From positions 942,696-1,006,695 of the forward strand of contig OW818690.1 of assembly GCA_942493315.1 (NCBI GenBank): DNA of 64,000 nucleotides, in the 5' to 3' direction. The position numbers were made by a program, and so were the translations under genes. A model generated the notes under the pieces. That model did no database searches and was not told the DNA's origin. It was given only the letters and a program-made list of their open reading frames with translations. The stretch is from an uncultured Bacteroidota bacterium. GTDB taxonomy: Bacteria > Bacteroidota > Bacteroidia > Bacteroidales > WCHB1-69. Below, piece by piece: positions 1 through 64,000 of this stretch (positions within the stretch are counted from its first letter, which is position 1; the number at the start of each line of letters is the position of its first letter).

Positions 1-945
1 TTCTTTATGGACAAAAAATTGGATTCTCAAACAGGAGAAGCTGAAGAAAAAGATGATCCATTTAAAATTAAAGATCTTGGAAAAATATTATCAAGTGGAG
101 GTTTCTGGTTAGTCGCTTTGCTATGTGTATTATACTATTCTGCTATTTTTCCATTTCAAAAATATGCTGTAAATATGTTGGAGTGTAATTTAACTTTAGT
201 AAAACCGGAGGGTTTTTGGGCCGGAAATACAGTTACAATTATTCATTATTTAATCATGTTAGTTGTTGCAATTTTTGCTTTTATGAGTAATTTCAAAAAG
301 GGAAAAACACAAATAATACTTTTAGTGACTTCTGTTGTTTTCTTAATTGTTTTCTGTGTAATGGGTTATATGAGACAATCAGCAGAAACTATTTTTGCTG
401 TTTTCCCATTATTAGCAGTTGGTATTACTCCAATATTAGGAAAATACGTTGATAATAAAGGAAAAGCTGCATCCATGTTGATGATTGGTTCTATTTTATT
501 GATCGTTTGTCATTTAACTTTTGCCTTTATATTACCATTATTTAAAGGAAATGACGTTGGTGGAATCATTTTAGCGTATGTTACAATTTTGGTTTTGGGA
601 GCATCATTTTCTCTTGTTCCTGCCTCATTATGGCCAAGTGTTCCAAAACTTGTTGATCATAAAGTTATTGGTTCTGCTTATGCTTTAATTTTCTGGATTC
701 AAAATATTGGTTTATGGTTATTCCCATTACTAATGGGAAAAATTCTTAATGCATCTAATCCTGATGTGGTTCAAAAATTAAAAGATGGTGCAATAACAGC
801 TAAAGAAGCAGCTATTTCTTATGATTATACAAATCCATTAATTATGCTCGCCGGCTTAGGTGTCGCGGCTTTAGTTTTTGGATTTATATTAAAAATTGTC
901 GATAAGAAAAAGGGTTTAGGTTTGGAATTACCAAATATCAAATAA
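1..945 (+). CDS. MFS-type transporter, C-terminal part (5' end outside window)
   Basis: The frame is open from position 1 with no stop before the ATG at 7. It has multiple hydrophobic helices with MFS-like spacing and a hairpin terminator just downstream. Confidence 0.65.
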   Translation, partial: FFMDKKLDSQTGEAEEKDDPFKIKDLGKILSSGGFWLVALLCVLYYSAIFPFQKYAVNMLECNLTLVKPEGFWAGNTVTIIHYLIMLVVAIFAFMSNFKKGKTQIILLVTSVVFLIVFCVMGYMRQSAETIFAVFPLLAVGITPILGKYVDNKGKAASMLMIGSILLIVCHLTFAFILPLFKGNDVGGIILAYVTILVLGASFSLVPASLWPSVPKLVDHKVIGSAYALIFWIQNIGLWLFPLLMGKILNASNPDVVQKLKDGAITAKEAAISYDYTNPLIMLAGLGVAALVFGFILKIVDKKKGLGLELPNIK

Positions 946-953
946 TAATAAAA

Positions 954-978
954 GGAGCAAATTTTGCTCCTTTTTTTT
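954..978 (+). terminator. Rho-independent terminator after the MFS gene
   Basis: Stem ggagc/gctcc (954-958 / 966-970) followed by a T-run (971-978). Confidence 0.5.
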
Positions 979-1087
979 CCTGTTAAAGTTTTATTATAAA
1001 ATTTTAACAAATATTTAGAAATATATAGTGTAACTTTGTGTCTATAAATACGAAAAACAAATAGTAAACATGTAAACATCAAAAACT

Positions 1088-3508
1088 ATGAAGAAACAGC
1101 TATTCCTTATTGGGGGATTATTGACTCCCTTTTTTGTCCGAGCGAGTGAAGCGGATATGGTATTACCAAATTTAAGAAATATAAAGTTTTTTAATGAACT
1201 ATTTACCGGATGGGATTTGCTTATTTGGGGATCCATAATTGTGTTTTTAGGTTTGTTTTTTGGTTTGTATCAAGCCGTACAAATCAGAAAACACCCTGTT
1301 CATGGATCAATGAAAAACATTGCCAAAATCATATATGAAACTTGTAAAACTTATTTGATTCAACAAGGAAAATTTTTAATGATCCTTTTTGCCATTATTG
1401 GTGTTGCGATTGTTTTTTATTTTGGAGTGCTCAGTCATAAAACAATACCTGAAGTTCTGTTAATATTGATGTGGACCATTTTAGGTATTTCCGGTTCTTA
1501 TGCTGTTGCTTGGTTTGGTATTAGAATCAATACGTTAGCAAATTGTAGAACATCATTTGCTTCTCTTAAAGGTAAACCTTGGAATGTAGTCTCATTACCT
1601 TTACAATCCGGAATGAGCGTTGGTTTATTATTGATAACCATTGAATTGATTTTGATGTTGATCATCCTTTTATTCATGCCGGCAACTAGTGCAGGTGCCT
1701 GTTTAATCGGGTTTGCTATTGGGGAATCATTAGGAGCAAGTGCACTAAGAATAGCCGGTGGTATTTTTACCAAAATTGCCGATATTGGTGCCGATTTAAT
1801 GAAAGTTGTTTTTAAAATAGGTGAAGATGATCCCAGAAATCCTGGCGTAATTGCCGATTGTACCGGTGATAATGCCGGGGATAGTGTTGGACCAACAGCT
1901 GACGGATTTGAAACGTATGGGGTAACCGGTGTTGCTCTTATCACCTTCATCATTTTGGTGATGCCATCTATGATTGAATTTCAAAGTTTATTGATTGTTT
2001 GGATTTTTGCGATGCGTATTTTAATGGTGTTTACTTCCATTTTTTCCTATAAAATTAACTTGATTGTTGCCAAAGCCCGCTACGAAAATGTGGATCGTTT
2101 TAATTTTGAAGGACCATTAACCGCTTTAGTATGGGTTACTTCTATTGTTTCTATCGTTGTTACTTACATCATCAGTTATTTGTTATTGAGCAACAACTCT
2201 TTGGTTGGAATAGAAGAACAATACACGCCTGATTTATGGTGGAAATTAGCTACAATCATCAGCTTAGGAACATTTGCTGCTGCCATAATTCCTGAATTTA
2301 CCAAAATATTTACTAGCTCGCAATCAGCCCACGTTAACGAAGTCGTGATCTCATCACGGGAAGGTGGACCATCACTTAATATTCTATCCGGTATGGTGGC
2401 CGGAAACTTTAGTGCTTTCTGGATCGGTATGCTGATGGTGGCTCTTATGGTGTGTGGATTTTTTGTTTCTTTAAATGGATTAGAGATCTTTGGAGAATAC
2501 GCTTCCATTTTTGCTTTTGGACTTGTTGCCTTCGGATTCCTGGGTATGGGACCCGTTACCATTGCTGTTGATAGTTATGGACCTGTAACAGACAATGCTC
2601 AATCTGTATTTGAATTGTCACAAATGGAAAAAATCCCCGGAATAAAAGAAGAAATTGAAAGAGATTATGGTTTTACTCCCGATTTTGAAAGAGGAAAACA
2701 TTTCTTAGAAGCCAACGATGGCGCAGGAAATACATTCAAAGCAACCGCAAAACCGGTATTGATCGGAACCGCTGTTGTGGGGGCTACAACGATGATATTC
2801 GCTATCATTTTGATGTTGAAAACGCAAGGACTCTTAAAATTGAGCCTTACAGATGCTCCGGTTCTTCTCGGGTTTATTACTGGTGGTGCTGTCATTTTTT
2901 GGTTCAGCGGTGCTTCTATGCAGGCTGTTACTGCAGGTGCTTACAGAGCTGTTGAATTTATCAAGAAAAACATCAATCTGAATAAAACGGAAGCAGATAT
3001 TGAAGACTCCAAAAAGGTGGTCAAAATTTGTACCCAATATGCTCTAAAAGGGATGTGGAACATTTTTATTGTTATTTTCACCTTAACTTTAGCCTTTGCA
3101 TTCTTTGATCCTAATTTCTTTGTTTCTTATTTGATCTCTATCGCTATTTTTGGGTTGTTTCAAGCCCTTTATATGGCCAATGCCGGTGGTGCATGGGATA
3201 ATGCTAAAAAAGTGGTAGAAGTGGACCTTAAAGAGAAAAACACACCTTTACATGAAGCTTGCGTTGTAGGAGATACAGTTGGTGACCCATACAAAGACAC
3301 TACCGCAGTTTCAATCAATCCAATCATCAAATTCTCAACTTTATTTGGGCTATTAGCAGTTGAAATAGCTGTATTAATGAAACAGGAAGCTAAAGCAACA
3401 GATTCATTCGACTTTACACCAGTCATTGGTATTTTGTTTTTAGCAGTTGGTCTTGTATTTGCCTATAGATCATTCTATTCCATGAGGATAAAAAACGAAC
3501 AGGAATAA
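1088..3508 (+). CDS. hppA: Membrane-bound H+/Na+-translocating pyrophosphatase
   Basis: 806 aa and polytopic. Hallmark motifs are DCTGDNAGDSVGPTADGFETYG, GGAWDNAKK and VGDTVGDPYKDT. Confidence 0.95.
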   Translation: MKKQLFLIGGLLTPFFVRASEADMVLPNLRNIKFFNELFTGWDLLIWGSIIVFLGLFFGLYQAVQIRKHPVHGSMKNIAKIIYETCKTYLIQQGKFLMILFAIIGVAIVFYFGVLSHKTIPEVLLILMWTILGISGSYAVAWFGIRINTLANCRTSFASLKGKPWNVVSLPLQSGMSVGLLLITIELILMLIILLFMPATSAGACLIGFAIGESLGASALRIAGGIFTKIADIGADLMKVVFKIGEDDPRNPGVIADCTGDNAGDSVGPTADGFETYGVTGVALITFIILVMPSMIEFQSLLIVWIFAMRILMVFTSIFSYKINLIVAKARYENVDRFNFEGPLTALVWVTSIVSIVVTYIISYLLLSNNSLVGIEEQYTPDLWWKLATIISLGTFAAAIIPEFTKIFTSSQSAHVNEVVISSREGGPSLNILSGMVAGNFSAFWIGMLMVALMVCGFFVSLNGLEIFGEYASIFAFGLVAFGFLGMGPVTIAVDSYGPVTDNAQSVFELSQMEKIPGIKEEIERDYGFTPDFERGKHFLEANDGAGNTFKATAKPVLIGTAVVGATTMIFAIILMLKTQGLLKLSLTDAPVLLGFITGGAVIFWFSGASMQAVTAGAYRAVEFIKKNINLNKTEADIEDSKKVVKICTQYALKGMWNIFIVIFTLTLAFAFFDPNFFVSYLISIAIFGLFQALYMANAGGAWDNAKKVVEVDLKEKNTPLHEACVVGDTVGDPYKDTTAVSINPIIKFSTLFGLLAVEIAVLMKQEAKATDSFDFTPVIGILFLAVGLVFAYRSFYSMRIKNEQE

Positions 3509-4095
3509 TGAAAAAAGTCATCATTTTAGTAATCATTTTACAGGCAATCTTATGGGTTGCCTGTATTCATAAAGAACAACCCAGTTCAGCAAAACCGAAA
3601 GGATATTTTAGAATTGAAACGCCAAAGGCGGAGTATCAAAAGTGGGACTCTCTCCTACCCTTTTCATTTGAATATTCTAAATATGCCCAATTTTCTTTTG
3701 AGGAAAAAGAACCCAAAACATATTGGATGGATCTCCAATATCCTCAATATAATGTGTCTTTGAAAATGTCAATTTTCCCCCTAAAAGATAACCTTCGGAA
3801 ACTCATTGTAAATGAGGAGAAAATGTTGATGTTCCACGTGGAGAGTAGAAAAGCAGATGATATTCTTTACTCAGATATTAACGATTCGAAAGAAAAAGTG
3901 TACGGTCAACTGTATGAATTGGTAGGCAAAGGTGCGGCAACACCTCTCAAATTTTGGATAACTGATAGTACTCGTTATTTTGTAAGTGCATCCCTTTATT
4001 TTAATTTTCCACCCAATAATGACTCCCTTCAACCCGTTATCAATTATTTAAAAACAGATGTTTTACATCTAATTGAAACCTGGAAGTGGAAATAA
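3508..4095 (+). CDS. gldD: Gliding motility lipoprotein GldD
   Basis: Lipoprotein signal (..LWVAC). The pattern PKGYFRIE..PFSFEY..DSTRYF..SLYF..ETWKWK matches my recollection of Flavobacterium GldD. ssb lies nearby, as at the F. johnsoniae gldD locus. Confidence 0.75.
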   Translation: MKKVIILVIILQAILWVACIHKEQPSSAKPKGYFRIETPKAEYQKWDSLLPFSFEYSKYAQFSFEEKEPKTYWMDLQYPQYNVSLKMSIFPLKDNLRKLIVNEEKMLMFHVESRKADDILYSDINDSKEKVYGQLYELVGKGAATPLKFWITDSTRYFVSASLYFNFPPNNDSLQPVINYLKTDVLHLIETWKWK

Positions 4096-4103
4096 CCTAT
4101 ACT

Positions 4104-5153
4104 ATGAATAAAAAAAAGATAATTGTTAGTCTCGTAATTGTTGCCCTTTTGGTAGCAGGTGTTCTGTTTTTTGTTTTTAGAACACCAAAGGAGAGAAAAC
4201 TCCAAGTTTCTGCATCAGAATTGAAAGAAGCCAAAAAACAGGTAAATATTGAAATCTTAAGGTATGATCAGGATGTTTTTAAAGTGAAACAAGATCATTT
4301 TGCAGAAGGAATTTCCATGCTTTCTCAAAAATATCCCCCTTTTTTAATAGATCCGCAACTATTTTCAGATACATTATTTGTTAAAAAGTTTCTAAATTAT
4401 TTAAAAGACCCTAAAATAATTGATCTCTATAACTTTACCCAAAAAAAATACGGAAATTTTGAAACCTATGAAAATAGTTTTAAAGATGCTTTTGCGCACT
4501 ATTTAGTCTATTTTCCTAAAGAATCTATTCCCAAAATCATCACTCTCATAACAGGTTTGGATTTTCAAACACCTTCAGTTTATATCTATGATCAACATAT
4601 TATTCTAAACTTAGATCACTATTTAGGGAAAGATTTTTCCAAGTATAATCAATTGGGCGTTCCTAAATATATTTCCGAAAGAATGGATAGCACTTTCCTT
4701 GAAGTTGACCTTTTTAAAAAAGCAATTGTATATAAACATCTACCCGATCAAACACCTGTGACTGTAATGGAAAATATGATTATTGAAGGAAAAAAACTCT
4801 ATTTTACAGAAATGATGTTACCTCAAAAACCATTAAAAGATATTATTGGGTATTCTGAAGAAAAATTTCAATGGGCTGAACAGTTTTACCCCAACGTATG
4901 GACTTATATGATTGAAAATAATTTACTTTTTTCTCAGGAAGAGAGTGTTTTCAGAAATTATATTCAGGAATCCCCTTTTACAAAACCTTTTGGAAGTGTT
5001 TCACCCGGGAGATTCGGTCAATTTTTAGGCTGGAAAATTGTGAAAGCATATATGGAAAATAATCCAAATATTACACTGGAACAATTAATGCAAACAACAG
5101 ATCTTCAAATGATCCTGAATAAATCAGCATTTAAACCGGTTGTAAAAAAATAA
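4104..5153 (+). CDS. GldB-like gliding motility lipoprotein (start moved to the ATG at 4104)
   Basis: N-terminal anchor MNKKKIIVSLVIVALL. The early I-x-R-(F/Y)-D-x-D-x-F segment and the size resemble GldB. The GTG at 4086 overlaps the gldD stop, so the ATG at 4104 is preferred. Confidence 0.5.
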   Translation: MNKKKIIVSLVIVALLVAGVLFFVFRTPKERKLQVSASELKEAKKQVNIEILRYDQDVFKVKQDHFAEGISMLSQKYPPFLIDPQLFSDTLFVKKFLNYLKDPKIIDLYNFTQKKYGNFETYENSFKDAFAHYLVYFPKESIPKIITLITGLDFQTPSVYIYDQHIILNLDHYLGKDFSKYNQLGVPKYISERMDSTFLEVDLFKKAIVYKHLPDQTPVTVMENMIIEGKKLYFTEMMLPQKPLKDIIGYSEEKFQWAEQFYPNVWTYMIENNLLFSQEESVFRNYIQESPFTKPFGSVSPGRFGQFLGWKIVKAYMENNPNITLEQLMQTTDLQMILNKSAFKPVVKK

Positions 5154-5195
5154 TTTTTTTTACACAAATTATACTCCTATTTTAAGAATAATTAT

Positions 5196-5203
5196 TATCT
5201 TTG
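5196..5203 (+). promoter_or_regulatory. Bacteroidota -7 promoter box (TATCTTTG) for ssb
   Basis: Matches TAnnTTTG 24 nt upstream of the ssb ATG and is followed by TCGCGTA. Confidence 0.45.
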
Positions 5204-5226
5204 TCGCGTACTAAAATAAAACTACT

Positions 5227-5664
5227 ATGTCTGGTATTAACAAAGTAATTCTCATTGGCCGACTAGGAAAAGATCCTGAAGTCAGAGCCTTCGAAGGTGG
5301 AACAAAGAAAGCCTCCTTCTCATTAGCAACATCCGAAATCTACAAAGACAAGGAGGGCAAGAAAGTGGAACAAACCGAATGGCACAACATTGTGTGCTGG
5401 CGGAGTTTAGCTGAAATTGCTGAAAAATTTCTTACCAAAGGTAAACTTATTTACCTGGAAGGAAGACTCCGTACCAGATCTTGGGAAGATAACGGAGTAA
5501 AAAAGTATGTAACAGAAATCGAAGCGACAACATTCACAATGTTGGGCTCTAAACAAGACGATGCCGACAAACCCACGGCTGAAAAAGTGGTCAATGCACC
5601 ACATGCAGAACCGAGTCCGGTCAACGTTGAAACCGATTTCGTCTCTGATGACCTACCATTCTAA
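5227..5664 (+). CDS. ssb: Single-stranded DNA-binding protein
   Basis: OB-fold pattern NKVILIGRLGKDPE..EWHNIVCW..LYLEGRLRTRSWED and an acidic C-terminal tip DDLPF. Confidence 0.95.
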   Translation: MSGINKVILIGRLGKDPEVRAFEGGTKKASFSLATSEIYKDKEGKKVEQTEWHNIVCWRSLAEIAEKFLTKGKLIYLEGRLRTRSWEDNGVKKYVTEIEATTFTMLGSKQDDADKPTAEKVVNAPHAEPSPVNVETDFVSDDLPF

Positions 5665-5674
5665 AGCATCAAAA

Positions 5675-5699
5675 AGAGGAGTTTTTCTCCTCTTTTTTT
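5675..5699 (+). terminator. Rho-independent terminator after ssb
   Basis: Stem agaggag/ctcctct followed by a T-run. Confidence 0.55.
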
Positions 5700-5725
5700 A
5701 ACAAATAAAAAGGACTCCATAAAAC

Positions 5726-7012
5726 ATGAAAAAACAAAAACTTTTAATACTGGCTTTTTTCGCTTTATTTTTTTATAATTCATATTGTCAAGTAGACACT
5801 ATTAAAATGATGCAGTATAATCTGATGTATTATACAACAGCTGTTCCGTCCGGTTGCACTGTGACCTCCACTTATCTGAACGATAAAGATATGAACCTCA
5901 AAAAAATTATCAAATATGCTCAACCCGATATTTTAAGTGTCAATGAGATCGGAAGTCAGTCTACCTATGTGGATAGAATCAAAAATAATGCATTGAATAC
6001 GGATGGTGTAACCTATTATCAAAATTGTCCCCTTACCAATTTCTCCGGAGGATCGATTGCGAATATGGTTTACTATGATTCCAGAAAATTGGGTTATCAC
6101 TCCTTCTTTTATGTAACTACCAGTGTTAGAGATATTAATGCATATAAAATGTATTATAAAACCCCAAATTTAGTTAATGGGGATACCATTTTTATCACCT
6201 TTATTGTAACGCATTTAAAAGCCGGAAGTTATGACGCTGATAAAACAACCAGAGCCCAACAAACGCAGGCTTTAATGACTAAGTTAGAACAAATTGGAAC
6301 AGCCAGCAATTATGTTTTTTCCGGAGATTTTAATCTCTACTCCTCTTCAGAAATCGCATATCAGAATCTAATCAATTATTCCAATACACTTTACAGATTT
6401 TATGATCCAATCAATCAATCCGGAAATTGGAATAATTCCTCTCAATTTGCCAATATTCATACCCAATCAACCCATACTTCATCAGATAATGGTTGTTTTT
6501 CAACCGGAGGCATGGATGATCGTTTTGATTTTATATTAGTATCTCCATATATTTACTACGGAAGTAAAAAAGTGAGATCGATCAATGAATCCTATTTGGC
6601 TTTAGGACAAGATGGAGAAAGATTTAATGGATCCATTAACAATCCCGGTAATACGATTGTTCCCGATTCCATAGCCAACGCAATGTATAATCTATCCGAT
6701 CACTTACCTGTTATTTTGCAATTTGCTATTGACTATACCGTTTCTGTTCAGGATTTTGCCTCTGTTATTCAGGTGAATGTAAACAATCCTGTTCAGGATC
6801 AGATTCAGATGGAAATACAATTAGATCAACCCGATCATTTAACGGTAGAGATCTATTCTTTAAGTGGACAACTGCTTGAAAAAACAACCAATTATTTTGA
6901 AAGTGGAAGTTCAAGATGGAATCAAAAATTTGATTATCCCCCATCTCTCTATTTATTAAAAATACAAAACTCTAAAAATCAATATGTTGTAAAAAAAATA
7001 GTGAAATCGTAA
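5726..7012 (+). CDS. Secreted endonuclease/exonuclease/phosphatase-family protein with a T9SS C-terminal domain
   Basis: Signal peptide, EEP-like motifs (SVNEIG, THLKAG, SGDFN, SDHLPV), and a C-terminal roughly 80-aa T9SS-type sorting domain (..LTVEIYSLSGQLL..LYLLKIQN..). Confidence 0.6.
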   Translation: MKKQKLLILAFFALFFYNSYCQVDTIKMMQYNLMYYTTAVPSGCTVTSTYLNDKDMNLKKIIKYAQPDILSVNEIGSQSTYVDRIKNNALNTDGVTYYQNCPLTNFSGGSIANMVYYDSRKLGYHSFFYVTTSVRDINAYKMYYKTPNLVNGDTIFITFIVTHLKAGSYDADKTTRAQQTQALMTKLEQIGTASNYVFSGDFNLYSSSEIAYQNLINYSNTLYRFYDPINQSGNWNNSSQFANIHTQSTHTSSDNGCFSTGGMDDRFDFILVSPYIYYGSKKVRSINESYLALGQDGERFNGSINNPGNTIVPDSIANAMYNLSDHLPVILQFAIDYTVSVQDFASVIQVNVNNPVQDQIQMEIQLDQPDHLTVEIYSLSGQLLEKTTNYFESGSSRWNQKFDYPPSLYLLKIQNSKNQYVVKKIVKS

Positions 7013-7050
7013 TCCCTTAGGTCTGGTGACTAACCAAACGTTTTTTTCAC

Positions 7051-7058
7051 TATATTTG
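7051..7058 (+). promoter_or_regulatory. -7 promoter box (TATATTTG) upstream of the EF-G paralog
   Basis: TAnnTTTG match 57 nt upstream of the ATG at 7115. Confidence 0.4.
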
Positions 7059-7114
7059 CGCCCTCAAATTAAAAATATAAAAAATTTAAGATTTAATAAT
7101 AATTTAAGACCACA

Positions 7115-9244
7115 ATGAAAGTTTATCAAACCAAAGAAATTAGAAATGTCGCCCTTATCGGTGGTAACCGTGTTGGAAAAACGACCCTTGCCGAAGCTAT
7201 GGCTTTTCATGGCGGCGTAATAAGCAGAAGAGGAACTGTTGAAGATAAAAATACCATTTCAGATTATCGTGATGTAGAGTTAGAAAGACAACAATCTATC
7301 CAGGCTACAGTAATGTATGCTGAACATGATGGATGCAAAATCAATATGATTGATTGTCCGGGTTTTGATGACTTTATTGGAGAAGTTATTGGTTCATTAA
7401 GAGTTGCTGATACAGCAATGATGGTTATCAACGCTCAAAATGGGGTGGACGTTGGTGCTGAAATTCAATGGAGATGGACTAAAAAAATGAATGTTCCAGT
7501 ATTTTTCGTTGTAAACGAGTTGGATCACGAAAAAGCCAATTTTGAAGAAACAATCAGACAATTAAAACATTACTTTGGAAACAGTGTAATGCCATTCCAA
7601 TATCCTGTAAATGCCGGTATCGGTTTTGACAGTGTAATCGATTTACTTCAGATGAAACTTTTAAAATTCCCTATTGGGGGTGGAAAAACAATCGTTGAAG
7701 ATATTCCTGCATCAGAAAAAGATAAAGCAGAAGAGATGTACAATGCATTAGTGGAAGCTGCTGCTGAAAACGATGAAGCCTTAATGGACAAATTCTTTGA
7801 AGAAGGAACACTTACCGAAGAGGAGATGGCCAGAGGGTTAAAATTAGGAATCATCAACCGTGGTACATTTCCTGTAATTTGCGTTGCTGCAAAAACTGAT
7901 CAAGGGGTTACCAGAATGATGGATATTATTAAAAGCAGTTGTCCAGCACCTGATGAAATGATTGGTGTTCAAACACTTTCAGGAAAAACATTAGCTTGCA
8001 AAACAACAGATATTCCAACCGGTTATGTTTTCAAAACATCTATTGAACAACACATTGGTGAACTTTCAATCATGAAAATTTATGGAGGAGAGATCACCGA
8101 AGCCATGGATATGGTAAACAATAAAACCAATTCTAAGGAAAGATTAACGTCTCTTCTTTGTGTAGCAGGAAAAAACAGAGAGAAAGTGGAAAAAGCAGTT
8201 GCCGGTGATATCGTTGCTACTATCAAATTAAAAGGAACACAATCATCTCACACCTTAGTAAAATCAGGAGATGAAATGATTGTACCAACAGAATATCCGG
8301 AACCAAAATTCCGTACAGCAGTTAAAGCTAGAAACAGTTCAGATGATGAAAAACTAGGTGCCATTTTAAACGAATTCCGCAAAACAGACCTTACTTTCCT
8401 TTCTGAACAATCTAAAGAGTTAAAACAAGTGATCATCTCAGGACAAGGGGAACAACACTTGAATATTGTGAAATGGATCATTGAAAAGTTGAATAAAGTG
8501 GAAATTGAGTATTATGCTCCTAAAATTCCTTATCGTGAAACCATTACTAAATCAGCAGAAGCGATGTACCGTCACAAAAAACAATCAGGTGGAGCCGGCC
8601 AATTCGGTGAAGTTCACATGCTTGTAGAACCTTACTATGAAGGTATGACTAACCAAAATAAATACCCAATCCGTGGAACTGATGTGTATGAATTACCTTG
8701 GGGTGGTAAACTCATTTTCAACAATTGTATCGTCGGTGGTGCTATTGATGCCAGATTTTTACCCGCTATTTTAAAAGGGATCAACGAGAGAATTGAAGAA
8801 GGCCCACTTACAGGTTCTTATGCTCGTGATATCGTAATTAATGTCTATGATGGTAAAATGCACCCTGTTGACTCTAATGAGTTGGCATTCAAATTAGCCG
8901 GTCGTCAAGCTTTCCGTGAAGCATTCAAAAATGCAGGTCCTAAAATTTTGGAACCTATTTATGATGTGGAAGTTTTCGTACCTTCTGACAGAATGGGTGA
9001 TGTTATGACTGACCTTCAAGGACGTAGAGGGGTTGTAATGGGAATGGACAGTGATGGTGAATTCCAAATCATTCGCGCTAAAATTCCATTAGCAGAAATG
9101 AACAAATATTCAACCACATTAAGTTCTATCACTTCTGGACGTGCATCTTACGGAATGAAATTTGCTGAATACCAACAAGTTCCTGCTGATGTTCAAAGCG
9201 AAATCATCAAAAAATACGAAGAAGAAAACAAAGAAGACGAATAG
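7115..9244 (+). CDS. Elongation factor G family GTPase (paralog type)
   Basis: 709 aa with G1 GGNRVGKTT, G3 DCPGFDDF, G4-like NELD, and EF-G domain III-V-like C-terminal sequence. The P-loop differs from the canonical AHIDAGKTT. Confidence 0.85.
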   Translation: MKVYQTKEIRNVALIGGNRVGKTTLAEAMAFHGGVISRRGTVEDKNTISDYRDVELERQQSIQATVMYAEHDGCKINMIDCPGFDDFIGEVIGSLRVADTAMMVINAQNGVDVGAEIQWRWTKKMNVPVFFVVNELDHEKANFEETIRQLKHYFGNSVMPFQYPVNAGIGFDSVIDLLQMKLLKFPIGGGKTIVEDIPASEKDKAEEMYNALVEAAAENDEALMDKFFEEGTLTEEEMARGLKLGIINRGTFPVICVAAKTDQGVTRMMDIIKSSCPAPDEMIGVQTLSGKTLACKTTDIPTGYVFKTSIEQHIGELSIMKIYGGEITEAMDMVNNKTNSKERLTSLLCVAGKNREKVEKAVAGDIVATIKLKGTQSSHTLVKSGDEMIVPTEYPEPKFRTAVKARNSSDDEKLGAILNEFRKTDLTFLSEQSKELKQVIISGQGEQHLNIVKWIIEKLNKVEIEYYAPKIPYRETITKSAEAMYRHKKQSGGAGQFGEVHMLVEPYYEGMTNQNKYPIRGTDVYELPWGGKLIFNNCIVGGAIDARFLPAILKGINERIEEGPLTGSYARDIVINVYDGKMHPVDSNELAFKLAGRQAFREAFKNAGPKILEPIYDVEVFVPSDRMGDVMTDLQGRRGVVMGMDSDGEFQIIRAKIPLAEMNKYSTTLSSITSGRASYGMKFAEYQQVPADVQSEIIKKYEEENKEDE

Positions 9245-9269
9245 TCTATTGCTTTTTCAATCTCATAAA

Positions 9270-9298
9270 GGAGTATCTGTTAAGATGCTCCTTTTTTG
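9270..9298 (+). terminator. Rho-independent terminator after the EF-G paralog
   Basis: Stem ggagtatc/gatgctcc (one G-U pair) followed by a T-run. Confidence 0.55.
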
Positions 9299-9495
9299 TT
9301 TGTTATCTTTTTTCTCATCAATTTAAATTTTTTTAGTATTTTTGACACCTTAAAAACTGACATGTAAGTAAGAGATTATCTATTATCAATGTTTAAAATT
9401 TTATTTTTATTTCCGATTAAGAAAATAAATTTACCATTAACAATATAATTGGTATGTTAACACTTACACTAAATATCTAATTATAATGAATTATT

Positions 9496-9996
9496 ATGAA
9501 TAAATTATTGTTCTGTTTTGTTCTGTTAATCTCTGTTGTGGGATTAAAATCTCAAACGATTGGTGTTGTTGAATCAAATAACACCATATTTTATTTGGGA
9601 GCAAGTTTACCGCAAGACGGTTATCCTGTTGAAATTGGTTTGACAACCGGTTTAAAAGATGATTTTTTAGGAATAGAAAATTTCCATTTTTGTTTAGATC
9701 TTTTTTATAGAACTAAATTTAAAAATCCAACTTATGGAAAAGTGATGGCTGGTGGTTTTGGAATCAATTTACGATATTCATTATTTGATGATTTTGATCT
9801 GTTTTTAGCAGCTGATGTAGGAATTCCTTATGCACCGGGTGTATGGTTATTTGCACAAAATGACGATTTTATTACACTTGAATATTTTTTAAATATTGGA
9901 GTTTCATACGCTTTTTCTGAATATTTTGGAGCTTATGTCAAGGGTGGATATAGTAATTTTGGTAATCTTGGAATGGGGTTATTTGTAAGATTTTAA
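9496..9996 (+). CDS. Small outer-membrane beta-barrel-like protein (hypothetical)
   Basis: Signal peptide, alternating Gly/aromatic beta-strand-like pattern, and a C-terminal ..GLFVRF ending in an aromatic residue. Confidence 0.4.
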   Translation: MNKLLFCFVLLISVVGLKSQTIGVVESNNTIFYLGASLPQDGYPVEIGLTTGLKDDFLGIENFHFCLDLFYRTKFKNPTYGKVMAGGFGINLRYSLFDDFDLFLAADVGIPYAPGVWLFAQNDDFITLEYFLNIGVSYAFSEYFGAYVKGGYSNFGNLGMGLFVRF

Positions 9997-10017
9997 ATAT
10001 ATTAAATTCAAAAAAAC

Positions 10018-11475
10018 ATGAAAAGAATAATTATACTTATTTGTATTTTAATAAATATTTCCATTTCAGCACAAAATATTAATTGGGGTACACCCTATAG
10101 AACGGAAGAAAATTTTTATTCCAGTACAAAACTTGCAGCAGGAAAATATTTGGGGGAAATAGCCGGATTTAATTATTATGTCGTTTACTCACCTTATGCA
10201 AAAACTTTCGGTTTTTCTTATTTTATGAAATTGATTTTTATTGCAGAATCTCAAAATAATGTAAGTAAAGTATCGAAATACTCTGAATTGGCCTATCATT
10301 TATTGGACATAAAGATTATAAATAACATGATAGCAGTCTTTTATATTGAAGATACGAGTACACCGGAAAAAAGTATTAAGATTGATTATTATAGTTCACA
10401 AACATTTATAAAACAATCATCAAAAACTTTATTTAACTATAGAATACAAGAAAATCAACTTTCAGGTTTTAATACAATGCTAACTTCTGAAGATAAGTCA
10501 AAATTCGGATTTATAACGTATTGTTACAATGACGGTACTCCATCTTTATTATTTAGTGTTTATGATAATCAGTTATCTAAATTGTATACTCAAGATTATA
10601 TCATTAATGATGAAGGGTTTAATAGTTTTTCAAATGCAATATTGACAAATAATGGAGATATTATTTTAAATTTTGTAAATTACCAATCTAAAAATTATGA
10701 AAAAGTAACAGGATTTCAATTGATTCAGGTTAATTCTGATCAAATTTCAGAATTGAATATGGAAACAGGTTTGCCTATTAAATATTGTTCATCATCATGG
10801 ATTGAAAAAGAGAATAACCGTTATGTTTTTGTTTATACTACAGAAAATGGGATTACGGGAAATGTTGTAAGTTTTAAAAATGATGACATTACACAACTAT
10901 TTACTCAGAATTATTACGACGGAAATTGGATCATAGAAAAATTAATAAAGATGGAAAATGGAAATATTGTTGCTGTAGTAGCAAATAAAACACATACCAT
11001 TATCCATAATCAGAAAGCCCCTGATGTTCATGCGTATACTTATAAAAATTATTCATTTGATTGTTTCGATCCAGAGAGTTCAAATTTATTGTATCATAGC
11101 TATTTAGGTAGAAAGTTCCAGTGGGGATTTTTAATACCTGAACGTGATCCTTTTTTAACAATGCCTCTTTCTGTTTTTGCAAAAGGTAACGATATATATG
11201 CTATTTATAATACCGACAGAAAAACAAAAGAAGAGATTAACCCGGAGACAGAAAGTAAAAGGAGTAGATCTTTTTCTTACCATCCTACAATTAAATCAAT
11301 TACAAAAATGGCTATTATTGATGAATCAGGAAAGGTAAAAACAAATCTATTATTTGAATATAGAGAAGCAAAAGGTCAATGTGCTACTTCATTTACCTAT
11401 TTAGATAAAGACGGTTCTTTTAAAATTTCTAAAATATTCAGAAAATACATCACTTTTGGGACAATCAAGTTATAA
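10018..11475 (+). CDS. Secreted hypothetical protein
   Basis: 485-aa ORF with a signal peptide. I recognise no motif. Confidence 0.4.
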   Translation: MKRIIILICILINISISAQNINWGTPYRTEENFYSSTKLAAGKYLGEIAGFNYYVVYSPYAKTFGFSYFMKLIFIAESQNNVSKVSKYSELAYHLLDIKIINNMIAVFYIEDTSTPEKSIKIDYYSSQTFIKQSSKTLFNYRIQENQLSGFNTMLTSEDKSKFGFITYCYNDGTPSLLFSVYDNQLSKLYTQDYIINDEGFNSFSNAILTNNGDIILNFVNYQSKNYEKVTGFQLIQVNSDQISELNMETGLPIKYCSSSWIEKENNRYVFVYTTENGITGNVVSFKNDDITQLFTQNYYDGNWIIEKLIKMENGNIVAVVANKTHTIIHNQKAPDVHAYTYKNYSFDCFDPESSNLLYHSYLGRKFQWGFLIPERDPFLTMPLSVFAKGNDIYAIYNTDRKTKEEINPETESKRSRSFSYHPTIKSITKMAIIDESGKVKTNLLFEYREAKGQCATSFTYLDKDGSFKISKIFRKYITFGTIKL

Positions 11476-11559
11476 TTGACCTTTTATAGCTAAACAAATA
11501 AAGAATTAATGTATGAAAAATTTTTCTGACAAAGTTTTTGAAATATAAGAAAATTGTTG

Positions 11560-11567
11560 TAAATTTG
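11560..11567 (+). promoter_or_regulatory. -7 promoter box (TAAATTTG) inside a duplicated promoter module
   Basis: aaattgttgTAAATTTGggc lies 28 nt upstream of the ATG at 11595. The same module recurs at 12963-12982. Confidence 0.45.
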
Positions 11568-11594
11568 GGCATTAATAATTTAATTCATAAAGCG

Positions 11595-12875
11595 ATGAAA
11601 AAAGCGATAAAACAATTTTTAATGGTGTTTTTTGTATGCTGTTTCATATTAAACAGTTTGTTCTCACAAAGTTACAATATTCAATTTTTAGCTACAGGAG
11701 TAACTTCAAACATTGATAGTATAATAGTAGAGAACTTAATACAAAATCAATCCGTAAAACTATTATCAGGAGATGTTTTACAACTACAAATGGGAACAAT
11801 TAACATCACGCAGCATGATTTCAATGAGGAACGTGCTTATATCTATTTTGAAGAAATTACGCACATACCCAAATTAGTGTTGTTGAAACAAGATGCAACA
11901 AATTGTCAAATAACATTATATGACATATTAGGTCGTCAACTCACTCAATTTTCCAATCTGTTATCTATGGGAACGCATACATTCACATTGATGGGATTAA
12001 AAACAGGGTTGTATATTTTAAATATTAAAACGGAAAACGGATCTAAATCAATAAAATTCACCGTTAATGGATCAATTCATGAATCAAATCCAGCGATTAT
12101 TATCGAAAATTCGGTTCAAATAATTTCTGAAGCCAAAAACCAGGAAAAAAATGACACCTATAAAAACGTGGTTCCCATGTCCTACCATGTCGGAGAGTTG
12201 TTGTTAATCAAAACCTATTCAGGGATCTATATAACCTATTCTACTTTAGTTCCGAATGAAAGTCAAACCGTTTCTATTGAGCTCAATTCATGTTCTGATG
12301 TTTCGGAAAATCATTATGCAACGATTAAAATAGGAACACAAACATGGATGGCAGAAAACCTGAAATCTGCTAAATATTGTAATGGAATCGATATTGTAAA
12401 TGAACCCAACATGAATAATTGGAGTCTTCTAACAGGAGGAGCCTGGTGCCATTTGAATAATGATATTACCATGGAAGACAAATATGGAAAACTTTACAAT
12501 TTTTATGCCGCATCAGATTCCCGAAATCCATGTCCTTGTGGATGGCATGTTCCATCAAAATTAGAGTGGGAAACACTCATTACATATTTAGGAGGAGAAG
12601 AAGTTGCCGGAGGAAAAATAAAACAAAGTGGAACACAATTTTGGCAATCGCCAAATGTAGCAGATAACCAGAGCGGTTTTACTGCATTACCCGGAAGATC
12701 CAGAACAAATTTGGGATATTTTGGAACCGATAATGGTGAAGACTCCTATTTTTATTCTCAAACAGATTCAGGATCTTATGCCTGGGTTTTTGGATTAGGC
12801 TATGGAAGTGCCGGAATTTTCGCCAGTGAAACATCCAAAAAATTTGGAGGATCGATACGTTGTATCAAAGATTAA
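11595..12875 (+). CDS. FISUMP (Fibrobacter succinogenes major paralogous domain) protein; start moved to 11595
   Basis: C-terminal pattern TIKIGTQTWMAENL..KYGKLYNF..CPCGWHVPS..EWETL..GG..AGGKIK..SGFTALPGR..GGSIRCIKD. A signal peptide follows M at 11595. The promoter box lies inside the longer tracked ORF. Confidence 0.75.
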   Translation: MKKAIKQFLMVFFVCCFILNSLFSQSYNIQFLATGVTSNIDSIIVENLIQNQSVKLLSGDVLQLQMGTINITQHDFNEERAYIYFEEITHIPKLVLLKQDATNCQITLYDILGRQLTQFSNLLSMGTHTFTLMGLKTGLYILNIKTENGSKSIKFTVNGSIHESNPAIIIENSVQIISEAKNQEKNDTYKNVVPMSYHVGELLLIKTYSGIYITYSTLVPNESQTVSIELNSCSDVSENHYATIKIGTQTWMAENLKSAKYCNGIDIVNEPNMNNWSLLTGGAWCHLNNDITMEDKYGKLYNFYAASDSRNPCPCGWHVPSKLEWETLITYLGGEEVAGGKIKQSGTQFWQSPNVADNQSGFTALPGRSRTNLGYFGTDNGEDSYFYSQTDSGSYAWVFGLGYGSAGIFASETSKKFGGSIRCIKD

Positions 12876-12971
12876 AAACGCAAAATAAGAGGTGTTTGAA
12901 CAATTTTCCTTTAAATTTTCTTAAAAATATTAAAAAATATTAAAAAGCTGTTGTTTTTTAAAAAATTGTTG

Positions 12972-12979
12972 TAAATTTG
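12972..12979 (+). promoter_or_regulatory. -7 promoter box (TAAATTTG), second copy of the duplicated promoter module
   Basis: aaattgttgTAAATTTGggc lies 27 nt upstream of the ATG at 13006. Confidence 0.45.
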
Positions 12980-13005
12980 GGCGTTATTAATTAAAAAACA
13001 AGGCT

Positions 13006-13911
13006 ATGAAAAAAATCTTACTCTTTATGGGTATGCTCTTTGCGTGTGTCGCAATGCAAGCCCAAACCATTATTTTTCAGGAAAATTTTGATACCTATAC
13101 AGCCGGAGACAAAATTGCGGCTGTAAACACCAGTTTTACTACATGGAGTGCAGCACCGGGAGGTTCTGAAGATGGTACTATTTCAACAGAACAAGCAGCA
13201 TCCCCTTCCAATTCGTTAAAAATTATATCCGGAAATGATGTTGTTTTCCCCATTGCCAATCTCACTACAGGTGAATATGTGATCGAATTTGACTATTACG
13301 TGCCCTCTACCGGCACCGGAGGCTATTTTAATGTATTGCACAACTTTGCAGGCACAAGCTCTGAATGGGCCTTAGAATGCTATTTTTCCAATAATGGAAC
13401 CGGTTATTTAAAAGTTGGAAAAGCCGTAGATGGAGAGATCTCTTTTACTTATCCTTCAAATCAGTTTTTTCATACGTATATTAAAATTGATTTAACTGAA
13501 GATGAAGCAAAATTAGAGATCAACAACAATGAAGTACACACCTGGCCATTCCATTATCAAGCCAATGATACCACCGGATTAATCCAATTGGGAGGTGTTA
13601 ACTTCTTTTCAGCTGCACCACCGGATTTAACCAATGGAACATATTATATTGACAATTTCAAACTAAGAATGGATGATGTTGCGGTTACTGAAACCAATAA
13701 AACGGTCAAAATTTATCCAAATCCTGCTACTCAAATTTTACATATTTCCGGAGATAATATCCAATTGATTGAAATGTTTAATATTGTAGGACAAAAAATC
13801 TACACCGGAACAGAAAACAGTATTAATATTGAGACCTATCCATCCGGCACTTATTTTGTTAAAGTAACATCCCCAGAAGGCACAATAACTAAAAAACTGA
13901 TTATAAAATAG
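13006..13911 (+). CDS. Secreted protein with a T9SS C-terminal sorting domain
   Basis: Signal peptide and the C-terminal sequence KIYPNPATQILHISG..GTYFVKVTSPEGTITKKLIIK. Confidence 0.6.
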   Translation: MKKILLFMGMLFACVAMQAQTIIFQENFDTYTAGDKIAAVNTSFTTWSAAPGGSEDGTISTEQAASPSNSLKIISGNDVVFPIANLTTGEYVIEFDYYVPSTGTGGYFNVLHNFAGTSSEWALECYFSNNGTGYLKVGKAVDGEISFTYPSNQFFHTYIKIDLTEDEAKLEINNNEVHTWPFHYQANDTTGLIQLGGVNFFSAAPPDLTNGTYYIDNFKLRMDDVAVTETNKTVKIYPNPATQILHISGDNIQLIEMFNIVGQKIYTGTENSINIETYPSGTYFVKVTSPEGTITKKLIIK

Positions 13912-13920
13912 TTAAGAATT

Positions 13921-14085
13921 AGGGCATTCCGGCTCGCATGCTCGCCGTCGGTCTCCGCCTTCAAGTCCGCACCAAACAGCCGTATGACTGCATGGTCGTA
14001 AAAGGAGCTCACAGGCTCGCTCTTTTACTCCCTGCATCATAGCGGCTGTTTGCTTTGCGGGCTTTCCCGGCTCCGCCCTAATGCG
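13921..14085 (+). repeat. GC-rich repeat family A, copy A1
   Basis: Starts AGGGCATTCCGGC and ends GGCTCCGCCCTAATGCG. It shares GTCGGTCTCCG(C/G)C and AGGAGCTC blocks with the copies at 41827-42056 and 56608-56816 (minus strand). Confidence 0.6.
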
Positions 14086-14542
14086 GACTAGAGGCTGGTG
14101 ACGGGAGACTGGAGACAGGCGACTGGAGAAGTTCGAAGTAAAACGTTCGACGTTAATTTGAAATTACAGTAAATTTTTAATTTTTTAATTATTCATTATT
14201 CATTCGTCCGCTGTCTGCAGTCCGCTGTCTGTAGTCTTTCATAAGCTCCATAGGAGTGTGATCTTTGTAGTTTGTGATGTGGATTTGTAATTTGTTAGGG
14301 GCGGAGCCCTGATATCTTAAATTGTTTATTCCGGGAAAGTGTGGAAACAGTTCTGGTTGAAAAAACGAAATTTTGTAACTCTTTTAATATGAAATAGATA
14401 CAAAATATTTTTCCAACACTTCTCCGGAATAATAAAATAAATTTTCTCGCAGAGGACGCAGGGACCGCGAAGCATTTTTCATAGAGACCTCTGTGATATT
14501 ATTCATGGTCTCCTTTGCGGTAAAATTAAATTAAAAAAGTTG

Positions 14543-14550
14543 TATATTTG
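14543..14550 (+). promoter_or_regulatory. -7 promoter box (TATATTTG) in front of the orphan RHS tip
   Basis: TAnnTTTG followed by TCGCATG, 31 nt upstream of the ATG at 14581. Confidence 0.4.
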
Positions 14551-14580
14551 TCGCATGTAAATCAACATTGAAATACTCTG

Positions 14581-15462
14581 ATGAACATAAATGGAAATTG
14601 GATGAATTATATGGATAATCCTACTTTATATAGAAGCGGTAACGCTATCCAACATTTACACTACTTGCCATTTGGAGAAGACTGGGTTGACCAACGCAAC
14701 ACCTCATGGAATGCTCCATACACCTTCTCCGGAAAAGAGAAAGATGCCGAAACCGGCTATGCGTACTTTGGCGCAAGGTATTATGATTCCGGGTTAAGCA
14801 TTTGGCTCTCTGTTGACCCGATGAGTGATAAATACCCCAGTATGTCGCCGTACAACTATTGTGCGAATAATCCGGTAATCTTGGTGGATCCGGATGGGAG
14901 AGAGATATATACATTTGATGAATCTGGAAATTTAGTAGATCAATGTACAGATGAAACGGGATTTGATCAAGTTAATGTAATAAAAAATGATGGAACGCTT
15001 ATTGAAGGTGACATGTATGAATATGGAACCATAACAAATGAATTTTCTGAACAAATGACACAAAAAAATTTTACTGAAATTACTGTTCCTGTTTTCAATA
15101 TCAAAGGTGATGAAAATGCTGATAATATTTTTCAATTTGTAGCCAACAATACTGGTGTTGAATGGAGTAGAACTGCAGTAGGAAATGAAGAAGGAACTAA
15201 TGGTGCTAATTATTTAAATACAACTAGAGAAATAGATCATGTACAGTCTAGTAAAAAAGTTAGTGCAATGATTTGGCGTGAACATTATCATAATCACCCA
15301 AGTGGAACTTTTGCACCCTCTTGGGGAGATACACAGGGCCCTTCTAAACATCAAAATGCTCGTTTTTTCTTATATACAAAGGAATATGGATCACACGAAT
15401 ATAATAGTGATGGATTCGTTAGTGAAGAGGATCAAATTTTAGAAATACAAAGAAGATACTAA
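14581..15462 (+). CDS. Orphan RHS core C-terminal fragment fused to a JAB/JAMM-like toxin domain
   Basis: RHS core end YLPFGE..YTFSGKEKDAETGYAYFGARYYDSGLSIWLSVDP..NPVILVDPDGRE (DPxG at aa 103-106). The C-terminal domain has an exact JAMM motif, H237-N-H239-x7-S247-x2-D250 (15289-15330). An in-frame stop at 14569 means there is no RHS body upstream. Confidence 0.7.
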   Translation: MNINGNWMNYMDNPTLYRSGNAIQHLHYLPFGEDWVDQRNTSWNAPYTFSGKEKDAETGYAYFGARYYDSGLSIWLSVDPMSDKYPSMSPYNYCANNPVILVDPDGREIYTFDESGNLVDQCTDETGFDQVNVIKNDGTLIEGDMYEYGTITNEFSEQMTQKNFTEITVPVFNIKGDENADNIFQFVANNTGVEWSRTAVGNEEGTNGANYLNTTREIDHVQSSKKVSAMIWREHYHNHPSGTFAPSWGDTQGPSKHQNARFFLYTKEYGSHEYNSDGFVSEEDQILEIQRRY

Positions 15463-16025
15463 TGAAAAAATTATTAAATATAGTGATTGTTTTTTTGTTA
15501 ATAATGAATCAATTATTTGCTCAACAAATTTTAACAAAATCAGTAGCAGTAATACAAGTTAAAAATATTGAAATTTATAAAGCATTAGAACTTATAATTG
15601 ATTTTGAAAAAGACAATGTTTATGGATCAATTTCAGATGACAAATGTTATATTATTGATTGGTATTTAAAGCCTTTAAATTTTCAAAATTCCGATACTGT
15701 GATTACATTTACATCCATTTATCGTTGCGATTTTTATAAAATATTTTCAGATTCACTTTATGGTGTATTCTATTTTAAAAACCATATTATTTTTGTTAAG
15801 AAAGAACTAGTGACCACTTTTTCAAAAACTTTTGATCTATTAAATGTAATTTTCCCAAACGATAATGATTTCAATATTGATGATTCACAAACAAAATGGA
15901 TATTTGAATTAAAAAATAATAAATTATATCCAATAAATTCATTTGGTCTTCTGTTTATTAATACTTATGGACCAAAAATTCAATATATTGAAGATATACC
16001 TGAGGAAATACCAAAGAATAAATAA
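15462..16025 (+). CDS. Putative cognate immunity protein
   Basis: Its start overlaps the toxin stop by 1 nt (TAATG). It is a 187-aa protein immediately downstream of a polymorphic-toxin tip. Confidence 0.45.
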   Translation: MKKLLNIVIVFLLIMNQLFAQQILTKSVAVIQVKNIEIYKALELIIDFEKDNVYGSISDDKCYIIDWYLKPLNFQNSDTVITFTSIYRCDFYKIFSDSLYGVFYFKNHIIFVKKELVTTFSKTFDLLNVIFPNDNDFNIDDSQTKWIFELKNNKLYPINSFGLLFINTYGPKIQYIEDIPEEIPKNK

Positions 16026-16059
16026 TATAATACATTATATGTATATCCGTTAACGTACC

Positions 16060-16260
16060 TTACTTACCATACCATGTAGTTTCAATAGATGCAAGTACCA
16101 GTCTATCAAATAAATGATCATTGAAGTAGCGACGATTAGTTTTATAACAAAACTCGTTTAAATAGTATTGGAGGTAATCTTCTTTAATATGGTGATTAAT
16201 TCCCAAAAAGGTTCTTTTTGCATTACTTATCATAGTATGTACCCAAGGTAAAACTTTAGA
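16060..16260 (-). pseudogene. IS1595-family transposase C-terminal remnant
   Basis: My manual minus-strand translation reads SKVLPWVHTMISNAKRTFLGINHHIKEDYLQYYLNEFCYKTNRRYFNDHLFDRLVLASIETTWYGK*. This matches the ISXO2-like pattern LPWVH..NAK..G..H....L..YL.EF.YR.NRR. No N-terminal part is present. Confidence 0.6.
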
Positions 16261-16774
16261 TACTCAAAATCCATGATTGGGGAGTAATAATTAAAAATGA
16301 GAGTTTCCTGTTTAGTATTAAAAAAGTATTTCTCAAAGGATTTATTTTTATATATATCAAACTTTTAAATCCACATTTTCACCTTAGTTTCCAAATTATT
16401 TTTGTAAATAAAAACAAAAACTCGGAATGCTCGATTGCTCAGAATGTTCAGAATGCTCGATTGCTCAGAATGCTCGTGTGCTCATTTTTTCATTTTTTAA
16501 TTTCAGAGTAACTACTTCATAAGAGAAAAGTCAGCAGATCTTGTCAGTGATGATCAAGGAAATGTCAATGGGGCGATATCTTACAAGTCGAATTAAGAAT
16601 CGCAACTTTGTTGTTAAGCGCTGGGATGATAAAAGGGAACTATTGACGGGCGACTGGAGTCTGGGTGTCAATGCCTAAAAATGGATGACAGGTTTTATCA
16701 AAAAGCTGCTATTCTGATAAAAGATTGGTACAGGATCTTAGCAGAATCAGCATTTCAATAGATTATTCAGAAAC

Positions 16775-16807
16775 AGAACAATTTACAAAAATCGTCACCA
16801 ACCTTTT
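16775..16807. repeat. Left copy of the 33-bp direct duplication flanking the IS
   Basis: agaacaatttacaaaaatcgtcaccaacctttt, identical to 18488-18520. Confidence 0.85.
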
Positions 16808-16910
16808 CCTGACTTTGACACAATAAATTTTTCCATTTTATAAATATAAGTAAATCAGTATTATATAAATTTTGCGTCACCAAAATGGGTGACGCAAGGT
16901 GAAATATGCT

Positions 16911-16918
16911 TAATTTTG
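16911..16918 (+). promoter_or_regulatory. -7 promoter box (TAATTTTG) internal to the IS, driving the transposase
   Basis: TAnnTTTG match ending 4 nt before the ATG at 16923, giving a near-leaderless transcript. Confidence 0.35.
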
Positions 16919-16922
16919 CGGT

Positions 16923-18464
16923 ATGTTTATACGAAAAAAGAAAAATAGATCTGGAACAACAAGTGTTGTTGTTGTTAATAAATCACATGGTAGATTCAAA
17001 GAATTAATTACCATTGGTGTGAGTGATGATGAAGTTCAAATTGAGCAATATATCAATCAAGCTCGCCAATGGATTGAAATTCAAAGTGGGACTCCAGATA
17101 TTTTTAAACAAAAAGCAAGAGAAGAGGAAGAAAAACAAGTTACAGAGCATTTGTTGTCTAATATTGAAAATGTGCTTATCAATGGCACACAACTAATTTT
17201 AGATAAAGTATTTAAAATCACGGGATTTGATGCCATAGAGGATGATATTTTACGTCAATTGGTGATTGCTCGTTTAGGACAGCCCATGAGCAAATCTGCT
17301 ACTGTTGATTATCTTAAATCATATTTTGATGAAGATATTCAGTTATATAAGATTTATCGTTATTTAGATAAACTTTATAATACACAGCAAGAACAGATCC
17401 AACGAATAAGCGTAGAACATACTCGTAAGATTTTAGGTGGCAAAATTGGTCTAATGTTTTATGATGTGACTACACTTTATTTTGAATCCGATTATAGTGA
17501 TGTGTTAAGAGAAAATGGTTTTTCAAAAGATGGCAAACACAGTCAACCACAGGTTGTACTGGGATTGTTAGTTAGTAAAGATGGTTATCCGCTTTCATAT
17601 TCATTATTTAATGGCTCTCAATACGAGGGGAGAACAATGTTGCCGATTGTTGAAGATTTTGTTCAAAGATTTCATTTAGATGATTTTGTGGTTGTTGCCG
17701 ATTCCGGGTTAATGAGTAAATCAAATATATCTCTATTGCAATCTGGTGGATACAAATATATTGTAGGAGCAAGAATAAAAAATGAGACAGAAGTAGTGAA
17801 AAGAAATATTTTGTCTTTACCAAAGCATGATAATGAATTTCATGAGCTTAAAAAAGGTGATTCCAGGTTAATCGTAAGCTATTCTTCAGTTAGAGCTAGA
17901 AAAGACAAATACAACAGAGATAAAGGTGTAAAACGACTTCAAAAAGCATATAAAACGGGAAATATCACTAAAGAGAACATCAACAAACGAGGATACAATA
18001 AGTTTTTGGAGATATCAGATAATGTAAAAGTAGTTATCAATCAAGAAAAAATAAAAGAAGACGAAAAATGGGATGGGTTAAAAGGATACATTACGAATAC
18101 ATCGCTTTCAGCTAAAGATGTTTATGAACAATATAACGGATTATGGGTTATTGAAAAAGCGTTCAGAATAACAAAAGGAACTCTTGAAATACGACCTATG
18201 TTCCACTTTACACCACGAAGAATAGAAGCACATGTTTGTATTTGCTTTGTTGCTTACAAAGTATATAAAGAATTAGAAAGAGTATTGAAAACTAATAATA
18301 TAAACTTAAGCGTGGATAAAGTTCTTAATATTGCTAAAACAATTACCACTATAAAAGTAAAATTACCAATTAGTGAAACAATACTCACAAAAACTATGAT
18401 TATAACTTCTAAACATAAATCAATTGCTATGCTTTTTGATGATCATTTCTGGAAATCCATTTAG
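16923..18464 (+). CDS. IS1634-family (IS4-like DDE) transposase
   Basis: The N-terminus MFIRKKKNRSGTTSVVVVNKSHGRFKELITIGVS is typical of IS1634-family transposases. DDE-type blocks are present (..FYDVTTLYFE.., ..VVVADSGLMS.., ..YNGLWVIEKAFRITKG..). Confidence 0.85.
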   Translation: MFIRKKKNRSGTTSVVVVNKSHGRFKELITIGVSDDEVQIEQYINQARQWIEIQSGTPDIFKQKAREEEEKQVTEHLLSNIENVLINGTQLILDKVFKITGFDAIEDDILRQLVIARLGQPMSKSATVDYLKSYFDEDIQLYKIYRYLDKLYNTQQEQIQRISVEHTRKILGGKIGLMFYDVTTLYFESDYSDVLRENGFSKDGKHSQPQVVLGLLVSKDGYPLSYSLFNGSQYEGRTMLPIVEDFVQRFHLDDFVVVADSGLMSKSNISLLQSGGYKYIVGARIKNETEVVKRNILSLPKHDNEFHELKKGDSRLIVSYSSVRARKDKYNRDKGVKRLQKAYKTGNITKENINKRGYNKFLEISDNVKVVINQEKIKEDEKWDGLKGYITNTSLSAKDVYEQYNGLWVIEKAFRITKGTLEIRPMFHFTPRRIEAHVCICFVAYKVYKELERVLKTNNINLSVDKVLNIAKTITTIKVKLPISETILTKTMIITSKHKSIAMLFDDHFWKSI

Positions 18465-18487
18465 GGTGACGCATAGTCAAAGTCAGG

Positions 18488-18520
18488 AGAACAATTTACA
18501 AAAATCGTCACCAACCTTTT
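18488..18520. repeat. Right copy of the 33-bp direct duplication flanking the IS
   Basis: Identical to 16775-16807. Confidence 0.85.
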
Positions 18521-18808
18521 ATTAGATTAGCAAAAATCAGACCTTTAATGCTCAATGTGCTCGTTAGGTCATTATTCATTTTTAGACTCCAATTGGTGTT
18601 GATTGATTACAAATATAACGCTACTCTGTAGCGAGCTAATCCATCGGATATTCATTTGCTACCAATATAACGCTCCTCTGGAGCGGGATCTACAGACTGC
18701 GGACTACAGACTAATGAAAAATGAGCACATTGAGCATTCGAGCACATTGAGCATTCGAGATTCTCCTGTCATCCTTTCACCCTTAGCCCTTAGCCTTTAG
18801 CCCTAAAC

Positions 18809-19732
18809 TTATTTTATAAACGGTACAAACCTCGATACCTTTTTTTGATAGTTTTTATATTCCGGATATTTGGAGGCGCTGATCGATTCACTGAAGGTGG
18901 AACTGCCTAAAAATAAAGCGATTAACAAGATGGATCCCGCGATACTCCAGTTGAACCATTGTCCACTTGCGGCAATGCTGAACCCGTAAAACATGAACCA
19001 GATCGCTTGCTCAGCAAAGTAATTGGGATGACGGCTGTAGTTCCATAAACCTCTGTCTAAGAATCCTTTGCTGTATTTTTCATCTAAAGGTAACCCTTGT
19101 TTCAATAACGCATGTTTGGCCGTCTGAAAACGGAATTGTTGAATATCTGCAATGGTTTCGTAAAGGATAAAAAAGAACATGAGAATCGCAAAAATGAGAT
19201 CCTTTGTGCCGAAAACTTCATGATTGAACTGTAAAGCTATCATAATGGGCATAGTAAACAAGAAAATGAGAAGATTCTGATACCCGCAGATAAATCCGAA
19301 ATTGAATAAACTCCATTTCCATTTGGCCTGAAACTCTTTCTGACTTCTTAAATATTTCCATCTGTAATCCTCTTCACCACCCCAGAATTTCCATTGATAA
19401 GCTCCTTTTAATCCAAAGTTGACACTTAATCGCAATCCCCATAAGGTTACCAAAACACTCATTACGACCAATCGTGTTGAGAAATCGCCGTAGTAAGCCA
19501 CGATCCAGGCGTAAATAACGGGTAAAATACTCCATATTTTGTCCACCTGACTGTTATTTCGGGTAAGTTCACCAACTATGAACGTTAAGAGAATAGAGGC
19601 TCCCAAAACCCATAAAAGGGGTTTTAAAGCGTTTAACTCAATTTCACATAGAGGAGTTCCTAAAAAGAGATATATTAAAGGAAAAGAGAGTAATGTTAAG
19701 CCTAAAATGGCTGCTACTGGTCCTTGTTTCAT
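18809..19732 (-). CDS. DUF1295 / steroid 5-alpha-reductase-like membrane protein
   Basis: Polytopic, with the C-terminal motif SRHPNYFAEQAIWFMFY typical of the DUF1295/ICMT-like superfamily. Confidence 0.7.
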   Translation of the reverse strand: MKQGPVAAILGLTLLSFPLIYLFLGTPLCEIELNALKPLLWVLGASILLTFIVGELTRNNSQVDKIWSILPVIYAWIVAYYGDFSTRLVVMSVLVTLWGLRLSVNFGLKGAYQWKFWGGEEDYRWKYLRSQKEFQAKWKWSLFNFGFICGYQNLLIFLFTMPIMIALQFNHEVFGTKDLIFAILMFFFILYETIADIQQFRFQTAKHALLKQGLPLDEKYSKGFLDRGLWNYSRHPNYFAEQAIWFMFYGFSIAASGQWFNWSIAGSILLIALFLGSSTFSESISASKYPEYKNYQKKVSRFVPFIK

Positions 19733-19743
19733 ACAATTTTGTT

Positions 19744-20826
19744 TTAAAAGTTACTTTTGAATATGATATGTTTTATGTTATTTCGGTTATACGTGTAGGT
19801 GATATGGATCAGACCATCAGAGGTTTTAATAATTGAGGGATAACTAAACTCTCCGGTTTCTTCATTTTCTAAAGAATATACGTCAAACCAGTCAGTTCCG
19901 TCAAAAGAGATTGAAATCATCAGTTTATGGCGGCCATTGACCCACTCTTTTCCACTTTCTGTAGGGTTATTCACTAAATAGGTGATCCCATTTTGTTGAG
20001 TGATGGCATCAATTCCCGAATTGGGATTCAGAATGTTTGTTTTTTTGAGAGGACTCCAAGTTTTGCCATCATCCACGGAAACAGACTCCATGATACAGTT
20101 CTGATTGCTCCGGCAAAGGGCATGGATCGAGCCATCAGGATATTGTAGCAGAGTGGGTTGGATCACTTTTACAGTGTTAGTGGTATCAATAGGAATCGTT
20201 ACCCAGCTTTTGCCTAAATCAGAGGAGCGTTCAATAAAAACATGCCATTCTTCCATCGTTTCAGTACTTGCAGGAAATAACCAGATTCCCGATGAGGTGA
20301 TGAGCGGCTTATTTTTAACAAGACCCAGTTGTTGCATCAATCGGGTAGGGGAACTCCAGGTTTTTCCATCATCTTTGGAATAGATGTATTCACCAAACCA
20401 TTCCCGTGGAGATTTGCCCACTTTGTAATAAAGATAGATCGTTTGATCAGGAGCTTTGAATAAAACAGGATTCCAGCAAGCAAATGTGTCAAGTGCATTT
20501 TTGTTGGAGTTTAGATGATCTATTCCTACAACCAAGCGTATTGGAGTGCTCCATTGGTGGTTATGAAAAATGGAACTGTGAATGGAAACATCTTTTGCTC
20601 CTTCATAACTTCCTTCAAACCAGGCGGACATTATATCTCCGTTAGAGAGTTCCACGATCGTTGAAGCGTGGCACATTTTGGAGTTGGAAAGTGGTATAAT
20701 AAAAGATTCGCCCTGTTTTTCAACATAAGGCATGGGTTGTCCCTGGATGATCAAAGAATCAAAAAATAAAATAGAAAAGATCAAAAATGTACTATAAAGA
20801 AACAGTTTTGATTCAGTTTTCATCAA
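19744..20826 (-). CDS. BNR/Asp-box repeat sialidase-like glycosidase
   Basis: Signal peptide and three Asp-boxes (SKDDGKTW, SSDLGKSW, SVDDGKTW). Confidence 0.65.
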   Translation of the reverse strand: MMKTESKLFLYSTFLIFSILFFDSLIIQGQPMPYVEKQGESFIIPLSNSKMCHASTIVELSNGDIMSAWFEGSYEGAKDVSIHSSIFHNHQWSTPIRLVVGIDHLNSNKNALDTFACWNPVLFKAPDQTIYLYYKVGKSPREWFGEYIYSKDDGKTWSSPTRLMQQLGLVKNKPLITSSGIWLFPASTETMEEWHVFIERSSDLGKSWVTIPIDTTNTVKVIQPTLLQYPDGSIHALCRSNQNCIMESVSVDDGKTWSPLKKTNILNPNSGIDAITQQNGITYLVNNPTESGKEWVNGRHKLMISISFDGTDWFDVYSLENEETGEFSYPSIIKTSDGLIHITYTYNRNNIKHIIFKSNF

Positions 20827-20845
20827 GAGTATTTTTAATTAAAAA

Positions 20846-21742
20846 TTATTTTTTGTTAAAGTATAAGTCGCTCATTACTAAGCGAATCATGAGATTGTAA
20901 TTAAAAGTAAAACCGGTAAAAAAGCCGTATAAATTATCTGAGTGTCCGAAAGAGCTAATGGAAAAGTTAATCGCAGGATCTAATGAAAAAGATTCATTGA
21001 AAACAATTTTCAGACCACCTGTCAGGGAAAGCCCATAGCCCGGTGCAGCCCAGTTTCTGTAGTTGGTAGGATTGGTTTGTCCCGGAATATAATTAGAAGA
21101 AACAGAAGAGAGCATATCAAAAGGGCTATCCTCAATCACAGCCTGGAAACTTTTTACTTTCAAATAGTTAAATTGAAGGCCCAATTCTACAAACGGTTTA
21201 AGAACAGGATTCAGATGAAATAAACGGCTAACAGACAGATCAAAAAAGGAGCGTTCCTCTTTTGCAGTAAGGTATTCCATCGCATAATTATTGCGCTCAT
21301 TTCCCGGAGGAAGGTCAAACATTATAAGAAAAACATCGGATGCAGTGAGTTTTACCGTGGAGTAATTGAGGGCAATTCCCCAGTCTTTATTCAGTTTATA
21401 TTTTACGCCAAGTCCAAAAATGGTCCCTACTTTATAGGACATATTCTTAGGGTAATCTCCCAACCAGAGCGAGTCCACATAAGCGTAATTGTTTTTTACC
21501 AATAACGAGATTTCGTTAAATCTATAGGTATTATCGAATAAAAGATTCAGATTTGCTTCATTTTCGGGCGCCCCATTGTAGTAGTTTGCAGTCGCCTTAT
21601 CTGCCAGGTAGATACCGCCACCAATATAGAAATCGAATCCGGCGGTTGACCAGGTTTCTTTTTTCCCTTTCCCTTTAGTTTGAGCAAATCCGGAAAGGAT
21701 GGAGAAAAGGAACAATATGAATATCAATCTTTTATACAACAT
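20846..21742 (-). CDS. Hypothetical outer-membrane-like protein
   Basis: Signal peptide and beta-strand-rich Gly/Tyr/Asn composition. I recognise no motif. Confidence 0.3.
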   Translation of the reverse strand: MLYKRLIFILFLFSILSGFAQTKGKGKKETWSTAGFDFYIGGGIYLADKATANYYNGAPENEANLNLLFDNTYRFNEISLLVKNNYAYVDSLWLGDYPKNMSYKVGTIFGLGVKYKLNKDWGIALNYSTVKLTASDVFLIMFDLPPGNERNNYAMEYLTAKEERSFFDLSVSRLFHLNPVLKPFVELGLQFNYLKVKSFQAVIEDSPFDMLSSVSSNYIPGQTNPTNYRNWAAPGYGLSLTGGLKIVFNESFSLDPAINFSISSFGHSDNLYGFFTGFTFNYNLMIRLVMSDLYFNKK

Positions 21743-21750
21743 AAGAAAAA

Positions 21751-23145
21751 TTATAAGTGGATCACTTCGCCATAAGCTGCGGCAGTTGCTTCCATGATTG
21801 CTTCAGAAAGGGTAGGGTGGGGGTGAACGGAATGGAGCACTTCTCTTCCGGTAACTTTCTTATTCATCGCAATAACAGCTCCGGAGATCATTTCCGTAAC
21901 ATTATCACCGATGAGGTGACAGCCGATCCATTCGTTTGTTTCCTGATCAAAGATCACTTTCACCATACCGTCTCTACTTCCTGCAGCGGTAGCTTTTCCG
22001 GATGCGGTGAATGGGAATTTTCCGATTAATACGGCTCTTCCGGCTGCTTTACAAGCTTGTTCAGTAACTCCTACAGAAGCAATTTCAGGAGTGGTATAGG
22101 TACAACCCGGAATCAAACCATAGTTGATAGGATGGGGATCTAAACCTGCAATTTTTTCTACACAAATCAAGGCTTCATGGGAAGCAACATGTGCTAAGGC
22201 AGGGCCATGAACGATATCTCCAATCGCATAAATTCCTTCGCAATTGGTTCTGTAGTAGTCATCTACAACCACTTTAGATTTTTCAACAGCAACACCATAC
22301 TCTTCCAAGCCAATCCCTTCAATATTGGTTGCCACTCCAACAGCAGAAAGCACGACTTCACATTCAACCTCTGTTATTTTTTCTTTGGCATCTTTGATGG
22401 TTACTTTACAAAGATCTCCTGAAGTATCCACACTTTCAACAGCAGCAGAGGTGATCACTTTGATACCTGCTTTACGAAAAGCACGACCTAAGTGTCCGGA
22501 AATCTCTTCATCTTCAACAGGCACTAAGTTAGGTAAGTACTCAACGATAGTAACTGCTGTTCCCATAGAAGCATAAAAATAAGCAAATTCACTGCCGATT
22601 GCACCGGATCCCATCACAACCATTGATTTTGGAAGGGTTGGTAAGGTAAGTGCTTCTCTATAGCCGATCACCTTTTTCCCATCCTGAGGAATGTGAGGAA
22701 GGGCTCTGGAGCGCGCACCGGTAGCCAAAATAATATGATCAGCGGTGTATTGTGAAATTGTTCCATCAGAAGCAGTTACGGATACGATTTTATCTTTTTC
22801 AATTTTTCCAAAACCTTCAATCACGGTAACATTATTTTTTTTCAATAAAAACTGAACCCCTTTACTCATGGTTTCCGCTACTGTACGACTGCGTTGCACA
22901 ACTGCAGGGAAATCGGGAGTGATGGTTCCGTCAATTTTGATACCGTAATTTTCGGCATGTTTGGTATAATTGAACACTTGTGCCGATTTTAGCAATGCTT
23001 TAGTTGGGATACAGCCCCAATTGAGGCAAATACCGCCCAATTCGGAACGTTCAACAACGGCCACTTTCATATTCAACTGACTGGCTCTGATGGCTGCTAC
23101 GTAACCACCTGGTCCACTACCAATAACAATAAGATCAAAATTCAT
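21751..23145 (-). CDS. lpdA: Dihydrolipoyl dehydrogenase
   Basis: GSGPGGY FAD fold, redox-active CLNWGCIPTK, and C-terminal HPHPTLSE. Confidence 0.9.
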   Translation of the reverse strand: MNFDLIVIGSGPGGYVAAIRASQLNMKVAVVERSELGGICLNWGCIPTKALLKSAQVFNYTKHAENYGIKIDGTITPDFPAVVQRSRTVAETMSKGVQFLLKKNNVTVIEGFGKIEKDKIVSVTASDGTISQYTADHIILATGARSRALPHIPQDGKKVIGYREALTLPTLPKSMVVMGSGAIGSEFAYFYASMGTAVTIVEYLPNLVPVEDEEISGHLGRAFRKAGIKVITSAAVESVDTSGDLCKVTIKDAKEKITEVECEVVLSAVGVATNIEGIGLEEYGVAVEKSKVVVDDYYRTNCEGIYAIGDIVHGPALAHVASHEALICVEKIAGLDPHPINYGLIPGCTYTTPEIASVGVTEQACKAAGRAVLIGKFPFTASGKATAAGSRDGMVKVIFDQETNEWIGCHLIGDNVTEMISGAVIAMNKKVTGREVLHSVHPHPTLSEAIMEATAAAYGEVIHL

Positions 23146-23199
23146 GCTATATAAATTTATGTTATGAAACTAAAAAAGCAAAAATACAGAAAAAAGTGA

Positions 23200-24045
23200 T
23201 TATCTGATCACCTCTCTTCGATCAATATATTTAGAAAAATGGATCACCGGAACTCCCAAAGCCATCCCGGCATGAATAGTACCTTTGATCCCCAATAATT
23301 TAGACAATTTCCCTTTTTTATCCTGAGCTAAAGCGGAAAGAACAAAACCAGTATAAAATTGACCGATTCCTAAAGTTTCAGCCATTAAAGAACCGTTTTG
23401 ATAGGCAAGATTAGCATCAGCACATCCAAAGTATTGATTTTTAGTAGTATATATAAAGATGACAGTAGTAGCACCTCTCAGAATGATATCTTTCCCTGCC
23501 TTGTATTCATCTTCCATCTTTTTAAATCCGGAAACATATTTTGCTATTTCAGGAGCAAAAAGTTTAAGAAATGGTTTAATGAGTGGAAAATTTAGAAATT
23601 TAGCAATTTTTGAAAAGATTTCAATGGTATAATCTGAAATCAATTTCAAGTCATTAGGATCAGAAAATACTTTAAAAAAAACACGTTGAGCATTACTTGC
23701 CGTAGGAGCGCGATGAGCAGCTTCCAGAATTTGATCTATGAGGAATTCAGCGACAGGTTCTTTTGTAAAAATTCGTCTGGAACGGCGCGTTTTGAGTAGT
23801 AACATTAGTTGCTCCGGTGTGGGTAGTTCATTGGATTTAAAAGAGTGGATTTTCTCTTTCGGAAAAGTTTCATGTTCAATCGAATCTGTAGGACAAACAG
23901 CCACGCAATGACCACATTTGATACAAAACTCAATATTTTGAAAGGTAGGGATTCCTAACTCCGATTTTACAAAAATTTCAGAGGGGCACACTTTTACACA
24001 ACGATCACATTGAATGCACGTTGACTCATCAATCAATAAATTCAT
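23200..24045 (-). CDS. 2x[4Fe-4S] ferredoxin domain fused to a nitroreductase-family domain
   Basis: CIQCDRCVKVCP and CIKCGHCVAVCP clusters, followed by nitroreductase-like RRSRRIF..APTASNAQ. Confidence 0.7.
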   Translation of the reverse strand: MNLLIDESTCIQCDRCVKVCPSEIFVKSELGIPTFQNIEFCIKCGHCVAVCPTDSIEHETFPKEKIHSFKSNELPTPEQLMLLLKTRRSRRIFTKEPVAEFLIDQILEAAHRAPTASNAQRVFFKVFSDPNDLKLISDYTIEIFSKIAKFLNFPLIKPFLKLFAPEIAKYVSGFKKMEDEYKAGKDIILRGATTVIFIYTTKNQYFGCADANLAYQNGSLMAETLGIGQFYTGFVLSALAQDKKGKLSKLLGIKGTIHAGMALGVPVIHFSKYIDRREVIR

Positions 24046-24050
24046 AAAAT

Positions 24051-24380
24051 TTAAATCGTTATTTTTCCCGATTTATTTCCAAATTTATTGCAAGTGGTTT
24101 TCACTTCAACAACATCCCCTTTTTTAAGAGGTAAATCAAGAAGGAATGTTGAATAATCCACATCATTTTGATGGGTAAGCTCCATAGTTTTCACAACTTC
24201 TCCATTTACAACGATAACAACTGTTTTGATGTAATGAGTGTTGAAGTTTTTCACTTTATGAGTGATGTTAATATCCAACTTACCGTTCTTGTAACTTAAT
24301 ATCACTTTTGATGCAGGATGTGCATTTACAGTGAATGCAAAGAAGACGGATAAAATGGTTAATAAAAGGAATCTTTTCAT
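24051..24380 (-). CDS. Secreted small protein, superoxide-reductase (desulfoferrodoxin Fe-domain)-fold-like, paralog B
   Basis: Signal peptide. ITHKVKNFNTHYIKTVVI and TCNKFGNKS resemble the SOR blocks HP..(E/H)HYI and CN.HG, but the ligand set is incomplete. Confidence 0.35.
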   Translation of the reverse strand: MKRFLLLTILSVFFAFTVNAHPASKVILSYKNGKLDINITHKVKNFNTHYIKTVVIVVNGEVVKTMELTHQNDVDYSTFLLDLPLKKGDVVEVKTTCNKFGNKSGKITI

Positions 24381-24399
24381 TGTTTCTTTTTTTTAATTG

Positions 24400-24597
24400 T
24401 TAACTGAAGAAGTAATTATATAACATGGTACATCCATGAATTAAAGCAAATACAAATCCTACAATTCCAACTCTTTTATGGACTTTATATTTAGGTTTAA
24501 TTTTTATATATCTCATTCCTGTAAGAAAAGAGAAAATCATCATTAATAATCCTAAAATGCCAAGATATATTATAATATCATAAAAAGTAATTTCCAT
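24400..24597 (-). CDS. Small 2-TM membrane protein with conserved His (cytochrome-b/ferric-reductase-like?)
   Basis: 65 aa with two hydrophobic helices and the sequence HKRVGIVGFVFALIHG. It is tightly packed between the two paralogs. Confidence 0.35.
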   Translation of the reverse strand: MEITFYDIIIYLGILGLLMMIFSFLTGMRYIKIKPKYKVHKRVGIVGFVFALIHGCTMLYNYFFS

Positions 24598-24602
24598 AGT
24601 GT

Positions 24603-24935
24603 TTAAATTTTAATTTTATTTGATTTGTTTCCAAATTCGTTACATCTGGCTTTCACTTCAATAACATCTCCGGCTTTAGCAGTTGGGATATCTATCACTA
24701 CAGTTTCTCCTTTTTCAGATGTTTGTTTGGTATATTTTAAGGTTTTAAACTCTTTACCATTAATTGTAATTACAACTTGATCAATATAGTGGTCACCAGT
24801 ATTTTTCACAGGATGAACAATGTCAGCTGTTAATTTATTGTTTTTAACAGTAAGATTAATTTTTTTAGGAGGATCAGCTTTTACAATAAAAGCAAATAGC
24901 ACTAATGCAATGGTTAACAAAATTGTTTTTTTCAT
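24603..24935 (-). CDS. Secreted small protein, SOR-fold-like, paralog A
   Basis: Signal peptide, plus DIVHPVKNTGDHYIDQVVI and RCNEFGNKS. It is a clear paralog of 24051-24380. Confidence 0.35.
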   Translation of the reverse strand: MKKTILLTIALVLFAFIVKADPPKKINLTVKNNKLTADIVHPVKNTGDHYIDQVVITINGKEFKTLKYTKQTSEKGETVVIDIPTAKAGDVIEVKARCNEFGNKSNKIKI

Positions 24936-24939
24936 AGTT

Positions 24940-25569
24940 TTATAATTTAATAGTTACAGTGGCAACAAAAAGTGAGCTAAAGGCCAGAATCCCTGCAGCT
25001 CTGTGATATGGTTTTAATACAGGATAAGTTTCAATTAAACTACTTAGGATATTAACAGCTAACATACTTGAAACGTGAACAATAGACATCGTTCTATGAA
25101 GTCTAAACTTGGTAAATCCTTTTGCCCGATCTTTCATGGGTGGAGGTGTGAATAGTATGGTTCCTAATGATGTAAAATAGGTAACGTTGGTAAAAGTGGC
25201 TAACCCTTCATGAAAATCTTTAATGTCTCTATTTCCTTGATATAGGAATTGCCCGGTAATACCTGTACCGATCATTCCTACTAATGATGCAAATGCCAAA
25301 TATTGGTGAGTTGTTATCATTACAGATCTGATGTTCATTTCAATATCACGAGAGGTAGAAGAAAGTTTAAACATATCAAAATTTCTCATTAAACCTCTCT
25401 CTCCCCATAATATTTTTTGCGTGAAAAGATATCGATCGGGTAGTAGTTTAATCGTATCATCAAAATGAATCGCACCGACCGGGCGTAATGGAGATAAAGT
25501 AAAAGGATTTGAAGAAAATCCTATTTGTAAAATTGATAACAGAAATAGTAAAATAAGTAATTTTTTCAT
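24940..25569 (-). CDS. 4-TM His-containing membrane protein (start moved to the ATG at 25569)
   Basis: The signal/anchor MKKLLILLFLL follows the ATG, whereas the tracked start at 25608 is a TTG. Helices carry His residues (THQYLAF, FHEGLATF, HRTMSIVHV, YHRAAG). Confidence 0.4.
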   Translation of the reverse strand: MKKLLILLFLLSILQIGFSSNPFTLSPLRPVGAIHFDDTIKLLPDRYLFTQKILWGERGLMRNFDMFKLSSTSRDIEMNIRSVMITTHQYLAFASLVGMIGTGITGQFLYQGNRDIKDFHEGLATFTNVTYFTSLGTILFTPPPMKDRAKGFTKFRLHRTMSIVHVSSMLAVNILSSLIETYPVLKPYHRAAGILAFSSLFVATVTIKL

Positions 25570-25799
25570 GATTTTGATTTTGGGTTTGTTATAGCTGTTG
25601 TTTAACAAAACAAAAATAACAAATAATCTAAATATAGTATCAATAAGTCTTATTTATTTTATCTATAGATTGTTTTACAATGATTTTGTTAAAAATTTTA
25701 GATCATCAGGCTATTGTTTTTTTAAACAAAATTTATAAGTGTCTAAAATACAATAAAATAAAAATTTTCAAAATTAGTTAGATGTATCTAATTAAATTA

Positions 25800-25807
25800 T
25801 ATTTTTG
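25800..25807 (+). promoter_or_regulatory. -7 promoter box (TATTTTTG) for the marR-CDF operon
   Basis: TAnnTTTG match. It overlaps the TTG start tracked at 25805, which supports the ATG at 25823 as the true start. Confidence 0.4.
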
Positions 25808-25822
25808 CAGAAATTTTTGAAT

Positions 25823-26251
25823 ATGGAAAACAGTTTAGAGCAATTATTAAAAGAGATCATTCACACTTTTGATTTTATGGAGGAAGAAATGAAGGGTAAA
25901 AGTGAAATGTTGGAATTGACATCCAGACAAATTTTCTGTATTGAACAGATTAAATGTATGCAAAATCCTAATCTATCAGAGTTAGCAGAGATCATGAATA
26001 TTGCAAAACCATCGATGACAGTAATGATCAATCGTCTTGAAAAAAATCTGTTAGTGAACAAAGTACAATCTGACAGTGATCGGAGAACGGCGCATATTCA
26101 TTTAACGGAAAAAGGGGAGACAGCAGCAAGTTTGCACGAGGATTTACACAAAAAAATTGCAGAAATATTGGTTTCAGATTTAACAGAATCAGAAAGGGAG
26201 ATCTTAATAGTTTTATTGAATAAAGCGGTAAGGTCGTTAAAATTACAATAA
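25823..26251 (+). CDS. MarR-family transcriptional regulator
   Basis: Winged-helix pattern LTSRQIFCIEQI..LSELAEIMNIAKPSMTVMINRLEKNLLVNKVQSDSDRRTAHIHLTEKG. Confidence 0.8.
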   Translation: MENSLEQLLKEIIHTFDFMEEEMKGKSEMLELTSRQIFCIEQIKCMQNPNLSELAEIMNIAKPSMTVMINRLEKNLLVNKVQSDSDRRTAHIHLTEKGETAASLHEDLHKKIAEILVSDLTESEREILIVLLNKAVRSLKLQ

Positions 26252-26271
26252 AAGGATCAAAAAAAGAAGTT

Positions 26272-27153
26272 ATGGCAAAAGAAAAGAGAAAAGTAGCGTT
26301 TATTTCGGTAATAGCAGCTGTTTTTTTAACAGGATTTAAACTTGTTGTAGGTTTATTAACAGGTAGTTTAGGAATTTTATCTGAGGCATTACACTCCGGA
26401 TTGGATTTGGTTGCAGCAGTAATTACTTATTTTTCAGTAAAGATTTCAGATAAACCTGCCGATGAGGAGCACAATTACGGACATGGAAAAGTGGAGAATT
26501 TATCAGCATTTATTGAAACGATCCTTTTATTGATCACCTGTGTCTGGATTATTTATGAAGCAGTGTATAGAATTGTTACTAAAAACTTGCATATAGAAGT
26601 TACAATTTGGAGTTATATTGTGGTTGTTAGTTCCATAATAATAGATATTAACAGATCTAGGATGTTATCAAAAGCAGCCAAAAAACACAATAGCCAGGCG
26701 CTTGAAGCAGATGCCTTACATTTTTCAACTGATATTTGGAGTTCCGTTGTCGTTCTTTTTGGATTAATTGGTGCCAATTTCGGATTTCATTTAGCCGATT
26801 CTATTGCTGCAATAGCAGTAGCTCTTATTGTTTTGGTTGTTTCTTACAGATTGGGAAGAAGAGCGATAGATGTTTTATTAGATAGCGCCCCTAAAGAATC
26901 AAAAAATATTGTTAATCAAGTTCTTGAAAAGCATCCTGATGTGAAAAAGTTTCATCAGGTTAAGATTAGAACCTCAGGAGCAGACACCTTTATTAAATTC
27001 AACATTCATGTTGATCCATTGATTTCTCTAAAAGAAACGCATGAATTGTGTGATAAAATTGAACAAGATATTAAAGCTCAAATTCCGAGAAGTGAGATCT
27101 TTATTCATGCAGAACCGGAGGATGAAACCCATATTCGTCAGGAGATGGAGTGA
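26272..27153 (+). CDS. Cation diffusion facilitator (CDF) metal efflux transporter
   Basis: 6 TM, with HSGLDLVAA and HFSTDIWSS metal-site motifs and a C-terminal cytoplasmic domain. Confidence 0.9.
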   Translation: MAKEKRKVAFISVIAAVFLTGFKLVVGLLTGSLGILSEALHSGLDLVAAVITYFSVKISDKPADEEHNYGHGKVENLSAFIETILLLITCVWIIYEAVYRIVTKNLHIEVTIWSYIVVVSSIIIDINRSRMLSKAAKKHNSQALEADALHFSTDIWSSVVVLFGLIGANFGFHLADSIAAIAVALIVLVVSYRLGRRAIDVLLDSAPKESKNIVNQVLEKHPDVKKFHQVKIRTSGADTFIKFNIHVDPLISLKETHELCDKIEQDIKAQIPRSEIFIHAEPEDETHIRQEME

Positions 27154-27179
27154 TGCTTGTTTCTATAAACCGAAGAATC

Positions 27180-27499
27180 AACTCTTGAAATGGAAAACGA
27201 ATGATGAAATACAAGGGAGTTACTAAAGCTGTAATTCCATATCCTAAAATCATAAACGGTTTATTTTTGCCAATTTTATCGCTCCAGTATCCCGAAAACG
27301 CTTTAAATAGGGAAGCCGTACTCTCTGCAATCCCTTCAATTAATGAAATGGATGTTTTCGTTGCCCCTAAGGATAATAGGAACAAAGGCATCACACTGTA
27401 AATCATTTTGACGGAAGTGTCTGTTAGAAAACTGGTTAATCCGGTGAAGAATACATTTTTTTCTAAGCCTAAGTATTTTTTAGGTTTCAAACGGTTCAT
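27180..27499 (-). pseudogene. MFS transporter N-terminal remnant
   Basis: The first roughly 105 aa are MFS-like (FFTGLTSFLTDTSVKMIYSVMPLFLLSLGAT..GYWSDKIGKNKPF). The reading frame then runs into the antisense of the CDF 3' end (overlap 27101-27153). Confidence 0.55.
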
Positions 27500-27500
27500 C

Positions 27501-27719
27501 TTAATGGATTGCTCTTTCTTTGTATTTGGTAAATAGGATATACGTTATTTCATCATAATTTTCATAAATATCGTTTCTTAACTCTAAATAACGTTCATCG
27601 GTCAGATTGATGCCCAAAATAGTATGTCCGGGGATTCCGGGAAGCATTGTTCCTCCGGTTGAAGTGGTAAAACTCGATTTGAGCCAAAAAGCAGTTCTAA
27701 ATTTTGATGTGAGGGTCAT
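27501..27719 (-). CDS. Hypothetical 72-aa protein
   Basis: ORF only. It is stop-start adjacent to the MFS remnant. Confidence 0.2.
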   Translation of the reverse strand: MTLTSKFRTAFWLKSSFTTSTGGTMLPGIPGHTILGINLTDERYLELRNDIYENYDEITYILFTKYKERAIH

Positions 27720-27736
27720 TTTGAAGAGTTTTATTT

Positions 27737-28408
27737 TTATATTTTTTTGAACTGTTTAATGCTGCTTAAACACAAAAGGATCATTCCTCCTCCTAATCCC
27801 AGGTTGATGAATAGAAAGGTTAAGATGTCAATTTGTAGCAAAAAACTGACACATCCAAAAAGTGAGGATACCGAAGCGATTAAAAGACCAAGTTTTACAC
27901 CTTTTGACCTTTGGTTTGCAATCGATTCAAAATATAAAAACAGATTACATAATCCAAGAAATAATCCCCATCCTAACATGTTTACAGATGAAGAAAAAGA
28001 GGTGGGATTGGCCTGTAAAAAATGGTCTAATCCTGAGATGTTTCCACTATTTATTGCAAATCTTACGGAACTGATTTGAGCAAAATAATGAATGGAAGAA
28101 CAAACGGCAAAAAGGATCCCAAAAACAGAGGCAATTTTAGTTACAATTTTTGTTTCCGGTTGGGAAAACTCCTCCCAAACCAAGACTAAAACCAAAAAGG
28201 AAATAGAAAAAAGGATCATCCATATTTTCGCAAAATAGGAGAAAAACTGAGGATAAGTCTTATAAAAAGTAAGATAATTTTCAAGATCACTCCAGAGATA
28301 AAGGGGAGAAGACAGAGCTATCCCGATAAAAGAGATGATCCAGATTATAAATGAGAGTAAACAGATTCGGGCACTCCAGAGTGCTATATTTTTTTTAAAT
28401 GTATTCAT
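27737..28408 (-). CDS. Hypothetical polytopic membrane protein
   Basis: 223 aa with about 6 hydrophobic helices. Confidence 0.4.
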   Translation of the reverse strand: MNTFKKNIALWSARICLLSFIIWIISFIGIALSSPLYLWSDLENYLTFYKTYPQFFSYFAKIWMILFSISFLVLVLVWEEFSQPETKIVTKIASVFGILFAVCSSIHYFAQISSVRFAINSGNISGLDHFLQANPTSFSSSVNMLGWGLFLGLCNLFLYFESIANQRSKGVKLGLLIASVSSLFGCVSFLLQIDILTFLFINLGLGGGMILLCLSSIKQFKKI

Positions 28409-28461
28409 AATTAATGTTTTGTTAAATTTGATAATAAATAAGATTCTGTATAAAGATCCTA

Positions 28462-28851
28462 TTAACTATCTTCAGAAGGATAAAGAACATCTATAATATG
28501 AAAAAATAAAAAACTGATTTTATAATTAATAAATTGGTGAAATTGATTTAAAATTTGCAGTTTTGATTGATTTTGCAGAATTTTTTCAATGAAAGGGATT
28601 TGATTAGGATCAAAAAAATAATTTGTAAGAGGAAAAGATAATTTTTGGAATTTTTTTGCAGAAAGTTGAAATGTGCTCTTTTTATCAGAGATAGAACTAA
28701 CCCATTCTGTTTTAGTAATATGTTGGTTCCATCCCCAATAATCCAAAAGTTTTCCGGATGGATTGTAAAATGATAATACAGTAAAAAGGAGTAAATAAAA
28801 CATAAAATAAAATGATGCGCAAAAGTAATAAATATTATATTTGCAGATCAT
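28462..28851 (-). CDS. Hypothetical protein (start uncertain)
   Basis: ORF only. Its 5' end overlaps the promoter box of the divergent gene. Confidence 0.2.
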   Translation of the reverse strand: MICKYNIYYFCASFYFMFYLLLFTVLSFYNPSGKLLDYWGWNQHITKTEWVSSISDKKSTFQLSAKKFQKLSFPLTNYFFDPNQIPFIEKILQNQSKLQILNQFHQFINYKISFLFFHIIDVLYPSEDS

Positions 28852-28875
28852 TAATAATTTCTTAAAAATTTAAAT

Positions 28876-29292
28876 ATGAAAAAAAATGTAATTTTATTAA
28901 TTTTAGGAATCCTATGTACATCTTTCATCTTTGCACAAAAAGATTCGCTATTTGTATCAATTAACGGAGGACAAAAATCACTTTTTGGTCATTTAAAATA
29001 TAATTATTATCACTTTCAGCACCATTCAAATATGTGTGACTCTTTAATTTGTTTAGAACCAGGTTATGAAGCTTGTAAAATTTCAAAAAACTATATCAAG
29101 TATGACGATATTAAAGATTGTAATTACAAAACATTTAACAAAGCGATTCTTAAAACAATCAAATATATCAAAAAACATCAACTTGAGTCAGGTGAATTTA
29201 CAGAAAAAATACATGATAGAATTGTAGTTATTCAATTCAAAAATGGAACCCCAAAAGGAGAAGGAATTTTTTTAATTCAAGTTCTAAAATAA
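28876..29292 (+). CDS. Secreted hypothetical protein
   Basis: Signal peptide. A TATATTTG box lies at 28836-28843. Confidence 0.4.
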   Translation: MKKNVILLILGILCTSFIFAQKDSLFVSINGGQKSLFGHLKYNYYHFQHHSNMCDSLICLEPGYEACKISKNYIKYDDIKDCNYKTFNKAILKTIKYIKKHQLESGEFTEKIHDRIVVIQFKNGTPKGEGIFLIQVLK

Positions 29293-29324
29293 GGGCTTAT
29301 TTACCGAGTCCATCAAAAGACATA

Positions 29325-31538
29325 TTAATTGACATATTGGGGCAAATATTTATCAATGATTTGGAAAAGATCTGTTGGTTTTACCGGTTTGGAGAGATAA
29401 TCATCAAAATATTGATGGAGCATTTGGGTTTTATCATTTTCCTGAACAAATGCAGTTTGTGCAATAATGGTGATTGAATTATTTAGGGATCGAATCAGTT
29501 TGGAAGCTTCATAACCATCCATAATAGGCATTTGAATATCTAAAAGAGCGATATCAATATCTTTAATTTGGTTTACGAGTTCAACAGCTTCTGCACCGCT
29601 GGTAACACTATATACCTCATATCCTCTTTTTTTCAATATCAAAGTCAGATATTTGAGTGAAGAATCATCATCTTCAGCAACAATGATTTTGACAGGTTTA
29701 TTCAATAAATGTTCAGAAGTATTTCTACTATCTTTTATGTTTATTTTAATTTGAGGTGTTGGTTGATGCTTGATCTCCCGTGGAATTGTAAAAGTAAAAC
29801 AACTGCCTTTACCTAATTCAGATTCTACAGAAATGGTTCCTCCCATCATTTCCACATAAGCTTTTGTTATGGAAAGACCTAATCCGGCTCCTTGATTGAT
29901 AGATTGATCCATTCTTTCTGCCTGAATAAATCTTTCAAAAACATCCCGTAGTTTATCCTTTGGAATTCCGATTCCGCTATCTTTTACATAAAATTCAAGA
30001 AAATCTGTTTTATCTTTTACTCCAAATTCAATAAATCCTTTTTCAGTATATTTGATAGCATTTTTAACTAAATTTGTAAGAATAGCATACAATTTTTCCT
30101 TGTCTGTAGAAATAGTTGCTCTGTCATCGGAAACATAAGAGTGATAAGAAAACTTAATATTCTTTTGGGCCACTTCGGGAGTGAAAAAAGTGTAAATATA
30201 GTTCAATTGTGTGTTAATATCCGATTCCTGAACACTTAATGTCATCAAACCTGCTTCAATCTTGGAAATACTGATGATATCATTGATGATATTCAACATT
30301 CTCCTTCCACTCTTTTCAATAATATTCAAATATTGCTCCTGCTCCTGTCCTGTTAAATTTTGTTCCCGTAAAAGATCTGCAAATCCTAAAATCCCATTCA
30401 TCGGGGTACGAATTTCATGGCTCATATTGGCTAAAAACGCTGATTTTAACCGTTCACTCTCTTCTGCTTTCTCTTTGGCTTCCTGCAATTTTTTGTTAAT
30501 GAGCTTATACTCTTCATTTTGAATCGCAATTTTACGGTTTTTATCCCGTAATGTTTTTTCGTAATTTTTACTTTCCGTAATATTTACCCCAATACTGGCA
30601 ATTCCCGATGATTCATTGGAATCTGAAATCAAAAAAGTATTATACCAGGAAAAATAGAGTTTTTCACCCGATTTAGTCAAAATTTGATATTGGTTATTGT
30701 TGATGAATTGTTCGTTATTGTTGTTGATTAAAAACATTTCATACAAATCAGCTTTTAATTCAGGAGGGATGAAAAGATTAAACCAATTTTTATCCATCAC
30801 CTCTTCATAAGTATAACCGGTAATTTTCAATAAATAATTATTGCAATACTTGATAGCTCCGTTTGGTTTCAGAATGATGGAAACAATATTCCCACTTTCC
30901 AGAATTTGCATAAACCTTTTTTCAGATTCCTTGAGTCTGAGCTGAGCTTGTCTGTTTTCAGCATTACGGAACTGATTGATCATTAGAATACCTAAAAGAA
31001 GAGTAGCGGGAGTATATACAAAAGCCAGTGGAATCGCAATTTTTTCTAATGTAATCCAAATTTTTTCAGGAGGTAATAAAAAGGTGCAACATGCCATAGC
31101 GAGATGAACCGTAATTCCCATAGCTAAAAGTTCCCATTTGTATTTTCCGTCTTTCCAGTTTGGTCTGAAATAGCGCCAGAGTAATCCAATCGTTCCTGAA
31201 GAGATAATAACGGCGATCCCCATCCATTGTCCGCCACCGCCCATAAAAAATCGTACTAAGGCGGTAACTACAATTAGAATGACTGTTGGAATAGTGCCAA
31301 AAAAGAGACCTGCAATAGAAATCATGACAGAACGTGTATCAAATACAATTCCGGGCACCCACTCCCATGTCGAAAAAATGATCACAACACCAATACCACT
31401 CAATACGAAACCAATGATAATTTTGGTTAATAAAGATCTTTCCTGATTGTCCTTGATCCAGATATTCTCATACAGCATGGCAAAAGCCAATAAGATGGAG
31501 GTGTTTTGCAATAATGCTAATATGATAGATTCTTTCAT
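29325..31538 (-). CDS. Hybrid sensor histidine kinase / response regulator (5TMR-LYT-type membrane domain, PAS, HisKA, HATPase, REC)
   Basis: H-box SHEIRTPMNGILG, G-boxes DSGIGIP and GAGLGLSI, and REC motifs VAEDD..LLDIQMPIMDG..LSKP. The N-terminal 5-6 TM segment resembles LytS-type domains. Confidence 0.85.
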   Translation of the reverse strand: MKESIILALLQNTSILLAFAMLYENIWIKDNQERSLLTKIIIGFVLSGIGVVIIFSTWEWVPGIVFDTRSVMISIAGLFFGTIPTVILIVVTALVRFFMGGGGQWMGIAVIISSGTIGLLWRYFRPNWKDGKYKWELLAMGITVHLAMACCTFLLPPEKIWITLEKIAIPLAFVYTPATLLLGILMINQFRNAENRQAQLRLKESEKRFMQILESGNIVSIILKPNGAIKYCNNYLLKITGYTYEEVMDKNWFNLFIPPELKADLYEMFLINNNNEQFINNNQYQILTKSGEKLYFSWYNTFLISDSNESSGIASIGVNITESKNYEKTLRDKNRKIAIQNEEYKLINKKLQEAKEKAEESERLKSAFLANMSHEIRTPMNGILGFADLLREQNLTGQEQEQYLNIIEKSGRRMLNIINDIISISKIEAGLMTLSVQESDINTQLNYIYTFFTPEVAQKNIKFSYHSYVSDDRATISTDKEKLYAILTNLVKNAIKYTEKGFIEFGVKDKTDFLEFYVKDSGIGIPKDKLRDVFERFIQAERMDQSINQGAGLGLSITKAYVEMMGGTISVESELGKGSCFTFTIPREIKHQPTPQIKINIKDSRNTSEHLLNKPVKIIVAEDDDSSLKYLTLILKKRGYEVYSVTSGAEAVELVNQIKDIDIALLDIQMPIMDGYEASKLIRSLNNSITIIAQTAFVQENDKTQMLHQYFDDYLSKPVKPTDLFQIIDKYLPQYVN

Positions 31539-31702
31539 ATTTTAATTTTTACTTTTTGGGGACTTGAATAAACTGCAAAATTAAGAAAAAATTGATATAA
31601 AACAAAATTTAATAAAATCCACCTACTAATGCAACATTTTATCCCTTTTTGAAAAGAAATTATCCTATTTTTGCCAATTATTAATTCAAAAAATTCAAAA
31701 AT

Positions 31703-32143
31703 ATGGAAAACAAAATCGATAAATCAAAAATGCTCCAATCTCACGTCATTTTAGTAAATGATGCGGTTAATTTTAAAGGAACTGTAGAAGGTAATCCTTC
31801 TATCTCGATAGATTATACTCCTCCATTGGGAAACAACTTGGGATACACTTCATTAGAACTCTTTTTATTGAGTTTATCTTCCTGTATGGGAACGGCTTTA
31901 TTGGCCATTCTTAGAAAAATGAGAAAAGAGATTGCCCATTTTGAAATTTACTCAGAAGGGGAAAGAAAAAGTGAACATCCTGCTGGATTTCAAAATATTA
32001 CCATTATGATTCACGTGAAATCTAATGGTTTAACAGATACTGAAATGGTAAGAGCTATTCAATCTATGGAAGCGATTTGCCCTGTTTTATCTATGGTAAA
32101 CGAAAAAGTGGATATTCAAACCATGTTCCAGATCATGGCCTAA
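31703..32143 (+). CDS. OsmC-family peroxiredoxin-like protein
   Basis: 146 aa with two Cys in OsmC-like contexts (LSLSSCMG, EAICPV). A TATTTTTG box lies at 31666-31673. Confidence 0.65.
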   Translation: MENKIDKSKMLQSHVILVNDAVNFKGTVEGNPSISIDYTPPLGNNLGYTSLELFLLSLSSCMGTALLAILRKMRKEIAHFEIYSEGERKSEHPAGFQNITIMIHVKSNGLTDTEMVRAIQSMEAICPVLSMVNEKVDIQTMFQIMA

Positions 32144-32145
32144 TC

Positions 32146-32925
32146 TTAGGAAATGATCAGACTGGTCATACTTAAACTCCCACCCACTAAATGATCATTG
32201 AAAAGGGTCACCTTTTCGTTCTCTTGTTGTAAACTTAAAATATACAACAAGGGAAGAAAATGATCAGGGGATGGAATCGCAAATTGTATTTCCGGTGAAC
32301 CGTTTTTATAATTGATCAATTGATCGTATTTCTTATTGATTATCAGATCATTGATCTCATTATGTGCATCAATAGCCCACTGATAACCATAATCGATCTG
32401 ATCCATATTGTCGTAGTCCACAGCTCTTAAATTGTGAATAATATTTCCTGAACCCACAATCAAAACACCCTCTTCTCTCAATTGGAGTAAGTATTTGGCT
32501 ATTTCGAAATGGGCATCGGTGGGTTTCAGATAATCGAGACTCAACTGAACAACCGGAATATCGGCATTCGGATACAGGTGTTTAATGACGGACCACGTTC
32601 CGTGATCCAAACCCCACTCATAATCAGGTTCTATCTGAATATCTGGATTTAATGCGATCACCTGTTGTGCCAAATCCGGATCTCCCGGTGCGGGATATTG
32701 CACTTGATAGAGTTCATGTGGAAACCCGCCAAAATCATGTATCGTTCGTGGATGTGTCATGGCTGTGACTTTCGTTCCTTTGATATACCAGTGTGCTGAT
32801 ATACACAATATTGCTTTTGGTTTTTCAATCTGGTTGACCACATTTTTAAATCCATCTACAAAAATGGAGTCTCTGATTGCATTCATGGGATTACCATGTC
32901 CTAAAAAAAGAAGGGGCATCATCAT
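32146..32925 (-). CDS. ygiD: 4,5-DOPA dioxygenase extradiol-like (LigB family)
   Basis: N-terminus PLLFLGHGNPMNA, then ISAHW and HDFGGFP blocks typical of YgiD-type class III extradiol dioxygenases. Confidence 0.8.
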   Translation of the reverse strand: MMMPLLFLGHGNPMNAIRDSIFVDGFKNVVNQIEKPKAILCISAHWYIKGTKVTAMTHPRTIHDFGGFPHELYQVQYPAPGDPDLAQQVIALNPDIQIEPDYEWGLDHGTWSVIKHLYPNADIPVVQLSLDYLKPTDAHFEIAKYLLQLREEGVLIVGSGNIIHNLRAVDYDNMDQIDYGYQWAIDAHNEINDLIINKKYDQLINYKNGSPEIQFAIPSPDHFLPLLYILSLQQENEKVTLFNDHLVGGSLSMTSLIIS

Positions 32926-32933
32926 AGTAATGT

Positions 32934-34010
32934 TTAGTAAATAAATGGAATAATCCTATATGGTACTTTTTGGGTATATTGCTTCCACAAATCGCCATAT
33001 TTTCTTTGACACCTTTTGTCATCCGCATATTGACGTGGGAAAAGAAGTAAAACATAATACAACGGATAGATCCATACCCAGTAAACATCAGGATATCCCA
33101 CACTAAGGGCGATTCCTACGCCCATCAAAACTTCGCCCAAATAGTTGATATGTCGGCTCACACCCCAGAAACCATTGACCAATAATGTTTTGTTTCCATC
33201 CGATATTGTTTGGGGTTTTATTCCTAAGAAGGAGCGTGTTGGGTTGATTTTAAAGAAATATTTTTGCATATTGGCTCCTCTTGCCAGTGTCCAGCCCATC
33301 AGAAAGATGATTCCAAAAATAACCAAACCCCAGGCCGGTGTATTGGCTGCAGGGAGATCAACGGTATTCCAGGGAACAACGGCGTAAAGAAAAGGGTAGA
33401 ATGTTAAACAGCCCCAACCTAACTTAACGCCTACTCTTTCAGCAAAAAAATCGTAGGTGTATAAGTGAACTTTTTCAAAAGAGAGGTAATCAACCACAAA
33501 AAAAGTGATCATGGCAGCACACAGTAATATGTTGGGAGAGAGGGATCCAAAACGGTTGTAATGGTGAGCCATAAAACTCAGCACATTAAGTTCCAGCATA
33601 ACGGCACCCACCAGATAGAGCCACATTTTAGCATCGATACGACCCTTTTGAAATTGGGGATTTTCAAGTCTTCCAAAGAAAAGATCCACTAAAAAAGGTT
33701 TTCCGGTAGAAGGGTAGGGAAGTACGATGGCCAGAGAAAAGATCAGTCCGAATGTAAAAGCACCGGCAAGACTATACCAGCGGATCTCGTACAACCAATC
33801 GAATGGCGCCCAGTTCAAGTTTCCGAGTATGGCCCAAAGTGCTACGGTAATGATCAGAACAATCCTTCCGTTTAGTCTATAGTGTAATAGTTCACCGGTT
33901 TTAGAATCGGTGACATAGCCGGCCATTTTCCGTCCGGGAACGAAATAGTTTAACAATGTGATCAGGAAATAGATCACCCAGGGGGTAAAGAAACCTAGAA
34001 GTATTTTCAT
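32934..34010 (-). CDS. ERG4/ERG24 sterol-reductase-family membrane protein
   Basis: Polytopic, with LLVNGFWGVSRHINYLGEVLMG and a C-terminal C-x2-K-Y-G-x2-W block (DDKRCQRKYGDLWKQY), as in delta14/7-dehydrocholesterol reductases. Confidence 0.7.
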   Translation of the reverse strand: MKILLGFFTPWVIYFLITLLNYFVPGRKMAGYVTDSKTGELLHYRLNGRIVLIITVALWAILGNLNWAPFDWLYEIRWYSLAGAFTFGLIFSLAIVLPYPSTGKPFLVDLFFGRLENPQFQKGRIDAKMWLYLVGAVMLELNVLSFMAHHYNRFGSLSPNILLCAAMITFFVVDYLSFEKVHLYTYDFFAERVGVKLGWGCLTFYPFLYAVVPWNTVDLPAANTPAWGLVIFGIIFLMGWTLARGANMQKYFFKINPTRSFLGIKPQTISDGNKTLLVNGFWGVSRHINYLGEVLMGVGIALSVGYPDVYWVWIYPLYYVLLLFPRQYADDKRCQRKYGDLWKQYTQKVPYRIIPFIY

Positions 34011-34789
34011 CGGGATAAATTTTTAGTATTATTTTTCATAATTGAGATGGCCCATTTTTTAGGAAATAGTGTTCCCATAACAAAACGAGCGATTTTGTTC
34101 ATCAAGCCGGGTGTAACGATAGGACCATTTCCCAAAGCGTGCAGGGCTTGATGAGCCACTTGATCAGCCTTCAATGTTCCGGGAGCTTTACCTGTCTGGG
34201 CCTGCTCATAACCGGGTGTAATAATCGCGCCTGCGCAACAGCCAACTACATCGATTCCGTAGGGTTTCAGCTCACTCCATAACCCTTCCGCCAGAATCAT
34301 CAGAAACGCTTTAGACGCGGAGTATGACACAATCTTCGGACTACCCTGTAGACCCGACATCGAAGACATAATCACGATGCCCCCTTTTTTGTTGGAGATC
34401 ATTTTCGTAGACAGGTGTTTTATGAGGCGCAAAGGGGTTCTCATATTCACAGAAACAAGGGTATCCAGTTCATGATCAGCCACATCTTTAAAATAGTCGA
34501 TAGGAGCGAAGGCCGCATTATAGACCAGCAAGCCAATCTCGACATCAAGGGTATCCAAATACGATTGAGTTGCCTCAAAATCAGCTAAATCCACCGATTG
34601 AAACAAAACTTCAACGTCATATTGCGATTTCAGTTTTGATGCCAGTTCAGACAATTTATCCCAACGACGAGCCAGCAAGACAAGATGCACTCCCGCTTTT
34701 GCCAGTTCTTCCGCAAAAGCAGCGCCCAATCCCTCAGAAGCCCCGGCAACAACCGCCCATGGACCATAATTGTGTTGGAAATCTTTCAT
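34007..34789 (-). CDS. Short-chain dehydrogenase/reductase (SDR)
   Basis: VAGASEGLGAAFA nucleotide-binding motif and a YSASK catalytic tetrad element. It overlaps the downstream gene by 4 nt. Confidence 0.85.
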   Translation of the reverse strand: MKDFQHNYGPWAVVAGASEGLGAAFAEELAKAGVHLVLLARRWDKLSELASKLKSQYDVEVLFQSVDLADFEATQSYLDTLDVEIGLLVYNAAFAPIDYFKDVADHELDTLVSVNMRTPLRLIKHLSTKMISNKKGGIVIMSSMSGLQGSPKIVSYSASKAFLMILAEGLWSELKPYGIDVVGCCAGAIITPGYEQAQTGKAPGTLKADQVAHQALHALGNGPIVTPGLMNKIARFVMGTLFPKKWAISIMKNNTKNLSR

Positions 34790-34803
34790 AACGTTTTCAT
34801 TTG

Positions 34804-35928
34804 TTAGGTGCTTTTTAAAATATATTCTTTAGGAGTCATTTTCTCATGTTTTTTAAATGCTCTATAAAAAGATGATGGCGTATTAAATCCTACATCATAA
34901 GCAATTTTTTCAATGGTATTCGTTTTCAAATTCTCAATAGTTAATAATTTTTTTGCTTCTGAAATTCTATAAAAATTGATCAAATCAAAAAAACTCATTT
35001 CAAAATATTGATTGATGGTATTAGAAATGTTATGAACATTTTCATTCAAATCGCTGGAAAATCTTGTAATATTTACATTTGAATCCAAATAGGGTTTCCG
35101 GTTTTCTAAATATTTTTTAATTAAATATGCCCGATTTTCAATTTCTTCAGCGATAGGCTCTTGTTTAATTTTTGATACATTTTTTTGATCAATAATAGGA
35201 ACCAATTTTAATAACATTTTGTCTTCATTATTGATAGGATTGGATAAACTTTGATATACAATAAAAATAAATGTAACAGCGGATCCAATAGGCATCAAAT
35301 ATAGAAAAATTTGAATTTTTGGAAATAAAAAGAAAGGAAACATGGTAACAATCCATAAAATAATACAAATCTTGATAAATGAAAGGATCCAATTAAACTT
35401 GATAGATTCAATATTTGAACTAACATGAACAATAACAGATTGATATTTTTTGACTTTTATATAGCTAAGAATAAAATAAAAAAACATTTGAAGAATCATG
35501 ATCATATCGACAATTGATAATCCTAAAGGGATGGAACCACTTTTGATTTGTTTGAAAAATAGGTATTTAAAATCCAAAGAATGCAATCCAAAGTCAATAA
35601 AATACACGAGACAGAAAAAGAAAGGAATTAGATGAATGGTATCTTTTAGATAAAATCTATCTTTTTGACCAATTGTTTTTAACACATAATAATAAAACAA
35701 GGGACTCCATAAAAAATTTAAGAGTAAATGTAATGGGAACACTACAAATGCTACTTTAAAATAACCTAAACTAATAATGGTATTCGAAATTTGGGCTAAA
35801 GTGGGTAAAAGTACAATTATTGCAAGTAAAATATTATGATTATCTTTTGATTTTAATAATAAAATAGTGCTTAAAATTATAGAATTAATGATACAAAAAA
35901 AATTAATGAATGTTGCAAAATTGAACAT
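34804..35928 (-). CDS. Membrane-anchored AraC-family transcriptional regulator (start moved to the ATG at 35928)
   Basis: C-terminal HTH ..IEKIAYDVGFNTPSSFYRAFKKHEKMTPKEY and an N-terminal multi-TM domain. The -7 box at 35952-35959 lies inside the longer tracked ORF. Confidence 0.8.
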   Translation of the reverse strand: MFNFATFINFFCIINSIILSTILLLKSKDNHNILLAIIVLLPTLAQISNTIISLGYFKVAFVVFPLHLLLNFLWSPLFYYYVLKTIGQKDRFYLKDTIHLIPFFFCLVYFIDFGLHSLDFKYLFFKQIKSGSIPLGLSIVDMIMILQMFFYFILSYIKVKKYQSVIVHVSSNIESIKFNWILSFIKICIILWIVTMFPFFLFPKIQIFLYLMPIGSAVTFIFIVYQSLSNPINNEDKMLLKLVPIIDQKNVSKIKQEPIAEEIENRAYLIKKYLENRKPYLDSNVNITRFSSDLNENVHNISNTINQYFEMSFFDLINFYRISEAKKLLTIENLKTNTIEKIAYDVGFNTPSSFYRAFKKHEKMTPKEYILKST

Positions 35929-35951
35929 AATTTTCCCTTTAAAATGTGATA

Positions 35952-35959
35952 CAAAGATA
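35952..35959 (-). promoter_or_regulatory. -7 promoter box (TATCTTTG on the minus strand) for the AraC gene
   Basis: The reverse complement of caaagata is tatctttg, 24 nt upstream of the ATG at 35928. Confidence 0.4.
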
Positions 35960-36043
35960 TAAATTTTTTTATAAAACAAAAACAATCATAGTAATTTAAT
36001 TGCAGTTTCTTTAAACTACAACAATTATGCATATAATGAATTC

Positions 36044-36051
36044 TATATTTG
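36044..36051 (+). promoter_or_regulatory. -7 promoter box (TATATTTG) for the BNR/Ycf48-like gene
   Basis: TAnnTTTG match 30 nt upstream of the ATG at 36081. Confidence 0.4.
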
Positions 36052-36080
36052 TCAAAATTTAAAATCAAAACGTTATTATT

Positions 36081-38147
36081 ATGAAAAAAATTCTTGTTTT
36101 ACTTATGTTATTTGCGTACTTTATAACAAATGCGCAAAATTGGTACTGCCCACATGTCTACGGTGGATTAAATTCAATTCAATTTCTGAATGAAAACTTG
36201 GGATATTCTTTAGGATCAAAAGGGGTATATAAAACGGAGGATGGAGGTTTGAATTGGAGTTTAATTATGAATACTAATAGTGAAATTTACAATACTTCTT
36301 TTTTTATTGACCAAGATACGGGTTATATTGCCAGTCAAACAGGAACTCTTAAAAAAACCACAAATGGGGGAGTAACTTGGACCAATATATCAATTAGTGG
36401 AAATAATGTTTATAAAGACTTACATTTTACTTCTCCTGCTAATGGATTTTTGCTTTTTAGCGGAGGATTACTAAAAACTTCCAATTATGGAGCAAGTTGG
36501 TCTAATGTGCCAACAAATGCGACATCCATGATGATGGATTTTTTCTTTCTAAATGAAACTATAAGTTATATTTGTGGGTTTAATGGAATTATATTAAAAT
36601 CTACAGATGGTGGCAATACATGGTCTTCACTGAATTCCGGAGTTACCTCAACCTTGTATTCGATACATTTTGCAAGTTCATTAATTGGTTTTGCTGTTGG
36701 GGATAATAGTACAATTATTAAAACAATTGATGGTGGGCAAACATGGACACCAATTACGAGTTCAGAAATATCTTCAAGTTATCTAAACGCTGTCTTTTTC
36801 ACTAGTGAAACAATCGGATATATTGGAGCAGGAACTCCTGATGGATCAATTTATAAAACGATAAATGGTGGTAATACCTGGACAAAATGGACTAATCCCA
36901 CAAAATTTTCCATAACAAATTTGAAATTTTTCAACTCTAATTTTGGATATGCATGCGGAAATTCAATTATTCTTAAAACTACAGATGGGGGATCCAATTG
37001 GAATATTTTATCTAGTAGTGCAGGAAATGAACTTTTAGATGTCTTTTTTGCCAACTCTCAAATCGGTTATATTGTTGAAGAAAATGTAGGAATTAGAAAA
37101 TCAACAAATGGTGGAAAAAGTTGGGTTTTACTCAATAATGGAACAGATAGATATTTTAGAAGAACCTATTTTCTCGATCCAAATTTGGGATATGCTATTG
37201 GACATACGATAATGAATGTTGGTTTTATTAAAAAAACCACAGATGGTGGTCTTACCTGGACAACTGTTTACAATGCTACCAGTGGAAGTTTTTATGATAT
37301 AAAATTTGTAAATCCCAATATTGGATTTGTAAGCGGAACAAATGGTGTCATTTTAAAAACATCAAATGGTGGACAAACCTGGACACCTCAGACCACAAAT
37401 ACGACATACACTATAAACGAATGTTGTTTTACAAATGAAAATAATGGTGTTGCTATTGGTTATTCAGGAGTAAGTAATAGTGTGATCATCAGAACAACCA
37501 ATGGAGGATCAACATGGACCACTTTAACAAATCCCGCAACCTCATGGTTAATAACTATTGATTTTTCCAGTGAAAATGTTGGGTATATTGCAGGAAGCAA
37601 TATAATTTTAAAAACAATCGATGGTGGAGCAACTTGGAATATTATCAATAATGAAAGCTCATTACTTTACTCCATTGATTTTTTAACAGAAAACAGAGGA
37701 TTTATTTGTGGATATAATGGAATTTTAGTGGAAACCATTGATGCAGGTGCAAACTGGAATGTTGTGGAGTACGATGGAACATGGACATCACAACAATTAC
37801 ATTCATTACATTGTCCAAATTCAGGTACCGCTTATGTTGTTGGAAAATCAGGCTTTTTAAGAAAATGGAGTGATGGTACTGTCGAAAATATTCAAGATAA
37901 TAATTCAAATATTTCCACTTTTTCTTTGTTTCCAAATCCAACACAAAATAAAGTAAATATTAAATTATTTAAAGAAGTATCAAACAATAAAATTCAAATT
38001 TTAGATTTTGTTGGAAGATTAATGAAACAAGAAATGTGCAATTCCAATGATATTGAAATAGATATAAGTTCGTTACCGGCTGGATTATATTTTGTAATAA
38101 TTGAAAATAATGGAATTTTTTCTACTCAAAAATTAATCAAACAATAA
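36081..38147 (+). CDS. Ycf48/sortilin-type BNR-like beta-propeller repeat protein with a T9SS C-terminal domain
   Basis: 13 repeats of the (T/S)x(D/N)GGxxW type (TEDGGLNW, TTNGGVTW, STDGGNTW and others). The C-terminal FSLFPNPTQNKVNI..GLYFVIIENNG..QKLIKQ is a sorting domain. Confidence 0.7.
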   Translation: MKKILVLLMLFAYFITNAQNWYCPHVYGGLNSIQFLNENLGYSLGSKGVYKTEDGGLNWSLIMNTNSEIYNTSFFIDQDTGYIASQTGTLKKTTNGGVTWTNISISGNNVYKDLHFTSPANGFLLFSGGLLKTSNYGASWSNVPTNATSMMMDFFFLNETISYICGFNGIILKSTDGGNTWSSLNSGVTSTLYSIHFASSLIGFAVGDNSTIIKTIDGGQTWTPITSSEISSSYLNAVFFTSETIGYIGAGTPDGSIYKTINGGNTWTKWTNPTKFSITNLKFFNSNFGYACGNSIILKTTDGGSNWNILSSSAGNELLDVFFANSQIGYIVEENVGIRKSTNGGKSWVLLNNGTDRYFRRTYFLDPNLGYAIGHTIMNVGFIKKTTDGGLTWTTVYNATSGSFYDIKFVNPNIGFVSGTNGVILKTSNGGQTWTPQTTNTTYTINECCFTNENNGVAIGYSGVSNSVIIRTTNGGSTWTTLTNPATSWLITIDFSSENVGYIAGSNIILKTIDGGATWNIINNESSLLYSIDFLTENRGFICGYNGILVETIDAGANWNVVEYDGTWTSQQLHSLHCPNSGTAYVVGKSGFLRKWSDGTVENIQDNNSNISTFSLFPNPTQNKVNIKLFKEVSNNKIQILDFVGRLMKQEMCNSNDIEIDISSLPAGLYFVIIENNGIFSTQKLIKQ

Positions 38148-38285
38148 AATCGATTTTGATTTGACAAATAATAACATTTCCCATGGCTGAGATCCTTTCT
38201 CATAAAATCAAAAAAACAGTTTAAGTTTCAGCCATTGGAAGTGTAACGTCTTTTTTCTCCCGTCCCCAGTCCTTCGTCCTTCGTC

Positions 38286-38414
38286 CTAGTTCTCCCGATT
38301 TTCAAAATCCTCTTTCTTCCCCACTCTTTTAATAATCAGATAGACAATAAGAGCCACGCATGCTGCAATAAACAAGCCGTACAAAACGGTCATAGCGATA
38401 CCAAAAAACTTCAT
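38286..38414 (-). CDS. Possible 42-aa single-TM peptide downstream of ybjQ
   Basis: My manual translation is MKFFGIAMTVLYGLFIAACVALIVYLIIKRVGKKEDFENREN*. The ATG lies 1 nt after the ybjQ stop. It is below the ORF-track size cut-off. Confidence 0.25.
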   Translation of the reverse strand: MKFFGIAMTVLYGLFIAACVALIVYLIIKRVGKKEDFENREN

Positions 38415-38415
38415 A

Positions 38416-38730
38416 TTATCCTAATTTTACCGCGGTTCCGTAAGCTAAGATTTCAGAAGCTCCTTGCATAATCATAGAAGTAGCCAGGCGAAAACCGATG
38501 ATAGCATCAGCACCCATACGTTCAGCATCCTGAACCATTCTGAACATCGCTTGTTCTCTCGATTGTGCCTGAAGTTTGGTATACTCTTCGATCTCTCCGC
38601 CCACAATATTTTTCAATCCGGCGAATATATCCTGACCAATATTTTTAGCACGAACGGTACTTCCTCTCGCCACGCCTAATAGTTCAACAATCACTCTGTT
38701 AGGAATTGTTTCAGTTGTTGTAATAATCAT
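38416..38730 (-). CDS. ybjQ: YbjQ-family (UPF0145) protein
   Basis: MIITTTETIP..GVARGSTVRAKNIGQDIFAGLKNIVGGEI.EYT.L....REQA..RM...A...GADAIIG.R is the characteristic family pattern. Confidence 0.85.
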   Translation of the reverse strand: MIITTTETIPNRVIVELLGVARGSTVRAKNIGQDIFAGLKNIVGGEIEEYTKLQAQSREQAMFRMVQDAERMGADAIIGFRLATSMIMQGASEILAYGTAVKLG

Positions 38731-39012
38731 AATCTCTATATTTTAAATGAATTAATATTTGAATCAAATACGAAGCGCAAATATAAAAAAAAGATCAATA
38801 CCCGATTCACAAAAAAATGGATAGTGGAGAAAAGTCAGCAGTCAGCGGTCGGCAGTCAGCATTTTTTTGCTGTTGGGTTTTAGGTTTTGGGTTTTAGAAT
38901 TTTTCATTCGCCTTTAGCCTTTAGCCTTTCGCCCTTCGCCTTTTGCCCTTCACCATTTGTATTTTCCATTATACAATTTAACTTCTATTTTGTATTTTAT
39001 AAAATATAATTG

Positions 39013-39020
39013 TATCTTTG
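39013..39020 (+). promoter_or_regulatory. -7 promoter box (TATCTTTG) for the AAA ATPase gene
   Basis: It overlaps the TTG start tracked at 39018, which supports the ATG at 39036. Confidence 0.4.
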
Positions 39021-39035
39021 CCAAAAATTATATCC

Positions 39036-40238
39036 ATGAAACAGTTATTTCTTTCTTTTTATCGTAAACTTTCGGAAACAGATATGCGCTTTGAACGCTA
39101 TTTGTTGAAACAAATTGACTGGAACAATCGACTTATAGCCATCACTGGTGCTCGTGGTACAGGAAAAACAACCTTATTACTACAACATATCAAAGAGATG
39201 TACGGCAATAATCCCGAGGATATTTTATTTGTAAGTTTAGATAATATTTATTTCAGCAATAACAATTTATATACGCTGGCCAATGATTTTTACACTTATG
39301 GAGGTCGTGAGTTGTATCTTGATGAGGTGCACAAATACCCTAATTGGGCTCAGGAGATCAAAAATATGTATGATGATTTCCCAAAATTAAAAGTTATTTT
39401 TACCGGTTCCTCAATGTTGCAAATTTTTAACGCGGATGGAGATTTGAGCAGACGGGTGCGCCATTATCAACTGTTTGGATTATCATTTCGTGAATTTTTG
39501 ATTTTTGAAGGGATTGTTCCGATATCGCAATGCAATTTTTCTTTAGAACAAATTCTCCATCATCATATCGAAATTGTAAATCAAATAACGCATTCAAAAT
39601 CTATTTTATCAGCTTTTCAAAAATATTTACAATACGGTTATTATCCTTATTATCAAGAAGATACTCCTGGTTACAGTGATCGTGTTTTACAAACTTTCAA
39701 TACAGTAATGGAGAGTGACTTACCTAATGTAGAAAGGATCGATTTTGATTCGATTCATAAAATTAAAAAGTTATTTTACATTTTATCAGAAATGATTCCA
39801 TACACTCCAAACATATCGCAATTGAGTCAAATGGTGGGTGTAACGCGTCCAAGTTTAATGAATTATCTTCAACATCTCGAAAAATCGCATACCATTTTAT
39901 TATTGAAACAAAAAGCAACAGGTATGAGACAATTAGTAAAACCTGAAAAAATCTATCTGCAAAACACGAATTATACTTATGCTTTATCGAAGAACAATCC
40001 GGATGTTGGTAATTTGCGTGAAACTTTCTTTTTCAACCAGATCCAACAAAATCATAAGGTCACCTATACAGAAAACACCGATTTTTGTGTGGATGATCAA
40101 TACTATTTTGAAATAGGCGGAAAGAACAAAAACGGCAAGCAGATTCAGGGTCTTCAAAACTCCTTTTTAGCCCTTGATGGGATCACCTGTGGATTTAGAA
40201 ACGAAGTACCCCTCTGGCTATTTGGATTTTTGTATTAA
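39036..40238 (+). CDS. AAA-type ATPase (DUF4143-family-like)
   Basis: Walker A GARGTGKTT and Walker B LYLDEVH. The size and C-terminal region resemble the common Bacteroidota AAA+/DUF4143 proteins. Confidence 0.75.
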   Translation: MKQLFLSFYRKLSETDMRFERYLLKQIDWNNRLIAITGARGTGKTTLLLQHIKEMYGNNPEDILFVSLDNIYFSNNNLYTLANDFYTYGGRELYLDEVHKYPNWAQEIKNMYDDFPKLKVIFTGSSMLQIFNADGDLSRRVRHYQLFGLSFREFLIFEGIVPISQCNFSLEQILHHHIEIVNQITHSKSILSAFQKYLQYGYYPYYQEDTPGYSDRVLQTFNTVMESDLPNVERIDFDSIHKIKKLFYILSEMIPYTPNISQLSQMVGVTRPSLMNYLQHLEKSHTILLLKQKATGMRQLVKPEKIYLQNTNYTYALSKNNPDVGNLRETFFFNQIQQNHKVTYTENTDFCVDDQYYFEIGGKNKNGKQIQGLQNSFLALDGITCGFRNEVPLWLFGFLY

Positions 40239-40672
40239 AAGTTTATTTAAAAGGCGAAGCGCACCCTTTTCAGCTATCAGGTATCAGGTTTCAGTTTTCA
40301 GCTATTAGTTATAAGGTTTTGGGTTTTGGGTATTAGTTTTCAAACCTTCGCCTTTCGCCCTTATTATTACACAGAGTTTCACTGTGTTTAACGGTGTCTC
40401 ACAGTGTTTATGTGTCTGTATTTTAAAATTTAAAACACTGTGAAACACTTTTTTTACACTGTGAAACATGGTGATATTAAAAATTCAAAAATAAAAAAGA
40501 AAAATGCCACAGATTTTAAAACGCAGATTAAACCGGATCTGTTTTAATCTGCGTTGCAAAGCATCCGTTGAATCTGTGTTCCATTTGGGTATAAGGTGCA
40601 AGGGGAAGGGGGAAAGTTGAAAGGAGCAGGAAACTTCCTTCGCCTTTAGCCCTTCGTCCTTCGTCCTTCGTC

Positions 40673-41146
40673 CTATTTCAAAAGCAAACGATTCACAACA
40701 GTATTCCACTTCTCGATAGATTGAAGTTCGCCGTAGAGTTGCATAGCGATATCATTATCATAAAATTCAAGGCGGATCTCTTGTTCCGTTTTATCTTTTG
40801 GAATCAGTACCAATTCCAACTTTTCGATCAGGGTAGTATTGTTCGCTATTCTTGAAGTATCTTTAATTTTGCATGTTTGAACCTTCTTTAAATCAACGAA
40901 TTGGTTATAATACTGACCTTCATAATGTTTGATAAAAAACAGGAACAGTTCGGTTTCATCCACACCGATCAGATAGTTTCCGCACATTTCGTATTCGGTA
41001 ATCCGGCAACCGTGTTGTAAAGCAAGTTGATTCAATTGTTGGATAGCCTGTTTGGTTTTTTTACGTTTCAATGTTTGAGCAATGATAAAAGGGATTACGC
41101 AGGCAAGGATAATAATCAATCCAATTATAATAGTTTTAGAGTCCAT
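40673..41146 (-). CDS. Hypothetical N-anchored protein (start moved to the ATG at 41146)
   Basis: The MDSKTIIIGLIIILACVIPFII anchor follows the internal ATG. I recognise no motif. Confidence 0.35.
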   Translation of the reverse strand: MDSKTIIIGLIIILACVIPFIIAQTLKRKKTKQAIQQLNQLALQHGCRITEYEMCGNYLIGVDETELFLFFIKHYEGQYYNQFVDLKKVQTCKIKDTSRIANNTTLIEKLELVLIPKDKTEQEIRLEFYDNDIAMQLYGELQSIEKWNTVVNRLLLK

Positions 41147-41237
41147 TTTTAATAATATTTTTTTAAAGTTAATAAATGATAAATAGTCCCTATTAAGGCA
41201 ACAGGGATAAAAAAAGCAAAAAAAAGTCATTTACAAA

Positions 41238-41609
41238 CTAACCGAAATGGTGGAAAGGGAAGGTAATATTAAATTTATGGGTTTGGACATTAAACTGGTT
41301 TAAAAATCCGCTATTAAAATCGAATTGAGTCTCCAGAAGTTGATCAAACAGGATTTGCACGCAGGTAAGATCCTTAAAATGAACTTTATAATTCTGAACA
41401 GGGAAAACCTTAACGGTAGAAACGGTTTTCTCGTTAGGGATTGAATTACAAGTTATGGTATCAGAAACCGAAACGTAGTGATGGGTAGGATCAGAATGAG
41501 ATGTAGGAACAGAACCGGGCAAAATGGAGTAGTAGATTCCCACATTCATAGAGAGGCAATAGAAGATTGCCAATCCAAAAGCCATTACCATTTTTCCGAA
41601 ATTTTTCAC
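41238..41609 (-). CDS. Hypothetical protein
   Basis: 123-aa ORF with an N-terminal hydrophobic segment. Confidence 0.3.
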   Translation of the reverse strand: MKNFGKMVMAFGLAIFYCLSMNVGIYYSILPGSVPTSHSDPTHHYVSVSDTITCNSIPNEKTVSTVKVFPVQNYKVHFKDLTCVQILFDQLLETQFDFNSGFLNQFNVQTHKFNITFPFHHFG

Positions 41610-41694
41610 GCCACAAAAGTAGTAAAAAAATGAGAATAAATCGGGAGAAAAGGGCGAAGGGCTAATGGCACAGGGCTAATGGCTAATGGGGAAA

Positions 41695-41786
41695 GGGATA
41701 GGGGAGATCTTGTTCCTTTTCTTTCATAAGTTATAAGGTTTTAGGTTTTGGGTATTGGTTTTTTAGAAATTTTTCATTTTTCATTC
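41695..41786 (+). repeat. Repeat R-B copy 1 (shared about 95-nt block)
   Basis: gggataggggagatcttgttccttttcttt..agttataaggttttaggttttgggtattggttttttagaaatttttcatttttcattc. It is near-identical to 56300-56399 apart from an 8-nt indel. Confidence 0.7.
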
Positions 41787-41826
41787 GTCCGTAGTCCGTT
41801 GTCCGTAGTCTGTAGTCTATTTTCTC

Positions 41827-42056
41827 AGGGCGTGCCGGCTTCCCCACCCACAATCCAACCCACGCCGTCGGTCTCCGGCCCATTTTCAGAATGCTCAATG
41901 TGCTCGAATGCTCTTGTGCTCATATACTCGATAGCTCTTTTCATTTTTCATTTATAATTAGCACAATACTATTCACTATTCACTATTAGTTATTAACTAA
42001 TTTTTCATCCCCTAAGCAGCTCAACTTGCGGGGTATCTGGCCTCCGCCCTAATGCG
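41827..42056 (+). repeat. GC-rich repeat family A, copy A2 (interior replaced by low-complexity modules)
   Basis: The 5' part agggcgtgccggc..gtcggtctccggccc and the 3' part ctaagcagctcaacttgcggggtatctggcctccgccctaatgcg match A3 and A1. Confidence 0.6.
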
Positions 42057-42430
42057 AAAAACCTGCGGTTTTTTGGGTTTTAGGTTTTGGGTATTGGTTT
42101 TTAGTTCTCAGTTTTTGCTCCGGTCTCCAGTCCCTCGTCTCTTGTCCATTTTTCATTTCATTTGCTAATTTTTCCCGAAATCCTCTGAAACACTCCCCCC
42201 TCTCCCCACTCTCTTCTTTTGTCCTTCGTCCTTCGTCCAATTAGCTCATTATCATCTCCCTCCCCGCGATCTGGAAGATGGTCTCTATAGTTGATTAGTG
42301 TAAAGAGAATTAAAAAATAGAGCATGTCAATATTCAAGATCAATCAGTTATTTTTTATAATTAACTGTATTTTAATTGTTAAAAATCCTTAAAAAGAATA
42401 AAATCATTTGGATAAGTGGTTTTTAGTTTC

Positions 42431-42438
42431 TAAATTTG
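42431..42438 (+). promoter_or_regulatory. -7 promoter box (TAAATTTG) about 210 nt upstream of the five-gene operon
   Basis: TAnnTTTG followed by TCGCGTA, the same extension as at the ssb promoter. No other box lies closer to the ATG at 42648. Confidence 0.4.
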
Positions 42439-42647
42439 TCGCGTAAAAATTGGATCACTAAAATTTTTCTATTTCATTCTACAGTTGACTTTAAAATAAT
42501 TTGTGAAAATCTTTATAAAACAAAACACACTTAATTAATTATTGTTTTAAGAGAATAGTTTTTTAAGTTCTTATATTAACATCAGAGAACTAGATTTTTT
42601 TAATTTTAAAATTATAGCAATATTAAAATAAAAAACCCCAATAAATA

Positions 42648-45515
42648 ATGAAATTCAAATTACAAACTTGTTTTATTGGTTTAACTGTAGCAACTTTTTT
42701 AGTTACGATTGGCATTATATATTTTGGTTACATCAACAAAACTACAGATCGTCTTTATTTCTCAATAACCCAATTTGACTTGCCTAATAGTAATGACTTT
42801 ACTATTGGGGAGAACTCTGATATATGCTATAAGGATATACCTGAAAAGTATATGACTGTGTCGTATGATAATGGCGCATTTTCATACAAAATCAATAATT
42901 CAGATAGTTGTTTGTATTATTTCATAAACGACACCAATTATAACAAAGTTACTATACACATAAACGATAATATACAAGTTTTTGGACAAGTTTTTTCCGG
43001 TAAGTATTTAATCAACAAGCTGAAAAAACTCGACAATGAGTATTATATGCTTAAAGATGTAATGATTGATGATTTGAGTACTAAAATTCGCAATTCAATT
43101 AACACTGGTGAAATTGAATTCAACTCATTTATTCAAAAGAAACATAATAAATACTATCTTATCATTCTTGACAAATTTACAAAAATAAATAATATTGGTT
43201 ACTGTTATTCAAAAACTTTAAGTCCGGGTCAAGAATTTAAGATCCAGTTTTTCAAAATGAATAGTTGGAGTGTAAAAAAACAAGAAAAAAGATTTTGGGA
43301 TTATGTGCAATTTTGGGATTACAAAACCTATCTTTCTGACAGTATACGTTCTTATTTTGCAAAACCAGTGCAAATATTTACTGAGTGGGGTGCTGGTCAT
43401 ATCCTTGTAAAGAGAAATGATTTGCATTATTCAGCAACTTTCCCTAAAGCAATATCAACTACTATCCCAATAAAAAGGATAATTGAAACTGCTGATAGTT
43501 CTGAAACAGGGGTATATCTCAAACAAATGCTGAAATCATACTATATGCCTACTGATTTTTATATTCCTGCATTTTCTAATGCACTTTCTGAAAATATTTG
43601 TGAACTTTCGGTAGCAGAAAATTTTAACTTGGTTTTTCAAAAAGCAAATAATAGAGATACAGCAAATTGTCTAACGTCGGGTAGTTTAATACCAAAAATT
43701 AATATAAAAAATCAACAACTTGTTACAGGTGGTATTACGTACAAAACCCGGGTTTTAAATACTGCATTTTATTGGTCGAAGCATTGGTCGTTAGCTATTG
43801 CATGGTTTATATTGATGTTAATTTTACATTTTTCCTTTCCAAAATCAGGCGATGAACCATATGCAGAAAAAGTAAAAGACATTCGTTCATATATTTGTGG
43901 AATGTTTACTTTGTTCTGGTTTTTCCTTAATCAGAAGCTTTTAATTGCCGAAAAACTGACATTTACTTATCCTTATTTTGAAAAAATTTATTCTGTTGTC
44001 TACATAACAACATTGTTTTCGCTTTTTGCTGTGTTTTTGCTTATAGTGTTGATAAATCGTTCGTATTTTGATGAAAATGCACTTGGCGAAGACAGGTACA
44101 GTAACAACCCTTTTAGAGTAAAAAAATCAGGTTGGTTCAATTGGATTATTGCATGCGGAATAACTTCGATCTGTATTTATGCATACTGCAAAATAAAATC
44201 AAATTTTATCTTGCCGATTTGGAATAGTTATATTGACAAAGATTCTTTAGATATATGGACATTTTGGAAATGGCAAAAGATAGGTATGCTAAATGATAAT
44301 CATTTTACTGTATTTATGATAATTGGCAGCTTATTAATTTTCTTGTTGGTATTATTTATAATCTTATTTTGTATTAAAAGAAAATGGTTTAAACGAATTG
44401 AAAAAGTAAAAAAAATAACTCGTTGGACTGAACAGATATATGATATAATATATAGCAGAGTTTCAAATTTGATTAATTTTAAAAAACCTAAAACTTATGC
44501 GATTTACCTTATAATAATAATTATTGCATTATTCTTTGTGGTTGCACTATTAGGTAATTCTGGAACGGCAGTTGCCATTATAATGCTTTTACTTTTGCTT
44601 GGCAAAACAATGAAAGTTTTAATTGATGACTTTAATCAGATAGAGGATTTCAACAAATGGGCGAAATGGATATTCTTGACGATGTTGGGAGTCTGTATAT
44701 TTGTTGGAATCGGTATGTATGATTTCGGATTTTTCATTAATGTTTTTGGGATTGCTGTTACTTGGATTTTTTTAATTATTTTATCAGCAAAGTATTTTGA
44801 TAATTATGCAGATGAAAACGAGACAATTATCAAAAAGCAAATAAAAAAAGGACTGGGTTTAGGTTTTTTACTGGTTATTGTTAGTTGTTTCATAATTTTT
44901 TGGTGGAATTCAAACCCTGAAAAAATTGATTATGAAAGAAATACTCGTAGAATACAGAACTGCATTTATCCAAATCAAGTAAAAGAGGCAGGTTATCTTT
45001 ACACCGAAAGCGATATGCAGTGGATGGAAGTAATGCGGCACTATGCAGAAAAGGCGAGCAAATCAACAGACGATATTTACAGTGAAGATAATAATTTTCA
45101 CCAACTTATTGCATCTGGGCAATCGCCTGTTGTGCTTAATGATGTAAGCATACCTACTGTTTATCTTGGCTCTTTGCGTTGGTTGGGATTGTTTGGTTTG
45201 TTTTATGGAATAATGGCTTTGGGTTTTTTTGTCTATTCGTTCAGCATTGGTGATGTTAAAAGAATTAATAGTCGCGGCAATAACATTTATCCAATCAACC
45301 TTCAATTGATAAGGCGATTGCTTGCAGGTAACTTATGGATTTTTGTTACACTATATCTGATTAAATCTTATTATTGGGACAAATTACCCGTGCCTTTCAC
45401 TGGACGCCTGATACCTGGATTTGGAGTTGATGCAGTTGGAGAAGCATTAGAAATTATTGTGTTATTTGCATTTATGTGTTCTTTATATAATCCTTATAAA
45501 CAAAATATAAAATGA
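42648..45515 (+). CDS. Operon gene 1: 955-aa polytopic membrane protein, with an unknown N-terminal domain of about 360 aa and a divergent SEDS (RodA/FtsW)-like C-terminal part
   Basis: About 13-14 hydrophobic helices. Motifs comparable with E. coli RodA as I recall it: GNSGTAVAIIML vs PDLGTSILVALS; RRIQNCIYPNQVKEAGYLYTES vs [27 protein letters not shown]..LGLFG vs HTDFIFAVLAEELGLVG; LPVPFTGRLIPGFGVDAVGEALEIIVLFAF vs LPVVGVPLPLVSYGGSALIVLMAGFG. Confidence 0.5.
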   Translation: MKFKLQTCFIGLTVATFLVTIGIIYFGYINKTTDRLYFSITQFDLPNSNDFTIGENSDICYKDIPEKYMTVSYDNGAFSYKINNSDSCLYYFINDTNYNKVTIHINDNIQVFGQVFSGKYLINKLKKLDNEYYMLKDVMIDDLSTKIRNSINTGEIEFNSFIQKKHNKYYLIILDKFTKINNIGYCYSKTLSPGQEFKIQFFKMNSWSVKKQEKRFWDYVQFWDYKTYLSDSIRSYFAKPVQIFTEWGAGHILVKRNDLHYSATFPKAISTTIPIKRIIETADSSETGVYLKQMLKSYYMPTDFYIPAFSNALSENICELSVAENFNLVFQKANNRDTANCLTSGSLIPKINIKNQQLVTGGITYKTRVLNTAFYWSKHWSLAIAWFILMLILHFSFPKSGDEPYAEKVKDIRSYICGMFTLFWFFLNQKLLIAEKLTFTYPYFEKIYSVVYITTLFSLFAVFLLIVLINRSYFDENALGEDRYSNNPFRVKKSGWFNWIIACGITSICIYAYCKIKSNFILPIWNSYIDKDSLDIWTFWKWQKIGMLNDNHFTVFMIIGSLLIFLLVLFIILFCIKRKWFKRIEKVKKITRWTEQIYDIIYSRVSNLINFKKPKTYAIYLIIIIIALFFVVALLGNSGTAVAIIMLLLLLGKTMKVLIDDFNQIEDFNKWAKWIFLTMLGVCIFVGIGMYDFGFFINVFGIAVTWIFLIILSAKYFDNYADENETIIKKQIKKGLGLGFLLVIVSCFIIFWWNSNPEKIDYERNTRRIQNCIYPNQVKEAGYLYTESDMQWMEVMRHYAEKASKSTDDIYSEDNNFHQLIASGQSPVVLNDVSIPTVYLGSLRWLGLFGLFYGIMALGFFVYSFSIGDVKRINSRGNNIYPINLQLIRRLLAGNLWIFVTLYLIKSYYWDKLPVPFTGRLIPGFGVDAVGEALEIIVLFAFMCSLYNPYKQNIK

Positions 45516-46921
45516 GAGAAGAAAAAAAAGCAGTTCTGAAAAAATTAGGTAAAATTTTGCTAAATAATGGTTTGTTGATTGCGATTTTGTTGTATTTTAT
45601 TACATGTGGATTTTTTTGCAACAATTTTAACGGCAAATGGTTATTGTGGTTGTTTATTAGCTGTTTTATAGGTTGGTTGTTTTCATTCTTTTATAAAGAG
45701 TATGAAAAAGCTGATGAAATGACCATTGAACCTGTTATTTATGATCACAGATATGACGAGCAAGTAAGTTGGAAAGACAGATTGAAGAATATAGGAAAAA
45801 GCGTACGTGAGATGTCAGGGTGGAATTACTTACGTTGGGCTTTAATTATATCATTTTTATCGGTCGCATGCTATATTATGCACGAAAGCTTATCCTCGTT
45901 ATGGATAAAGAATGAAAAATGGGATAAAATTTTTTGTTGGTTTTTATCAATGATTGTTATTATAACCTTATTTTGGATAACTGGTTGGATAACCCATCAA
46001 CATTCAAAAATAAATAACAGCTACAAAAAATTGTTTTTTTTCAGTTGTATTGGACTTTACATTCTCTTCGATTTAGCTCCCTTTACTTTCAATTATTTTC
46101 ATATATATAGCAATTTTGGGAATACTCAAATAATGGCTCAGACCGTAAAGGCAAGTGATGAATTGATTAAACTTATAAAACCTATTATTTGGGAAGAAAT
46201 AAAACCTAAACAAATTATTTTAGATAGTTTAAATAATGTAAACAAAGAATATTTTAATGAGATAAAAAACTGTGAGAAACGAAAAGAAATATTATTGGAT
46301 TCATTTGACAAAATGGCTACTAGCATTAATCCATCTGGTAGAACTTCTAAATTTAAAACAACAAAAGACGGTGAAACTACTAAAACAGAAAGTTCAATTA
46401 CAACGATTAATAATCGGGTTAATCAAATAAGTCGACAAATAGAAAGTCTCAATAAGAAAGTTAAGGGAAAAGAGATATTTGAAAAAACAACTCCAATAGT
46501 AAATGATTTAAAAAGAACAGATATATTATTAAATGAAATTGATTCATTAATTAGAATATACAATGAAGCAAAATTTGATAATAATAAGGAAAATCAAATA
46601 AATATAACAAGAGATATAATTTTTAATGTAGGAAAATTAAATGGAGAATTTATTGATGATTCGATTTCAAAAAAACTTATTAGTATTATCAATTCTGAAC
46701 AAATTGAAAGGGATAAAGCATTAAATGATTTATTTGAATTGATTCTAGGTAAATATGAAGATAATAACAATCAATTGCCTATTGAAAAAAGAGAAATCCA
46801 TACACTTTTACATAAAGTTAGTATTCAGAGCGTTGCTTTAAGTGCCTTAATTGATTTAGCTCCTATTTTTTTGGCACTCTTGATTACTTTTCCAACAACA
46901 AACAGGAGAAAAAGACAATGA
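45512..46921 (+). CDS. Operon gene 2: 469-aa membrane protein with a central coiled-coil-like region and a C-terminal TM
   Basis: ATGA overlap with gene 1. It has about 5 N-terminal TM helices, a long charged Lys/Glu/Asn-rich helical region, and a terminal helix. The short motif DLAPF/DLAPIF is repeated. Confidence 0.55.
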   Translation: MREEKKAVLKKLGKILLNNGLLIAILLYFITCGFFCNNFNGKWLLWLFISCFIGWLFSFFYKEYEKADEMTIEPVIYDHRYDEQVSWKDRLKNIGKSVREMSGWNYLRWALIISFLSVACYIMHESLSSLWIKNEKWDKIFCWFLSMIVIITLFWITGWITHQHSKINNSYKKLFFFSCIGLYILFDLAPFTFNYFHIYSNFGNTQIMAQTVKASDELIKLIKPIIWEEIKPKQIILDSLNNVNKEYFNEIKNCEKRKEILLDSFDKMATSINPSGRTSKFKTTKDGETTKTESSITTINNRVNQISRQIESLNKKVKGKEIFEKTTPIVNDLKRTDILLNEIDSLIRIYNEAKFDNNKENQINITRDIIFNVGKLNGEFIDDSISKKLISIINSEQIERDKALNDLFELILGKYEDNNNQLPIEKREIHTLLHKVSIQSVALSALIDLAPIFLALLITFPTTNRRKRQ

Positions 46922-49251
46922 GTCAAGAGACGTCACATATTCGTATTAACCTGTTTTCTTTTTTCAACCACGAACAAGAAACAAACAAAATTCTAGAAAA
47001 CTTTGGGACATTACTTTGTCAAGACAAAGTTTTCGATAAAAGTTGGGGATTTATACGAAAAAAAGTAGAAGGAACTGAAAACTCATTTTATATTGGTGGT
47101 GGCAGAATGTATTTACCAAAACGACAACTTTCTTTTTACAATGAACAACCACCAAGGGAAATTTTTGGAGATATAAAAGAAAATGATATTGAAAAAAACA
47201 TCCAAGATTGGTGTAATTCAGCTGATATTTTTCTTCTTTGTTTACACTCAAATAATAAACCTGAAACAAAGTTTATTTCTCGATTAAATTGGTATATAAA
47301 AAAACACAATAGAAATAAAACAATTTTATATACGGTAACAAATTATATTAGACAGTTTGAATATTCCACTTTCGATGAATATGCTAATTTTTCAGTTACT
47401 CTTAATCAAGAATTGAATCATGCATATTTTCCGTATTCTGAAACAAATGAATTTATAAATTGGAAAAATGAAAAATTTTGTATTTGCAAAGAACTATTCT
47501 GTTTTACTAAACAAGCAAACAGTTACATTGATTTTTTACTATTTTGCCTCAATCAACTATACAAAGATATTGCGGAAATTAAAATTTCAGACAATAAAGC
47601 GTATCATTACAAAACAACGAATATAAACTTTAAATCATACAATAATATGGGAACAACTATAAAACTTGCAATAGTCGGCGCACCTAAAAACGGTAAATCG
47701 CATTTAATTTGGGATATTTACCAAATTTTCGAACAACAAGGTCGTAATTTGACTTTTGTAGAAGATGATTCATATGCAAGTCCTCAAATGCTTGCAAATA
47801 AATTGCTATCTGAAGACGCGCTAAATAAAACGCCTCACTCTTTGCAAACCAAAAGCAAAAATCATTACAAAGGACAAAATAAAGATTTTATTTTAGAATT
47901 TATGGATGTCGCGGGTGAGGCTTTTGATGACGGCAAAGTGATAACCGAACAATTTCGCACAATTAAAATGATGCTTAAGAAAAGTAGTTATTTCAATAAT
48001 AATAAGCCATTTATAGAACATTCTGATGATAAAAAAATCAGTATAACGTTTAATAAAAATGAAAATACTACAACTCAAAGTCCGTCTCAACTCCAAACAG
48101 ACGAACCGTCTGGACGTGAGGGAATACCACAAACGCAACAAGATGAAAGCAATGTTTCTCAAAATAATTTAAACAGGAATATAAAAACCCAACAAAGAAA
48201 TGGGAAATATATTGCTAAAAATTTTGAGAGGTACGATACTGAGAGTTTAATTGCATGTTTGAAACAAGTTGTTACTTTCGCATTACGAACAGACGGATTA
48301 AGTCGTTATCACGATACACTAAGAGTAATTAATAACGTTGATTTTTGGAATGATTTTTATGCTTATGTTTTTTGTGATAATTGTACAGACATTGTTTTTT
48401 GTGATTTAGTTACTTTACCAAATAACATGACTGCTATTTCTGAAACAGGCAAAGCATTTAGTCAATGTGTTTCAGGCGTTGGCGAGTTTTTAGCAGAAAA
48501 AAACACAAATTTCAAAGGTCGAAAGAAACCAAATATGTACGCTGTCTTTCGAGGATTAGATGCTATGATTACCTGTGATGATCAGAAAGATCCACAAGAA
48601 AACAAACTAAAAGAAATTTTAAAAAATACTAATGATGAAACAAAGAAAAAGTTATTACCCTTTGTGTATTTTCTATTTCATTTATCCGTTTATCAAAATT
48701 TCATGAATGATTATTTTACAAAAGATGATTTCGATAAATTATGTGAAAGTATTATTAATAATAACAATTGTTTTATCAAACAACTACAGTCTCTAAATCT
48801 AGATTTAACCGATAAAACTAACCTACAAACTTTTTTGTCTGGATTGCTCAAAAACGATACGGAATTTACTATAAACGATAGCAGGTCTACAAAACTTAAT
48901 GATGTATTCTACGATAGAATAGAGAAGCTAAGAAATATGAACGGTATGCTTGAAAGATTCAATGGAAATTCAGATATTTTTCCTCATATTTATTTTACGG
49001 CATATCCTATTTGTCAGAAATTAGACATTCATAAAAATTTGCCTGTAGATGGTAACCCTAATAATATTGACGGTTTAACTCCCACAGATTTACGTTTCCC
49101 TTTGGGGGTATATAATTTTATTACAGATTTAGTATATTCACATACGCAAAGCGGCAAACAGGGAACTGATATGGAAAACTATTTGTATTTAAGTAAGAAT
49201 GTACAAAAACAAAACAAGTTTAAACAGATATGGAAAATAATAACGAGATAA
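46918..49251 (+). CDS. Operon gene 3: 777-aa soluble P-loop GTPase-like protein (active-looking core preceded by a degenerate copy)
   Basis: ATGA overlap with gene 2. Walker A/G1 is G254-APKNGKS-261 (47677-47700) after the strand IKLAIV. A DxxG/G3-like D330-VAG-E sits after the strand ILEFM (47905-47919). The N-terminal 150 aa show a strand pattern without a P-loop. Confidence 0.6.
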   Translation: MSQETSHIRINLFSFFNHEQETNKILENFGTLLCQDKVFDKSWGFIRKKVEGTENSFYIGGGRMYLPKRQLSFYNEQPPREIFGDIKENDIEKNIQDWCNSADIFLLCLHSNNKPETKFISRLNWYIKKHNRNKTILYTVTNYIRQFEYSTFDEYANFSVTLNQELNHAYFPYSETNEFINWKNEKFCICKELFCFTKQANSYIDFLLFCLNQLYKDIAEIKISDNKAYHYKTTNINFKSYNNMGTTIKLAIVGAPKNGKSHLIWDIYQIFEQQGRNLTFVEDDSYASPQMLANKLLSEDALNKTPHSLQTKSKNHYKGQNKDFILEFMDVAGEAFDDGKVITEQFRTIKMMLKKSSYFNNNKPFIEHSDDKKISITFNKNENTTTQSPSQLQTDEPSGREGIPQTQQDESNVSQNNLNRNIKTQQRNGKYIAKNFERYDTESLIACLKQVVTFALRTDGLSRYHDTLRVINNVDFWNDFYAYVFCDNCTDIVFCDLVTLPNNMTAISETGKAFSQCVSGVGEFLAEKNTNFKGRKKPNMYAVFRGLDAMITCDDQKDPQENKLKEILKNTNDETKKKLLPFVYFLFHLSVYQNFMNDYFTKDDFDKLCESIINNNNCFIKQLQSLNLDLTDKTNLQTFLSGLLKNDTEFTINDSRSTKLNDVFYDRIEKLRNMNGMLERFNGNSDIFPHIYFTAYPICQKLDIHKNLPVDGNPNNIDGLTPTDLRFPLGVYNFITDLVYSHTQSGKQGTDMENYLYLSKNVQKQNKFKQIWKIITR

Positions 49252-51842
49252 AATTTTCGGTAATAGTAAGAGGTTCACTTACAACAAAAGAGGGTTATGT
49301 AGAAATTGCTTCAACACAAACTCATGCTATTTTACCAAACGATTTTGAAAATAGACACTCAGAAGATTTTTCGAGCGAATATGCCTCTTTGCTTGCGTTT
49401 AGGACAGAGAATTCTCCTTTTTTGTCAGTTATTCATATTCAAGGGCAACACATTGGAAGTTCATTGGCTGGTAGAATCTACGATACAAGAATTTTCTACA
49501 ATATTGATTCTGCAAGCTTGCGAAATTGTCATTTAAAAATTGGATCTATTGTCGGTAGTTTACCTCGAATACTGTCATTTTCCGAGAAGAAATTTGATTT
49601 AACCAACAGTGTATACGTAAAACCGTATAGGTTGTCAAAATCAGAGGCCGCAATAAATGGACTTAGCAGATATATAATGCAAGCCATTGTTGAAGGTAAA
49701 CGGCTTATTGTGAAATTAGATAGAAAAGATGCAGGATATTGGAAAGAAAATGGTGTTTTGGAAAATAATGAAGCACAAATGTTATTCGTTGCTATTGATT
49801 CTTTACCTGAAATATTGAGACCAGTTGCCTCTTTTGCGTTGTCGGTTGATGAGAAATTTGATAAAGACATATTAAAATATACTAATATAATTTTATATCA
49901 TGGCAACCGTAATAATCTTGCAATTAAAATTGATTCAAATACTTGCATTGAAGTTGCTTGGGATGATTTGGATAAAAATAACAACGACAAATTTTTCAAT
50001 CAACAAGATTTTTTTTCAAAAGTAGCATTGTGCACAATTAACAAATATCAAAGTGAAAATTTTGACTTCAAATACAAAGATTTTTTCAATTCAAAGTTAT
50101 CCTCAAAAGGAATGCTAGATGGTATTTATGATGTTCAAAAAGACCCTAATTTAAAAAAAAGTGTTGAATACCTCAAAATACAAAAAGATTGGGAACGACT
50201 TATTCGACACCCTGAAGTAATTGATAAAATAAGAGTAAATGCAGAAGAATTAGATTTTAATTTAAATAATTTATATAACTTCTTTGAAAATAATAAAAAA
50301 GTAGAAATCAGAGAAAAATATGTAGAATTTTTCTGTCTGACAAAATCTGAATTACAGGTCAATAAGCAACTTGAAATATTAAAAACAATTCTAAATATTC
50401 CAGATGCTAATATTGAAAAAGAATTAAAAAATCTATTATTAAATAAATTGACATTACAAATATTTCATCAAAACTTAAATATTGATGAATGGATAGAAGT
50501 TGCAGAACTTTTTATTAATACAAAATATGAGCAACAATTAATTGAAAAGACAAAGCAACAAGATTTATACTTTTTTGAGAAACTTTATAAGAAAGGTAAA
50601 TACTTGGAGATTGTCGGACAATGTTTCAAAGAAACGACTGCTTACAAAAATAATTTTAAAGAAATATGTCAAAAGCCATTTATTGATTATTTGCCTGAAG
50701 AAAAATTACAAATGTTGAGATTTAAGTTTCTTTCTAATTGTGAAAGCTCTGATTTTAAGGAAATATATAAAGATCTCAAATTTGAAGAAGTAGAAAAGTT
50801 TTTGGTAAATAAAAACAATGATGAATATATTGTAAAATTGATAATTAAATATTTTCCAAATAAATGTAAGCAATTTATTGAACAAAATTCTGAAATTACC
50901 ATTTCTCAAATTGGAAAAGCTATATTAAATAATGATGATGTTACTAATAGTGAAATTTATAAGTTGTACAAAAAAGCAGATCTGAAACCCACAAAACCGC
51001 AAATAGAATTAACAATTTCTAATCTTGAAAATATATATAATAATACCCAAAAACTTGAATTTGACATATCAAATGAAATTACAAAACTATATATATCTCA
51101 TCCAATAATAACCAATTGGAAAAAAATTCATGAAACAACAAATCAAAATCCACCGGAAGAATTTACATTAAACGAGATTATTGATAAAAATGAACTTAAG
51201 GCTTATCAATATTTATTAAAACAAAACATTAAATTACCTGAGATTAATATTGAAAAAATGATCAAAAACACTAATGATTATGACAGTTTTTGCAATTTAT
51301 TTGATGATCTTACAGAATTAAAAATCGATTTTTCAGAGTTTAAAAAAACATTAGAAAAGAAACAATTCGAAAGGAAAAATATTATTTTAAAAAAATATTT
51401 TAACAATAAAAGCTCATCATCTTTATCACAAGAAAATATTAGGAAAAGATTGGTTATTTTAATTTTAATTGCTTTGATCATTGGTTTTGGAGGTGGATAT
51501 AATATGAGATCTTTAATTACAAGTAAAAAAGAACAGAAGGAAACAACTTTGAACTCAATTCAAGATACTGTAAATATTCAAACACATGATTTAGTAAATC
51601 AAACTTTTTTAATTTTTTATAGAAAACAAATTAATAATGATATTTATTCAAATAACGATACGATCAAAGCAAACGAAAAGAGTTTAGCGGATTGGTTTTC
51701 TCTATATAAGGAAAAGAATTTGATAGTGGACTCTATTAAATTAAAGGATTCAGTTTATTTATTAAAATTAAAAATAGATGGACCTGAATCAGCAACAATC
51801 TTTTATCAGAAAATAGACTCAATAATTAACAATTTGAAATAA
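49230..51842 (+). CDS. Operon gene 4: 870-aa mostly helical protein with a single TM near the C-terminus
   Basis: 22-nt overlap with gene 3. The TM LVILILIALIIGFGGGY spans aa 741-757 (51450-51500), with a tail of about 110 aa beyond it. I recognise no catalytic motif. Confidence 0.55.
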   Translation: MENNNEIKFSVIVRGSLTTKEGYVEIASTQTHAILPNDFENRHSEDFSSEYASLLAFRTENSPFLSVIHIQGQHIGSSLAGRIYDTRIFYNIDSASLRNCHLKIGSIVGSLPRILSFSEKKFDLTNSVYVKPYRLSKSEAAINGLSRYIMQAIVEGKRLIVKLDRKDAGYWKENGVLENNEAQMLFVAIDSLPEILRPVASFALSVDEKFDKDILKYTNIILYHGNRNNLAIKIDSNTCIEVAWDDLDKNNNDKFFNQQDFFSKVALCTINKYQSENFDFKYKDFFNSKLSSKGMLDGIYDVQKDPNLKKSVEYLKIQKDWERLIRHPEVIDKIRVNAEELDFNLNNLYNFFENNKKVEIREKYVEFFCLTKSELQVNKQLEILKTILNIPDANIEKELKNLLLNKLTLQIFHQNLNIDEWIEVAELFINTKYEQQLIEKTKQQDLYFFEKLYKKGKYLEIVGQCFKETTAYKNNFKEICQKPFIDYLPEEKLQMLRFKFLSNCESSDFKEIYKDLKFEEVEKFLVNKNNDEYIVKLIIKYFPNKCKQFIEQNSEITISQIGKAILNNDDVTNSEIYKLYKKADLKPTKPQIELTISNLENIYNNTQKLEFDISNEITKLYISHPIITNWKKIHETTNQNPPEEFTLNEIIDKNELKAYQYLLKQNIKLPEINIEKMIKNTNDYDSFCNLFDDLTELKIDFSEFKKTLEKKQFERKNIILKKYFNNKSSSSLSQENIRKRLVILILIALIIGFGGGYNMRSLITSKKEQKETTLNSIQDTVNIQTHDLVNQTFLIFYRKQINNDIYSNNDTIKANEKSLADWFSLYKEKNLIVDSIKLKDSVYLLKLKIDGPESATIFYQKIDSIINNLK

Positions 51843-51845
51843 AAT

Positions 51846-54659
51846 ATGGTAAACTTTAATCCACATAACAAAAAAATGCTTTGGGCAATAATTATAGTAA
51901 TTGTTTTGATAATAATTTGTGTATTTATTATTTCCTTTTTCAGTCATAGTAGTAAAAGTTATTATGAACCCATTTCCGAACAAAACAGAGGCTTTATCGG
52001 CAAGGCAGATGCTCTATTTGATAAACTACTTAATGAAAATACTATAGACAGTATAGATGCAAGAAGTTTGAGCGATCTAAACAGAAAATATCCTGCTTTC
52101 TTTTTTGATATTCCAGATTCGCTCAATCAAGATATTAACATTCAAGATATTCGCTTGGTAGGCATCAATGAATCCCTATTAAAAGATAAAAAGGATATTA
52201 CTTTTTATGAAAGTAGTGATTTACGAAATCTATTTAAGCAGCAACGATTAAATAAAGATAAAGCATATTTTAAAGTCTCTATAAAAAAAGAAAAGGGAAA
52301 TCTTTATATTAAAAAAATACAAATGATACGATCATTGTTTAAAATAAAGTTTTCAAATCAAATTTGGGAAGGAGATATCTTAGGACAATTCAATAATCCC
52401 ATAAATGATGAGAATTCAAGATATTTCATTTATGGTAGTTCTGTATTACCTATTCGTTTACAGAATTATCAACTAAATACAAATAACGACATGTCCAACT
52501 ATCCAGTATATCTTTTAGATGATAAAATACATGGTAAAGGTATATTTAAGAAAATTGATAATAAATTTGTCAATTTTGACTTGTATGAACATTATAATAA
52601 ACATTATTGTGATTCAAGTGAGTGTTTTGAATTGAAGTTTGATACTCTAGAACATGACAACAACCATTTTATGTCTTTGCAGGTTTTAAAGAATAAATTG
52701 ATTTTTGATTTAGATCAACGTTTAACTGTAACATGCATTACCAAACAGAATCAACAAAAACTAATATCCGGTTCTGGAGCAAAAGAAGGCCGTAGAATTT
52801 TTAATTACGCTCCAGATTCTGAAAACATAAGGATTATTATAGAAAATGAGAATGGATTAAAATTAGCTGAATTTCATATTGCGAAGCATAATCCCTTGAA
52901 AAAACTATCCTATATTATCGAAACTAATAAAGGAAAAACGCGTAAACAAATTGATTCAAAATATACAGATGTGTTCACACAACAAGTTGTACTTAATTTT
53001 CTTAAAAATATTAACGAACAAGATACTCAAAGTGTAATTTCTTTATCAATAGACCCATATCTTTCTTGTGCTTTAGAGAAAGAACTTGAAAATTATGGGA
53101 ATACATTTATACCTGAAAATGGATTAACTAATAATGAACATTTTGAAATTTCAATATGTGTAATAAATACAGCAACAGGAGAAGTCTTAGCTGCACCATA
53201 TTACAACTATACCCCTTTGCCTTTAAGTCAAGAAAGGAAAATCTCAAAAAGAAATCCAAATATGACTCGCCGTTATATTGGTTCGTGTTTTAAACCTTTA
53301 ATGGCGCTGGCGTCCACGCAGTTATATCCTGAATTATTAAATCTTACAACTGGGATACACAGTGGAAGGACTCAAGCCCCAATAGCAACTGGTGAAACTT
53401 ATATTAAAAACCATATTACATATAATTACTATAATACAGAGATATTGGGATGCCCTTTTTATCATACATTTAGTACAACAGCTTCTAATATACAACATTA
53501 TACAAAACCAATAAATATGGAAACTTTTTTAGCTTCATCAAATGATGTTTTTCCAGTAGTCTTGGCAATGTATAGTTTAACAAAATTCAAAAATAATGAT
53601 CCTTTAACACAAGAAAATACGAATTTACAAAATTATATTTCACAAAACAATAATTCAAGTAATATTTCATTATTAAATCCTATAACAAATTATCAAAATA
53701 ATGGAATTTTATTTGCAAATACGATGAATGCAATGGATTTTGATATTCATAAAAGTAATTTTGCAAAAGTATTGGACAATCTCTATTCAATTAAGTCAGA
53801 AGCAATTTTTAATACCGATTTTTTTGATCCAGAACCTGCACGTTATTTATTACGATATTTTGAAGATAGTATAATGATTTCGGAAATTTCTCCAGATTAC
53901 ACGAATATGGACTATTACAGTTGGAACGATAGTGTAAAATCATTCAGGAGTACAGTTGTTCCTTGGGTTTTAGGGCAAGGGACGAATGAATGGTCCCCAC
54001 TGAAATTAGCAGAAGCATGGGCACGAATGGTAACAAAATTTCCATTAAGATTATCTTATATTCATAACGAACATGTATCTGATATCTATAATGGTAGTTT
54101 ATTATACCAGCAGACACGTAAGTTATTGGGTGATAGATCCGGAAATCGTGAAACATGGAACACTTTTTTAGATATTTTTAAAGCTGCACAATCAAATACA
54201 AGTGTTGATGGTTCGAATACTCTAATCAAGGTATTCGATTTAATACAGAGTATTAACACAAATCAAAATAGAACTGGAAACAATCGTTTAATTGTTTTGG
54301 GTAAAACGGGCACTCCCGATGATTATGAACAAAGTGACTGGCAACACTTTGATATTTCGGGGAAGATTATTTATGATATCGGTTTATATACTTTCAGCAT
54401 TATGACTGAAGGACAATATCAAAGTCTCAAAAATAATATAACTATACCATCAAGAACAATCCCAAATGCAGGAATTACAGCAGTAATTAGGATTGTCCAT
54501 GCATATCCTGTTGGGATAACACCATTACTTATTACTCGGATTATTGCTCGGAATCAAATTTCTCATAATATTGATTCTAATAATGCCCGCAACTTTATTT
54601 CAAATGATAATCAAGTCTTGGGAAAAATTATTTTCTATAATGATAGACTTTTTAAATAA
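51846..54659 (+). CDS. Operon gene 5: 937-aa N-anchored protein with a penicillin-binding-protein transpeptidase-like domain
   Basis: N-terminal TM (LWAIIIVIVLIIICVFIISFF). PBP blocks: ISLSIDPYLSCALEKEL, VINTATGEVLAAP, S480-CF-K483 in RRYIGSCFKPLMALAS (53283-53294), S564-S-N566 (53535-53543), and K820-T-G822-T (54303-54314). Confidence 0.7.
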   Translation: MVNFNPHNKKMLWAIIIVIVLIIICVFIISFFSHSSKSYYEPISEQNRGFIGKADALFDKLLNENTIDSIDARSLSDLNRKYPAFFFDIPDSLNQDINIQDIRLVGINESLLKDKKDITFYESSDLRNLFKQQRLNKDKAYFKVSIKKEKGNLYIKKIQMIRSLFKIKFSNQIWEGDILGQFNNPINDENSRYFIYGSSVLPIRLQNYQLNTNNDMSNYPVYLLDDKIHGKGIFKKIDNKFVNFDLYEHYNKHYCDSSECFELKFDTLEHDNNHFMSLQVLKNKLIFDLDQRLTVTCITKQNQQKLISGSGAKEGRRIFNYAPDSENIRIIIENENGLKLAEFHIAKHNPLKKLSYIIETNKGKTRKQIDSKYTDVFTQQVVLNFLKNINEQDTQSVISLSIDPYLSCALEKELENYGNTFIPENGLTNNEHFEISICVINTATGEVLAAPYYNYTPLPLSQERKISKRNPNMTRRYIGSCFKPLMALASTQLYPELLNLTTGIHSGRTQAPIATGETYIKNHITYNYYNTEILGCPFYHTFSTTASNIQHYTKPINMETFLASSNDVFPVVLAMYSLTKFKNNDPLTQENTNLQNYISQNNNSSNISLLNPITNYQNNGILFANTMNAMDFDIHKSNFAKVLDNLYSIKSEAIFNTDFFDPEPARYLLRYFEDSIMISEISPDYTNMDYYSWNDSVKSFRSTVVPWVLGQGTNEWSPLKLAEAWARMVTKFPLRLSYIHNEHVSDIYNGSLLYQQTRKLLGDRSGNRETWNTFLDIFKAAQSNTSVDGSNTLIKVFDLIQSINTNQNRTGNNRLIVLGKTGTPDDYEQSDWQHFDISGKIIYDIGLYTFSIMTEGQYQSLKNNITIPSRTIPNAGITAVIRIVHAYPVGITPLLITRIIARNQISHNIDSNNARNFISNDNQVLGKIIFYNDRLFK

Positions 54660-54831
54660 CAAAAATAATAGATTAGGCTAATAATATTTTTCAGACTGAA
54701 GTGAAAATTTCGCCTCCATCTGAGTCACATGTTTTACCAAAAATTGGAGTTTATTTTTTGAATTTTTCTTTTAAGCAAGAATATTTAAAACCTTAATTTT
54801 TTTTTATAAACTATAAAATTTTTAAAGTTAT

Positions 54832-55329
54832 ATGATAAAAAATGAATTTTTCTGGGGGATTGTTGTTGGAGTTGTTCTAACCATTTTTGGGACACTGGTA
54901 CAATTTAAACTTTTTGCCTATTATGATAAACAAAAAATAAACAATGAATTGGCAATCATAACTTGTAAAACTATAAATTCGCGTTTGATTAGATCAAGTA
55001 ATGTTATTACATCATCCTCAAGTGATGTCTTTAATGAAAGATGGAATGAGTATATTATTGAAGGTGTTTATAAATGGAATGAATATAGAGGTTTGATTGA
55101 GCATTATTTGGCTGGTACTAAACCATTATTGAAATCTGAATTCAATTCTCTGAATTCAAAATTTGGTGTGTTACATAATAACTTAATAAGGATTCGTCAG
55201 CTTCAAAATTCAATTTCAAAAGATAAACAAATTGAGCTTGTTGTAAAAAAAAAAAAATCATTAGATATTTGTAAGGATATTCAAGAAACTTTAAACAAAT
55301 TCGAAAATGAACTTTTACAGTTTAATTAA
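54832..55329 (+). CDS. Hypothetical N-anchored 165-aa protein downstream of the operon
   Basis: N-terminal TM (FFWGIVVGVVLTIFGTLV) followed by helical sequence. Same strand and the same AT-rich composition as the operon. Confidence 0.4.
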   Translation: MIKNEFFWGIVVGVVLTIFGTLVQFKLFAYYDKQKINNELAIITCKTINSRLIRSSNVITSSSSDVFNERWNEYIIEGVYKWNEYRGLIEHYLAGTKPLLKSEFNSLNSKFGVLHNNLIRIRQLQNSISKDKQIELVVKKKKSLDICKDIQETLNKFENELLQFN

Positions 55330-55442
55330 AGTATGAATTTAATAATACTCTGTCCCTATTTATTTTATTTTCCCAAAAAAACCACATTCCACTCCCCTCT
55401 CCAATCCCCATAAATTGAACTTCCTATGCCCCATTCCGAAAT

Positions 55443-55510
55443 ACTGCACTTTTTCCTCTAAAAACTGCACATTTTCCTCGAAATAATGCACGGGTTGCGA
55501 AAAACTGCAC
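55443..55510 (+). repeat. Iteron-like direct repeats, 4 x A(A/C)TGCAC at 21/21/19-nt spacing
   Basis: actgcac at 55443-55449, actgcac at 55464-55470, aatgcac at 55485-55491, and actgcac at 55504-55510. The first two units share a longer context (a(t/a)actgcac(t/a)ttttcctc). Confidence 0.6.
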
Positions 55511-55765
55511 CCCCACAATTTTTTTTCTAACCCATTGTTTGATATTGTTTTTTTTGTATTTTTGACTCACGGAAAAATACTACACATACTCACTCGAGAA
55601 ACAGTTTCCATCTCACTTTTTACGTTCTTTGTTTCCTGTTTTATATCACTTGTTTTGAAGGGTTTGTTCCTTTTGATGTCATAGTTTTTTAAAGTAATAA
55701 CATGCGGGACACGATTACTTTTGAATCACATTGATCAAACTGTCGGAATGAATGACTCCTCCGGT

Positions 55766-55773
55766 TATCTTTG
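55766..55773 (+). promoter_or_regulatory. -7 promoter box (TATCTTTG) immediately upstream of the 21-nt tandem array
   Basis: TAnnTTTG match ending 11 nt before the first repeat unit. Confidence 0.35.
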
Positions 55774-55784
55774 TGTTGGATCAG

Positions 55785-56014
55785 GATCGGTTTCAATTCG
55801 GGCATGATCGGTTTCAATTTAGTCATGGTCGGTTTCAAATTGAGCATGATCGGCTTCAAATTGATCATGATCGGCTTCAATTCGGGCATGATCGGTTTCA
55901 AATTGAGCATGGTGGGTTTCAATTCGGGCATGATCGGTTTCAAATTGGGGGTGGGCGGTTTCAATTGAGCATGGTGGGTTTCAAATTGGGGGTGGTGGGG
56001 TTCAAGTTGGGCAT
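55785..56014 (+). repeat. Tandem array of 11 units of 21 nt (one unit is 20 nt), consensus gatcggtttcaa(a)tt(c/g)(g/a)gcat
   Basis: I parsed the units manually. They are contiguous with no spacers. Six units start with GATC and one further GATC lies inside unit 4. Confidence 0.9.
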
Positions 56015-56131
56015 AAGTGACTGCTGGCTGGAAGTGCTGATTGTCTAAGAGTACAGGTGATATGAGCCTTGTTTTGGCTTCATTCTGAAGTAAAAATAAA
56101 ATTATTATTCACAATCAAAAAAATTTCAGTT

Positions 56132-56278
56132 ATGGCAAAAAAGTATTTCCTAACCGAGACAGAAATGTTGGAGCAGTTTAGAATCTCCTTCGACAATGCA
56201 AAAAATCAAACAGAAATCGCAACCATTATGGCGGAGTTCGGATACGATTCCGCAGTGATGAAGGCACTGAAGGGCTAA
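56132..56278 (+). pseudogene. Short ORF, probably a 5' gene fragment truncated by repeat modules
   Basis: MAKKYFLTETEMLEQFRISFDNAKNQTEIATIMAEFGYDSAVMKALKG* runs straight into the ggctaatgg repeat block. Confidence 0.2.
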
Positions 56279-56299
56279 GGGCAAAAGGCTAATGGCCAA

Positions 56300-56399
56300 G
56301 GGATAGGGGAGACCTTGTTCCTTTTCTTTTATTTATCCATTAGTTATAAGGTTTTAGGTTTTGGGTATTGGTTTTTTAGAAAATTTTCATTTTTCATTC
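56300..56399 (+). repeat. Repeat R-B copy 2
   Basis: Near-identical to 41695-41786 and in the same orientation. Confidence 0.7.
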
Positions 56400-56410
56400 T
56401 TCATTATTTT

Positions 56411-56599
56411 GGCATCGGCGTTTTGATACGAAGCTATTTATTTCTTCGATTCATTCATTTATCGTAAAGGCGCTTCTACTCAACGACCTTAGATTTCCCC
56501 ATATATCACTGAACAAAGGTCGCTGAGTAGAAACCGCATTTTAGACAAAACCTTAAAAATAAGACAAATCAGGTTTCGTATCGAAGCGCCGACGCTATG
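56411..56599. repeat. Nested imperfect inverted repeat (long hairpin or MITE-like)
   Basis: Outer arms are ggcatcggcgttttgatacgaagc (56411-56434) and gtttcgtatcgaagcgccgacgctatg (56573-56599). Inner arms are ttctactcaacgacctt (about 56474-56490) and aaggtcgctgagtagaa (about 56517-56533). Confidence 0.55.
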
Positions 56600-56607
56600 A
56601 ACGAAAC

Positions 56608-56816
56608 GGCATTAGGGCGGAGGCCAAGTACCCCGCAAGTTGAACAGCTTAGTGGTGCACGAGACGGGCAGAGCGACGAAGGAGCTCCTGCACGGCCGAT
56701 GCACCACTTGCTGTGAAACGAGGAGTACAGGCCGGAGACCGACCCTTTGGCAAGCGACGGGGATCGTTTTCGGGTGGGTGAAAGTGGGGTTGAGCGCAGA
56801 CAAAGGGGAATGCCCT
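56608..56816 (-). repeat. GC-rich repeat family A, copy A3 (most complete, minus orientation)
   Basis: The reverse complement starts agggcattcccc, contains gtcggtctccggcc and aggagctc, and ends ..ctaagctgttcaacttgcggggtacttggcctccgccctaatgcc. Confidence 0.6.
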
Positions 56817-57116
56817 GAATAGTGAATAACTAATAGTGAATAGTTTTTGAAGTAAAAAGTAAGAAGTAAAAAGTAAAAAGTTACATTTTTCATTCGCCTT
56901 TCGCCCTAATGGAACACGGATGCCGCGGATTTTCAAACGCGGATTTAAACGGATTCTTTTTGGTTCACTAAGTTTCTCGAAGTTTTAACAAAGCTAAAGA
57001 AGATCTATTTTGTGAAACTTTTTTAAGCTTCTTTTAACGTTGAGCTTCAAAAACCGTGAGTGTGCCAAAACCATGAAAAGTAGGAATGCGTTTGTGGATT
57101 ATTCAAAAAAATTTTT

Positions 57117-57124
57117 TACTTTTG
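57117..57124 (+). promoter_or_regulatory. -7 promoter box (TACTTTTG)
   Basis: TAnnTTTG match 35 nt upstream of the ATG at 57159. Confidence 0.35.
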
Positions 57125-57158
57125 TTTTGTAATTAAGTAAATAATCAATTAATAGGCT

Positions 57159-57581
57159 ATGTTTGATCAACTGCATAAATATAAAGAGAATGACCATTTC
57201 TTTTTGACACCGAAAACGGAATTAGAAACAGAATGCAATGCGCCAAAGGATAAGTCGGGTGTTTTTTTAATCTTTGAATTAAAAAACGGTCGGATAGAGT
57301 TGGTCTATTTGGGAAGCACTGAAATTAAAGATCTTGAAACAGCTATGCCCGGTGAAATACCTAATTTATTTGATACTATTGTTAATGGGGTACAATTTGG
57401 AGATCAGAGAAAAATATCATTCAAACAGAAACAGATGGATGAAAAAGTGGATGCGTATGATATTTATTGGTACGTCACTATCAATGACACCATCAAAGAT
57501 AGTCCTACGATGGTGAAGGAGAAAATCTTAAAATATTACAAAAGTATTTACGGCAAATTCCCCCGCTGGAATAGAGGATAA
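57159..57581 (+). CDS. Hypothetical protein, possibly GIY-YIG-like
   Basis: KSGVFLIFELKNGRIELVYLGST resembles the GIY..YIG strand pair, and a C-terminal ..PRWN is present. The evidence is weak. Confidence 0.3.
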   Translation: MFDQLHKYKENDHFFLTPKTELETECNAPKDKSGVFLIFELKNGRIELVYLGSTEIKDLETAMPGEIPNLFDTIVNGVQFGDQRKISFKQKQMDEKVDAYDIYWYVTINDTIKDSPTMVKEKILKYYKSIYGKFPRWNRG

Positions 57582-57593
57582 CCGTGCCAAAAA

Positions 57594-58292
57594 TCACATT
57601 ACCTTCACTACTCCGACGACCTGGTAGAGGCTTCTGATCTGGGATTTGTCGGTGAATATGGGTGGGTAGAGCTGGTCGTTTTCGGATACCAGCTTGTATT
57701 TGGTTTCGTTGGTGTCATCAGGATAGATGCGGCACACCTGGATGTGATTGGTGAACTTGATGATATACACCTTGCCCCAGTAAATCTGCTCCTCTTTGGA
57801 GACTTTTCTGCACGCAATGAGGTCTCCGGAGTTTAAATAGGGATTCATCGAGTCACCGGATATTTTTAGGAGAAACTGGGAGCCCTGATCCTCAAATTCC
57901 CGAATGTAATAATAGCTTTCTTTTTCCTGAATCTCTTCTTCGCTTAATTTGGGGTATTTAACAACATCATCATGGCTCAATAAGGGTAATCCGATTTTCT
58001 TGAGTACCATGTTTTTCAGAAATGTGTTGGGCATTTCGGAAACATTTTGGGATAAAAGTGCATCGTTTTTCAGCATACTACCAGAACCGGAAATCCAAAC
58101 TTTATTTATATTTTGATCCAATGCACAGAGCTTGTCTATGAATGATTTTGATAGCGAAACTTTACCATTTAAAATCTGAGAAAAATAAGATTTTTCGTAG
58201 CCTAACCGTTCAGCGATTTCTGCATCATTTTTCCCATACTCCTGAAAAATATACCAATTTACTAATTTTCTGACACGCTGTAAATCAAACAT
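57594..58292 (-). CDS. XRE-HTH + S24 peptidase (LexA/cI-like) repressor
   Basis: N-terminal HTH IAERLGYEKSYFSQILNGK. The C-terminal S24 domain has the Ser motif GDSMNP and a downstream Lys (ACRKV). Confidence 0.8.
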   Translation of the reverse strand: MFDLQRVRKLVNWYIFQEYGKNDAEIAERLGYEKSYFSQILNGKVSLSKSFIDKLCALDQNINKVWISGSGSMLKNDALLSQNVSEMPNTFLKNMVLKKIGLPLLSHDDVVKYPKLSEEEIQEKESYYYIREFEDQGSQFLLKISGDSMNPYLNSGDLIACRKVSKEEQIYWGKVYIIKFTNHIQVCRIYPDDTNETKYKLVSENDQLYPPIFTDKSQIRSLYQVVGVVKVM

Positions 58293-58361
58293 TTAAAAAT
58301 TTTATTTATATAAATATAAACTTAGTTTATATTAATGATTTTGTAATCCAAATAAAGTTTA

Positions 58362-58369
58362 TATCTTTG
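58362..58369 (+). promoter_or_regulatory. -7 promoter box (TATCTTTG) divergent from the S24 repressor gene
   Basis: TAnnTTTG match. It overlaps the second copy of the repeated word agtttatat (58324-58332 and 58356-58364). Confidence 0.4.
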
Positions 58370-58557
58370 CATTGTTATTCCAAAGAAGTAAACGTATTCA
58401 AATATACTAAATATTCTAAATGAACAACTTACATAATATAAGAAAAATTAAAAATAGATCTCCCCATTCCCGGAAATCGTATGATATAACTCGTGAACGG
58501 AGTTGAACCCCTATCTCATGAAAGGTTTCTTTTCGTGAATAGCTTAGTGTGATTATG

Positions 58558-58587
58558 GAGCGGGGGTAGTGCCCCGCTCTTCTTTTT
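58558..58587 (+). terminator. Plus-strand Rho-independent terminator closing an unannotated transcript of about 215 nt
   Basis: Stem gagcgggg (58558-58565) / ccccgctc (58572-58579), then ttcttttt. In the minus orientation no U-tract follows the hairpin. Confidence 0.55.
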
Positions 58588-58608
58588 GTCCAAAATAGTG
58601 ATGGTTTT

Positions 58609-61128
58609 CTAAAATAGGGATCCGATCTGATATACCAAAAAGGAGACTAACCAGGCTAATGCTGTTGTGTAAGTCATTAGTATGATCGCCCACTTGCGGT
58701 TCGATTCACGCCTTACTGCAGTTACTACTGCTATACAGGGGAAGTAGATCAAGACAAATAACATAAATCCAAAGGCTACTAATGGGGTGAACACTTTTTG
58801 TCCTTGAAGCGGCCCACTTTGATGTACCTGATTTTGTAACCCTTTTATTAAAGAGGTGGAGTGCTCATTCGCATCAACATCAGCCTGATACAACACGCCC
58901 ATGGTGCTCACTACAATCTCTTTGGCGGCTAATCCACTGAAAATGCTGACTCCCATTTTCCAATCAAATCCCAACGGCTCCATTACCGGTTCCATGAAGT
59001 GCCCAATCTGCCCAATGTATGATTTTTCTTGTTGTTCCGCCTTTTTTTGCACCTTCAACAAGCTGATCGCCGCATCTTTATCCTTTTGTTGTAGCGTGGT
59101 ATCGATTTCGGTCTGTACCATCAACTGATCATAGTTTTTGGAGTATTCGATATTCTTAGGGAAATAACCTAATGCCCAGATGATGATGGAAGCAATTAAG
59201 ATGATGGTTCCCATTTTTTGAAGATAGGCTCTCGCTTTGTACCACATGTGGATTCCGGTATTTTTCAAAGTTGGAATTCTGTATGGGGGTAACTCCATAA
59301 CGAAAGGAACCTCTTTTTTGGCAAAGGCTACCTTTTTCATAAATATAGCTACGATGATTGATAACAAAATGCCAATCAGATAGATAGAAAACAGGATCAA
59401 CCCTTGTTGTACGGGAAAGAATGCGGAGATGAGCAGCACATAAACAGGTAGTCTGGCGCTGCACGACATAAACGGGATGATCATCATGGTAAGCAATCGG
59501 TCGTTTTTGTTTTCTAGTGTTCGGGTGGCCATGATGGCGGGTACATTGCATCCAAAACCCATAATGAGCGGAATAAATGACTTGCCGTGTAATCCGATGA
59601 GGTGCATCATTTTATCCATGATAAATGCGGTTCTGGCCATGTATCCGGTATCTTCCATCAATGAGATGAAAAAGAAAAGAATCAGAATATTTGGGAGGAA
59701 AATGATCACGCCACCTACTCCTCCAATCACACCATCCACCAGAAGATCGCGGAAGGCCGTTTCAGGCATGGAGGATTTGAGAAAATCACTCAACAAGGAA
59801 ACACCCGATTCGATCCAGTGCATCGGGTAGCTGCCCACCACAAAAGTAGCCTGGAACATCAAAAAGATGATCAGCAAAAAGATGGGAAAACCCCAATATT
59901 TGTGGGTCAGAATATCATCCAGCTTGCGCACTTTACCGTGTGTTTTTTGAGGTTTTTTGAATGTTTCCTTCAAAGCGCCATCTATAAAGCCGTATTTGGC
60001 ATCGGTGATGATGGTTTCGGTAGGTTCCGCAAACTCACTCTCTAACATTTTGATCACTTTGTGTGTGCCGGTTTCAATTTCCTTAAAATTGGGCACCTCT
60101 TTTAACAGATCTAAAGTGGTTTTATCTTTTTCGATCAGCTTGATCGCTAAGTAGCGGGATGAGAATTTGTCGGTGATCGCTTTATTTTTCTTGATCGGTT
60201 CCTGAATCTCCCGAATTCCCGATTCAATCATCTCTCCATAATTGATGTGGATGTGTCTTACGGTAGTATCGTGATCTTCGAAAACATCGATCACCTTATT
60301 GAAAAGCTTCTCAATCCCTTTTCCTTTATAGGCGACTGTAGGAATAACGGGGATTCCGATCATCTTTCCAAAAAGAGAATAATCGAATTTCACTTTCGTT
60401 TTTTCCAGTTCATCATACATATTCAAGGCGATCACCACTTTGATGTTCATGTCGATCAGTTGGGTGGTAAGGTACAGATTGCGTTCCAGATTAGAAGCAT
60501 CGATCACATTCACCACCACATCGGGCATTTTGTCGAGGATATGGTTCCGCACGTACAATTCTTCCGGTGTATATTCGGTAATGGAGTAGGTCCCGGGAAG
60601 GTCCACGACATTAAACTTGTATCCGTTTTGTGTCAAAGAGCCCTGTTTGGCCTCAACGGTAACGCCGCTATAGTTCCCCACTCGTTCATGGGATCCGGAA
60701 GCCTGGTTAAATAGGGTTGTTTTTCCGCAATTGGGGTTTCCAACGAGGGCAATATTGATGATTTTTCCATTTTCAGGAATGGAGGAGAACCGTTGTTCCT
60801 CATCCATAGTTCCGTTATAATGATCATGTGCATTATCTTGGTACTCCGAAAACGGCACCACCATCACCAGGTTAGCTTCACTGCGGCGCAAAGAGATGTT
60901 GTACCCCATAATTTCGTACTCAACAGGATCCATCATGGGGGCATTTTTGATCACGGTAACGGTTTTTCCTTTCACAAACCCCATTTCAGTGATTCTTTTC
61001 CGGAAAGCGCCGTGTCCTAACACTTTGATGATGACTGCTTTTTCTCCCGGTTTCAGATCCGCAAGAAAGTGATCCTGAGCAGTATGATCATGGTGATGAG
61101 ATTTGTGTTTATGTATATGATGATTCAT
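58609..61128 (-). CDS. feoB: FeoA-FeoB fusion ferrous iron transporter
   Basis: His-rich N-terminus, a FeoA-like SH3 segment (GEKAVIIKV..GFVKGKTVTVI), G-domain motifs GNPNCGKTTLFN and DLPGTYS, and a polytopic C-terminal domain. Confidence 0.9.
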   Translation of the reverse strand: MNHHIHKHKSHHHDHTAQDHFLADLKPGEKAVIIKVLGHGAFRKRITEMGFVKGKTVTVIKNAPMMDPVEYEIMGYNISLRRSEANLVMVVPFSEYQDNAHDHYNGTMDEEQRFSSIPENGKIINIALVGNPNCGKTTLFNQASGSHERVGNYSGVTVEAKQGSLTQNGYKFNVVDLPGTYSITEYTPEELYVRNHILDKMPDVVVNVIDASNLERNLYLTTQLIDMNIKVVIALNMYDELEKTKVKFDYSLFGKMIGIPVIPTVAYKGKGIEKLFNKVIDVFEDHDTTVRHIHINYGEMIESGIREIQEPIKKNKAITDKFSSRYLAIKLIEKDKTTLDLLKEVPNFKEIETGTHKVIKMLESEFAEPTETIITDAKYGFIDGALKETFKKPQKTHGKVRKLDDILTHKYWGFPIFLLIIFLMFQATFVVGSYPMHWIESGVSLLSDFLKSSMPETAFRDLLVDGVIGGVGGVIIFLPNILILFFFISLMEDTGYMARTAFIMDKMMHLIGLHGKSFIPLIMGFGCNVPAIMATRTLENKNDRLLTMMIIPFMSCSARLPVYVLLISAFFPVQQGLILFSIYLIGILLSIIVAIFMKKVAFAKKEVPFVMELPPYRIPTLKNTGIHMWYKARAYLQKMGTIILIASIIIWALGYFPKNIEYSKNYDQLMVQTEIDTTLQQKDKDAAISLLKVQKKAEQQEKSYIGQIGHFMEPVMEPLGFDWKMGVSIFSGLAAKEIVVSTMGVLYQADVDANEHSTSLIKGLQNQVHQSGPLQGQKVFTPLVAFGFMLFVLIYFPCIAVVTAVRRESNRKWAIILMTYTTALAWLVSFLVYQIGSLF

Positions 61129-61165
61129 AAAATGATACTTTTTTCAAACGTACAATGAAGTAGTG

Positions 61166-61173
61166 CAAAGGTA
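61166..61173 (-). promoter_or_regulatory. -7 promoter box (TACCTTTG on the minus strand) for feoAB
   Basis: The reverse complement of caaaggta, 38 nt upstream of the ATG at 61128. Confidence 0.4.
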
Positions 61174-61335
61174 CACCGATTCACGATGCAAAATAAATAT
61201 ATTTAGAAAGAGCAAAAGATCCCCAAAAGTGATGAAAAGGGGGGAATCTATATCACTAAAAGTGGGGAGGCGGGGTGGTCATATTTTACACTCGTTTGAA
61301 TTTAAGTTTTTAAAATCGGTTTCATTTTAAAATTG

Positions 61336-61343
61336 TAAATTTG
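61336..61343 (+). promoter_or_regulatory. -7 promoter box (TAAATTTG)
   Basis: TAnnTTTG match 18 nt upstream of the ATG at 61361. Confidence 0.4.
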
Positions 61344-61360
61344 CACCAAATATTATCTCA

Positions 61361-63616
61361 ATGAAAAAATGGTTCCTCCCCCTAATGTTGTTATGCGGAT
61401 TTATTAATCTTTCCGGCCAAACACTCCTTTTTAATAGAGCAACTTCTGAACATACGATTGTGATCCCCGCTCAACCTTCTGAAATAGAGCTTTATGCTGC
61501 CTCAGAAATGCAGAAATACATAATCTATTCCTGTGGCGCCACACTCCCCATTAAAACCGAAGATCAAACAGATTATACCAAAGCTATTTATATCGGAAAA
61601 ACAAAAAAAGCGGAAAAGGTTCTCAAAAATTGTAATCAAATTATAGATGACGGTTTCATCAAATATTCTGATCAAACCGACTTATATATTTACGGAATCA
61701 AAGGAAAAGCTGTATTGTACGGGGTTTATGATTTTTTTGAGACGCAGTTGAATTGTCACCTTTATACTCCTGATGCAATAGACATACAACAATATGGGTT
61801 CTACGTTTTGCCGGCGATCAATGAGCTTAAAAACCCTGATTTTACCTATCGTGAAGTTTTGTATTATTACCCAAATCAATCGGAACTGTATCAGGATTGG
61901 CATCGTTTGCATAATAGAGAGGATATCAAGAAAAATTGGGGAATGTTTGTGCATACTTTCGATAAGCTTATCCCTGTGGAGAAATATTATGTTGAACATC
62001 CGGAATGGTTTTCTGAAATTCATGGGAAAAGAATCAAAGATGGGCAACTCTGTCTGTCTAATCCTGCTGTTTTGGAGGAACTTTGTAAAAATTTAAAGCA
62101 AGAGATGGACCAAAATCCGGAAGCGATCTATTGGTCTGTATCCAATAATGATAATATGAATAACTGTAATTGTAAGAATTGCAGAAGGTTAGACTCACTA
62201 TATGGAGCACCATCGGGAACTTTACTGTACTTTATCAATCAGGTAGCTGTTCGTTTTCCGGACAAGCAAATATCGACGCTTGCTTATCAATATACGCGAA
62301 AACCACCCCAAAGGATGATCCAGCCGGAACCAAATGTGAATATTATGTTTTGTTCCATTGAGTGTGATCGCTCGATGCCGATTGCTCTCAATCCTGCCGA
62401 ACAATCTTTTGTAGCGGATATGACCGGTTGGAAAAGGATTACAAATAATATTTTTCTCTGGGATTATGTGGTTCAATTCCGCAATATGATGAATCCATTC
62501 CCAAACCTCCATGTTTTGCAACCCAACTTACAATTTTTTCACCAGAATGGGGTGATGTTGATGTTTGAGCAAGGTACAGGACCGAACAACAAAACTTCCT
62601 GGATGGAATTGCGTACTTACATCATTGCTAAACTATTATGGGATATCAATGCAGATGTTGATCAGATTACCAATGAATTTATCACCGGATATTATCAAAA
62701 AGCAGCACCATTTATTAAAGAGTATTATCAACTCAATGAAGACGCTGTAGGTAAAGGTGGGGTGCGTCTTGATATTTATGGGTATCCAATTCATGGTTCC
62801 AAAACCTATTTAACGCCGGAGTTGATCAAAAAATATGAAGAATTGTTCCTTCAAGCCTACAAAGCAGAAGATAAGCCTTCTGTTCAGGACAGGATCCGAT
62901 ATCTCGAATTATCTTTAGATTTTGCTAAGATTGAATTGTCCATGAGTGAAATAGCTCCTGAACTTTCCTTTTTTGTTATCATTAAAGGGGAAAAGGTGGT
63001 CAAACCGGCCATGTTGAAGTTAGTAGATCGTTTTGTTGAGGATTGTAAAAAGTTTGGAATCAATAATTTAGAAGAGAGTGGTTATACTCCGGAACAATTT
63101 AAAGCCAATGTTTTAAATTTTGTTCAAAAGTCGGTAGCCAAAAATTATGCAAAAGAAAAAAAAATCAAATTAAAAACAAAGTTTAGTGATCAGTACAATC
63201 GGGGAGGAGCAGAAGCTTTGTTAGATGGAAATTTTGGCATTCTCAATTACAATCAGAATTGGCTGGGATTTCTGCAACAAGACTTTGAAGCTGTTATTGA
63301 CTTAGAAAACAAGCAAAAAATAGATAAAATCAGTATCGATTTTTACTTTTATCCATTATCGTGGATATTTGTTCCAGAAAATGTTGAATTTTATGTATCC
63401 AAAGATGGTAAAAAATGGGAAAAAGTGTATCAGGAAGAATATAAAAATCCTGAAATTTTAGCAAAAGCATCCATTAAAAAGTTTGAAAAAACGGGTATTC
63501 AACAAGAGGTCAGATATGTAAAAGTGAAAGCAAAAGCGATCAAAACCAATCCGGAATGGCATAGAGGTTATGGGCAACCTTGTTGGATTTTCACGGATGA
63601 AATCTTAGTACAATAA
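61361..63616 (+). CDS. Secreted DUF4838-like glycoside-hydrolase-related protein with a C-terminal discoidin (F5/8 type C)-like domain
   Basis: Signal peptide. The N-terminal pattern (IVIP..A.EL..Y) and overall layout resemble Bacteroidota DUF4838 proteins. The C-terminal 150 aa are beta-sandwich-like (..LLDGNFG..W.GF....). Confidence 0.5.
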   Translation: MKKWFLPLMLLCGFINLSGQTLLFNRATSEHTIVIPAQPSEIELYAASEMQKYIIYSCGATLPIKTEDQTDYTKAIYIGKTKKAEKVLKNCNQIIDDGFIKYSDQTDLYIYGIKGKAVLYGVYDFFETQLNCHLYTPDAIDIQQYGFYVLPAINELKNPDFTYREVLYYYPNQSELYQDWHRLHNREDIKKNWGMFVHTFDKLIPVEKYYVEHPEWFSEIHGKRIKDGQLCLSNPAVLEELCKNLKQEMDQNPEAIYWSVSNNDNMNNCNCKNCRRLDSLYGAPSGTLLYFINQVAVRFPDKQISTLAYQYTRKPPQRMIQPEPNVNIMFCSIECDRSMPIALNPAEQSFVADMTGWKRITNNIFLWDYVVQFRNMMNPFPNLHVLQPNLQFFHQNGVMLMFEQGTGPNNKTSWMELRTYIIAKLLWDINADVDQITNEFITGYYQKAAPFIKEYYQLNEDAVGKGGVRLDIYGYPIHGSKTYLTPELIKKYEELFLQAYKAEDKPSVQDRIRYLELSLDFAKIELSMSEIAPELSFFVIIKGEKVVKPAMLKLVDRFVEDCKKFGINNLEESGYTPEQFKANVLNFVQKSVAKNYAKEKKIKLKTKFSDQYNRGGAEALLDGNFGILNYNQNWLGFLQQDFEAVIDLENKQKIDKISIDFYFYPLSWIFVPENVEFYVSKDGKKWEKVYQEEYKNPEILAKASIKKFEKTGIQQEVRYVKVKAKAIKTNPEWHRGYGQPCWIFTDEILVQ

Positions 63617-63702
63617 ACATTTCATTTTCAGTATGATATATATAATACTGCATTTTAAATAGTTAAATGATAAACGCTTACGTTTTGAATCTCTTTTTTT
63701 TG

Positions 63703-63710
63703 TATATTTG
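63703..63710 (+). promoter_or_regulatory. -7 promoter box (TATATTTG) for prfA
   Basis: TAnnTTTG match 30 nt upstream of the ATG at 63740. Confidence 0.4.
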
Positions 63711-63739
63711 CACCCCTAAAAAACAACGTAATTTAATCA

Positions 63740-64000
63740 ATGAACAATTTACTCGAAAAATTAGAAGCGATATACCACAGATGGTTAGCCATTGCAGAGG
63801 AGATCTCTCTTCCGGATGTAATGTCTGACATGAAAAGATACATCAAGCTGAACAAAGACTACAAAGACTTACAACCCGTAGTTGAAGCATACAAAGAATA
63901 CAAAAATGTGATTGAAAACATAGCCAACACCAAAGATATCATTTCAGTTGAAAAAGATGATGATTTCAGAGAGATGGCTAAAGCTGAGCTTGATATTTTT
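63740..64000 (+). CDS. prfA: Peptide chain release factor 1, N-terminal part (3' end outside window)
   Basis: My manual translation MNNLLEKLEAIYHRWLAIAEEISLPDVMSDMKRYIKLNKDYKDLQPVVEAYKEYKNVIENIANTKDII..MAKAEL matches the RF-1 N-terminal helical domain. The frame is open to the window end and is absent from the ORF track. Confidence 0.8.
   Translation, partial: MNNLLEKLEAIYHRWLAIAEEISLPDVMSDMKRYIKLNKDYKDLQPVVEAYKEYKNVIENIANTKDIISVEKDDDFREMAKAELDIF

Follow-up and report, generated by a model that had tools for sequence, protein, structure and literature searches.

The locus described here raises the question of whether an Rhs toxin tip, the end piece of a bacterial contact weapon, that is cut off from the body of an Rhs protein is a relic or a gene pair that is still kept in use by the cell. 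It lies in a 64-kb stretch of a Bacteroidales chromosome, which was analyzed as a whole and is referred to as the window. Judged from its sequence, the locus is probably a solitary orphan Rhs C-terminal toxin/immunity module that is self-expressed and works as proposed below. The kind of module is already known, both from orphan Rhs-CT/immunity pairs and from Tox-JAB-1/Imm65-like pairs; what is unusual is that it stands alone and has a conserved predicted promoter of its own.

Layout of the module and origin of its Rhs parts

The toxin ORF (14581-15462, plus strand) starts with ATG, ends with a stop codon at 15460-15462 and encodes 293 amino acids. Codons 1-17 (MNINGNWMNYMDNPTLY, 14581-14631) correspond to an internal segment of an Rhs shell, aa 28-106 (14662-14898) form the Rhs repeat-associated core, which ends in ..PVILVDPDG, and aa 107-293 (14899-15462) form the toxin tip, a beta subdomain followed by the Tox-JAB-1 alpha/beta domain (PF15659); all are read from the plus strand. 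The candidate immunity gene (15462-16025, plus strand, 187 aa) begins on the last base of the toxin ORF, and the 1-nt overlap in TAATG at 15462 is the one described in the first-pass annotation. Downstream, a C-terminal fragment of an IS1595-family transposase (16060-16233, minus strand; PF12762, E 2.3e-7; NF033547, E 2.1e-9, with the NF033547 match spanning only the last 35 model positions) is followed by an intact DDE (IS4-like) transposase gene (16923-18464, plus strand; PF01609 DDE_Tnp_1, E 2e-13). The neighborhood further contains T9SS cargo proteins, IS transposases, a DUF1295 protein and a BNR protein; those upstream are T9SS-sorted.

No YD-repeat motif and no second Rhs core match was found in the six-frame translation of the 64-kb window. 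The cassette is solitary, with no rhs gene in the 14.5 kb upstream of it or in the 48 kb downstream, and it does not lie directly 3' of a main rhs gene. Full-length Rhs features are absent from the ORF as well: ahead of the core there is neither a YD-repeat shell nor an N-terminal delivery domain, only the 17-aa shell remnant. The earlier view that no RHS body lies upstream, and that repeat DNA precedes an in-frame stop, is thus borne out by a TGA at 14569-14571, 12 nt before the ATG, and by a mosaic of dispersed REP-like motifs in the conserved non-coding upstream region (13920-14538, plus strand). In other genomes, relatives are usually arranged as arrays that follow Rhs ORFs whose reading frame stays open over more than 2000 aa upstream.

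The core matches TIGR03696 over aa 28-106 with 73 bits (cut-off 32.5; E 2.1e-20; model positions 1-75 of 76), and the residues ..YLPFGE..FGARYYDSGLSIWLSVDP..LVDPDGRE belong to the matching core sequence. The DPxG boundary is present as ..PVILVDPDGRE, and the paralogues are wholly different after DPDG. At this junction the GC content falls from 43.8% in the core to 31.5% in the tip, and GC3 from 49% to 13.5%; a sharp drop at DPDG is typical of the boundary between an Rhs core and its tip. Relative to a differently truncated homologue, L085, the dN/dS ratio of the core is 0.03 at a dS of about 1. The first-pass annotation was right in recognizing the core and wrong in stating that only its last 100 or so residues remain, since the first 17 residues of the protein come from within the Rhs shell. 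This leader matches aa 454-470 of P0128 and aa 182-198 of P0136, both encoded in the same genome; its counterpart within L002 reads '..LNTLMNINGRWVNFATMDNPTLY..', and the leader itself is also written as MNINGNWMNFAYMDNPTLYGSG. It is joined to the core by a deletion of approximately 113 aa relative to the Rhs shell. The ATG of the toxin ORF corresponds to a Met codon inside the shell, and non-Rhs DNA is joined to Rhs-derived sequence about 9 nt upstream of that codon. A metagenome scan with the invariant 29-mer of the leader yielded no contig beyond the one already known.

The same contig (3,468,611 bp, in a 3.47-Mb genome) encodes at least ten paralogues that share the leader and carry different tips. 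It also encodes P0128 (898 aa, with shell) and P0136 (607 aa), whose cores are 88% identical to that of the cassette at the protein level over 98 aa. The check for a genomic RHS gene with the same core therefore succeeded insofar as longer shell genes exist, which provides a substrate for tip switching; P0128 and P0136 may themselves be truncated.

Many short forms keep the ATG, the promoter and the N-terminal leader, which invites another reading: the 293-aa protein would itself be a delivered effector, perhaps loaded in trans into a different Rhs cage or onto a secretion system, the leader serving as recognition tag. Thousands of 'RHS repeat-associated' proteins of 200-470 aa in Bacteroidales metagenomes, and solitary copies that do not lie beside any rhs gene, would agree with such an effector. 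Against it, Pfam and NCBIfam searches of the 293-aa protein detected no signal peptide and no PAAR, VgrG-binding or T9SS sorting domain, the core is predicted to be disordered without a shell (AF2 pLDDT <50), and the leader is accounted for simply as leftover shell sequence. To our knowledge, loading of Rhs tips in trans has not been described, and we regard the autonomous effector as quite improbable.

The orphan module favored here resembles the orphan rhs-CT/rhsI modules of Enterobacteria (Salmonella, E. coli, Dickeya), reportedly described by Poole et al. in 2011 and Koskiniemi et al. in 2014. Such modules are reported from bee-gut bacteria as well (PMC5727410). Shared features are a 5'-truncated rhs fragment that keeps the core, a variable toxin tip, a cognate immunity gene, homology of the core to longer rhs genes of the genome and a compositional break at the junction of core and tip. 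Classical orphans, however, are found immediately 3' of the main rhs gene and in most cases have no start codon or promoter of their own, whereas the cassette is solitary, starts at a conserved internal shell Met after the deletion of about 113 aa, and has in front of it a promoter-like segment that is strongly conserved, as well as a conserved non-coding region of approximately 650 nt.

The Tox-JAB-1 tip

The H-x-H-x7-S-x2-D signature noticed earlier, HNHPSGTFAPSWGD (H237-x-H239-x7-S247-x2-D250), falls within the match to Pfam Toxin-JAB1 (PF15659; aa 173-247, 57.6 bits at a cut-off of 21, E 1.8e-15, model positions 2-80 of 87), so that both HMM searches proposed in the first-pass annotation, Rhs_assc_core and Toxin-JAB1, gave positive results. 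The N190-x3-E194 motif of Tox-JAB-1 accompanies HxH, S and D. The predicted catalytic residues are encoded on the plus strand at 15160-15162 (E194), 15289-15291 (H237), 15295-15297 (H239), 15319-15321 (S247) and 15328-15330 (D250). Across 27 homologues there is no variation at E194, H237, H239 or D250, and S247 is conserved in at least 90%. With a dN/dS of 0.24 relative to L085, again at a dS of about 1, the tip is by this measure under purifying selection and not decaying.

The AF2 model of the tip (pLDDT 93.7, pTM 0.90) consists of a six-stranded beta subdomain (aa 107-175) and the Tox-JAB-1 alpha/beta domain. In this model a strand terminates in HxH and the helix that follows opens with S..D, a placement that is compatible with JAB and resembles the E..HxHx7Sx2D zinc site of JAMM/MPN+ isopeptidases such as AfJAMM, Rpn11 and AMSH. 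Proteins of this type headed the profile and fold searches without reaching significance. Foldseek with the tip found nothing in the PDB below E 0.1 (best E 0.11-0.23, TM 0.21-0.34); its list began with the Jab1/MPN chains 6s8q_J, 7px3_J and 2p8r and the proteasome entries 5gjq_V and 3jck_G, all non-significant. A tip profile compared with PDB sequences placed an Rpn11-like protein and AfJAMM on top, aligned over the motif at a non-significant E of 1.4-2. The single tip sequence gave only chance matches to PDB sequences, and the full 293-aa model gave no significant Foldseek match. Foldseek against viral structures was unhelpful (best E 8e-3, to unnamed or 'minor capsid' proteins). The tip differs from the JAMM/MPN+ isopeptidases in its additional N-terminal beta subdomain and in its context of an extracytoplasmic toxin.

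Zhang et al. 2012 (PMC3482391) characterized Tox-JAB-1 as specific to Bacteroidetes and RHS proteins and as having the conserved residues NxxxE, HxH, S and D; a literature search on 'Toxin-JAB1' found no paper. According to the same authors, the toxin JAB clades do not contain the residues of the ubiquitin-tail tunnel and may be nucleases. Applied to the present tip, this proposal would have it act in the cytoplasm like the RadC-like clades, with the exported partner blocking its uptake. A weak match of the RadC profile over the HxH region (E 0.25) and the lack of a significant peptidase match in the structure search fit a nuclease, although the best PDB profile matches, themselves non-significant, are JAMM isopeptidases over the motif. 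The products of the genes that follow JAB1 tips also bear on this point.

The exported partner and the proposed working of the cassette

The 187-aa product of the downstream gene (GC content 21.6%) has a signal peptide at aa 1-20 with predicted cleavage at LFA|QQ, i.e. MKKLLNIVIVFLLIMNQLFA|QQ; it has no lipobox cysteine, the signal peptide is of type I, and Q21 is invariant in the family. This family is very small, with 6 clusters at 50% identity among 1.84 billion proteins. The five remote homologues have the full signal-peptide N-terminus in four cases; P0125 and P0126 start with shortened N-termini. The assignment of the downstream ORF as the immunity gene, already proposed on account of the overlap, gains support from two sides. 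A homologue with 91% identity (P0122) directly follows a toxin homologue with 85% identity (P0002), with an overlap of 4 nt, and hhalign relates the product to ORFs located 3' of other JAB1 tips (probability 92%, E 5.6e-7), with part of the score due to the aligned signal peptides. The ORF thus behaves as a candidate immunity gene by synteny and profile similarity.

In a survey of immunity families, Imm65, the partner of Tox-JAB-1, was the only lipoprotein family (PMC3482391). The gene pair of the window shares with Tox-JAB-1/Imm65 (PMC3482391, PF15659) the occurrence in Bacteroidetes, the fusion to an RHS core, the residues NxxxE/HxH/S/D and an exported partner, which is strictly adjacent to Tox-JAB-1 as is Imm65. 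It differs in that the partner matches no Pfam model and has the type-I signal peptide in place of a lipobox. Neither for the window ORF nor for 10 other JAB1-adjacent ORFs did Pfam and NCBIfam yield a match at E values of 1 or below, Imm65 included. Twelve other JAB1 tips were inspected, 11 of which are followed by a complete ORF, and 10 of these 11 ORFs encode a signal peptide or lipobox, a lipobox-like cysteine being present in five JAB1-adjacent ORFs (L029, L039, L011, L079, L005).

As a rule, an immunity protein is located in the compartment in which its toxin is active. The almost universal export of the products encoded after JAB1 tips points to a periplasmic target and speaks against a nuclease acting in the cytoplasm, as does the emphasis placed on Imm65 as an exceptional lipoprotein (PMC3482391); we consider the nuclease improbable. 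For Tox-JAB-1, the consistently exported partners predict a target in the periplasm or envelope, contrary to the published suggestion.

These observations are consistent with the following model of a self-expressed module with an envelope-directed toxin. The conserved Bacteroidetes-type promoter in non-Rhs DNA would drive synthesis of the 293-aa product, composed of the 17-aa shell remnant, approximately 80 aa of core and the 187-aa Tox-JAB-1 tip, which would resemble a zinc metallopeptidase with an intact E..HxHx7Sx2D site. Toxin and partner gene would be co-transcribed. Because the shortened toxin has neither a YD-repeat cage nor a delivery domain, it is presumably not exportable and would stay inside the producer, where it would probably be harmless because its target, for which a peptide or isopeptide bond in the envelope is a candidate, is probably extracytoplasmic. 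The exported partner would neutralize the same toxin when delivered by neighbors into the periplasm, such that the module would confer standing immunity. Since the core is 88% identical to those of the longer Rhs genes, the cassette could also recombine onto a full Rhs body and thereby switch the toxin fired by the cell. The core differs from those of relatives at 39% of third-codon positions, which would lower the efficiency of recombination.

Orphan Rhs modules are thought to be silent stores of alternative toxins and sources of immunity. The sequence evidence suggests that in one Bacteroidales lineage such modules keep a selectively maintained promoter and start codon, in which case they would act as operons for standing immunity and not as silent spares. 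For polymorphic toxin systems in general, the picture stays the same.

In this respect the cassette recalls the rAID (recombinase-associated acquired interbacterial defence) arrays of Bacteroidales (PMC12247911 and its reference 16), with which it has in common a low-GC orphan immunity gene, conserved intergenic sequences and an expression that is independent of the weapon locus, here as a prediction. It differs from them in being single, in the absence of a tyrosine recombinase and in its intact toxin domain. Membership in the rAID arrays was rejected because there is no recombinase among the neighbors and no array.

The predicted promoter segment, the upstream region and possible mobility

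The TAnnTTTG box (Bacteroidetes -7 element) is TATATTTG and occupies 14543-14550. The distance to the ATG is 38 nt from its start and 30 nt from its end; the 31 nt given for this consensus box in the first-pass annotation count from its last base. The box lies in a 38-nt promoter/5'UTR segment (14539-14576, plus strand) that also contains the in-frame TGA. In L081, L082 and L084 the segment is identical at 37-38 of 38 positions, whereas in the core the third-codon positions agree at only 61%. A near-invariant segment beside such diverged third positions indicates that the promoter/leader is under constraint. The idea that the cassette has its own promoter is thereby strengthened, the three contigs being independent, and from this conservation we infer promoter activity of the 38-nt segment. 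Gene conversion among the repeated copies could partly account for the conservation. The differently truncated homologue L085 has a TAnnTTTG box too, 21 nt before its ATG. By number alone TAnnTTTG shows no excess in the window (105 versus 101 expected); by position, a box ending 10-70 nt upstream is found at 11 of 38 long ORFs versus 4.7% of random positions, a six-fold difference. A sigma-70 promoter scan, which is uninformative for Bacteroidetes, found 8 promoters versus 12.6 expected.

The surroundings of the cassette might also be taken as signs of decay, i.e. of a dead fragment of an rhs locus left after an IS-mediated rearrangement, neither expressed nor selected, with a fortuitous box. 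IS1595 debris and the IS4-like transposase gene lie directly downstream, a MITE-like element of approximately 125 nt (14317-14441, strand unassigned, 31-nt imperfect terminal inverted repeats) is inserted in the upstream region, the toxin ORF lacks two codons that its paralogues have, and TAnnTTTG is no commoner in the window than expected by chance. A dead fragment is difficult to reconcile with two intact ORFs in which all catalytic residues are kept, with the dN/dS of the tip, with a box and 5'UTR that are invariant across contigs while synonymous sites have diverged by about 39%, with a leader common to at least ten intact paralogues, and with a toxin/immunity pair that has stayed together elsewhere at 85% and 91% identity. 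We consider a decaying remnant very improbable.

The first-pass annotation had left a choice between a displaced and an orphan cassette; orphan is upheld, and displaced is not, given that class (a), to which the cassette belongs, has another solitary member in a different assembly, with the same upstream region of approximately 650 nt beside unrelated genes. Two solitary cassettes with a shared upstream region suggest a dispersed family more than a single displacement event. A bounded mobile element was rejected, as no direct or inverted repeats bound the cassette across 13800-17000, where only the MITE-like insertion and low-complexity matches were found. A structured RNA upstream was rejected on the outcome of an Rfam search, in which nothing reached the gathering threshold in the whole window and 13900-14620 gave only a chance-level match. 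The REP-like motifs of the upstream region recur elsewhere in the window, in other loci and in unrelated intergenic regions, and for the last reason they were rejected as cassette-specific.

A more far-reaching proposal, which we put forward tentatively and hold to be doubtful, is that the class-(a) cassettes are dispersed, self-expressed toxin/immunity units in which a promoter-bearing cap is fused 9 nt upstream of the internal shell Met and is followed by the fixed deletion of about 113 aa, the core and interchangeable tips. At least ten copies are present in this genome, the element of approximately 650 nt may travel along to unrelated sites, and Tox-JAB-1 would likewise be an envelope-directed peptidase and not a nuclease. 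If this were true, the cell would have a dedicated way of keeping many Rhs tips and immunities switched on away from the rhs loci, and movement would possibly occur by a mechanism not yet described. The upstream region itself (13920-14538), which has homologous counterparts ahead of other class-(a) cassettes, aligns over its length with 7434-7990 of L081 (81-97% in blocks) and is near-identical to 1-590 of L084, with different flanking genes in both; the MITE-like insertion (inverted repeat I1) is present in the window and in L084 and absent from L081.

The toxin ORF and its JAB tip

The locus is an orphan Rhs-CT/immunity module whose type, Tox-JAB-1, is already catalogued. The observation made in the first-pass annotation is real and its reading as an orphan toxin-immunity cassette is supported. 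The two ORFs agree with its description: a toxin ORF of 293 aa on the forward strand (14581..15462), preceded by an in-frame TGA (14569-14571), and an overlapping candidate immunity ORF of 187 aa (15462..16025, forward strand). The RHS core was recovered with the NCBIfam model TIGR03696 at aa 28-106 (73 bits, cut-off 32.5) and the JAB toxin domain with the Pfam model Toxin-JAB1, PF15659, at aa 173-247 (57.6 bits, cut-off 21). The JAMM motif, HNHPSGTFAPSWGD, reads H237-x-H239-x7-S247-x2-D250. E194, H237, H239 and D250 do not vary among 27 aligned homologues, and S247 hardly does; N190-x3-E194 is present, which completes the Tox-JAB-1 signature NxxxE/HxH/S/D (Zhang et al. 2012, PMC3482391).

The GC content falls from 43.8% in the core (GC3 49%) to 31.5% in the tip (GC3 13.5%) and 21.6% in the downstream gene. 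A JAB1 homologue with 73% identity, which is cut at a different point and starts MTHRATSWNAPYTF, is found at locus L085 (1-48, 823-872), where a signal-peptide-like ORF begins 4 nt past its stop codon. Relative to this homologue dN/dS is 0.03 for the core and 0.24 for the tip, and the latter value shows that the tip is under purifying selection.

AlphaFold2, run on the 27-sequence alignment, yielded a confident model of the tip (pLDDT 93.7, pTM 0.90); the core portion is predicted to be disordered without the shell, the YD-repeat body of longer Rhs proteins. The predicted tip opens with a beta subdomain of six strands (aa 107-175); in the alpha/beta domain behind it E194 precedes a strand, HxH lies at a strand end and S..D at the start of the following helix. 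A Foldseek search with the model revealed no significant PDB neighbour; its list is topped by Prp8 Jab1/MPN domains and chains of two 26S proteasome entries (E 0.11-0.25, TM 0.21-0.34). When the family profile was compared with PDB sequences, an Rpn11-like protein and AfJAMM ranked first, aligned over the motif but at E 1.4-2. Membership of the tip in the JAB fold is thus plausible.

The candidate immunity protein

The candidate immunity protein has no match in Pfam or NCBIfam. It carries a predicted type-I signal peptide (LFA|QQ), and Q21 is invariant in the family. The one close homologue, P0122 (91%), is encoded directly after the P0002 toxin gene, with a 4-nt overlap, and that toxin is 85% identical to the one studied here. 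Searched exhaustively with phmmer, 1.84 billion representatives yielded five further homologues with 33-35% identity, four of which begin with a signal peptide; the N-termini of P0125 and P0126 are shortened as called. For 12 other JAB1 tips the following ORF was inspected; 11 of these ORFs are complete, with lengths of 159-253 aa, and 10 of the 11 open with a signal peptide or lipobox. Profile-profile comparison related them to the candidate immunity family with a probability of 92% (E 5.6e-7), a score that stems partly from the signal peptides. Imm65, the Tox-JAB-1 partner, is the sole lipoprotein among the surveyed immunity families (Zhang et al. 2012, PMC3482391). Export of the candidate immunity protein implies that the Tox-JAB-1 toxin acts outside the cytoplasm, which is hard to reconcile with the nuclease function proposed for toxin JAB domains (Zhang et al. 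2012, PMC3482391). The modest interest of the locus lies in this predicted periplasmic target and in its conserved expression cap.

Short Rhs cassettes and the conserved leader

A search of 5.8 billion proteins with the toxin ORF returned 3482 matches. Of the best 120, nearly all are short Bacteroidales proteins (200-470 aa) annotated as 'RHS repeat-associated', whose similarity to the toxin ORF is confined to the N-terminal ~100 aa and whose tips differ. The 3,468,611-bp contig of the source genome that encodes P0001, the identical copy of the toxin ORF, holds ten more (P0010, P0016, P0019, P0021, P0028, P0033, P0081, P0082, P0083, P0086). At 80 related loci in other genomes an Rhs ORF typically stays open for >2000 aa ahead of FGARYYD, and short cassettes stand behind it in arrays; JAB1 tips occur on short cassettes and on one long Rhs (L009, ORF of at least 2290 aa).

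The short forms were sorted into classes by their N-termini. The toxin ORF and nine of the ten relatives on its contig belong to class (a), MN(INGNWMN)FAYMDNPTLYGSG|NAIQHL..., the sole exception being P0086 (class b); the source genome thus contains at least ten class-(a) cassettes, the toxin ORF included. The same leader is internal in longer Rhs proteins of this genome (P0128, aa 454-470; P0136, aa 182-198), in the context '..KLTGPNxLMNINGNWMNFxYMDNxTLYTSAYLV..' and ~113 residues ahead of '..WITDGSGNAIQHLHYLPFGEDW', and it is likewise internal to the Rhs shell of L002. Its position in these proteins shows class (a) to be a deletion derivative that uses an internal Met of the shell as its start codon. 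The Rhs-derived DNA starts at ~14572 (..AAT ACT CTG ATG = NTLM). P0128 has 898 aa, with shell, core and an unrelated tip; the 607-aa P0136, with a partial shell, ends in another Tox-JAB-1 tip, of the HSHP type and unlike that of the toxin ORF. Both may be truncated genes or mid-size Rhs proteins.

The promoter box proposed in the first-pass annotation, TATATTTG, was located at 14543-14550, ending 30 nt before the ATG. In the whole window TAnnTTTG occurs at chance level (105 observed, 101 expected), but its position is informative: a box ends 10-70 nt upstream of 11 of the 38 long ORFs, compared with 4.7% of random positions. Conservation argues more strongly for a promoter. L085 has such a box (TATCTTTG) 21 nt before its ATG despite the different truncation. 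The segment 14539-14576 is identical at 37-38 of 38 positions in L081, L082 and L084, class-(a) cassettes with other tips on three independent contigs, whereas the adjacent core is 61% identical at third-codon positions and 93-97% at first and second positions. Such a pattern indicates that the segment is either constrained or homogenised by gene conversion. Unlike textbook orphan Rhs modules, the cassette is solitary, has a fixed deletion behind a start codon that is a conserved internal Met, and possesses a conserved promoter segment.

The whole ~650-nt upstream region is homologous to that preceding the L081 cassette, another solitary one, located behind EPSP synthase, and is nearly identical in L084. 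A MITE-like insertion of ~125 nt with 31-nt imperfect terminal inverted repeats (14317-14441) is shared with L084 and missing from L081. The region matched no Rfam family, and no repeats bounding the cassette unit were found. It contains REP-like motifs that recur in unrelated intergenic regions. These motifs (..CTCCGCCCTAATGC.., ..TTCATTTTTCATTCGTC.., GGCATTCCGGCTCGCA) are dispersed in varying order and orientation in this genome and related MAGs (14045-14084, 14187-14237, 41725-42055, 56338-56655; L040 1781-1794; L083 105-120).

Surroundings in the window

The first-pass annotation had stated that an RHS body is lacking upstream; neither YD repeats nor a second Rhs core were found in the 64-kb window. 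Two T9SS-sorted proteins (Por_Secre_tail) are encoded upstream of the cassette; downstream are an IS1595 transposase fragment comprising the last 35 model positions (16060-16233, reverse strand) and an intact IS4-like DDE transposase gene (16923-18464), between which a 26-nt unit (TCAGAATGCTCGATTGCTCAGAATG) is repeated in tandem over a short stretch (16400-16490). Since the remainder is ordinary chromosome, encoding for example EF-G, FeoB and a histidine kinase, the cassette is solitary.

An AAA_14/DUF4143 ATPase (39018-40238, forward strand) has a match to PDC-S01, a candidate defence system of PADLOC (E 8e-30). At 42648-55329, also on the forward strand, five successive large ORFs (955, 469, 777, 870 and 937 aa), abutting or overlapping, and a 165-aa ORF form a 12-kb operon whose proteins are wholly unannotatable, with no match in Pfam, NCBIfam or PADLOC. 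Dispersed repeats lie on either side (41725-42055, 56338-56655), and just downstream of the five genes ~11 tandem copies of a 21-nt unit (..ATGATCGGTTTCAA(A)TT..), 68-87% alike, occupy 55758-55988.

Follow-up and report, generated by a model that had tools for sequence, protein, structure and literature searches.

Organization of the repeat-bracketed segment

The window, a 64-kb stretch of DNA from an uncultured Bacteroidota bacterium, contains an orphan operon lying between two facing copies, A2 and A3, of a GC-rich repeat designated family A. The relevant features, with positions counted from the first letter of the window, are as follows:

13922-14086, plus strand: A1, a short family-A copy ('A1-type') without the 5' hairpin P2, found with nhmmer
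41238-41609, minus strand: 123-aa gene, the nearest conserved gene on the left side of the variable segment (34% aa identity to its L084 ortholog)
41655-41790, no strand: R-B copy 1, a heptamer-array mosaic with a unique 35-nt stretch, 5' of A2
41827-41883, plus strand: 5' remnant of A2, A1-type, GGGCGTGCCGGC...GTCGGTCTCCGGCC
41884-42004, no strand: inner filler of A2, about 120 nt of heptamers and mosaic in place of P4's 5' strand and tip
42005-42057, plus strand: 3' remnant of A2, left arm
42058-42072, plus strand: small hairpin AAAACCTGCGGTTTT, then GGTTTTA-type arrays ('class 2' 3' flank)
42648-54659, plus strand: five-gene orphan operon (ORF calls of 955, 469, 777, 870 and 937 aa)
54832-55329, plus strand: 165-aa ORF, also linked to the operon in L153 (31% aa identity)
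55437-55510, no strand: four iteron-like repeats of about 21 nt, CGAAAWACTGCAC...
55758-56014, no strand: 21-nt tandem array, 11 units
56133-56278, plus strand: 48-aa ORF ('gene fragment'), running into R-B copy 2
56265-56402, no strand: R-B copy 2, repeating copy 1 in direct orientation
56411-56601, no strand: 'pal', a long-hairpin repeat element of about 190 nt ('class 4' among the 3' flanks of family A)
56609-56821, minus strand: A3, a full-length family-A copy, right arm (positional counterpart at 12062-12273 of L032)
57594-58292, minus strand: HTH and Peptidase_S24 (LexA/CI-like) gene, in the right flank conserved with L032 (76% aa identity)

The convergent arrangement of A2 (41827-42057, plus strand) and A3 (56609-56821, minus strand), with their 3' ends inward, had been proposed in the original prediction and was confirmed by both a repeat search and a profile HMM trained on 48 related copies; the latter detected exactly three family-A loci in the window, A1, A2 and A3, the first of them starting 10 nt past the stop codon that ends a gene for a T9SS-secreted protein (Pfam). 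The repeat search placed the inverted arms at 42009-42055 and 56609-56655, over 47 nt with 89% complementarity (42/47 on recount), and recounting the portion at 42012-42055 returned the predicted values of 40 matches in 44 positions and a terminal perfect 18-mer, TGGCCTCCGCCCTAATGC. The likeness of the repeats is not due to chance. The geometry of the bracket, on the other hand, may be, since three randomly oriented copies give at least one convergent adjacent pair half the time.

The assignment of A2 to family A holds for its 5' 57 nt and its 3' 53 nt, but these are separated by approximately 120 nt of heptamer arrays, with bases 41975-41994 identical to the array located 5' of A3. A2 is a decayed chimera: the middle 60% of the element is missing, both termini are kept, and the copy is unable to form the family's long hairpin. 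In addition, the 3' part of A2 resembles the family consensus (49/53) more than it does A3 and shares 92% identity with the L146 copies, and A3 shares 92% identity with a non-orthologous copy in L114. Each arm is thus nearer to copies from other genomes than to the opposite arm, and the two do not behave like a matched pair. Regarding the adjoining modules, the 'class 2' flank follows many family-A copies, including the truncated one in L032, and pal is also present in L082, L115, L117, L120 and L152.

All the enclosed elements that had been predicted (the five-gene operon, the 165-aa ORF, the iteron-like repeats, the 21-nt array and the gene fragment) were located. ORF3 of the operon encodes a P-loop GTPase with weak similarity to DO-GTPase1, and only 6 homologs were found among 5.8 billion proteins. 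The identical five-gene order occurs in six unrelated contigs (L153, L154, L155-157 and L158), none of which carries family A; these occurrences show the operon to be independent of the repeat. An array homologous to the 21-nt tandem array adjoins a family-A copy and pal in L082. The cargo of the window gave no match to known defence families and, as anticipated, no transposase, integrase or recombinase domain was detected in the six ORFs enclosed by 41827-56821. The GC content of the enclosed DNA is 28.4%, in comparison with 33.5% for the window, and that of the operon is 28.4%, in comparison with 36-43% in the flanking core genes. The enclosed DNA is accessory, with its low GC, its absence from both relatives that share its flanks (see below) and its right boundary, which coincides exactly with the 3' end of A3.

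Family A is an abundant structured intergenic repeat

Family A is a lineage-specific, GC-rich element of about 215 nt. Searches with nhmmer yielded 94 copies in 74 related sequences totalling 558 kb; the window has 3 per 64 kb, and its nearest relative 3 per 18 kb. These counts cover the window and sampled related loci, and figures for the whole source genome, for family A as for the R-B repeat, are an extrapolation from them. The original prediction was to be given up if inverted pairs at this spacing could be expected by chance, and the repeat was indeed found to be this abundant. Furthermore, a family-A 21-mer matched 72 metagenome stretches, often at contig ends.

The element folds as a three-way junction made up of P1, a terminal stem pairing both ends, P2, a 5' hairpin with a variable loop, and P3/P4, a long 3' hairpin. 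Over 48 distinct copies, 99% of the cells were paired and 15 of the 52 pairs were compensatory, with changes on both sides in 150 cells vs 32 in shuffles (0/500), and slid controls reached 31-46% paired. This fold is strongly supported. Folding was better on the forward strand (z of -4.3 and -4.9, vs -2.8). Rfam 15 gave no match in the window at gathering thresholds, and nothing relevant at E<=10 within 56400-57000. Copies are mildly preferred 3' of co-oriented genes (44 vs 27), their neighbours are ordinary core genes, and they are kept at orthologous sites in every related-locus pair found.

With many dispersed intergenic copies and a conserved secondary structure, family A belongs among the structured intergenic repeats. 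Like REP/BIME, ERIC, BOX and Correia/NEMIS, it is multi-copy, intergenic, lineage-specific and stably structured, and it shares with REP/BIME-type repeats the occurrence in mosaics (here with heptamer arrays, pal and hairpins), the 3'-side preference and the core-gene neighbours. It differs from them in being a three-way junction with paired termini and not a simple palindrome, in being far longer than REP, and in its association with an IS1595-like gene instead of RAYT.

Family A is linked to an IS1595-like transposase in relatives

In relatives, family A flanks a divergent IS1595-family transposase gene on either side, as the outermost of the modules there. The gene product, a 341-aa ORF present in 14 loci, contains an IS1/IS1595 zinc domain above cut-off and matches the IS1595 transposase over its full length with E values of 1e-11 to 1e-17, a match that lies below the NCBIfam curated cut-off. 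All the family-A copies beside this gene (16/16) have their 3' end toward it at stereotyped distances, and a 30-nt extension ('ext') and the ATATTCTWATAAAWGYAGGG motif are present at every transposase-linked arm. These data place family A as the terminal module of elements that include an autonomous member with a transposase gene. Among the many non-autonomous derivatives are copies standing alone, doublets without genes and doublets that enclose small passenger genes, the latter holding a 207-aa lipoprotein, DUF559 or a toxin/immunity pair. Close pairs are convergent in 13 of 13 cases (about 10 independent), and the gene-less doublet of L152, with 336 nt inside, repeats the order of modules in the window pair: A(+), then the hairpin, the arrays, pal and A(-). 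The transposase is encoded in the nearest relative (L032 2-142, L125 12945-13442); no copy lies within the 64-kb window.

The pair A2/A3 has its 5' ends outward, an orientation that pairs in relatives also show, both around the transposase gene and around passenger genes without a transposase. As cassette ends, the two copies have the right polarity and A2 keeps its termini, but A2 is disrupted inside and the ext and ATATTCTWATAAAWGYAGGG motif are absent from the inner flanks of both. Target-site duplications had been suggested as a check outside the bracket; none was found around the pair in any register within +/-3 nt, the outer flanks being ...CTATTTTCTC followed by AGGGCG on the left and GCCCT followed by GAATAGTGAA on the right. 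The search for an 8-bp duplication is a weak test, as none was seen at the transposase-bearing L109 unit either: the repeat ends of family A are sharp and the transposon ends loosely placed.

The inverted copies on both sides of the 341-aa gene are what is expected of an IS1595-family insertion sequence, and the transposase-less doublets, some with passengers, resemble the MITEs, mobile insertion cassettes and transporter IS derived from that family. On the contrary, the ends of IS1595-family elements are inverted repeats of 12-40 bp, in comparison with a module of about 215 nt with RNA-like compensatory evolution; their 8-bp target-site duplication has no equivalent at the window pair or at L109; and the window pair lacks both a transposase and the inner modules. 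Insertion sequences such as IS1397 and ISKpn1 target REP palindromes. Insertion at the centre of a palindrome leaves inverted flanking arms, which would fit the unequal arms of family A found around intact transposase genes (20 nt, 25 nt and 215 nt), but the symmetry of family A spans >250 nt and has no recognisable duplicated target.

The segment occupies a probable hot spot with differing cargo

The nearest relative, L032, shows 84% identity with the window over the S24, FeoB and DUF4838 genes and has a family-A copy at the site of A3. Similarity ends exactly at the 3' end of that copy, and the cargo beyond it is unrelated (HsdS, PDC-S13, HsdM, AbiLii and AbiLi, a defence island of type I R-M/AbiL). 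A3 and the copy at the same site in L032 are 75% identical, vs 84% for the flanking genes, and carry different hairpin variants, a divergence that could reflect independent insertions at a preferred site instead of inheritance. The far unit of family A plus hairpin is in inverted orientation to the S24-side copy in the window and in direct orientation to it in L032. The second relative, L084, has FeoB and orthologs of the 123-aa, 185-aa and YbjQ genes, and neither family A nor the operon at this locus; as an empty site it compares imperfectly, since arms and operon are missing but a different content of 4.3 kb is present.

The cargo of the window is thus absent from both relatives that share its flanks. 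Conserved flanks with differing cargo, in a comparison of three genomes in which the L032 contig ends before the left side, are the mark of an accessory or defence hot spot. The locus is like defence-island hot spots in that the S24/FeoB and 123-aa/185-aa/YbjQ flanks hold differing cargo in the three genomes; it differs from them in its cargo, which matches no known defence family, and in having no visible integrase or insertion machinery. The 14.5-kb segment did not behave as a unit in relatives: L032 keeps the right arm with other cargo, and the operon occurs elsewhere without the repeat.

Possible origins of the bracket

The original prediction likened the bracket to a composite transposon or to an inversion-prone or excision-prone cassette. 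The accessory nature of the DNA and the polarity of the pair are in agreement with this, but the arms, the missing target-site duplication and the relatives are not. As in Tn5 or Tn10, the cargo lies between two inverted repeats related to mobile elements. A composite transposon was nevertheless rejected, as A2 and A3 are non-coding elements of about 215 nt and not transposase-encoding insertion sequences, the arms match over 47 nt only and are not near-identical full-length copies, the unit as a whole has no target-site duplication, and cargo occurs without arms (six operon contigs) and an arm without this cargo (L032). An integrase-mediated island at a structured-RNA gene was also discarded, there being no integrase and the far copy being inverted and not direct.

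On balance, and with slightly better than even confidence, we take A2 and A3 to be residents that border an accessory-gene hot spot, and not the termini of a vehicle by which the operon arrived.

The main alternative, which we consider rather unlikely, is that the 15-kb unit is a present or past mobile cassette derived from an IS1595-like element, with A2 and A3 as its ends and the operon as passenger, mobilised in trans by a transposase from another part of the genome. The invariant polarity around the transposase gene and in the 13 close pairs, the several pairs holding passenger genes only, the retention of both A2 termini and the transposase of the nearest relative are all consistent with such a cassette, and the differing hairpin variants at the S24 site of two genomes fit repeated insertion. 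Passenger-carrying IS1595 derivatives have reportedly been described. This reading is weakened by the missing target-site duplication and inner modules, by the internal destruction of A2 and by a span 6 to 80 times that of any documented pair; moreover, the operon is never found with arms elsewhere, and the right arm in L032 accompanies different cargo.

Still less probable, in our opinion, is that the R-B copies, and not family A, are the exchange sites, so that the DNA spanning A2 through the 48-aa ORF entered or can leave by homologous recombination, through Campbell-type integration of a circle with one R-B copy, the segment being deletion-prone. The existence of this direct repeat was confirmed, at a greater length than the approximately 95 nt reported initially: its copies are of about 135 nt and about 93% identical, they flank A2, the operon and the trailing repeats, and they are by far each other's closest match (148-149 bits, vs <=37 bits for others in 158 loci). 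RecA-dependent exchange needs a minimum of about 25 nt, which their 41-nt exact run exceeds and the 18 nt of the family-A arms do not reach, and if the segment is excision-prone, the R-B repeats are the better substrate. However, R-B consists mostly of heptamer-array modules that recur across these intergenic regions, and, because a weakly similar mosaic lies in the same position 5' of a family-A copy in L127, copy 1 may be just the usual upstream mosaic of A2.

An invertible 14.5-kb switch flipped by recombination between the arms is very improbable: inverted repeats are present and the orientation of the far unit differs between the window and L032, but the arms share just 47 nt at 89% with a longest exact run of 18 nt, no invertase or recombinase domain was found within or beside the segment, flipping would join the operon to no evident alternative promoter, and relatives have no homologous cargo to display two orientations.

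If A2 and A3 are resident borders, the hot spot would be bounded by the S24/FeoB genes on one side and by the 123-aa/185-aa/YbjQ genes on the other, and A3 would have been in place next to the S24 gene before the lineages of the window and its nearest relative diverged. The GTPase operon and the 165-aa gene would then represent a rare module, complete in itself and moving horizontally, that inserted between A2 and A3, and the repeat pair itself would not have transposed together with it. Cargo may have been swapped by recombination at or near the repeats, with family A serving as portable homology between related genomes.

Inverted family-A repeats around the operon segment

A repeat search of the window recovered the inverted arms that bracket the five-gene orphan operon (ORF1-ORF5, 42648-54659, + strand), with nucleotides 42009-42055 and 56609-56655 being 89% complementary over 47 nt. 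Our recount of 42/47 matches, equal to 40/44 over 42012-42055 and terminating in the perfect 18-mer TGGCCTCCGCCCTAATGC, reproduced the arms of the original prediction. Scanning of the window with a profile of 48 related copies revealed exactly three loci of family A, the ~215-nt GC-rich repeat to which both arms belong.

Family-A copies in the window, as located with the family-A profile
13922-14086, + strand: copy A1
41827-42057, + strand: copy A2 (left arm), with family-A sequence only at 41827-41883 (5′ end) and 42005-42057 (3′ end)
56609-56821, − strand: copy A3 (right arm)

The three copies are GC-rich islands in an AT-rich window (33.5% GC). The interior of A2 is made of 120 nt of heptamer arrays, of the type normally found upstream of family-A copies, and the long hairpin of family A is therefore unable to form in it. 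All the features claimed to lie between the arms were found, and the segment indeed contains no transposase or integrase, nor any invertase. The direct repeat R-B, with one copy outside the left arm and the other inside the right arm, is genuine and longer than first described (41655-41790 and 56265-56402, ~93% identical, with a 41-nt exact run).

Family A is an undescribed structured module

A FeoB-anchored scan of species-representative genomes yielded one close relative, the MAG CTSoil_032 (locus L032; FeoB protein 95% identical, ~84% nucleotide identity), which carries three family-A copies in 18 kb; family A was absent from the other 79 Bacteroidales loci of the scan. A family-A 21-mer matched 72 metagenome stretches, and nhmmer identified 94 copies across 74 fetched hit-bearing sequences (558 kb). 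No match to Rfam was obtained at either gathering thresholds or permissive E-values, no tRNA or tmRNA was detected in the window, and a literature search by sequence returned unrelated primers only.

The 48 distinct full-length copies aligned well and shared one common fold, in which P1 (GCAUU/AAUGC) pairs both ends of the repeat, P2 (CCCUUUG/CAAAGGG) closes a variable C/A-rich loop, GGUCGGUCUCC forms the conserved junction, and P3/P4 is a long hairpin with four or five sequence variants. Standard pairs occupied 99% of cells in these copies, falling to 31-46% when partner columns were slid as a control. Compensatory changes were observed at 15/52 pairs, and 150 cells were changed on both sides, as compared with 32 in shuffles (0/500). 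P1 itself covaries, with A-U replaced by G-C in 12 copies and one U-G pair invariant. In addition, the forward strand folded better than the reverse (z of −4.3 and −4.9 vs −2.8). These pairing statistics and the better forward-strand fold indicate that one strand is structurally constrained, at the level of either RNA or single-stranded DNA. Deletion derivatives retain both termini: an A1-type form lacks P2, a form consisting of the 5′ part plus TAATGC lacks P4, and a 25-nt "mini" derivative is hardly more than P1.

Two other readings of family A were considered and rejected. A pure 3′-UTR or terminator element is contradicted by the proportion of co-oriented upstream genes, only 62%, and by the location of A2 upstream of a divergent gene. 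Protein coding is contradicted by the variation of the copies by 1-nt indels and in paired columns, and the ORFs at 56612-56936 overlap A3 only through the stop-codon scarcity of GC-rich sequence. A phage or plasmid origin was rejected as well: viral contigs gave no family-A match and ORF5 of the operon had no match in plasmid or phage collections.

Association of family A with an IS1595-like transposase

A Pfam census of 118 family-A neighbour ORFs returned ordinary core genes without any recurrent domain. This census overlooked a 341-aa ORF which recurs next to family A in 14 loci with 67-90% identity, and which NCBIfam places, as a divergent member, among the IS1595-family transposases: its zinc domain (NF050000) scored 38.6-45.7 bits (cut-off 28), and the transposase domain NF033547 was covered almost end to end with E-values of 1e-11 to 1e-17, a match that falls short of the curated cut-off. 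Sites of this multi-copy gene, always with family-A copies at its flanks, include L109 6063-8055, L107, L084 313-1861, L090, L131, L142, L111, L125 12429-13442 and L032 2-551.

Family-A copies located ≤500 nt from the transposase gene had their 3′ end toward it in 16/16 cases, at stereotyped distances (~235 nt on the 5′ side of the gene; ~310 or 460 nt on its 3′ side). The complete unit of L109, of ~2.0 kb, reads A(+), a conserved 30-nt module named "ext", a 105-nt segment, the transposase gene, a second 105-nt segment, ext and A(−), the 105-nt segments being bounded by inverted ATATTCTWATAAAWGYAGGG motifs. Intact-looking gene copies with one shrunken arm were also found (25 nt in L107, 20 nt in L131). 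Adjacent family-A pairs less than 2.3 kb apart (13, ~10 independent) were all convergent, and those more than 4 kb apart were mixed. Among the close pairs, those of L087, L112 and L152 contain no gene, and others contain passenger genes only (a 207-aa lipoprotein; DUF559; a JAB-toxin fragment with an immunity gene). The polarity toward the transposase gene, the convergence of close pairs and the existence of passenger-bearing and gene-less pairs show family A to be the outermost module in an IS1595-like element and its non-autonomous derivatives. No target-site duplication was found at any candidate boundary, and when the ATATTCTWATAAAWGYAGGG motif was considered as the true transposon end, the flanks at every candidate boundary were inverted, not direct. 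Family A may belong to the transposon ends themselves or may be a structured target for insertion. Altogether, it is an undescribed, strongly structured ~215-nt module, found as the arms of an IS1595-like element and of many derivatives.

In L119 (~860-900) and L088 (8008-8080), full family-A copies are directly followed by an inverted mini or partial copy, and the spacer in L119 consists of 13 nt corresponding to the start of ext; this arrangement may represent a footprint left by the IS1595-like element.

Small repeats and accessory genes around the locus

Tandem heptamer or octamer arrays of few types precede nearly every family-A copy, and the 3′ flank falls into one of four or five classes, including the following.

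Classes of family-A 3′ flank
Small hairpin plus inverted arrays
GAGACNG array plus the palindrome GTTCGACG
Hairpin element "pal", ~190 nt
Conserved 30-nt ext plus the motif ATATTCTWATAAAWGYAGGG

Intergenic heptamer arrays are already known from some bacteria, including a Paludibacter (PMC4679880). In the window, arrays of a few recurring types occupy 38833-38959, 40270-40317, 40636-40674, 41787-41817, 42070-42117 and 56850-56881, and similar ones were found in the 5′ flank of nearly every copy from L081 to L152. Arrays upstream of family A are G-poor, and those downstream are C-poor and in many cases reverse-complementary to the upstream type. The pal element at 56411-56601 is a long-hairpin repeat (~190 nt; DNA fold z = −5.2) that frequently follows family A, with further sites in L082 (831-2010, where a 216-aa lipoprotein gene splits it into two halves), L152 (378-545), L115, L117 and L120. 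The 21-nt tandem array at 55758-56048 may code for repeats of a 7-residue peptide on either strand. Since a homologous array occupies the same relative place, after family A and pal, in L082 (2032-2330), the 21-nt array is part of the resident repeat mosaic and not of the operon module.

Other dispersed repeats were observed. One with an internal palindrome (AATCTGCGTT...AACGCAGATT) lies at 40504-40586 and 56893-56961 and in L092, L115, L123, L138 and L150; one of its copies gave a weak, sub-threshold and probably meaningless CRISPR-DR35 match. The repeat at 40347-40475 has copies in L081 and L145, and that at 18592-18724 in L081, L089, L097 and L146.

At 16775-18520, an IS1634-family transposase gene (16923-18464) lies between the two copies of a perfect 33-nt direct repeat (16775-16807 and 18488-18520), and L146 624-739 resembles the uninterrupted sequence. 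A1 is followed, at 14581-16025, by the genes of a JAB-like toxin (293 aa) and a probable immunity protein (187 aa); L146 (847-1924) has a 98% identical immunity gene in other genomic surroundings, enclosed by convergent family-A copies. An AAA_14/DUF4143 ATPase gene (39018-40238) matching the PADLOC candidate PDC-S01 lies between the YbjQ and 185-aa genes of the left flank and is missing from that position in the more distant relative L084; it is a second accessory insertion adjoining the hot spot described below.

The locus carries different cargo in relatives

The L032 locus is collinear with the window over the DUF4838, FeoB and S24 genes of the right flank, and carries a family-A copy at the position and in the orientation of A3; similarity stops exactly at the 3′ end of this copy. 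Beyond it lie an HsdS fragment, a Bro-N/PDC-S13 protein, HsdM, AbiLii (RloB) and AbiLi (AAA_21), followed by a truncated family-A copy in direct orientation and the same small hairpin as that found after A2. In L084, a stretch of 4.3 kb separates FeoB from the orthologs of the 123-aa, 185-aa and YbjQ genes; it contains LysE, DUF1003, the gene of a TonB-dependent receptor and an uncharacterised 128-aa ORF, and no family A was found between FeoB and the 123-aa gene. The contents of the interval from S24/FeoB to the 123-aa gene thus differ among the window, L032 and L084, indicating that it is variable in all three genomes, and it holds a defence island in one.

A3 is only 75% identical to the positional copy of L032, with different P4 variants, and 92% identical to a non-orthologous copy in L114. 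This pattern suggests gene conversion or re-insertion at the A3 site. No empty site of a family-A copy was found among the fetched loci, where every orthologous pair was occupied in both members, partly by ascertainment, as these loci were fetched by the family-A 21-mer. Family A was seen at a synteny boundary once more in another relative, L129 (1-1719 vs window 61307-62631), where synteny with the window breaks immediately upstream of the DUF4838 gene with a family-A copy at the breakpoint.

The operon recurs as an intact module

Searches of Pfam, NCBIfam and PADLOC gave no family for the five operon ORFs, ORF3 excepted. ORF3 is a P-loop GTPase with invariant GxxxxGKS and DxPGE motifs and weak DO-GTPase1 similarity in 4/7 homologs; a profile search against PDB sequences gave nothing useful. 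Six ORF3 homologs were found among 5.8 billion proteins, which marks the operon as extremely rare. Among those looked up, the five-gene order was the same in contigs L153, L154 and L155-157 (a Falkowbacteria MAG), and contig L158, which starts inside the operon, has the last four genes in the same order. In L153 also, the operon is accompanied by the 165-aa gene found downstream of it in the window. The operon flanks were unrelated in every one of these other contigs, and family A was absent from all of them. In the window, the GC content of the operon is 28.4%, as compared with 36-43% in flanking core genes. Because the hot spot holds a type I R-M/AbiL island in L032 and the intact module recurs in unrelated lineages, the operon may be regarded as a candidate conflict or defence system, worth testing.

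Origin of the bracketed segment

We lean towards the interpretation that A2 and A3 are resident arms bordering a hot spot of cargo exchange, since the right arm keeps its position in L032 next to a different cargo. The original prediction had likened the geometry to a composite transposon or an inversion- or excision-prone cassette; what stands of it is an accessory insert bounded by mobile-element-related repeats, the pair giving no sign of having served as its vehicle, and several of the refuting outcomes that the prediction itself had named were observed. No target-site duplication was detected around the pair. Family A is frequent enough for such a bracket to arise by chance: three copies in random orientation would give a convergent pair of neighbours with a probability of one half, and the A2-A3 spacing of 14.5 kb is close to the mean family-A spacing of ~21 kb. 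One arm occurs in L032 without the cargo, and the cargo occurs in other contigs without arms.

A mobile cassette bounded by A2 and A3 appears rather unlikely, even though the two copies are oriented precisely as in the IS1595-like unit and in those of its derivatives that carry passengers, and A2 retains both termini. The gene-less doublet of L152 has the module order of the window bracket, A(+), hairpin, arrays, pal, A(−); it fits equally well an old doublet that received the operon and a doublet-bounded cassette that moved. The arms, which are short and dissimilar and encode nothing, speak against a composite transposon or an inversion cassette. Integration or deletion of the segment through R-B is improbable: its copies, which enclose A2 and the operon, are the only repeats at the locus long and similar enough for efficient homologous recombination, but they are made of common array modules, and in L127 a mosaic similar to R-B lies ahead of a family-A copy. 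That the segment inverts through the family-A arms is very unlikely.

A broader proposal, about as improbable as the one on R-B, is that family A would be the functional, structure-dependent end (RNA or single-stranded DNA) of an undescribed IS1595-like branch that routinely builds transposase-less cassettes, among which the 15-kb A2...A3 unit, with its five-gene GTPase operon of unknown function, would be by far the largest, and that the heptamer and octamer arrays adjoining nearly every 5′ end would be by-products of element activity.

Favouring resident arms at an exchange hot spot corrects the reading of this locus, as the repeat pair is no evidence for the orphan operon being on a transposon. 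The evidence for operon mobility is of another kind and stronger, namely its location in a hot spot and its recurrence as an intact module. Family A also breaks metagenome assemblies of this lineage, with many of its matches at contig ends. Finally, compensatory evolution within transposon ends is unusual, and suggests a function of family A at the level of RNA or single-stranded DNA.

Follow-up and report, generated by a model that had tools for sequence, protein, structure and literature searches.

A putative pseudo-GTPase and GTPase fusion protein encoded in one operon with a divergent PBP-type transpeptidase in an uncultured Bacteroidota bacterium

The operon and its products

The window, i.e., the whole stretch of 64,000 nucleotides that was analysed (contig OW818690.1 of assembly GCA_942493315.1, an uncultured Bacteroidota bacterium), contains five consecutive genes on the forward strand, which are listed with their features in Table 1. 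Neighbouring genes abut or overlap, gene 3 sharing 4 nt with gene 2 and 22 nt with gene 4. Gene 3 is an intact reading frame with an ATG start, and its product aligned over the full length with homologues of 770–808 aa. No hydrophobic segment was found in this protein, where the Kyte-Doolittle mean over 19 residues peaked at 1.21, while the other four products have at least one such segment each (at least 11 in gene 1, five in gene 2 and one each in genes 4 and 5). Gene 3 is thus the sole product of the operon without a transmembrane segment, as had been anticipated in the original prediction.

The partners are membrane proteins of different kinds. Gene 1 matched no known family. The SEDS family (FtsW/RodA) was considered for gene 1 but found no support, as hhalign gave a probability of 1.4% and a score of 25.9, below the 29.2 of the reversed sequence and the shuffles reaching 28.5, and there was no Pfam match. 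Gene 2 is present in the type B loci, i.e., those in which the N-domain is fused to the GTPase. Gene 4 had no Pfam matches at E ≤ 1. Gene 5, judged from its sequence, is a divergent PBP-type transpeptidase. It stayed below the threshold of the Pfam Transpeptidase model (PF00905), and the PDB sequence search gave no match; nevertheless, hhalign against Escherichia coli FtsI and PBP2 gave a probability of 79–87% (E 4.5e-6) with every motif in register, and a score of 57.1 vs a shuffle maximum of 23.5. The motifs SCFK, SND and KTGT were invariant across 18 homologues. Like its nearest known relatives, the class B PBPs FtsI and PBP2, the protein is bitopic with an N-terminal anchor, and SxxK, motif 2, GxG..PLxLA and KTGT fall in register. 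Unlike these, it has about 900 aa, an unrelated N-terminal ectodomain of 400 aa, S-N-D as motif 2, and no demonstrable SEDS partner.

Table 1. Features of the operon, with positions counted from the first nucleotide of the window.
Feature	Position	Strand	Description
Gene 1	42648..45515	+	955 aa polytopic membrane protein with 350-aa extracytoplasmic N-domain; obligate partner of the GTPase
Gene 2	45512..46921	+	469 aa; four N-terminal TM, helical/coiled-coil region, C-terminal TM
Gene 3	46918..49251	+	777 aa soluble protein; predicted pseudo-GTPase domain and GTPase domain
N-terminal pseudo-GTPase domain (predicted), aa 1-222	46918..47583	+	Ras-like beta-alpha order, Walker A absent
GTPase domain (predicted), aa 245-777	47650..49248	+	YcjX/DO-GTPase-like with big helical inserts; from model, fold matches, motif conservation and YcjX profile match
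G1 / Walker A GAPKNGKS, aa 254-261	47677..47700	+	G254, G259, K260 and [ST]261 each in 105/106 representatives
Candidate G2 (switch I) Thr, T305	47830..47832	+	Thr in 90/101 representatives; putative G2 role
G3 / Walker B DVAGE, aa 330-334	47905..47919	+	G333 in 105/107; conserved glutamate E334 in 101/107
Disordered Q/N/S/T-rich insert, aa 379-409	48052..48144	+	pLDDT <50; variable and gappy in alignment
G4 equivalent RGLD, aa 545-548	48550..48561	+	D548 in 106/106, [RK]545 in 104/106; aligned to TKAD of YcjX
G5 equivalent FTAY, aa 693-696	48994..49005	+	After strand 691-694; T694 in 79/105, A/C/S at 695 in 95/105
Gene 4	49230..51842	+	870 aa; conserved 250-aa cytoplasmic N-domain, long variable helical region, one TM, small outer domain
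Gene 5	51846..54659	+	937 aa bitopic protein, divergent PBP-type transpeptidase domain
Gene 5 SCFK, aa 480-483	53283-53294	+	SxxK motif
Gene 5 SND, aa 565-567		+	Motif 2, SND instead of SxN
Gene 5 KTGT, aa 820-823	54303-54314	+	KTG motif

The two predicted lobes of the gene 3 protein

The AlphaFold2 model of gene 3, built from a 107-sequence alignment, reached a pLDDT of 86.9 and a pTM of 0.77. Modelling suggests a cytoplasmic protein of two lobes, a Ras-like pseudo-GTPase lobe followed by an apparently active GTPase lobe. The positions given earlier for the core strands and motifs were exact, with IKLAIV at 248–253, GAPKNGKS at 254–261, ILEFM at 325–329 and DVAGE at 330–334. In the model Walker A comes after strand 246–254, and DVAGE is preceded by the beta2–beta3 pair 316–332, a hairpin-like arrangement of strands 316–320 and 324–332. 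The motifs across the family are G1 GxxxxGK[ST], a switch-I Thr, G3 [DN]xPGE, G4 [RK]GxD and G5 [TS][ACS][TS]. At the first G3 position 55 representatives have D and 49 have N, and Pro occupies position 332 in 100/107. Since G1 and G3 are conserved in about 105 of the 106 family representatives, they are not chance matches. The original prediction had offered two candidates in place of NKxD. FRGLD was supported, as D548 is invariant, stands in the motif that follows strand 539–545, and is aligned to TKAD of YcjX; VFCDL was not, as it lies at the end of strand beta4 and its D496 is found in 86/106. Compared with [NT]KxD, the form of G4 that gives specificity for guanine, the first two positions of this G4 are non-canonical. 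A specificity for guanine is suggested solely by the invariance of D548. Large helical inserts occupy the G3–G4–G5 intervals. The Gln/Asn/Ser-rich disordered insert expected after DxxG is also there, with Q/N/S/T/P/E/D/K/G making up 82% of residues 375–425 and pLDDT falling below 50 at residues 384–409.

Structure prediction and fold search, which had been proposed as a check, returned TRAFAC GTPases (Der/EngA, Rab, EF-Tu, Era, YcjX). In Foldseek against the PDB the 50 matches listed for the gene 3 model were GTPases only, Der/EngA being the best with 331–575 aligned columns; against BFVD the top matches were all Ras-like GTPases. For the C-terminal lobe, the predicted fold is drawn from the longer alignments with Der together with sequence evidence. 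No model in Pfam or NCBIfam exceeded its threshold for the family (about 125 clusters at 50% identity), and the sub-threshold Pfam matches of gene 3 were to DO-GTPase1/2 and MMR_HSR1 only, all of them GTPase families. The family profile matched the EngA P-loop in the PDB at E 2.8e-5. With YcjX the hhalign match was colinear over 245–374 columns (E 1.3e-4), at a score of 41.4 vs 12–18 for 20 shuffles (maximum 18.0); its probability was only 47–53%, because the YcjX profile is shallow, with all sequences at least 80% identical. Motif conservation, fold matches of the model, sub-threshold Pfam matches and the YcjX profile match agree with the TRAFAC-type core first proposed, and residues 245–777 would thus form an apparently active TRAFAC-class GTPase of an undescribed family.

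For residues 1–220 the DSSP pattern was identical across both models. When the model with only these residues folded was searched against the PDB, 109 matches were obtained at E ≤ 1e-3, and all 50 of those listed were GTPases, with probability 0.94–1.00, about 215–225 aligned columns and TM up to 0.60. The alignment contains no P-loop in this region in any family member. The fold matches support a Ras-like fold minus the P-loop, i.e., a pseudo-GTPase. A degenerate copy had been predicted here, and its GTPase-like order of strands and helices, its missing P-loop and its fold matches were recovered; it spans residues 1–220 and not 1–150, and the sequence profiles gave no sign of a duplication of the adjacent core. 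Comparison of the N-domain with the core by hhalign gave a probability below 1% and a score within the shuffle range, and no GTPase profile showed significant sequence similarity to it. Gene order suggests that the N-domain may descend from the separate accessory small GTPase of sister systems.

Gene neighbourhood and relation to known GTPases

The neighbourhood was surveyed in 56 metagenomic loci, and flank counts were taken from those with enough flank. Gene 1 immediately preceded the GTPase in 37/38 loci, and downstream gene 4 was found in 33 and gene 5 in all of 35 loci. In four loci (L057, L058, L060, L067) a single fused reading frame covers genes 4 and 5. Two tandem G-domain paralogues were present in 29/56 loci; those of L015 share 27% identity, with DIPGE in one and NIPGE in its partner. 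An accessory small GTPase (GxPxSGKT, DMAGE, TKxD) occurred in 30/56 loci overall and in 0/12 of the loci with a fused N-domain. A GH25 muramidase (Pfam E 1e-42), which bears an N-terminal membrane anchor, followed immediately 3' of gene 5 in 16 loci, and LysM and GH25 genes adjoin loci L002 and L015. Genes for an AAA_14/DUF4143 ATPase and an S24 peptidase were also observed as neighbours of the operon.

Comparison with double-GTPase families, as first recommended, was right in direction, since the DO-GTPases and YcjX were the closest relatives found. YcjX (DUF463, PF04317; PDB 6NZ4-6NZ6) is a Ras-like stress GTPase of Proteobacteria. It resembles gene 3 in G1 (hhhAVxGxxxSGK[ST]), in G3 (DxPGE, including the glutamate), in the beta4 strand xIVxxD, in the G4 position (TKAD vs [RK]GxD) and in the large inserts between G3 and G4; it is a Foldseek match over 410 aligned columns, and both appear to work with membrane proteins. 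In contrast, PF04317 matched neither gene 3 nor any of 83 relatives, a YcjF (DUF697) partner is lacking, genes 1, 2 and 4 giving hhalign probabilities of at most 0.3% against E. coli YcjF, and gene 3 has the extra predicted pseudo-GTPase lobe and an entirely different operon. Der/EngA, too, has two G-like domains per chain, and it is the best PDB match of gene 3 in fold and, for the P-loop region, in sequence. Der, however, works on ribosomes and combines a KH domain with two G domains that are both active, whereas lobe 1 of gene 3 has no P-loop and lobe 2 carries about 300 residues of inserts.

The DO-GTPases belong to the TRAFAC class and conserve a Walker-B glutamate; they often occur as paired paralogues and are linked to membrane components (Kaur, Burroughs, Iyer and Aravind, eLife 2020; PMC7159879). 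The gene 3 family likewise keeps the glutamate and often occurs as two paralogous copies with membrane components. Unlike the DO-GTPases (PF19975/PF19993), gene 3 scored 17.7 bits in Pfam against a 27-bit cut-off, and only 3–4 of 83 relatives had a DO-GTPase match at E<0.01. No GAP1, GASH or FNIII partner was detected among genes 1, 2, 4 and 5 at Pfam E ≤ 1 or among the type A and C partners, and neither a zinc ribbon nor variable effectors were found in the gene 3 system, only a fixed set of partners which includes the PBP-like enzyme.

Proposed role and alternatives

Gene 3 is probably the on/off switch of a cell-wall-modifying machine. We lean, at slightly better than an even chance, to a pseudo-GTPase and GTPase nucleotide switch gating an undescribed peptidoglycan-remodelling module across the envelope. 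The protein would act in a nucleotide-dependent manner, with the pseudo-GTPase lobe standing in for the second GTPase-like unit, which has its own gene in sister systems. Proteins 2 and 4, both anchored in the membrane, would offer it docking sites on their cytoplasmic side, and through these two proteins the switch would control the extracytoplasmic enzymes of the system, namely the gene 5 transpeptidase and the polytopic gene 1 protein; the whole operon would then be a GTP-gated module. More tentatively, and with less than even confidence, the operon may represent an undescribed, horizontally mobile trans-envelope machine in which one to three cytoplasmic YcjX/DO-like GTPase modules gate a dedicated PBP-type transpeptidase via transmembrane adaptors and, in many loci, GH25 as well; in the window the modules would be the pseudo-GTPase lobe and the active lobe of a single chain.

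A conflict system of the DO-GTPase type, for anti-phage defence or abortive infection, seems rather unlikely to us. The GTPase would here set a threshold, and infection would free the wall enzymes, PBP-like and often GH25, for lysis or walling-off. The Walker-B glutamate and the paired GTPases recall the DO-GTPases of Kaur et al. (2020), and the membrane-anchored N-terminus of GH25 resembles a signal-anchored lysin. The distribution is rare and patchy (Bacteroidota and MAGs labelled Chlorobiaceae, Marinilabiliaceae and Falkowbacteria), operon GC is below that of the flanks (0.23–0.31 vs 0.33–0.40), and the cytoplasmic components, genes 2–4, share 27–52% identity vs 43–67% for genes 1 and 5, so that they diverge faster; the ATPase and peptidase genes nearby would also fit. 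However, the partner domains typical of DO-GTPases were not detected, gene 4 included, a PADLOC search was empty, and the set of components is constant, not a constant core with variable effectors. Many of the loci sit on contigs of 30–198 kb, and viral contigs yielded no relatives.

It is improbable that gene 3 encodes a mechanochemical or scaffolding GTPase akin to dynamins, septins or the cytoskeleton, which would polymerise on the membrane and so place the PBP-like enzyme instead of being a simple switch. SEDS–bPBP pairs guided by FtsZ or MreB offer an analogy, and the large helical inserts and tandem G-domain-like build of gene 3 and the coiled coils of its membrane partners would suit such a role. 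The dynamin and septin likeness raised at the outset, however, did not hold, as neither family gave a Pfam signal or appeared among the 50 PDB fold matches listed, which were small and translational GTPases and YcjX; dynamins appeared in BFVD at low probability only, and gene 1 is not demonstrably SEDS. Equally improbable is a further reading, in which the P-loop domain would work as an ATPase or would sense nucleotides without catalysis, and the N-domain would be an alpha/beta domain for interactions of a general kind, with no relation to GTPases: the [RK]GxD form of G4, the N at the Walker-B position in half of the family and the N-domain sequence without significant GTPase profile similarity point that way, but D548 is invariant and aligned to the D of the YcjX TKAD, gene 3 itself retains K260, T305, D330 and E334, and every fold match listed for the N-domain is a GTPase.

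Returning to the GTPase switch that we favour, control of peptidoglycan synthases is known via cytoskeletal polymers (FtsZ, MreB), outer-membrane lipoproteins and kinases, and we know of no Ras-like switch GTPase hard-wired to a PBP. If the more tentative reading of the operon as a mobile machine is true, it would be the first example in bacteria of a Ras-like GTPase switch acting directly on enzymes that cross-link or cleave peptidoglycan. This is a new family of GTPases whose gene order ties it closely to a divergent PBP; its loci also include a polytopic membrane protein of no known family and, in many cases, a GH25 muramidase. The loci offer a natural series for the evolution of paired GTPases into pairs of pseudo-enzyme and enzyme, with two active paralogues, an active and an accessory GTPase, or a fused pseudo-GTPase and active GTPase, and the poorly understood YcjX/DO-GTPase assemblage would gain a concrete, testable enzymatic output.

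Motifs and predicted fold of the gene 3 family

Gene 3, the third gene of the five-gene envelope operon, encodes a protein of 777 aa. The original prediction of a GTPase-like core preceded by a degenerate copy stood as a finding, and its interpretation largely held. Both motif segments that it had named, IKLAIV-GAPKNGKS (aa 248-261, with G1) and ILEFM-DVAGE (aa 325-334, with G3), lie at the positions it gave, and they are not chance matches, since their conservation extends to the whole family. Only seven proteins, that of the window included, came from an indexed search of 5.8 billion, and 125 relatives from an exhaustive profile search across 1.84 billion cluster representatives. Motif residues were counted in an alignment of 107 sequences. 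G254, G259, K260 and [ST]261 were each found in 105/106, T305 in 90/101, P332 in 100/107, G333 in 105/107 and E334 in 101/107. Further downstream, D491 was present in 103/106, C495 in 102/106, [RK]545 in 104/106, T694 in 79/105 and G730 in 105/105, while D548 and Y584 were invariant (106/106 each). Position 330 was divided between D (55) and N (49), a split explained by the tandem G-domain paralogues of locus L015, which share 27% identity and of which one has DIPGE and the other NIPGE.

By a Kyte-Doolittle scan, gene 3 lacks hydrophobic segments (maximum 1.21); gene 1 has at least 11, gene 2 has five and genes 4 and 5 have one each. Gene 3 is therefore the only soluble component of the operon, as had been proposed. 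The disordered insert expected after the DxxG was also recovered: aa 375-425 consist of 82% polar or small residues, are variable and gappy in the family alignment, and drop below pLDDT 50 at aa 384-409. The C-terminal tail of 16 residues (…KQNKFKQIWKIITR) is unique to the window protein and missing from its homologues, and its region (49230-49251) shares 22 nt with the beginning of gene 4. In a Chlorobiaceae MAG (L010) the homologue is split into two ORFs, reflecting either a frameshift/pseudogene or an assembly error.

The structure model from a 7-sequence alignment was confident in aa 1-220 only, whereas the 107-sequence alignment gave a confident model of the whole chain (mean pLDDT 86.9, pTM 0.77). 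Based on the order of strands and motifs in the C-terminal lobe, aa 245-777 (the G-domain), the family has [RK]GxD, its Asp invariant, as G4 and [TS][ACS][TS] as G5. Of the two NKxD candidates put forward earlier, FRGLD is the G4 equivalent, while VFCDL is the end of β4. All matches listed in the Foldseek search of the full model against PDB were GTPases. At the top stood the two-domain GTPase Der/EngA (331-575 aligned columns, E 9e-5), ahead of Rab, EF-Tu, Era, EngB, Ras, Ran and YcjX, and the BFVD matches were Ras-like GTPases of giant viruses. The first model, being folded in aa 1-220 only, isolates this N-terminal lobe (the N-domain) in the search. It gave 109 matches at E<=1e-3, of which the best 50 were all GTPases, and most of those listed were small GTPases with approximately 215-225 aligned columns and target-normalised TM up to 0.60. 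Der-type targets aligned over about 215 columns with the N-domain model versus the longer alignments with the full one. These alignment lengths, rather than aligned query ranges, indicate that both lobes are G-like in the predicted structure. A similarity of aa 99-198 to LAGLIDADG homing endonucleases (phmmer against PDB, E ~2e-4 for the whole sequence, per-domain i-Evalues 0.15-4) was rejected, as this N/K-rich region is confidently modelled as an alpha/beta Ras-like domain.

Positions of features in the operon, the gene 3 model, related loci and the rest of the window
Feature	Position	Remark
Gene 1	42648-45515	co-directional with genes 2-5
Gene 2	45512-46921	co-directional with genes 1 and 3-5
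Gene 3	46918-49251 (+)	
Gene 4	49230-51842	co-directional with genes 1-3 and 5
Gene 5	51846-54659	co-directional with genes 1-4
Gene 3 C-terminal lobe (model), β1	aa 246-254	then G1, then α1
Same, switch-I region	40 residues	includes T305
Same, β2/β3 pair	aa 316-332	runs into DVAGE
Same, helices, small hairpin and disordered insert, then helical bundle	after DVAGE	
Same, β4 (TDIVFCD)	aa 491-497	after helical bundle
Same, β5	aa 539-545	then RGLD, then second helical insert
Same, β6	aa 691-694	then TAY
Split gene 3 homologue	L010 6866-8692; 8702-9343	608 aa; 213 aa
Gene 4-gene 5 fusion ORFs	L057 3998-7645; L058 11640-15407; L060 11645-15337; L067 7001-10642	~1,200 aa
4-TM protein with accessory small GTPase (examples)	L021 4004-6703; L057 7778-9967; L064 15211-18669	fused or adjacent
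GH25 muramidase gene	L021 18554-19381	
DDE transposase	16923-18464	
T9SS-sorted (Por_Secre_tail) proteins, GldB	36081-38147	several in window
AAA_14/DUF4143 ATPase	39018-40238	operon flank
Repetitive ORFs	55689-55964 (minus); 55752-56048 (plus)	from 21-nt array
21-nt tandem repeat array	55785-56014	11 copies
S24 LexA-like peptidase	57594-58292	operon flank
Fused FeoA-FeoB iron transporter	58609-61128	

The operon and its sister systems

The five genes overlap or abut, and their order is kept in all close homologues, in the Chlorobiaceae MAG, in a Marinilabiliaceae MAG and in distant relatives. Where the upstream DNA extends to at least 3.5 kb, gene 1 lies directly upstream of the GTPase in 37/38 loci; where at least 6.5 kb is available downstream, gene 5 follows in 35/35 loci and gene 4 in 33/35. 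Architectures were called on 56 metagenomic loci with local HMMs for every component of the operon. In type A, seen in 29 loci, a tandem pair of short G-domain paralogues stands between gene 1 and genes 4 and 5. In type B, to which 12 loci and the window belong, gene 1 is followed by gene 2, the fusion of N-domain and G-domain, gene 4 and gene 5. The remaining 15 loci have a single short G gene, and in four of these genes 4 and 5 form one ORF. Such fusions link the PBP-like ectodomain to the cytoplasmic/TM adaptor in the Rosetta-stone sense. A 4-TM protein, fused with or adjacent to an accessory small GTPase whose motifs are canonical (GxPxSGKT, DMAGE, TKxD), was present in 30 non-B loci and in 0/12 type B loci. 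Three contigs of about 12.5 kb (L003, L004, L005) have a short gene 4 of 494 aa. L004 comes from a MAG labelled Candidatus Falkowbacteria, and since the contig holds little more than the operon, its binning into a CPR genome may be unreliable.

The most conserved component is gene 1, for which neither detectable relatives nor a Pfam match were found. SEDS-like motifs appear colinear in it by eye (PDxG, Y..RR..P..GY..[QE]S, P...[NT]D, P.TG..LP), but its scores did not exceed reversed or shuffled controls, and the assignment as a SEDS protein was rejected as unproven. Equating gene 2 with the 4-TM protein of the sister loci was likewise not significant (1/20 shuffles reached the score). Known domains were looked for in genes 2 and 4 and none were found; the gene 4 N-domain gave nothing against GTPase, YcjX and PBP profiles, nor did genes 1, 2 and 4 against YcjF. 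Searches of PDB sequences with profiles of genes 1, 2, 4 and 5 gave nothing meaningful, and scans for promoters, terminators and tRNAs were uninformative.

Relationships of the G-domain and origin of the N-terminal lobe

No model in Pfam, NCBIfam or PADLOC scored above threshold for gene 3. The Pfam signals, all sub-threshold, were DO-GTPase1 (E 0.0023, aa 252-357), DO-GTPase2 and MMR_HSR1, and 83 relatives scanned singly likewise gave sub-threshold GTPase families only. Among PDB sequences the family profile matched the EngA P-loop (E 2.8e-5). DO-GTPases were defined as TRAFAC GTPases that conserve a Walker-B glutamate, frequently come as two paralogues, often act near the membrane and always have a GAP1 partner (Kaur et al., 2020; PMC7159879); a later paper placed YcjX in this family. 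By hhalign, E. coli YcjX was colinear with the G-domain profile over 245-374 columns (E 1.3-2e-4, probability 47-53%), scoring 41.4 versus 12-18 for 20 block-shuffled controls. The family sequences correspond to those of YcjX as IRLAVVGxxSSGKS versus LRLAVTGLSRSGKT in G1, leFlDIPGE versus LEIVDYPGE in G3, ATDIVxCD versus DRQIVLVD in β4 and AFRGxD versus ATKAD in G4. Because of this alignment and a score far above the shuffles, the best description of the family, at the level of sequence profiles, is that of a new branch close to both YcjX and the DO-GTPases but belonging to neither.

The suggestion that the N-terminal lobe is a duplicate of the core found no support in sequence profiles. The N-domain (23 sequences) matched the G-domain profile with a probability <1%, and the score of 18.8, reached by 3/30 shuffles, falls inside the shuffle range, so the profiles do not establish an internal duplication within gene 3. 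The accessory small GTPase, in turn, is clearly paralogous to the G-domain (score 41.4 versus at most 18.8 for shuffles, probability 69%, E 4.6e-5); against the N-domain it matched marginally, scoring 23.4, above all 30 shuffles, at a probability of 3%. In type B, gene 2 (4 TM and a coiled coil) and the pseudo-GTPase lobe would stand where sister loci have the 4-TM protein and the accessory GTPase, and therefore the N-domain may be a decayed, fused accessory GTPase.

Probable peptidoglycan output and possible purpose of the operon

Gene 5 encodes a bitopic protein with invariant SCFK, SND and KTGT in its ectodomain. Aligned with E. coli FtsI and PBP2 (probability 79-87%, E 4.5e-6, hhalign), it has SxxK, motif 2, GxG..PLxLA and KTGT all in register, and its score against PBP was 57.1 with a shuffle maximum of 23.5. 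On these grounds gene 5, as judged from its sequence, encodes a very divergent PBP-type transpeptidase domain. A gene for a membrane-anchored GH25 muramidase (Pfam E 1e-42) directly follows gene 5 in 16 loci (e.g., L022, L024, L036), with a gap of -22 to +22 nt in most of them; the operon of the window has none. LysM and GH25 genes adjoin the operon in L002 and L015. Together, the PBP-type domain and these neighbours point at peptidoglycan as the output side of the system.

Gene 3 is a soluble protein that combines an apparently intact GTPase motif set with a dead Ras-like lobe. Gene order ties it obligatorily to four membrane proteins, one of them PBP-like, and the sister systems have paired GTPases. 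We propose that the active lobe would cycle between GTP and GDP states, while the pseudo-GTPase lobe would replace a partner GTPase by forming an intramolecular pseudo-dimer, comparable to other paired G domains. The switch would dock on proteins 2 and 4 by way of their cytoplasmic domains. Protein 4, predicted to have a conserved cytoplasmic head and one TM segment that in fusions runs directly into the PBP-like ectodomain, would then transmit this state through the membrane to gene 5 and perhaps also to gene 1.

The GC content of the operon (42001-56000) is 0.23-0.31 versus 0.33-0.40 in flanking DNA, which, together with the ATPase and S24 peptidase genes at its flanks, suggests that it was acquired horizontally. 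Low GC also fits a conflict or abortive-infection response, which the operon may serve instead of specialised wall remodelling, and so do its patchy taxonomy, the faster divergence of its cytoplasmic parts and its kinship with DO-GTPases. Against such a response, the component set is fully constant, PADLOC has no match, a search for relatives on viral contigs found none, and many of the loci lie on long contigs.

The small ORFs of the operon region are followed, about 450 nt downstream of the last one, by a tandem array of a 21-nt unit (consensus GATCGGTTTCAATTTGGGCAT; 78% matches); the repetitive ORFs from this array are probably not genes. Elsewhere, the window carries a transposase, an iron transporter, and T9SS-sorted proteins and GldB, which are Bacteroidota markers.

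The combination of GTPase, adaptor and PBP-like protein has no matching model in Pfam, NCBIfam or PADLOC, and no description of it was found in the literature searched on DO-GTPase and YcjX. With its fused pseudo-GTPase, gene 3 represents a new GTPase family in the neighbourhood of YcjX and the DO-GTPases. The greater interest lies in its operon, in which GTPases, membrane adaptors and a PBP-like enzyme form a conserved module, joined in many loci by GH25.
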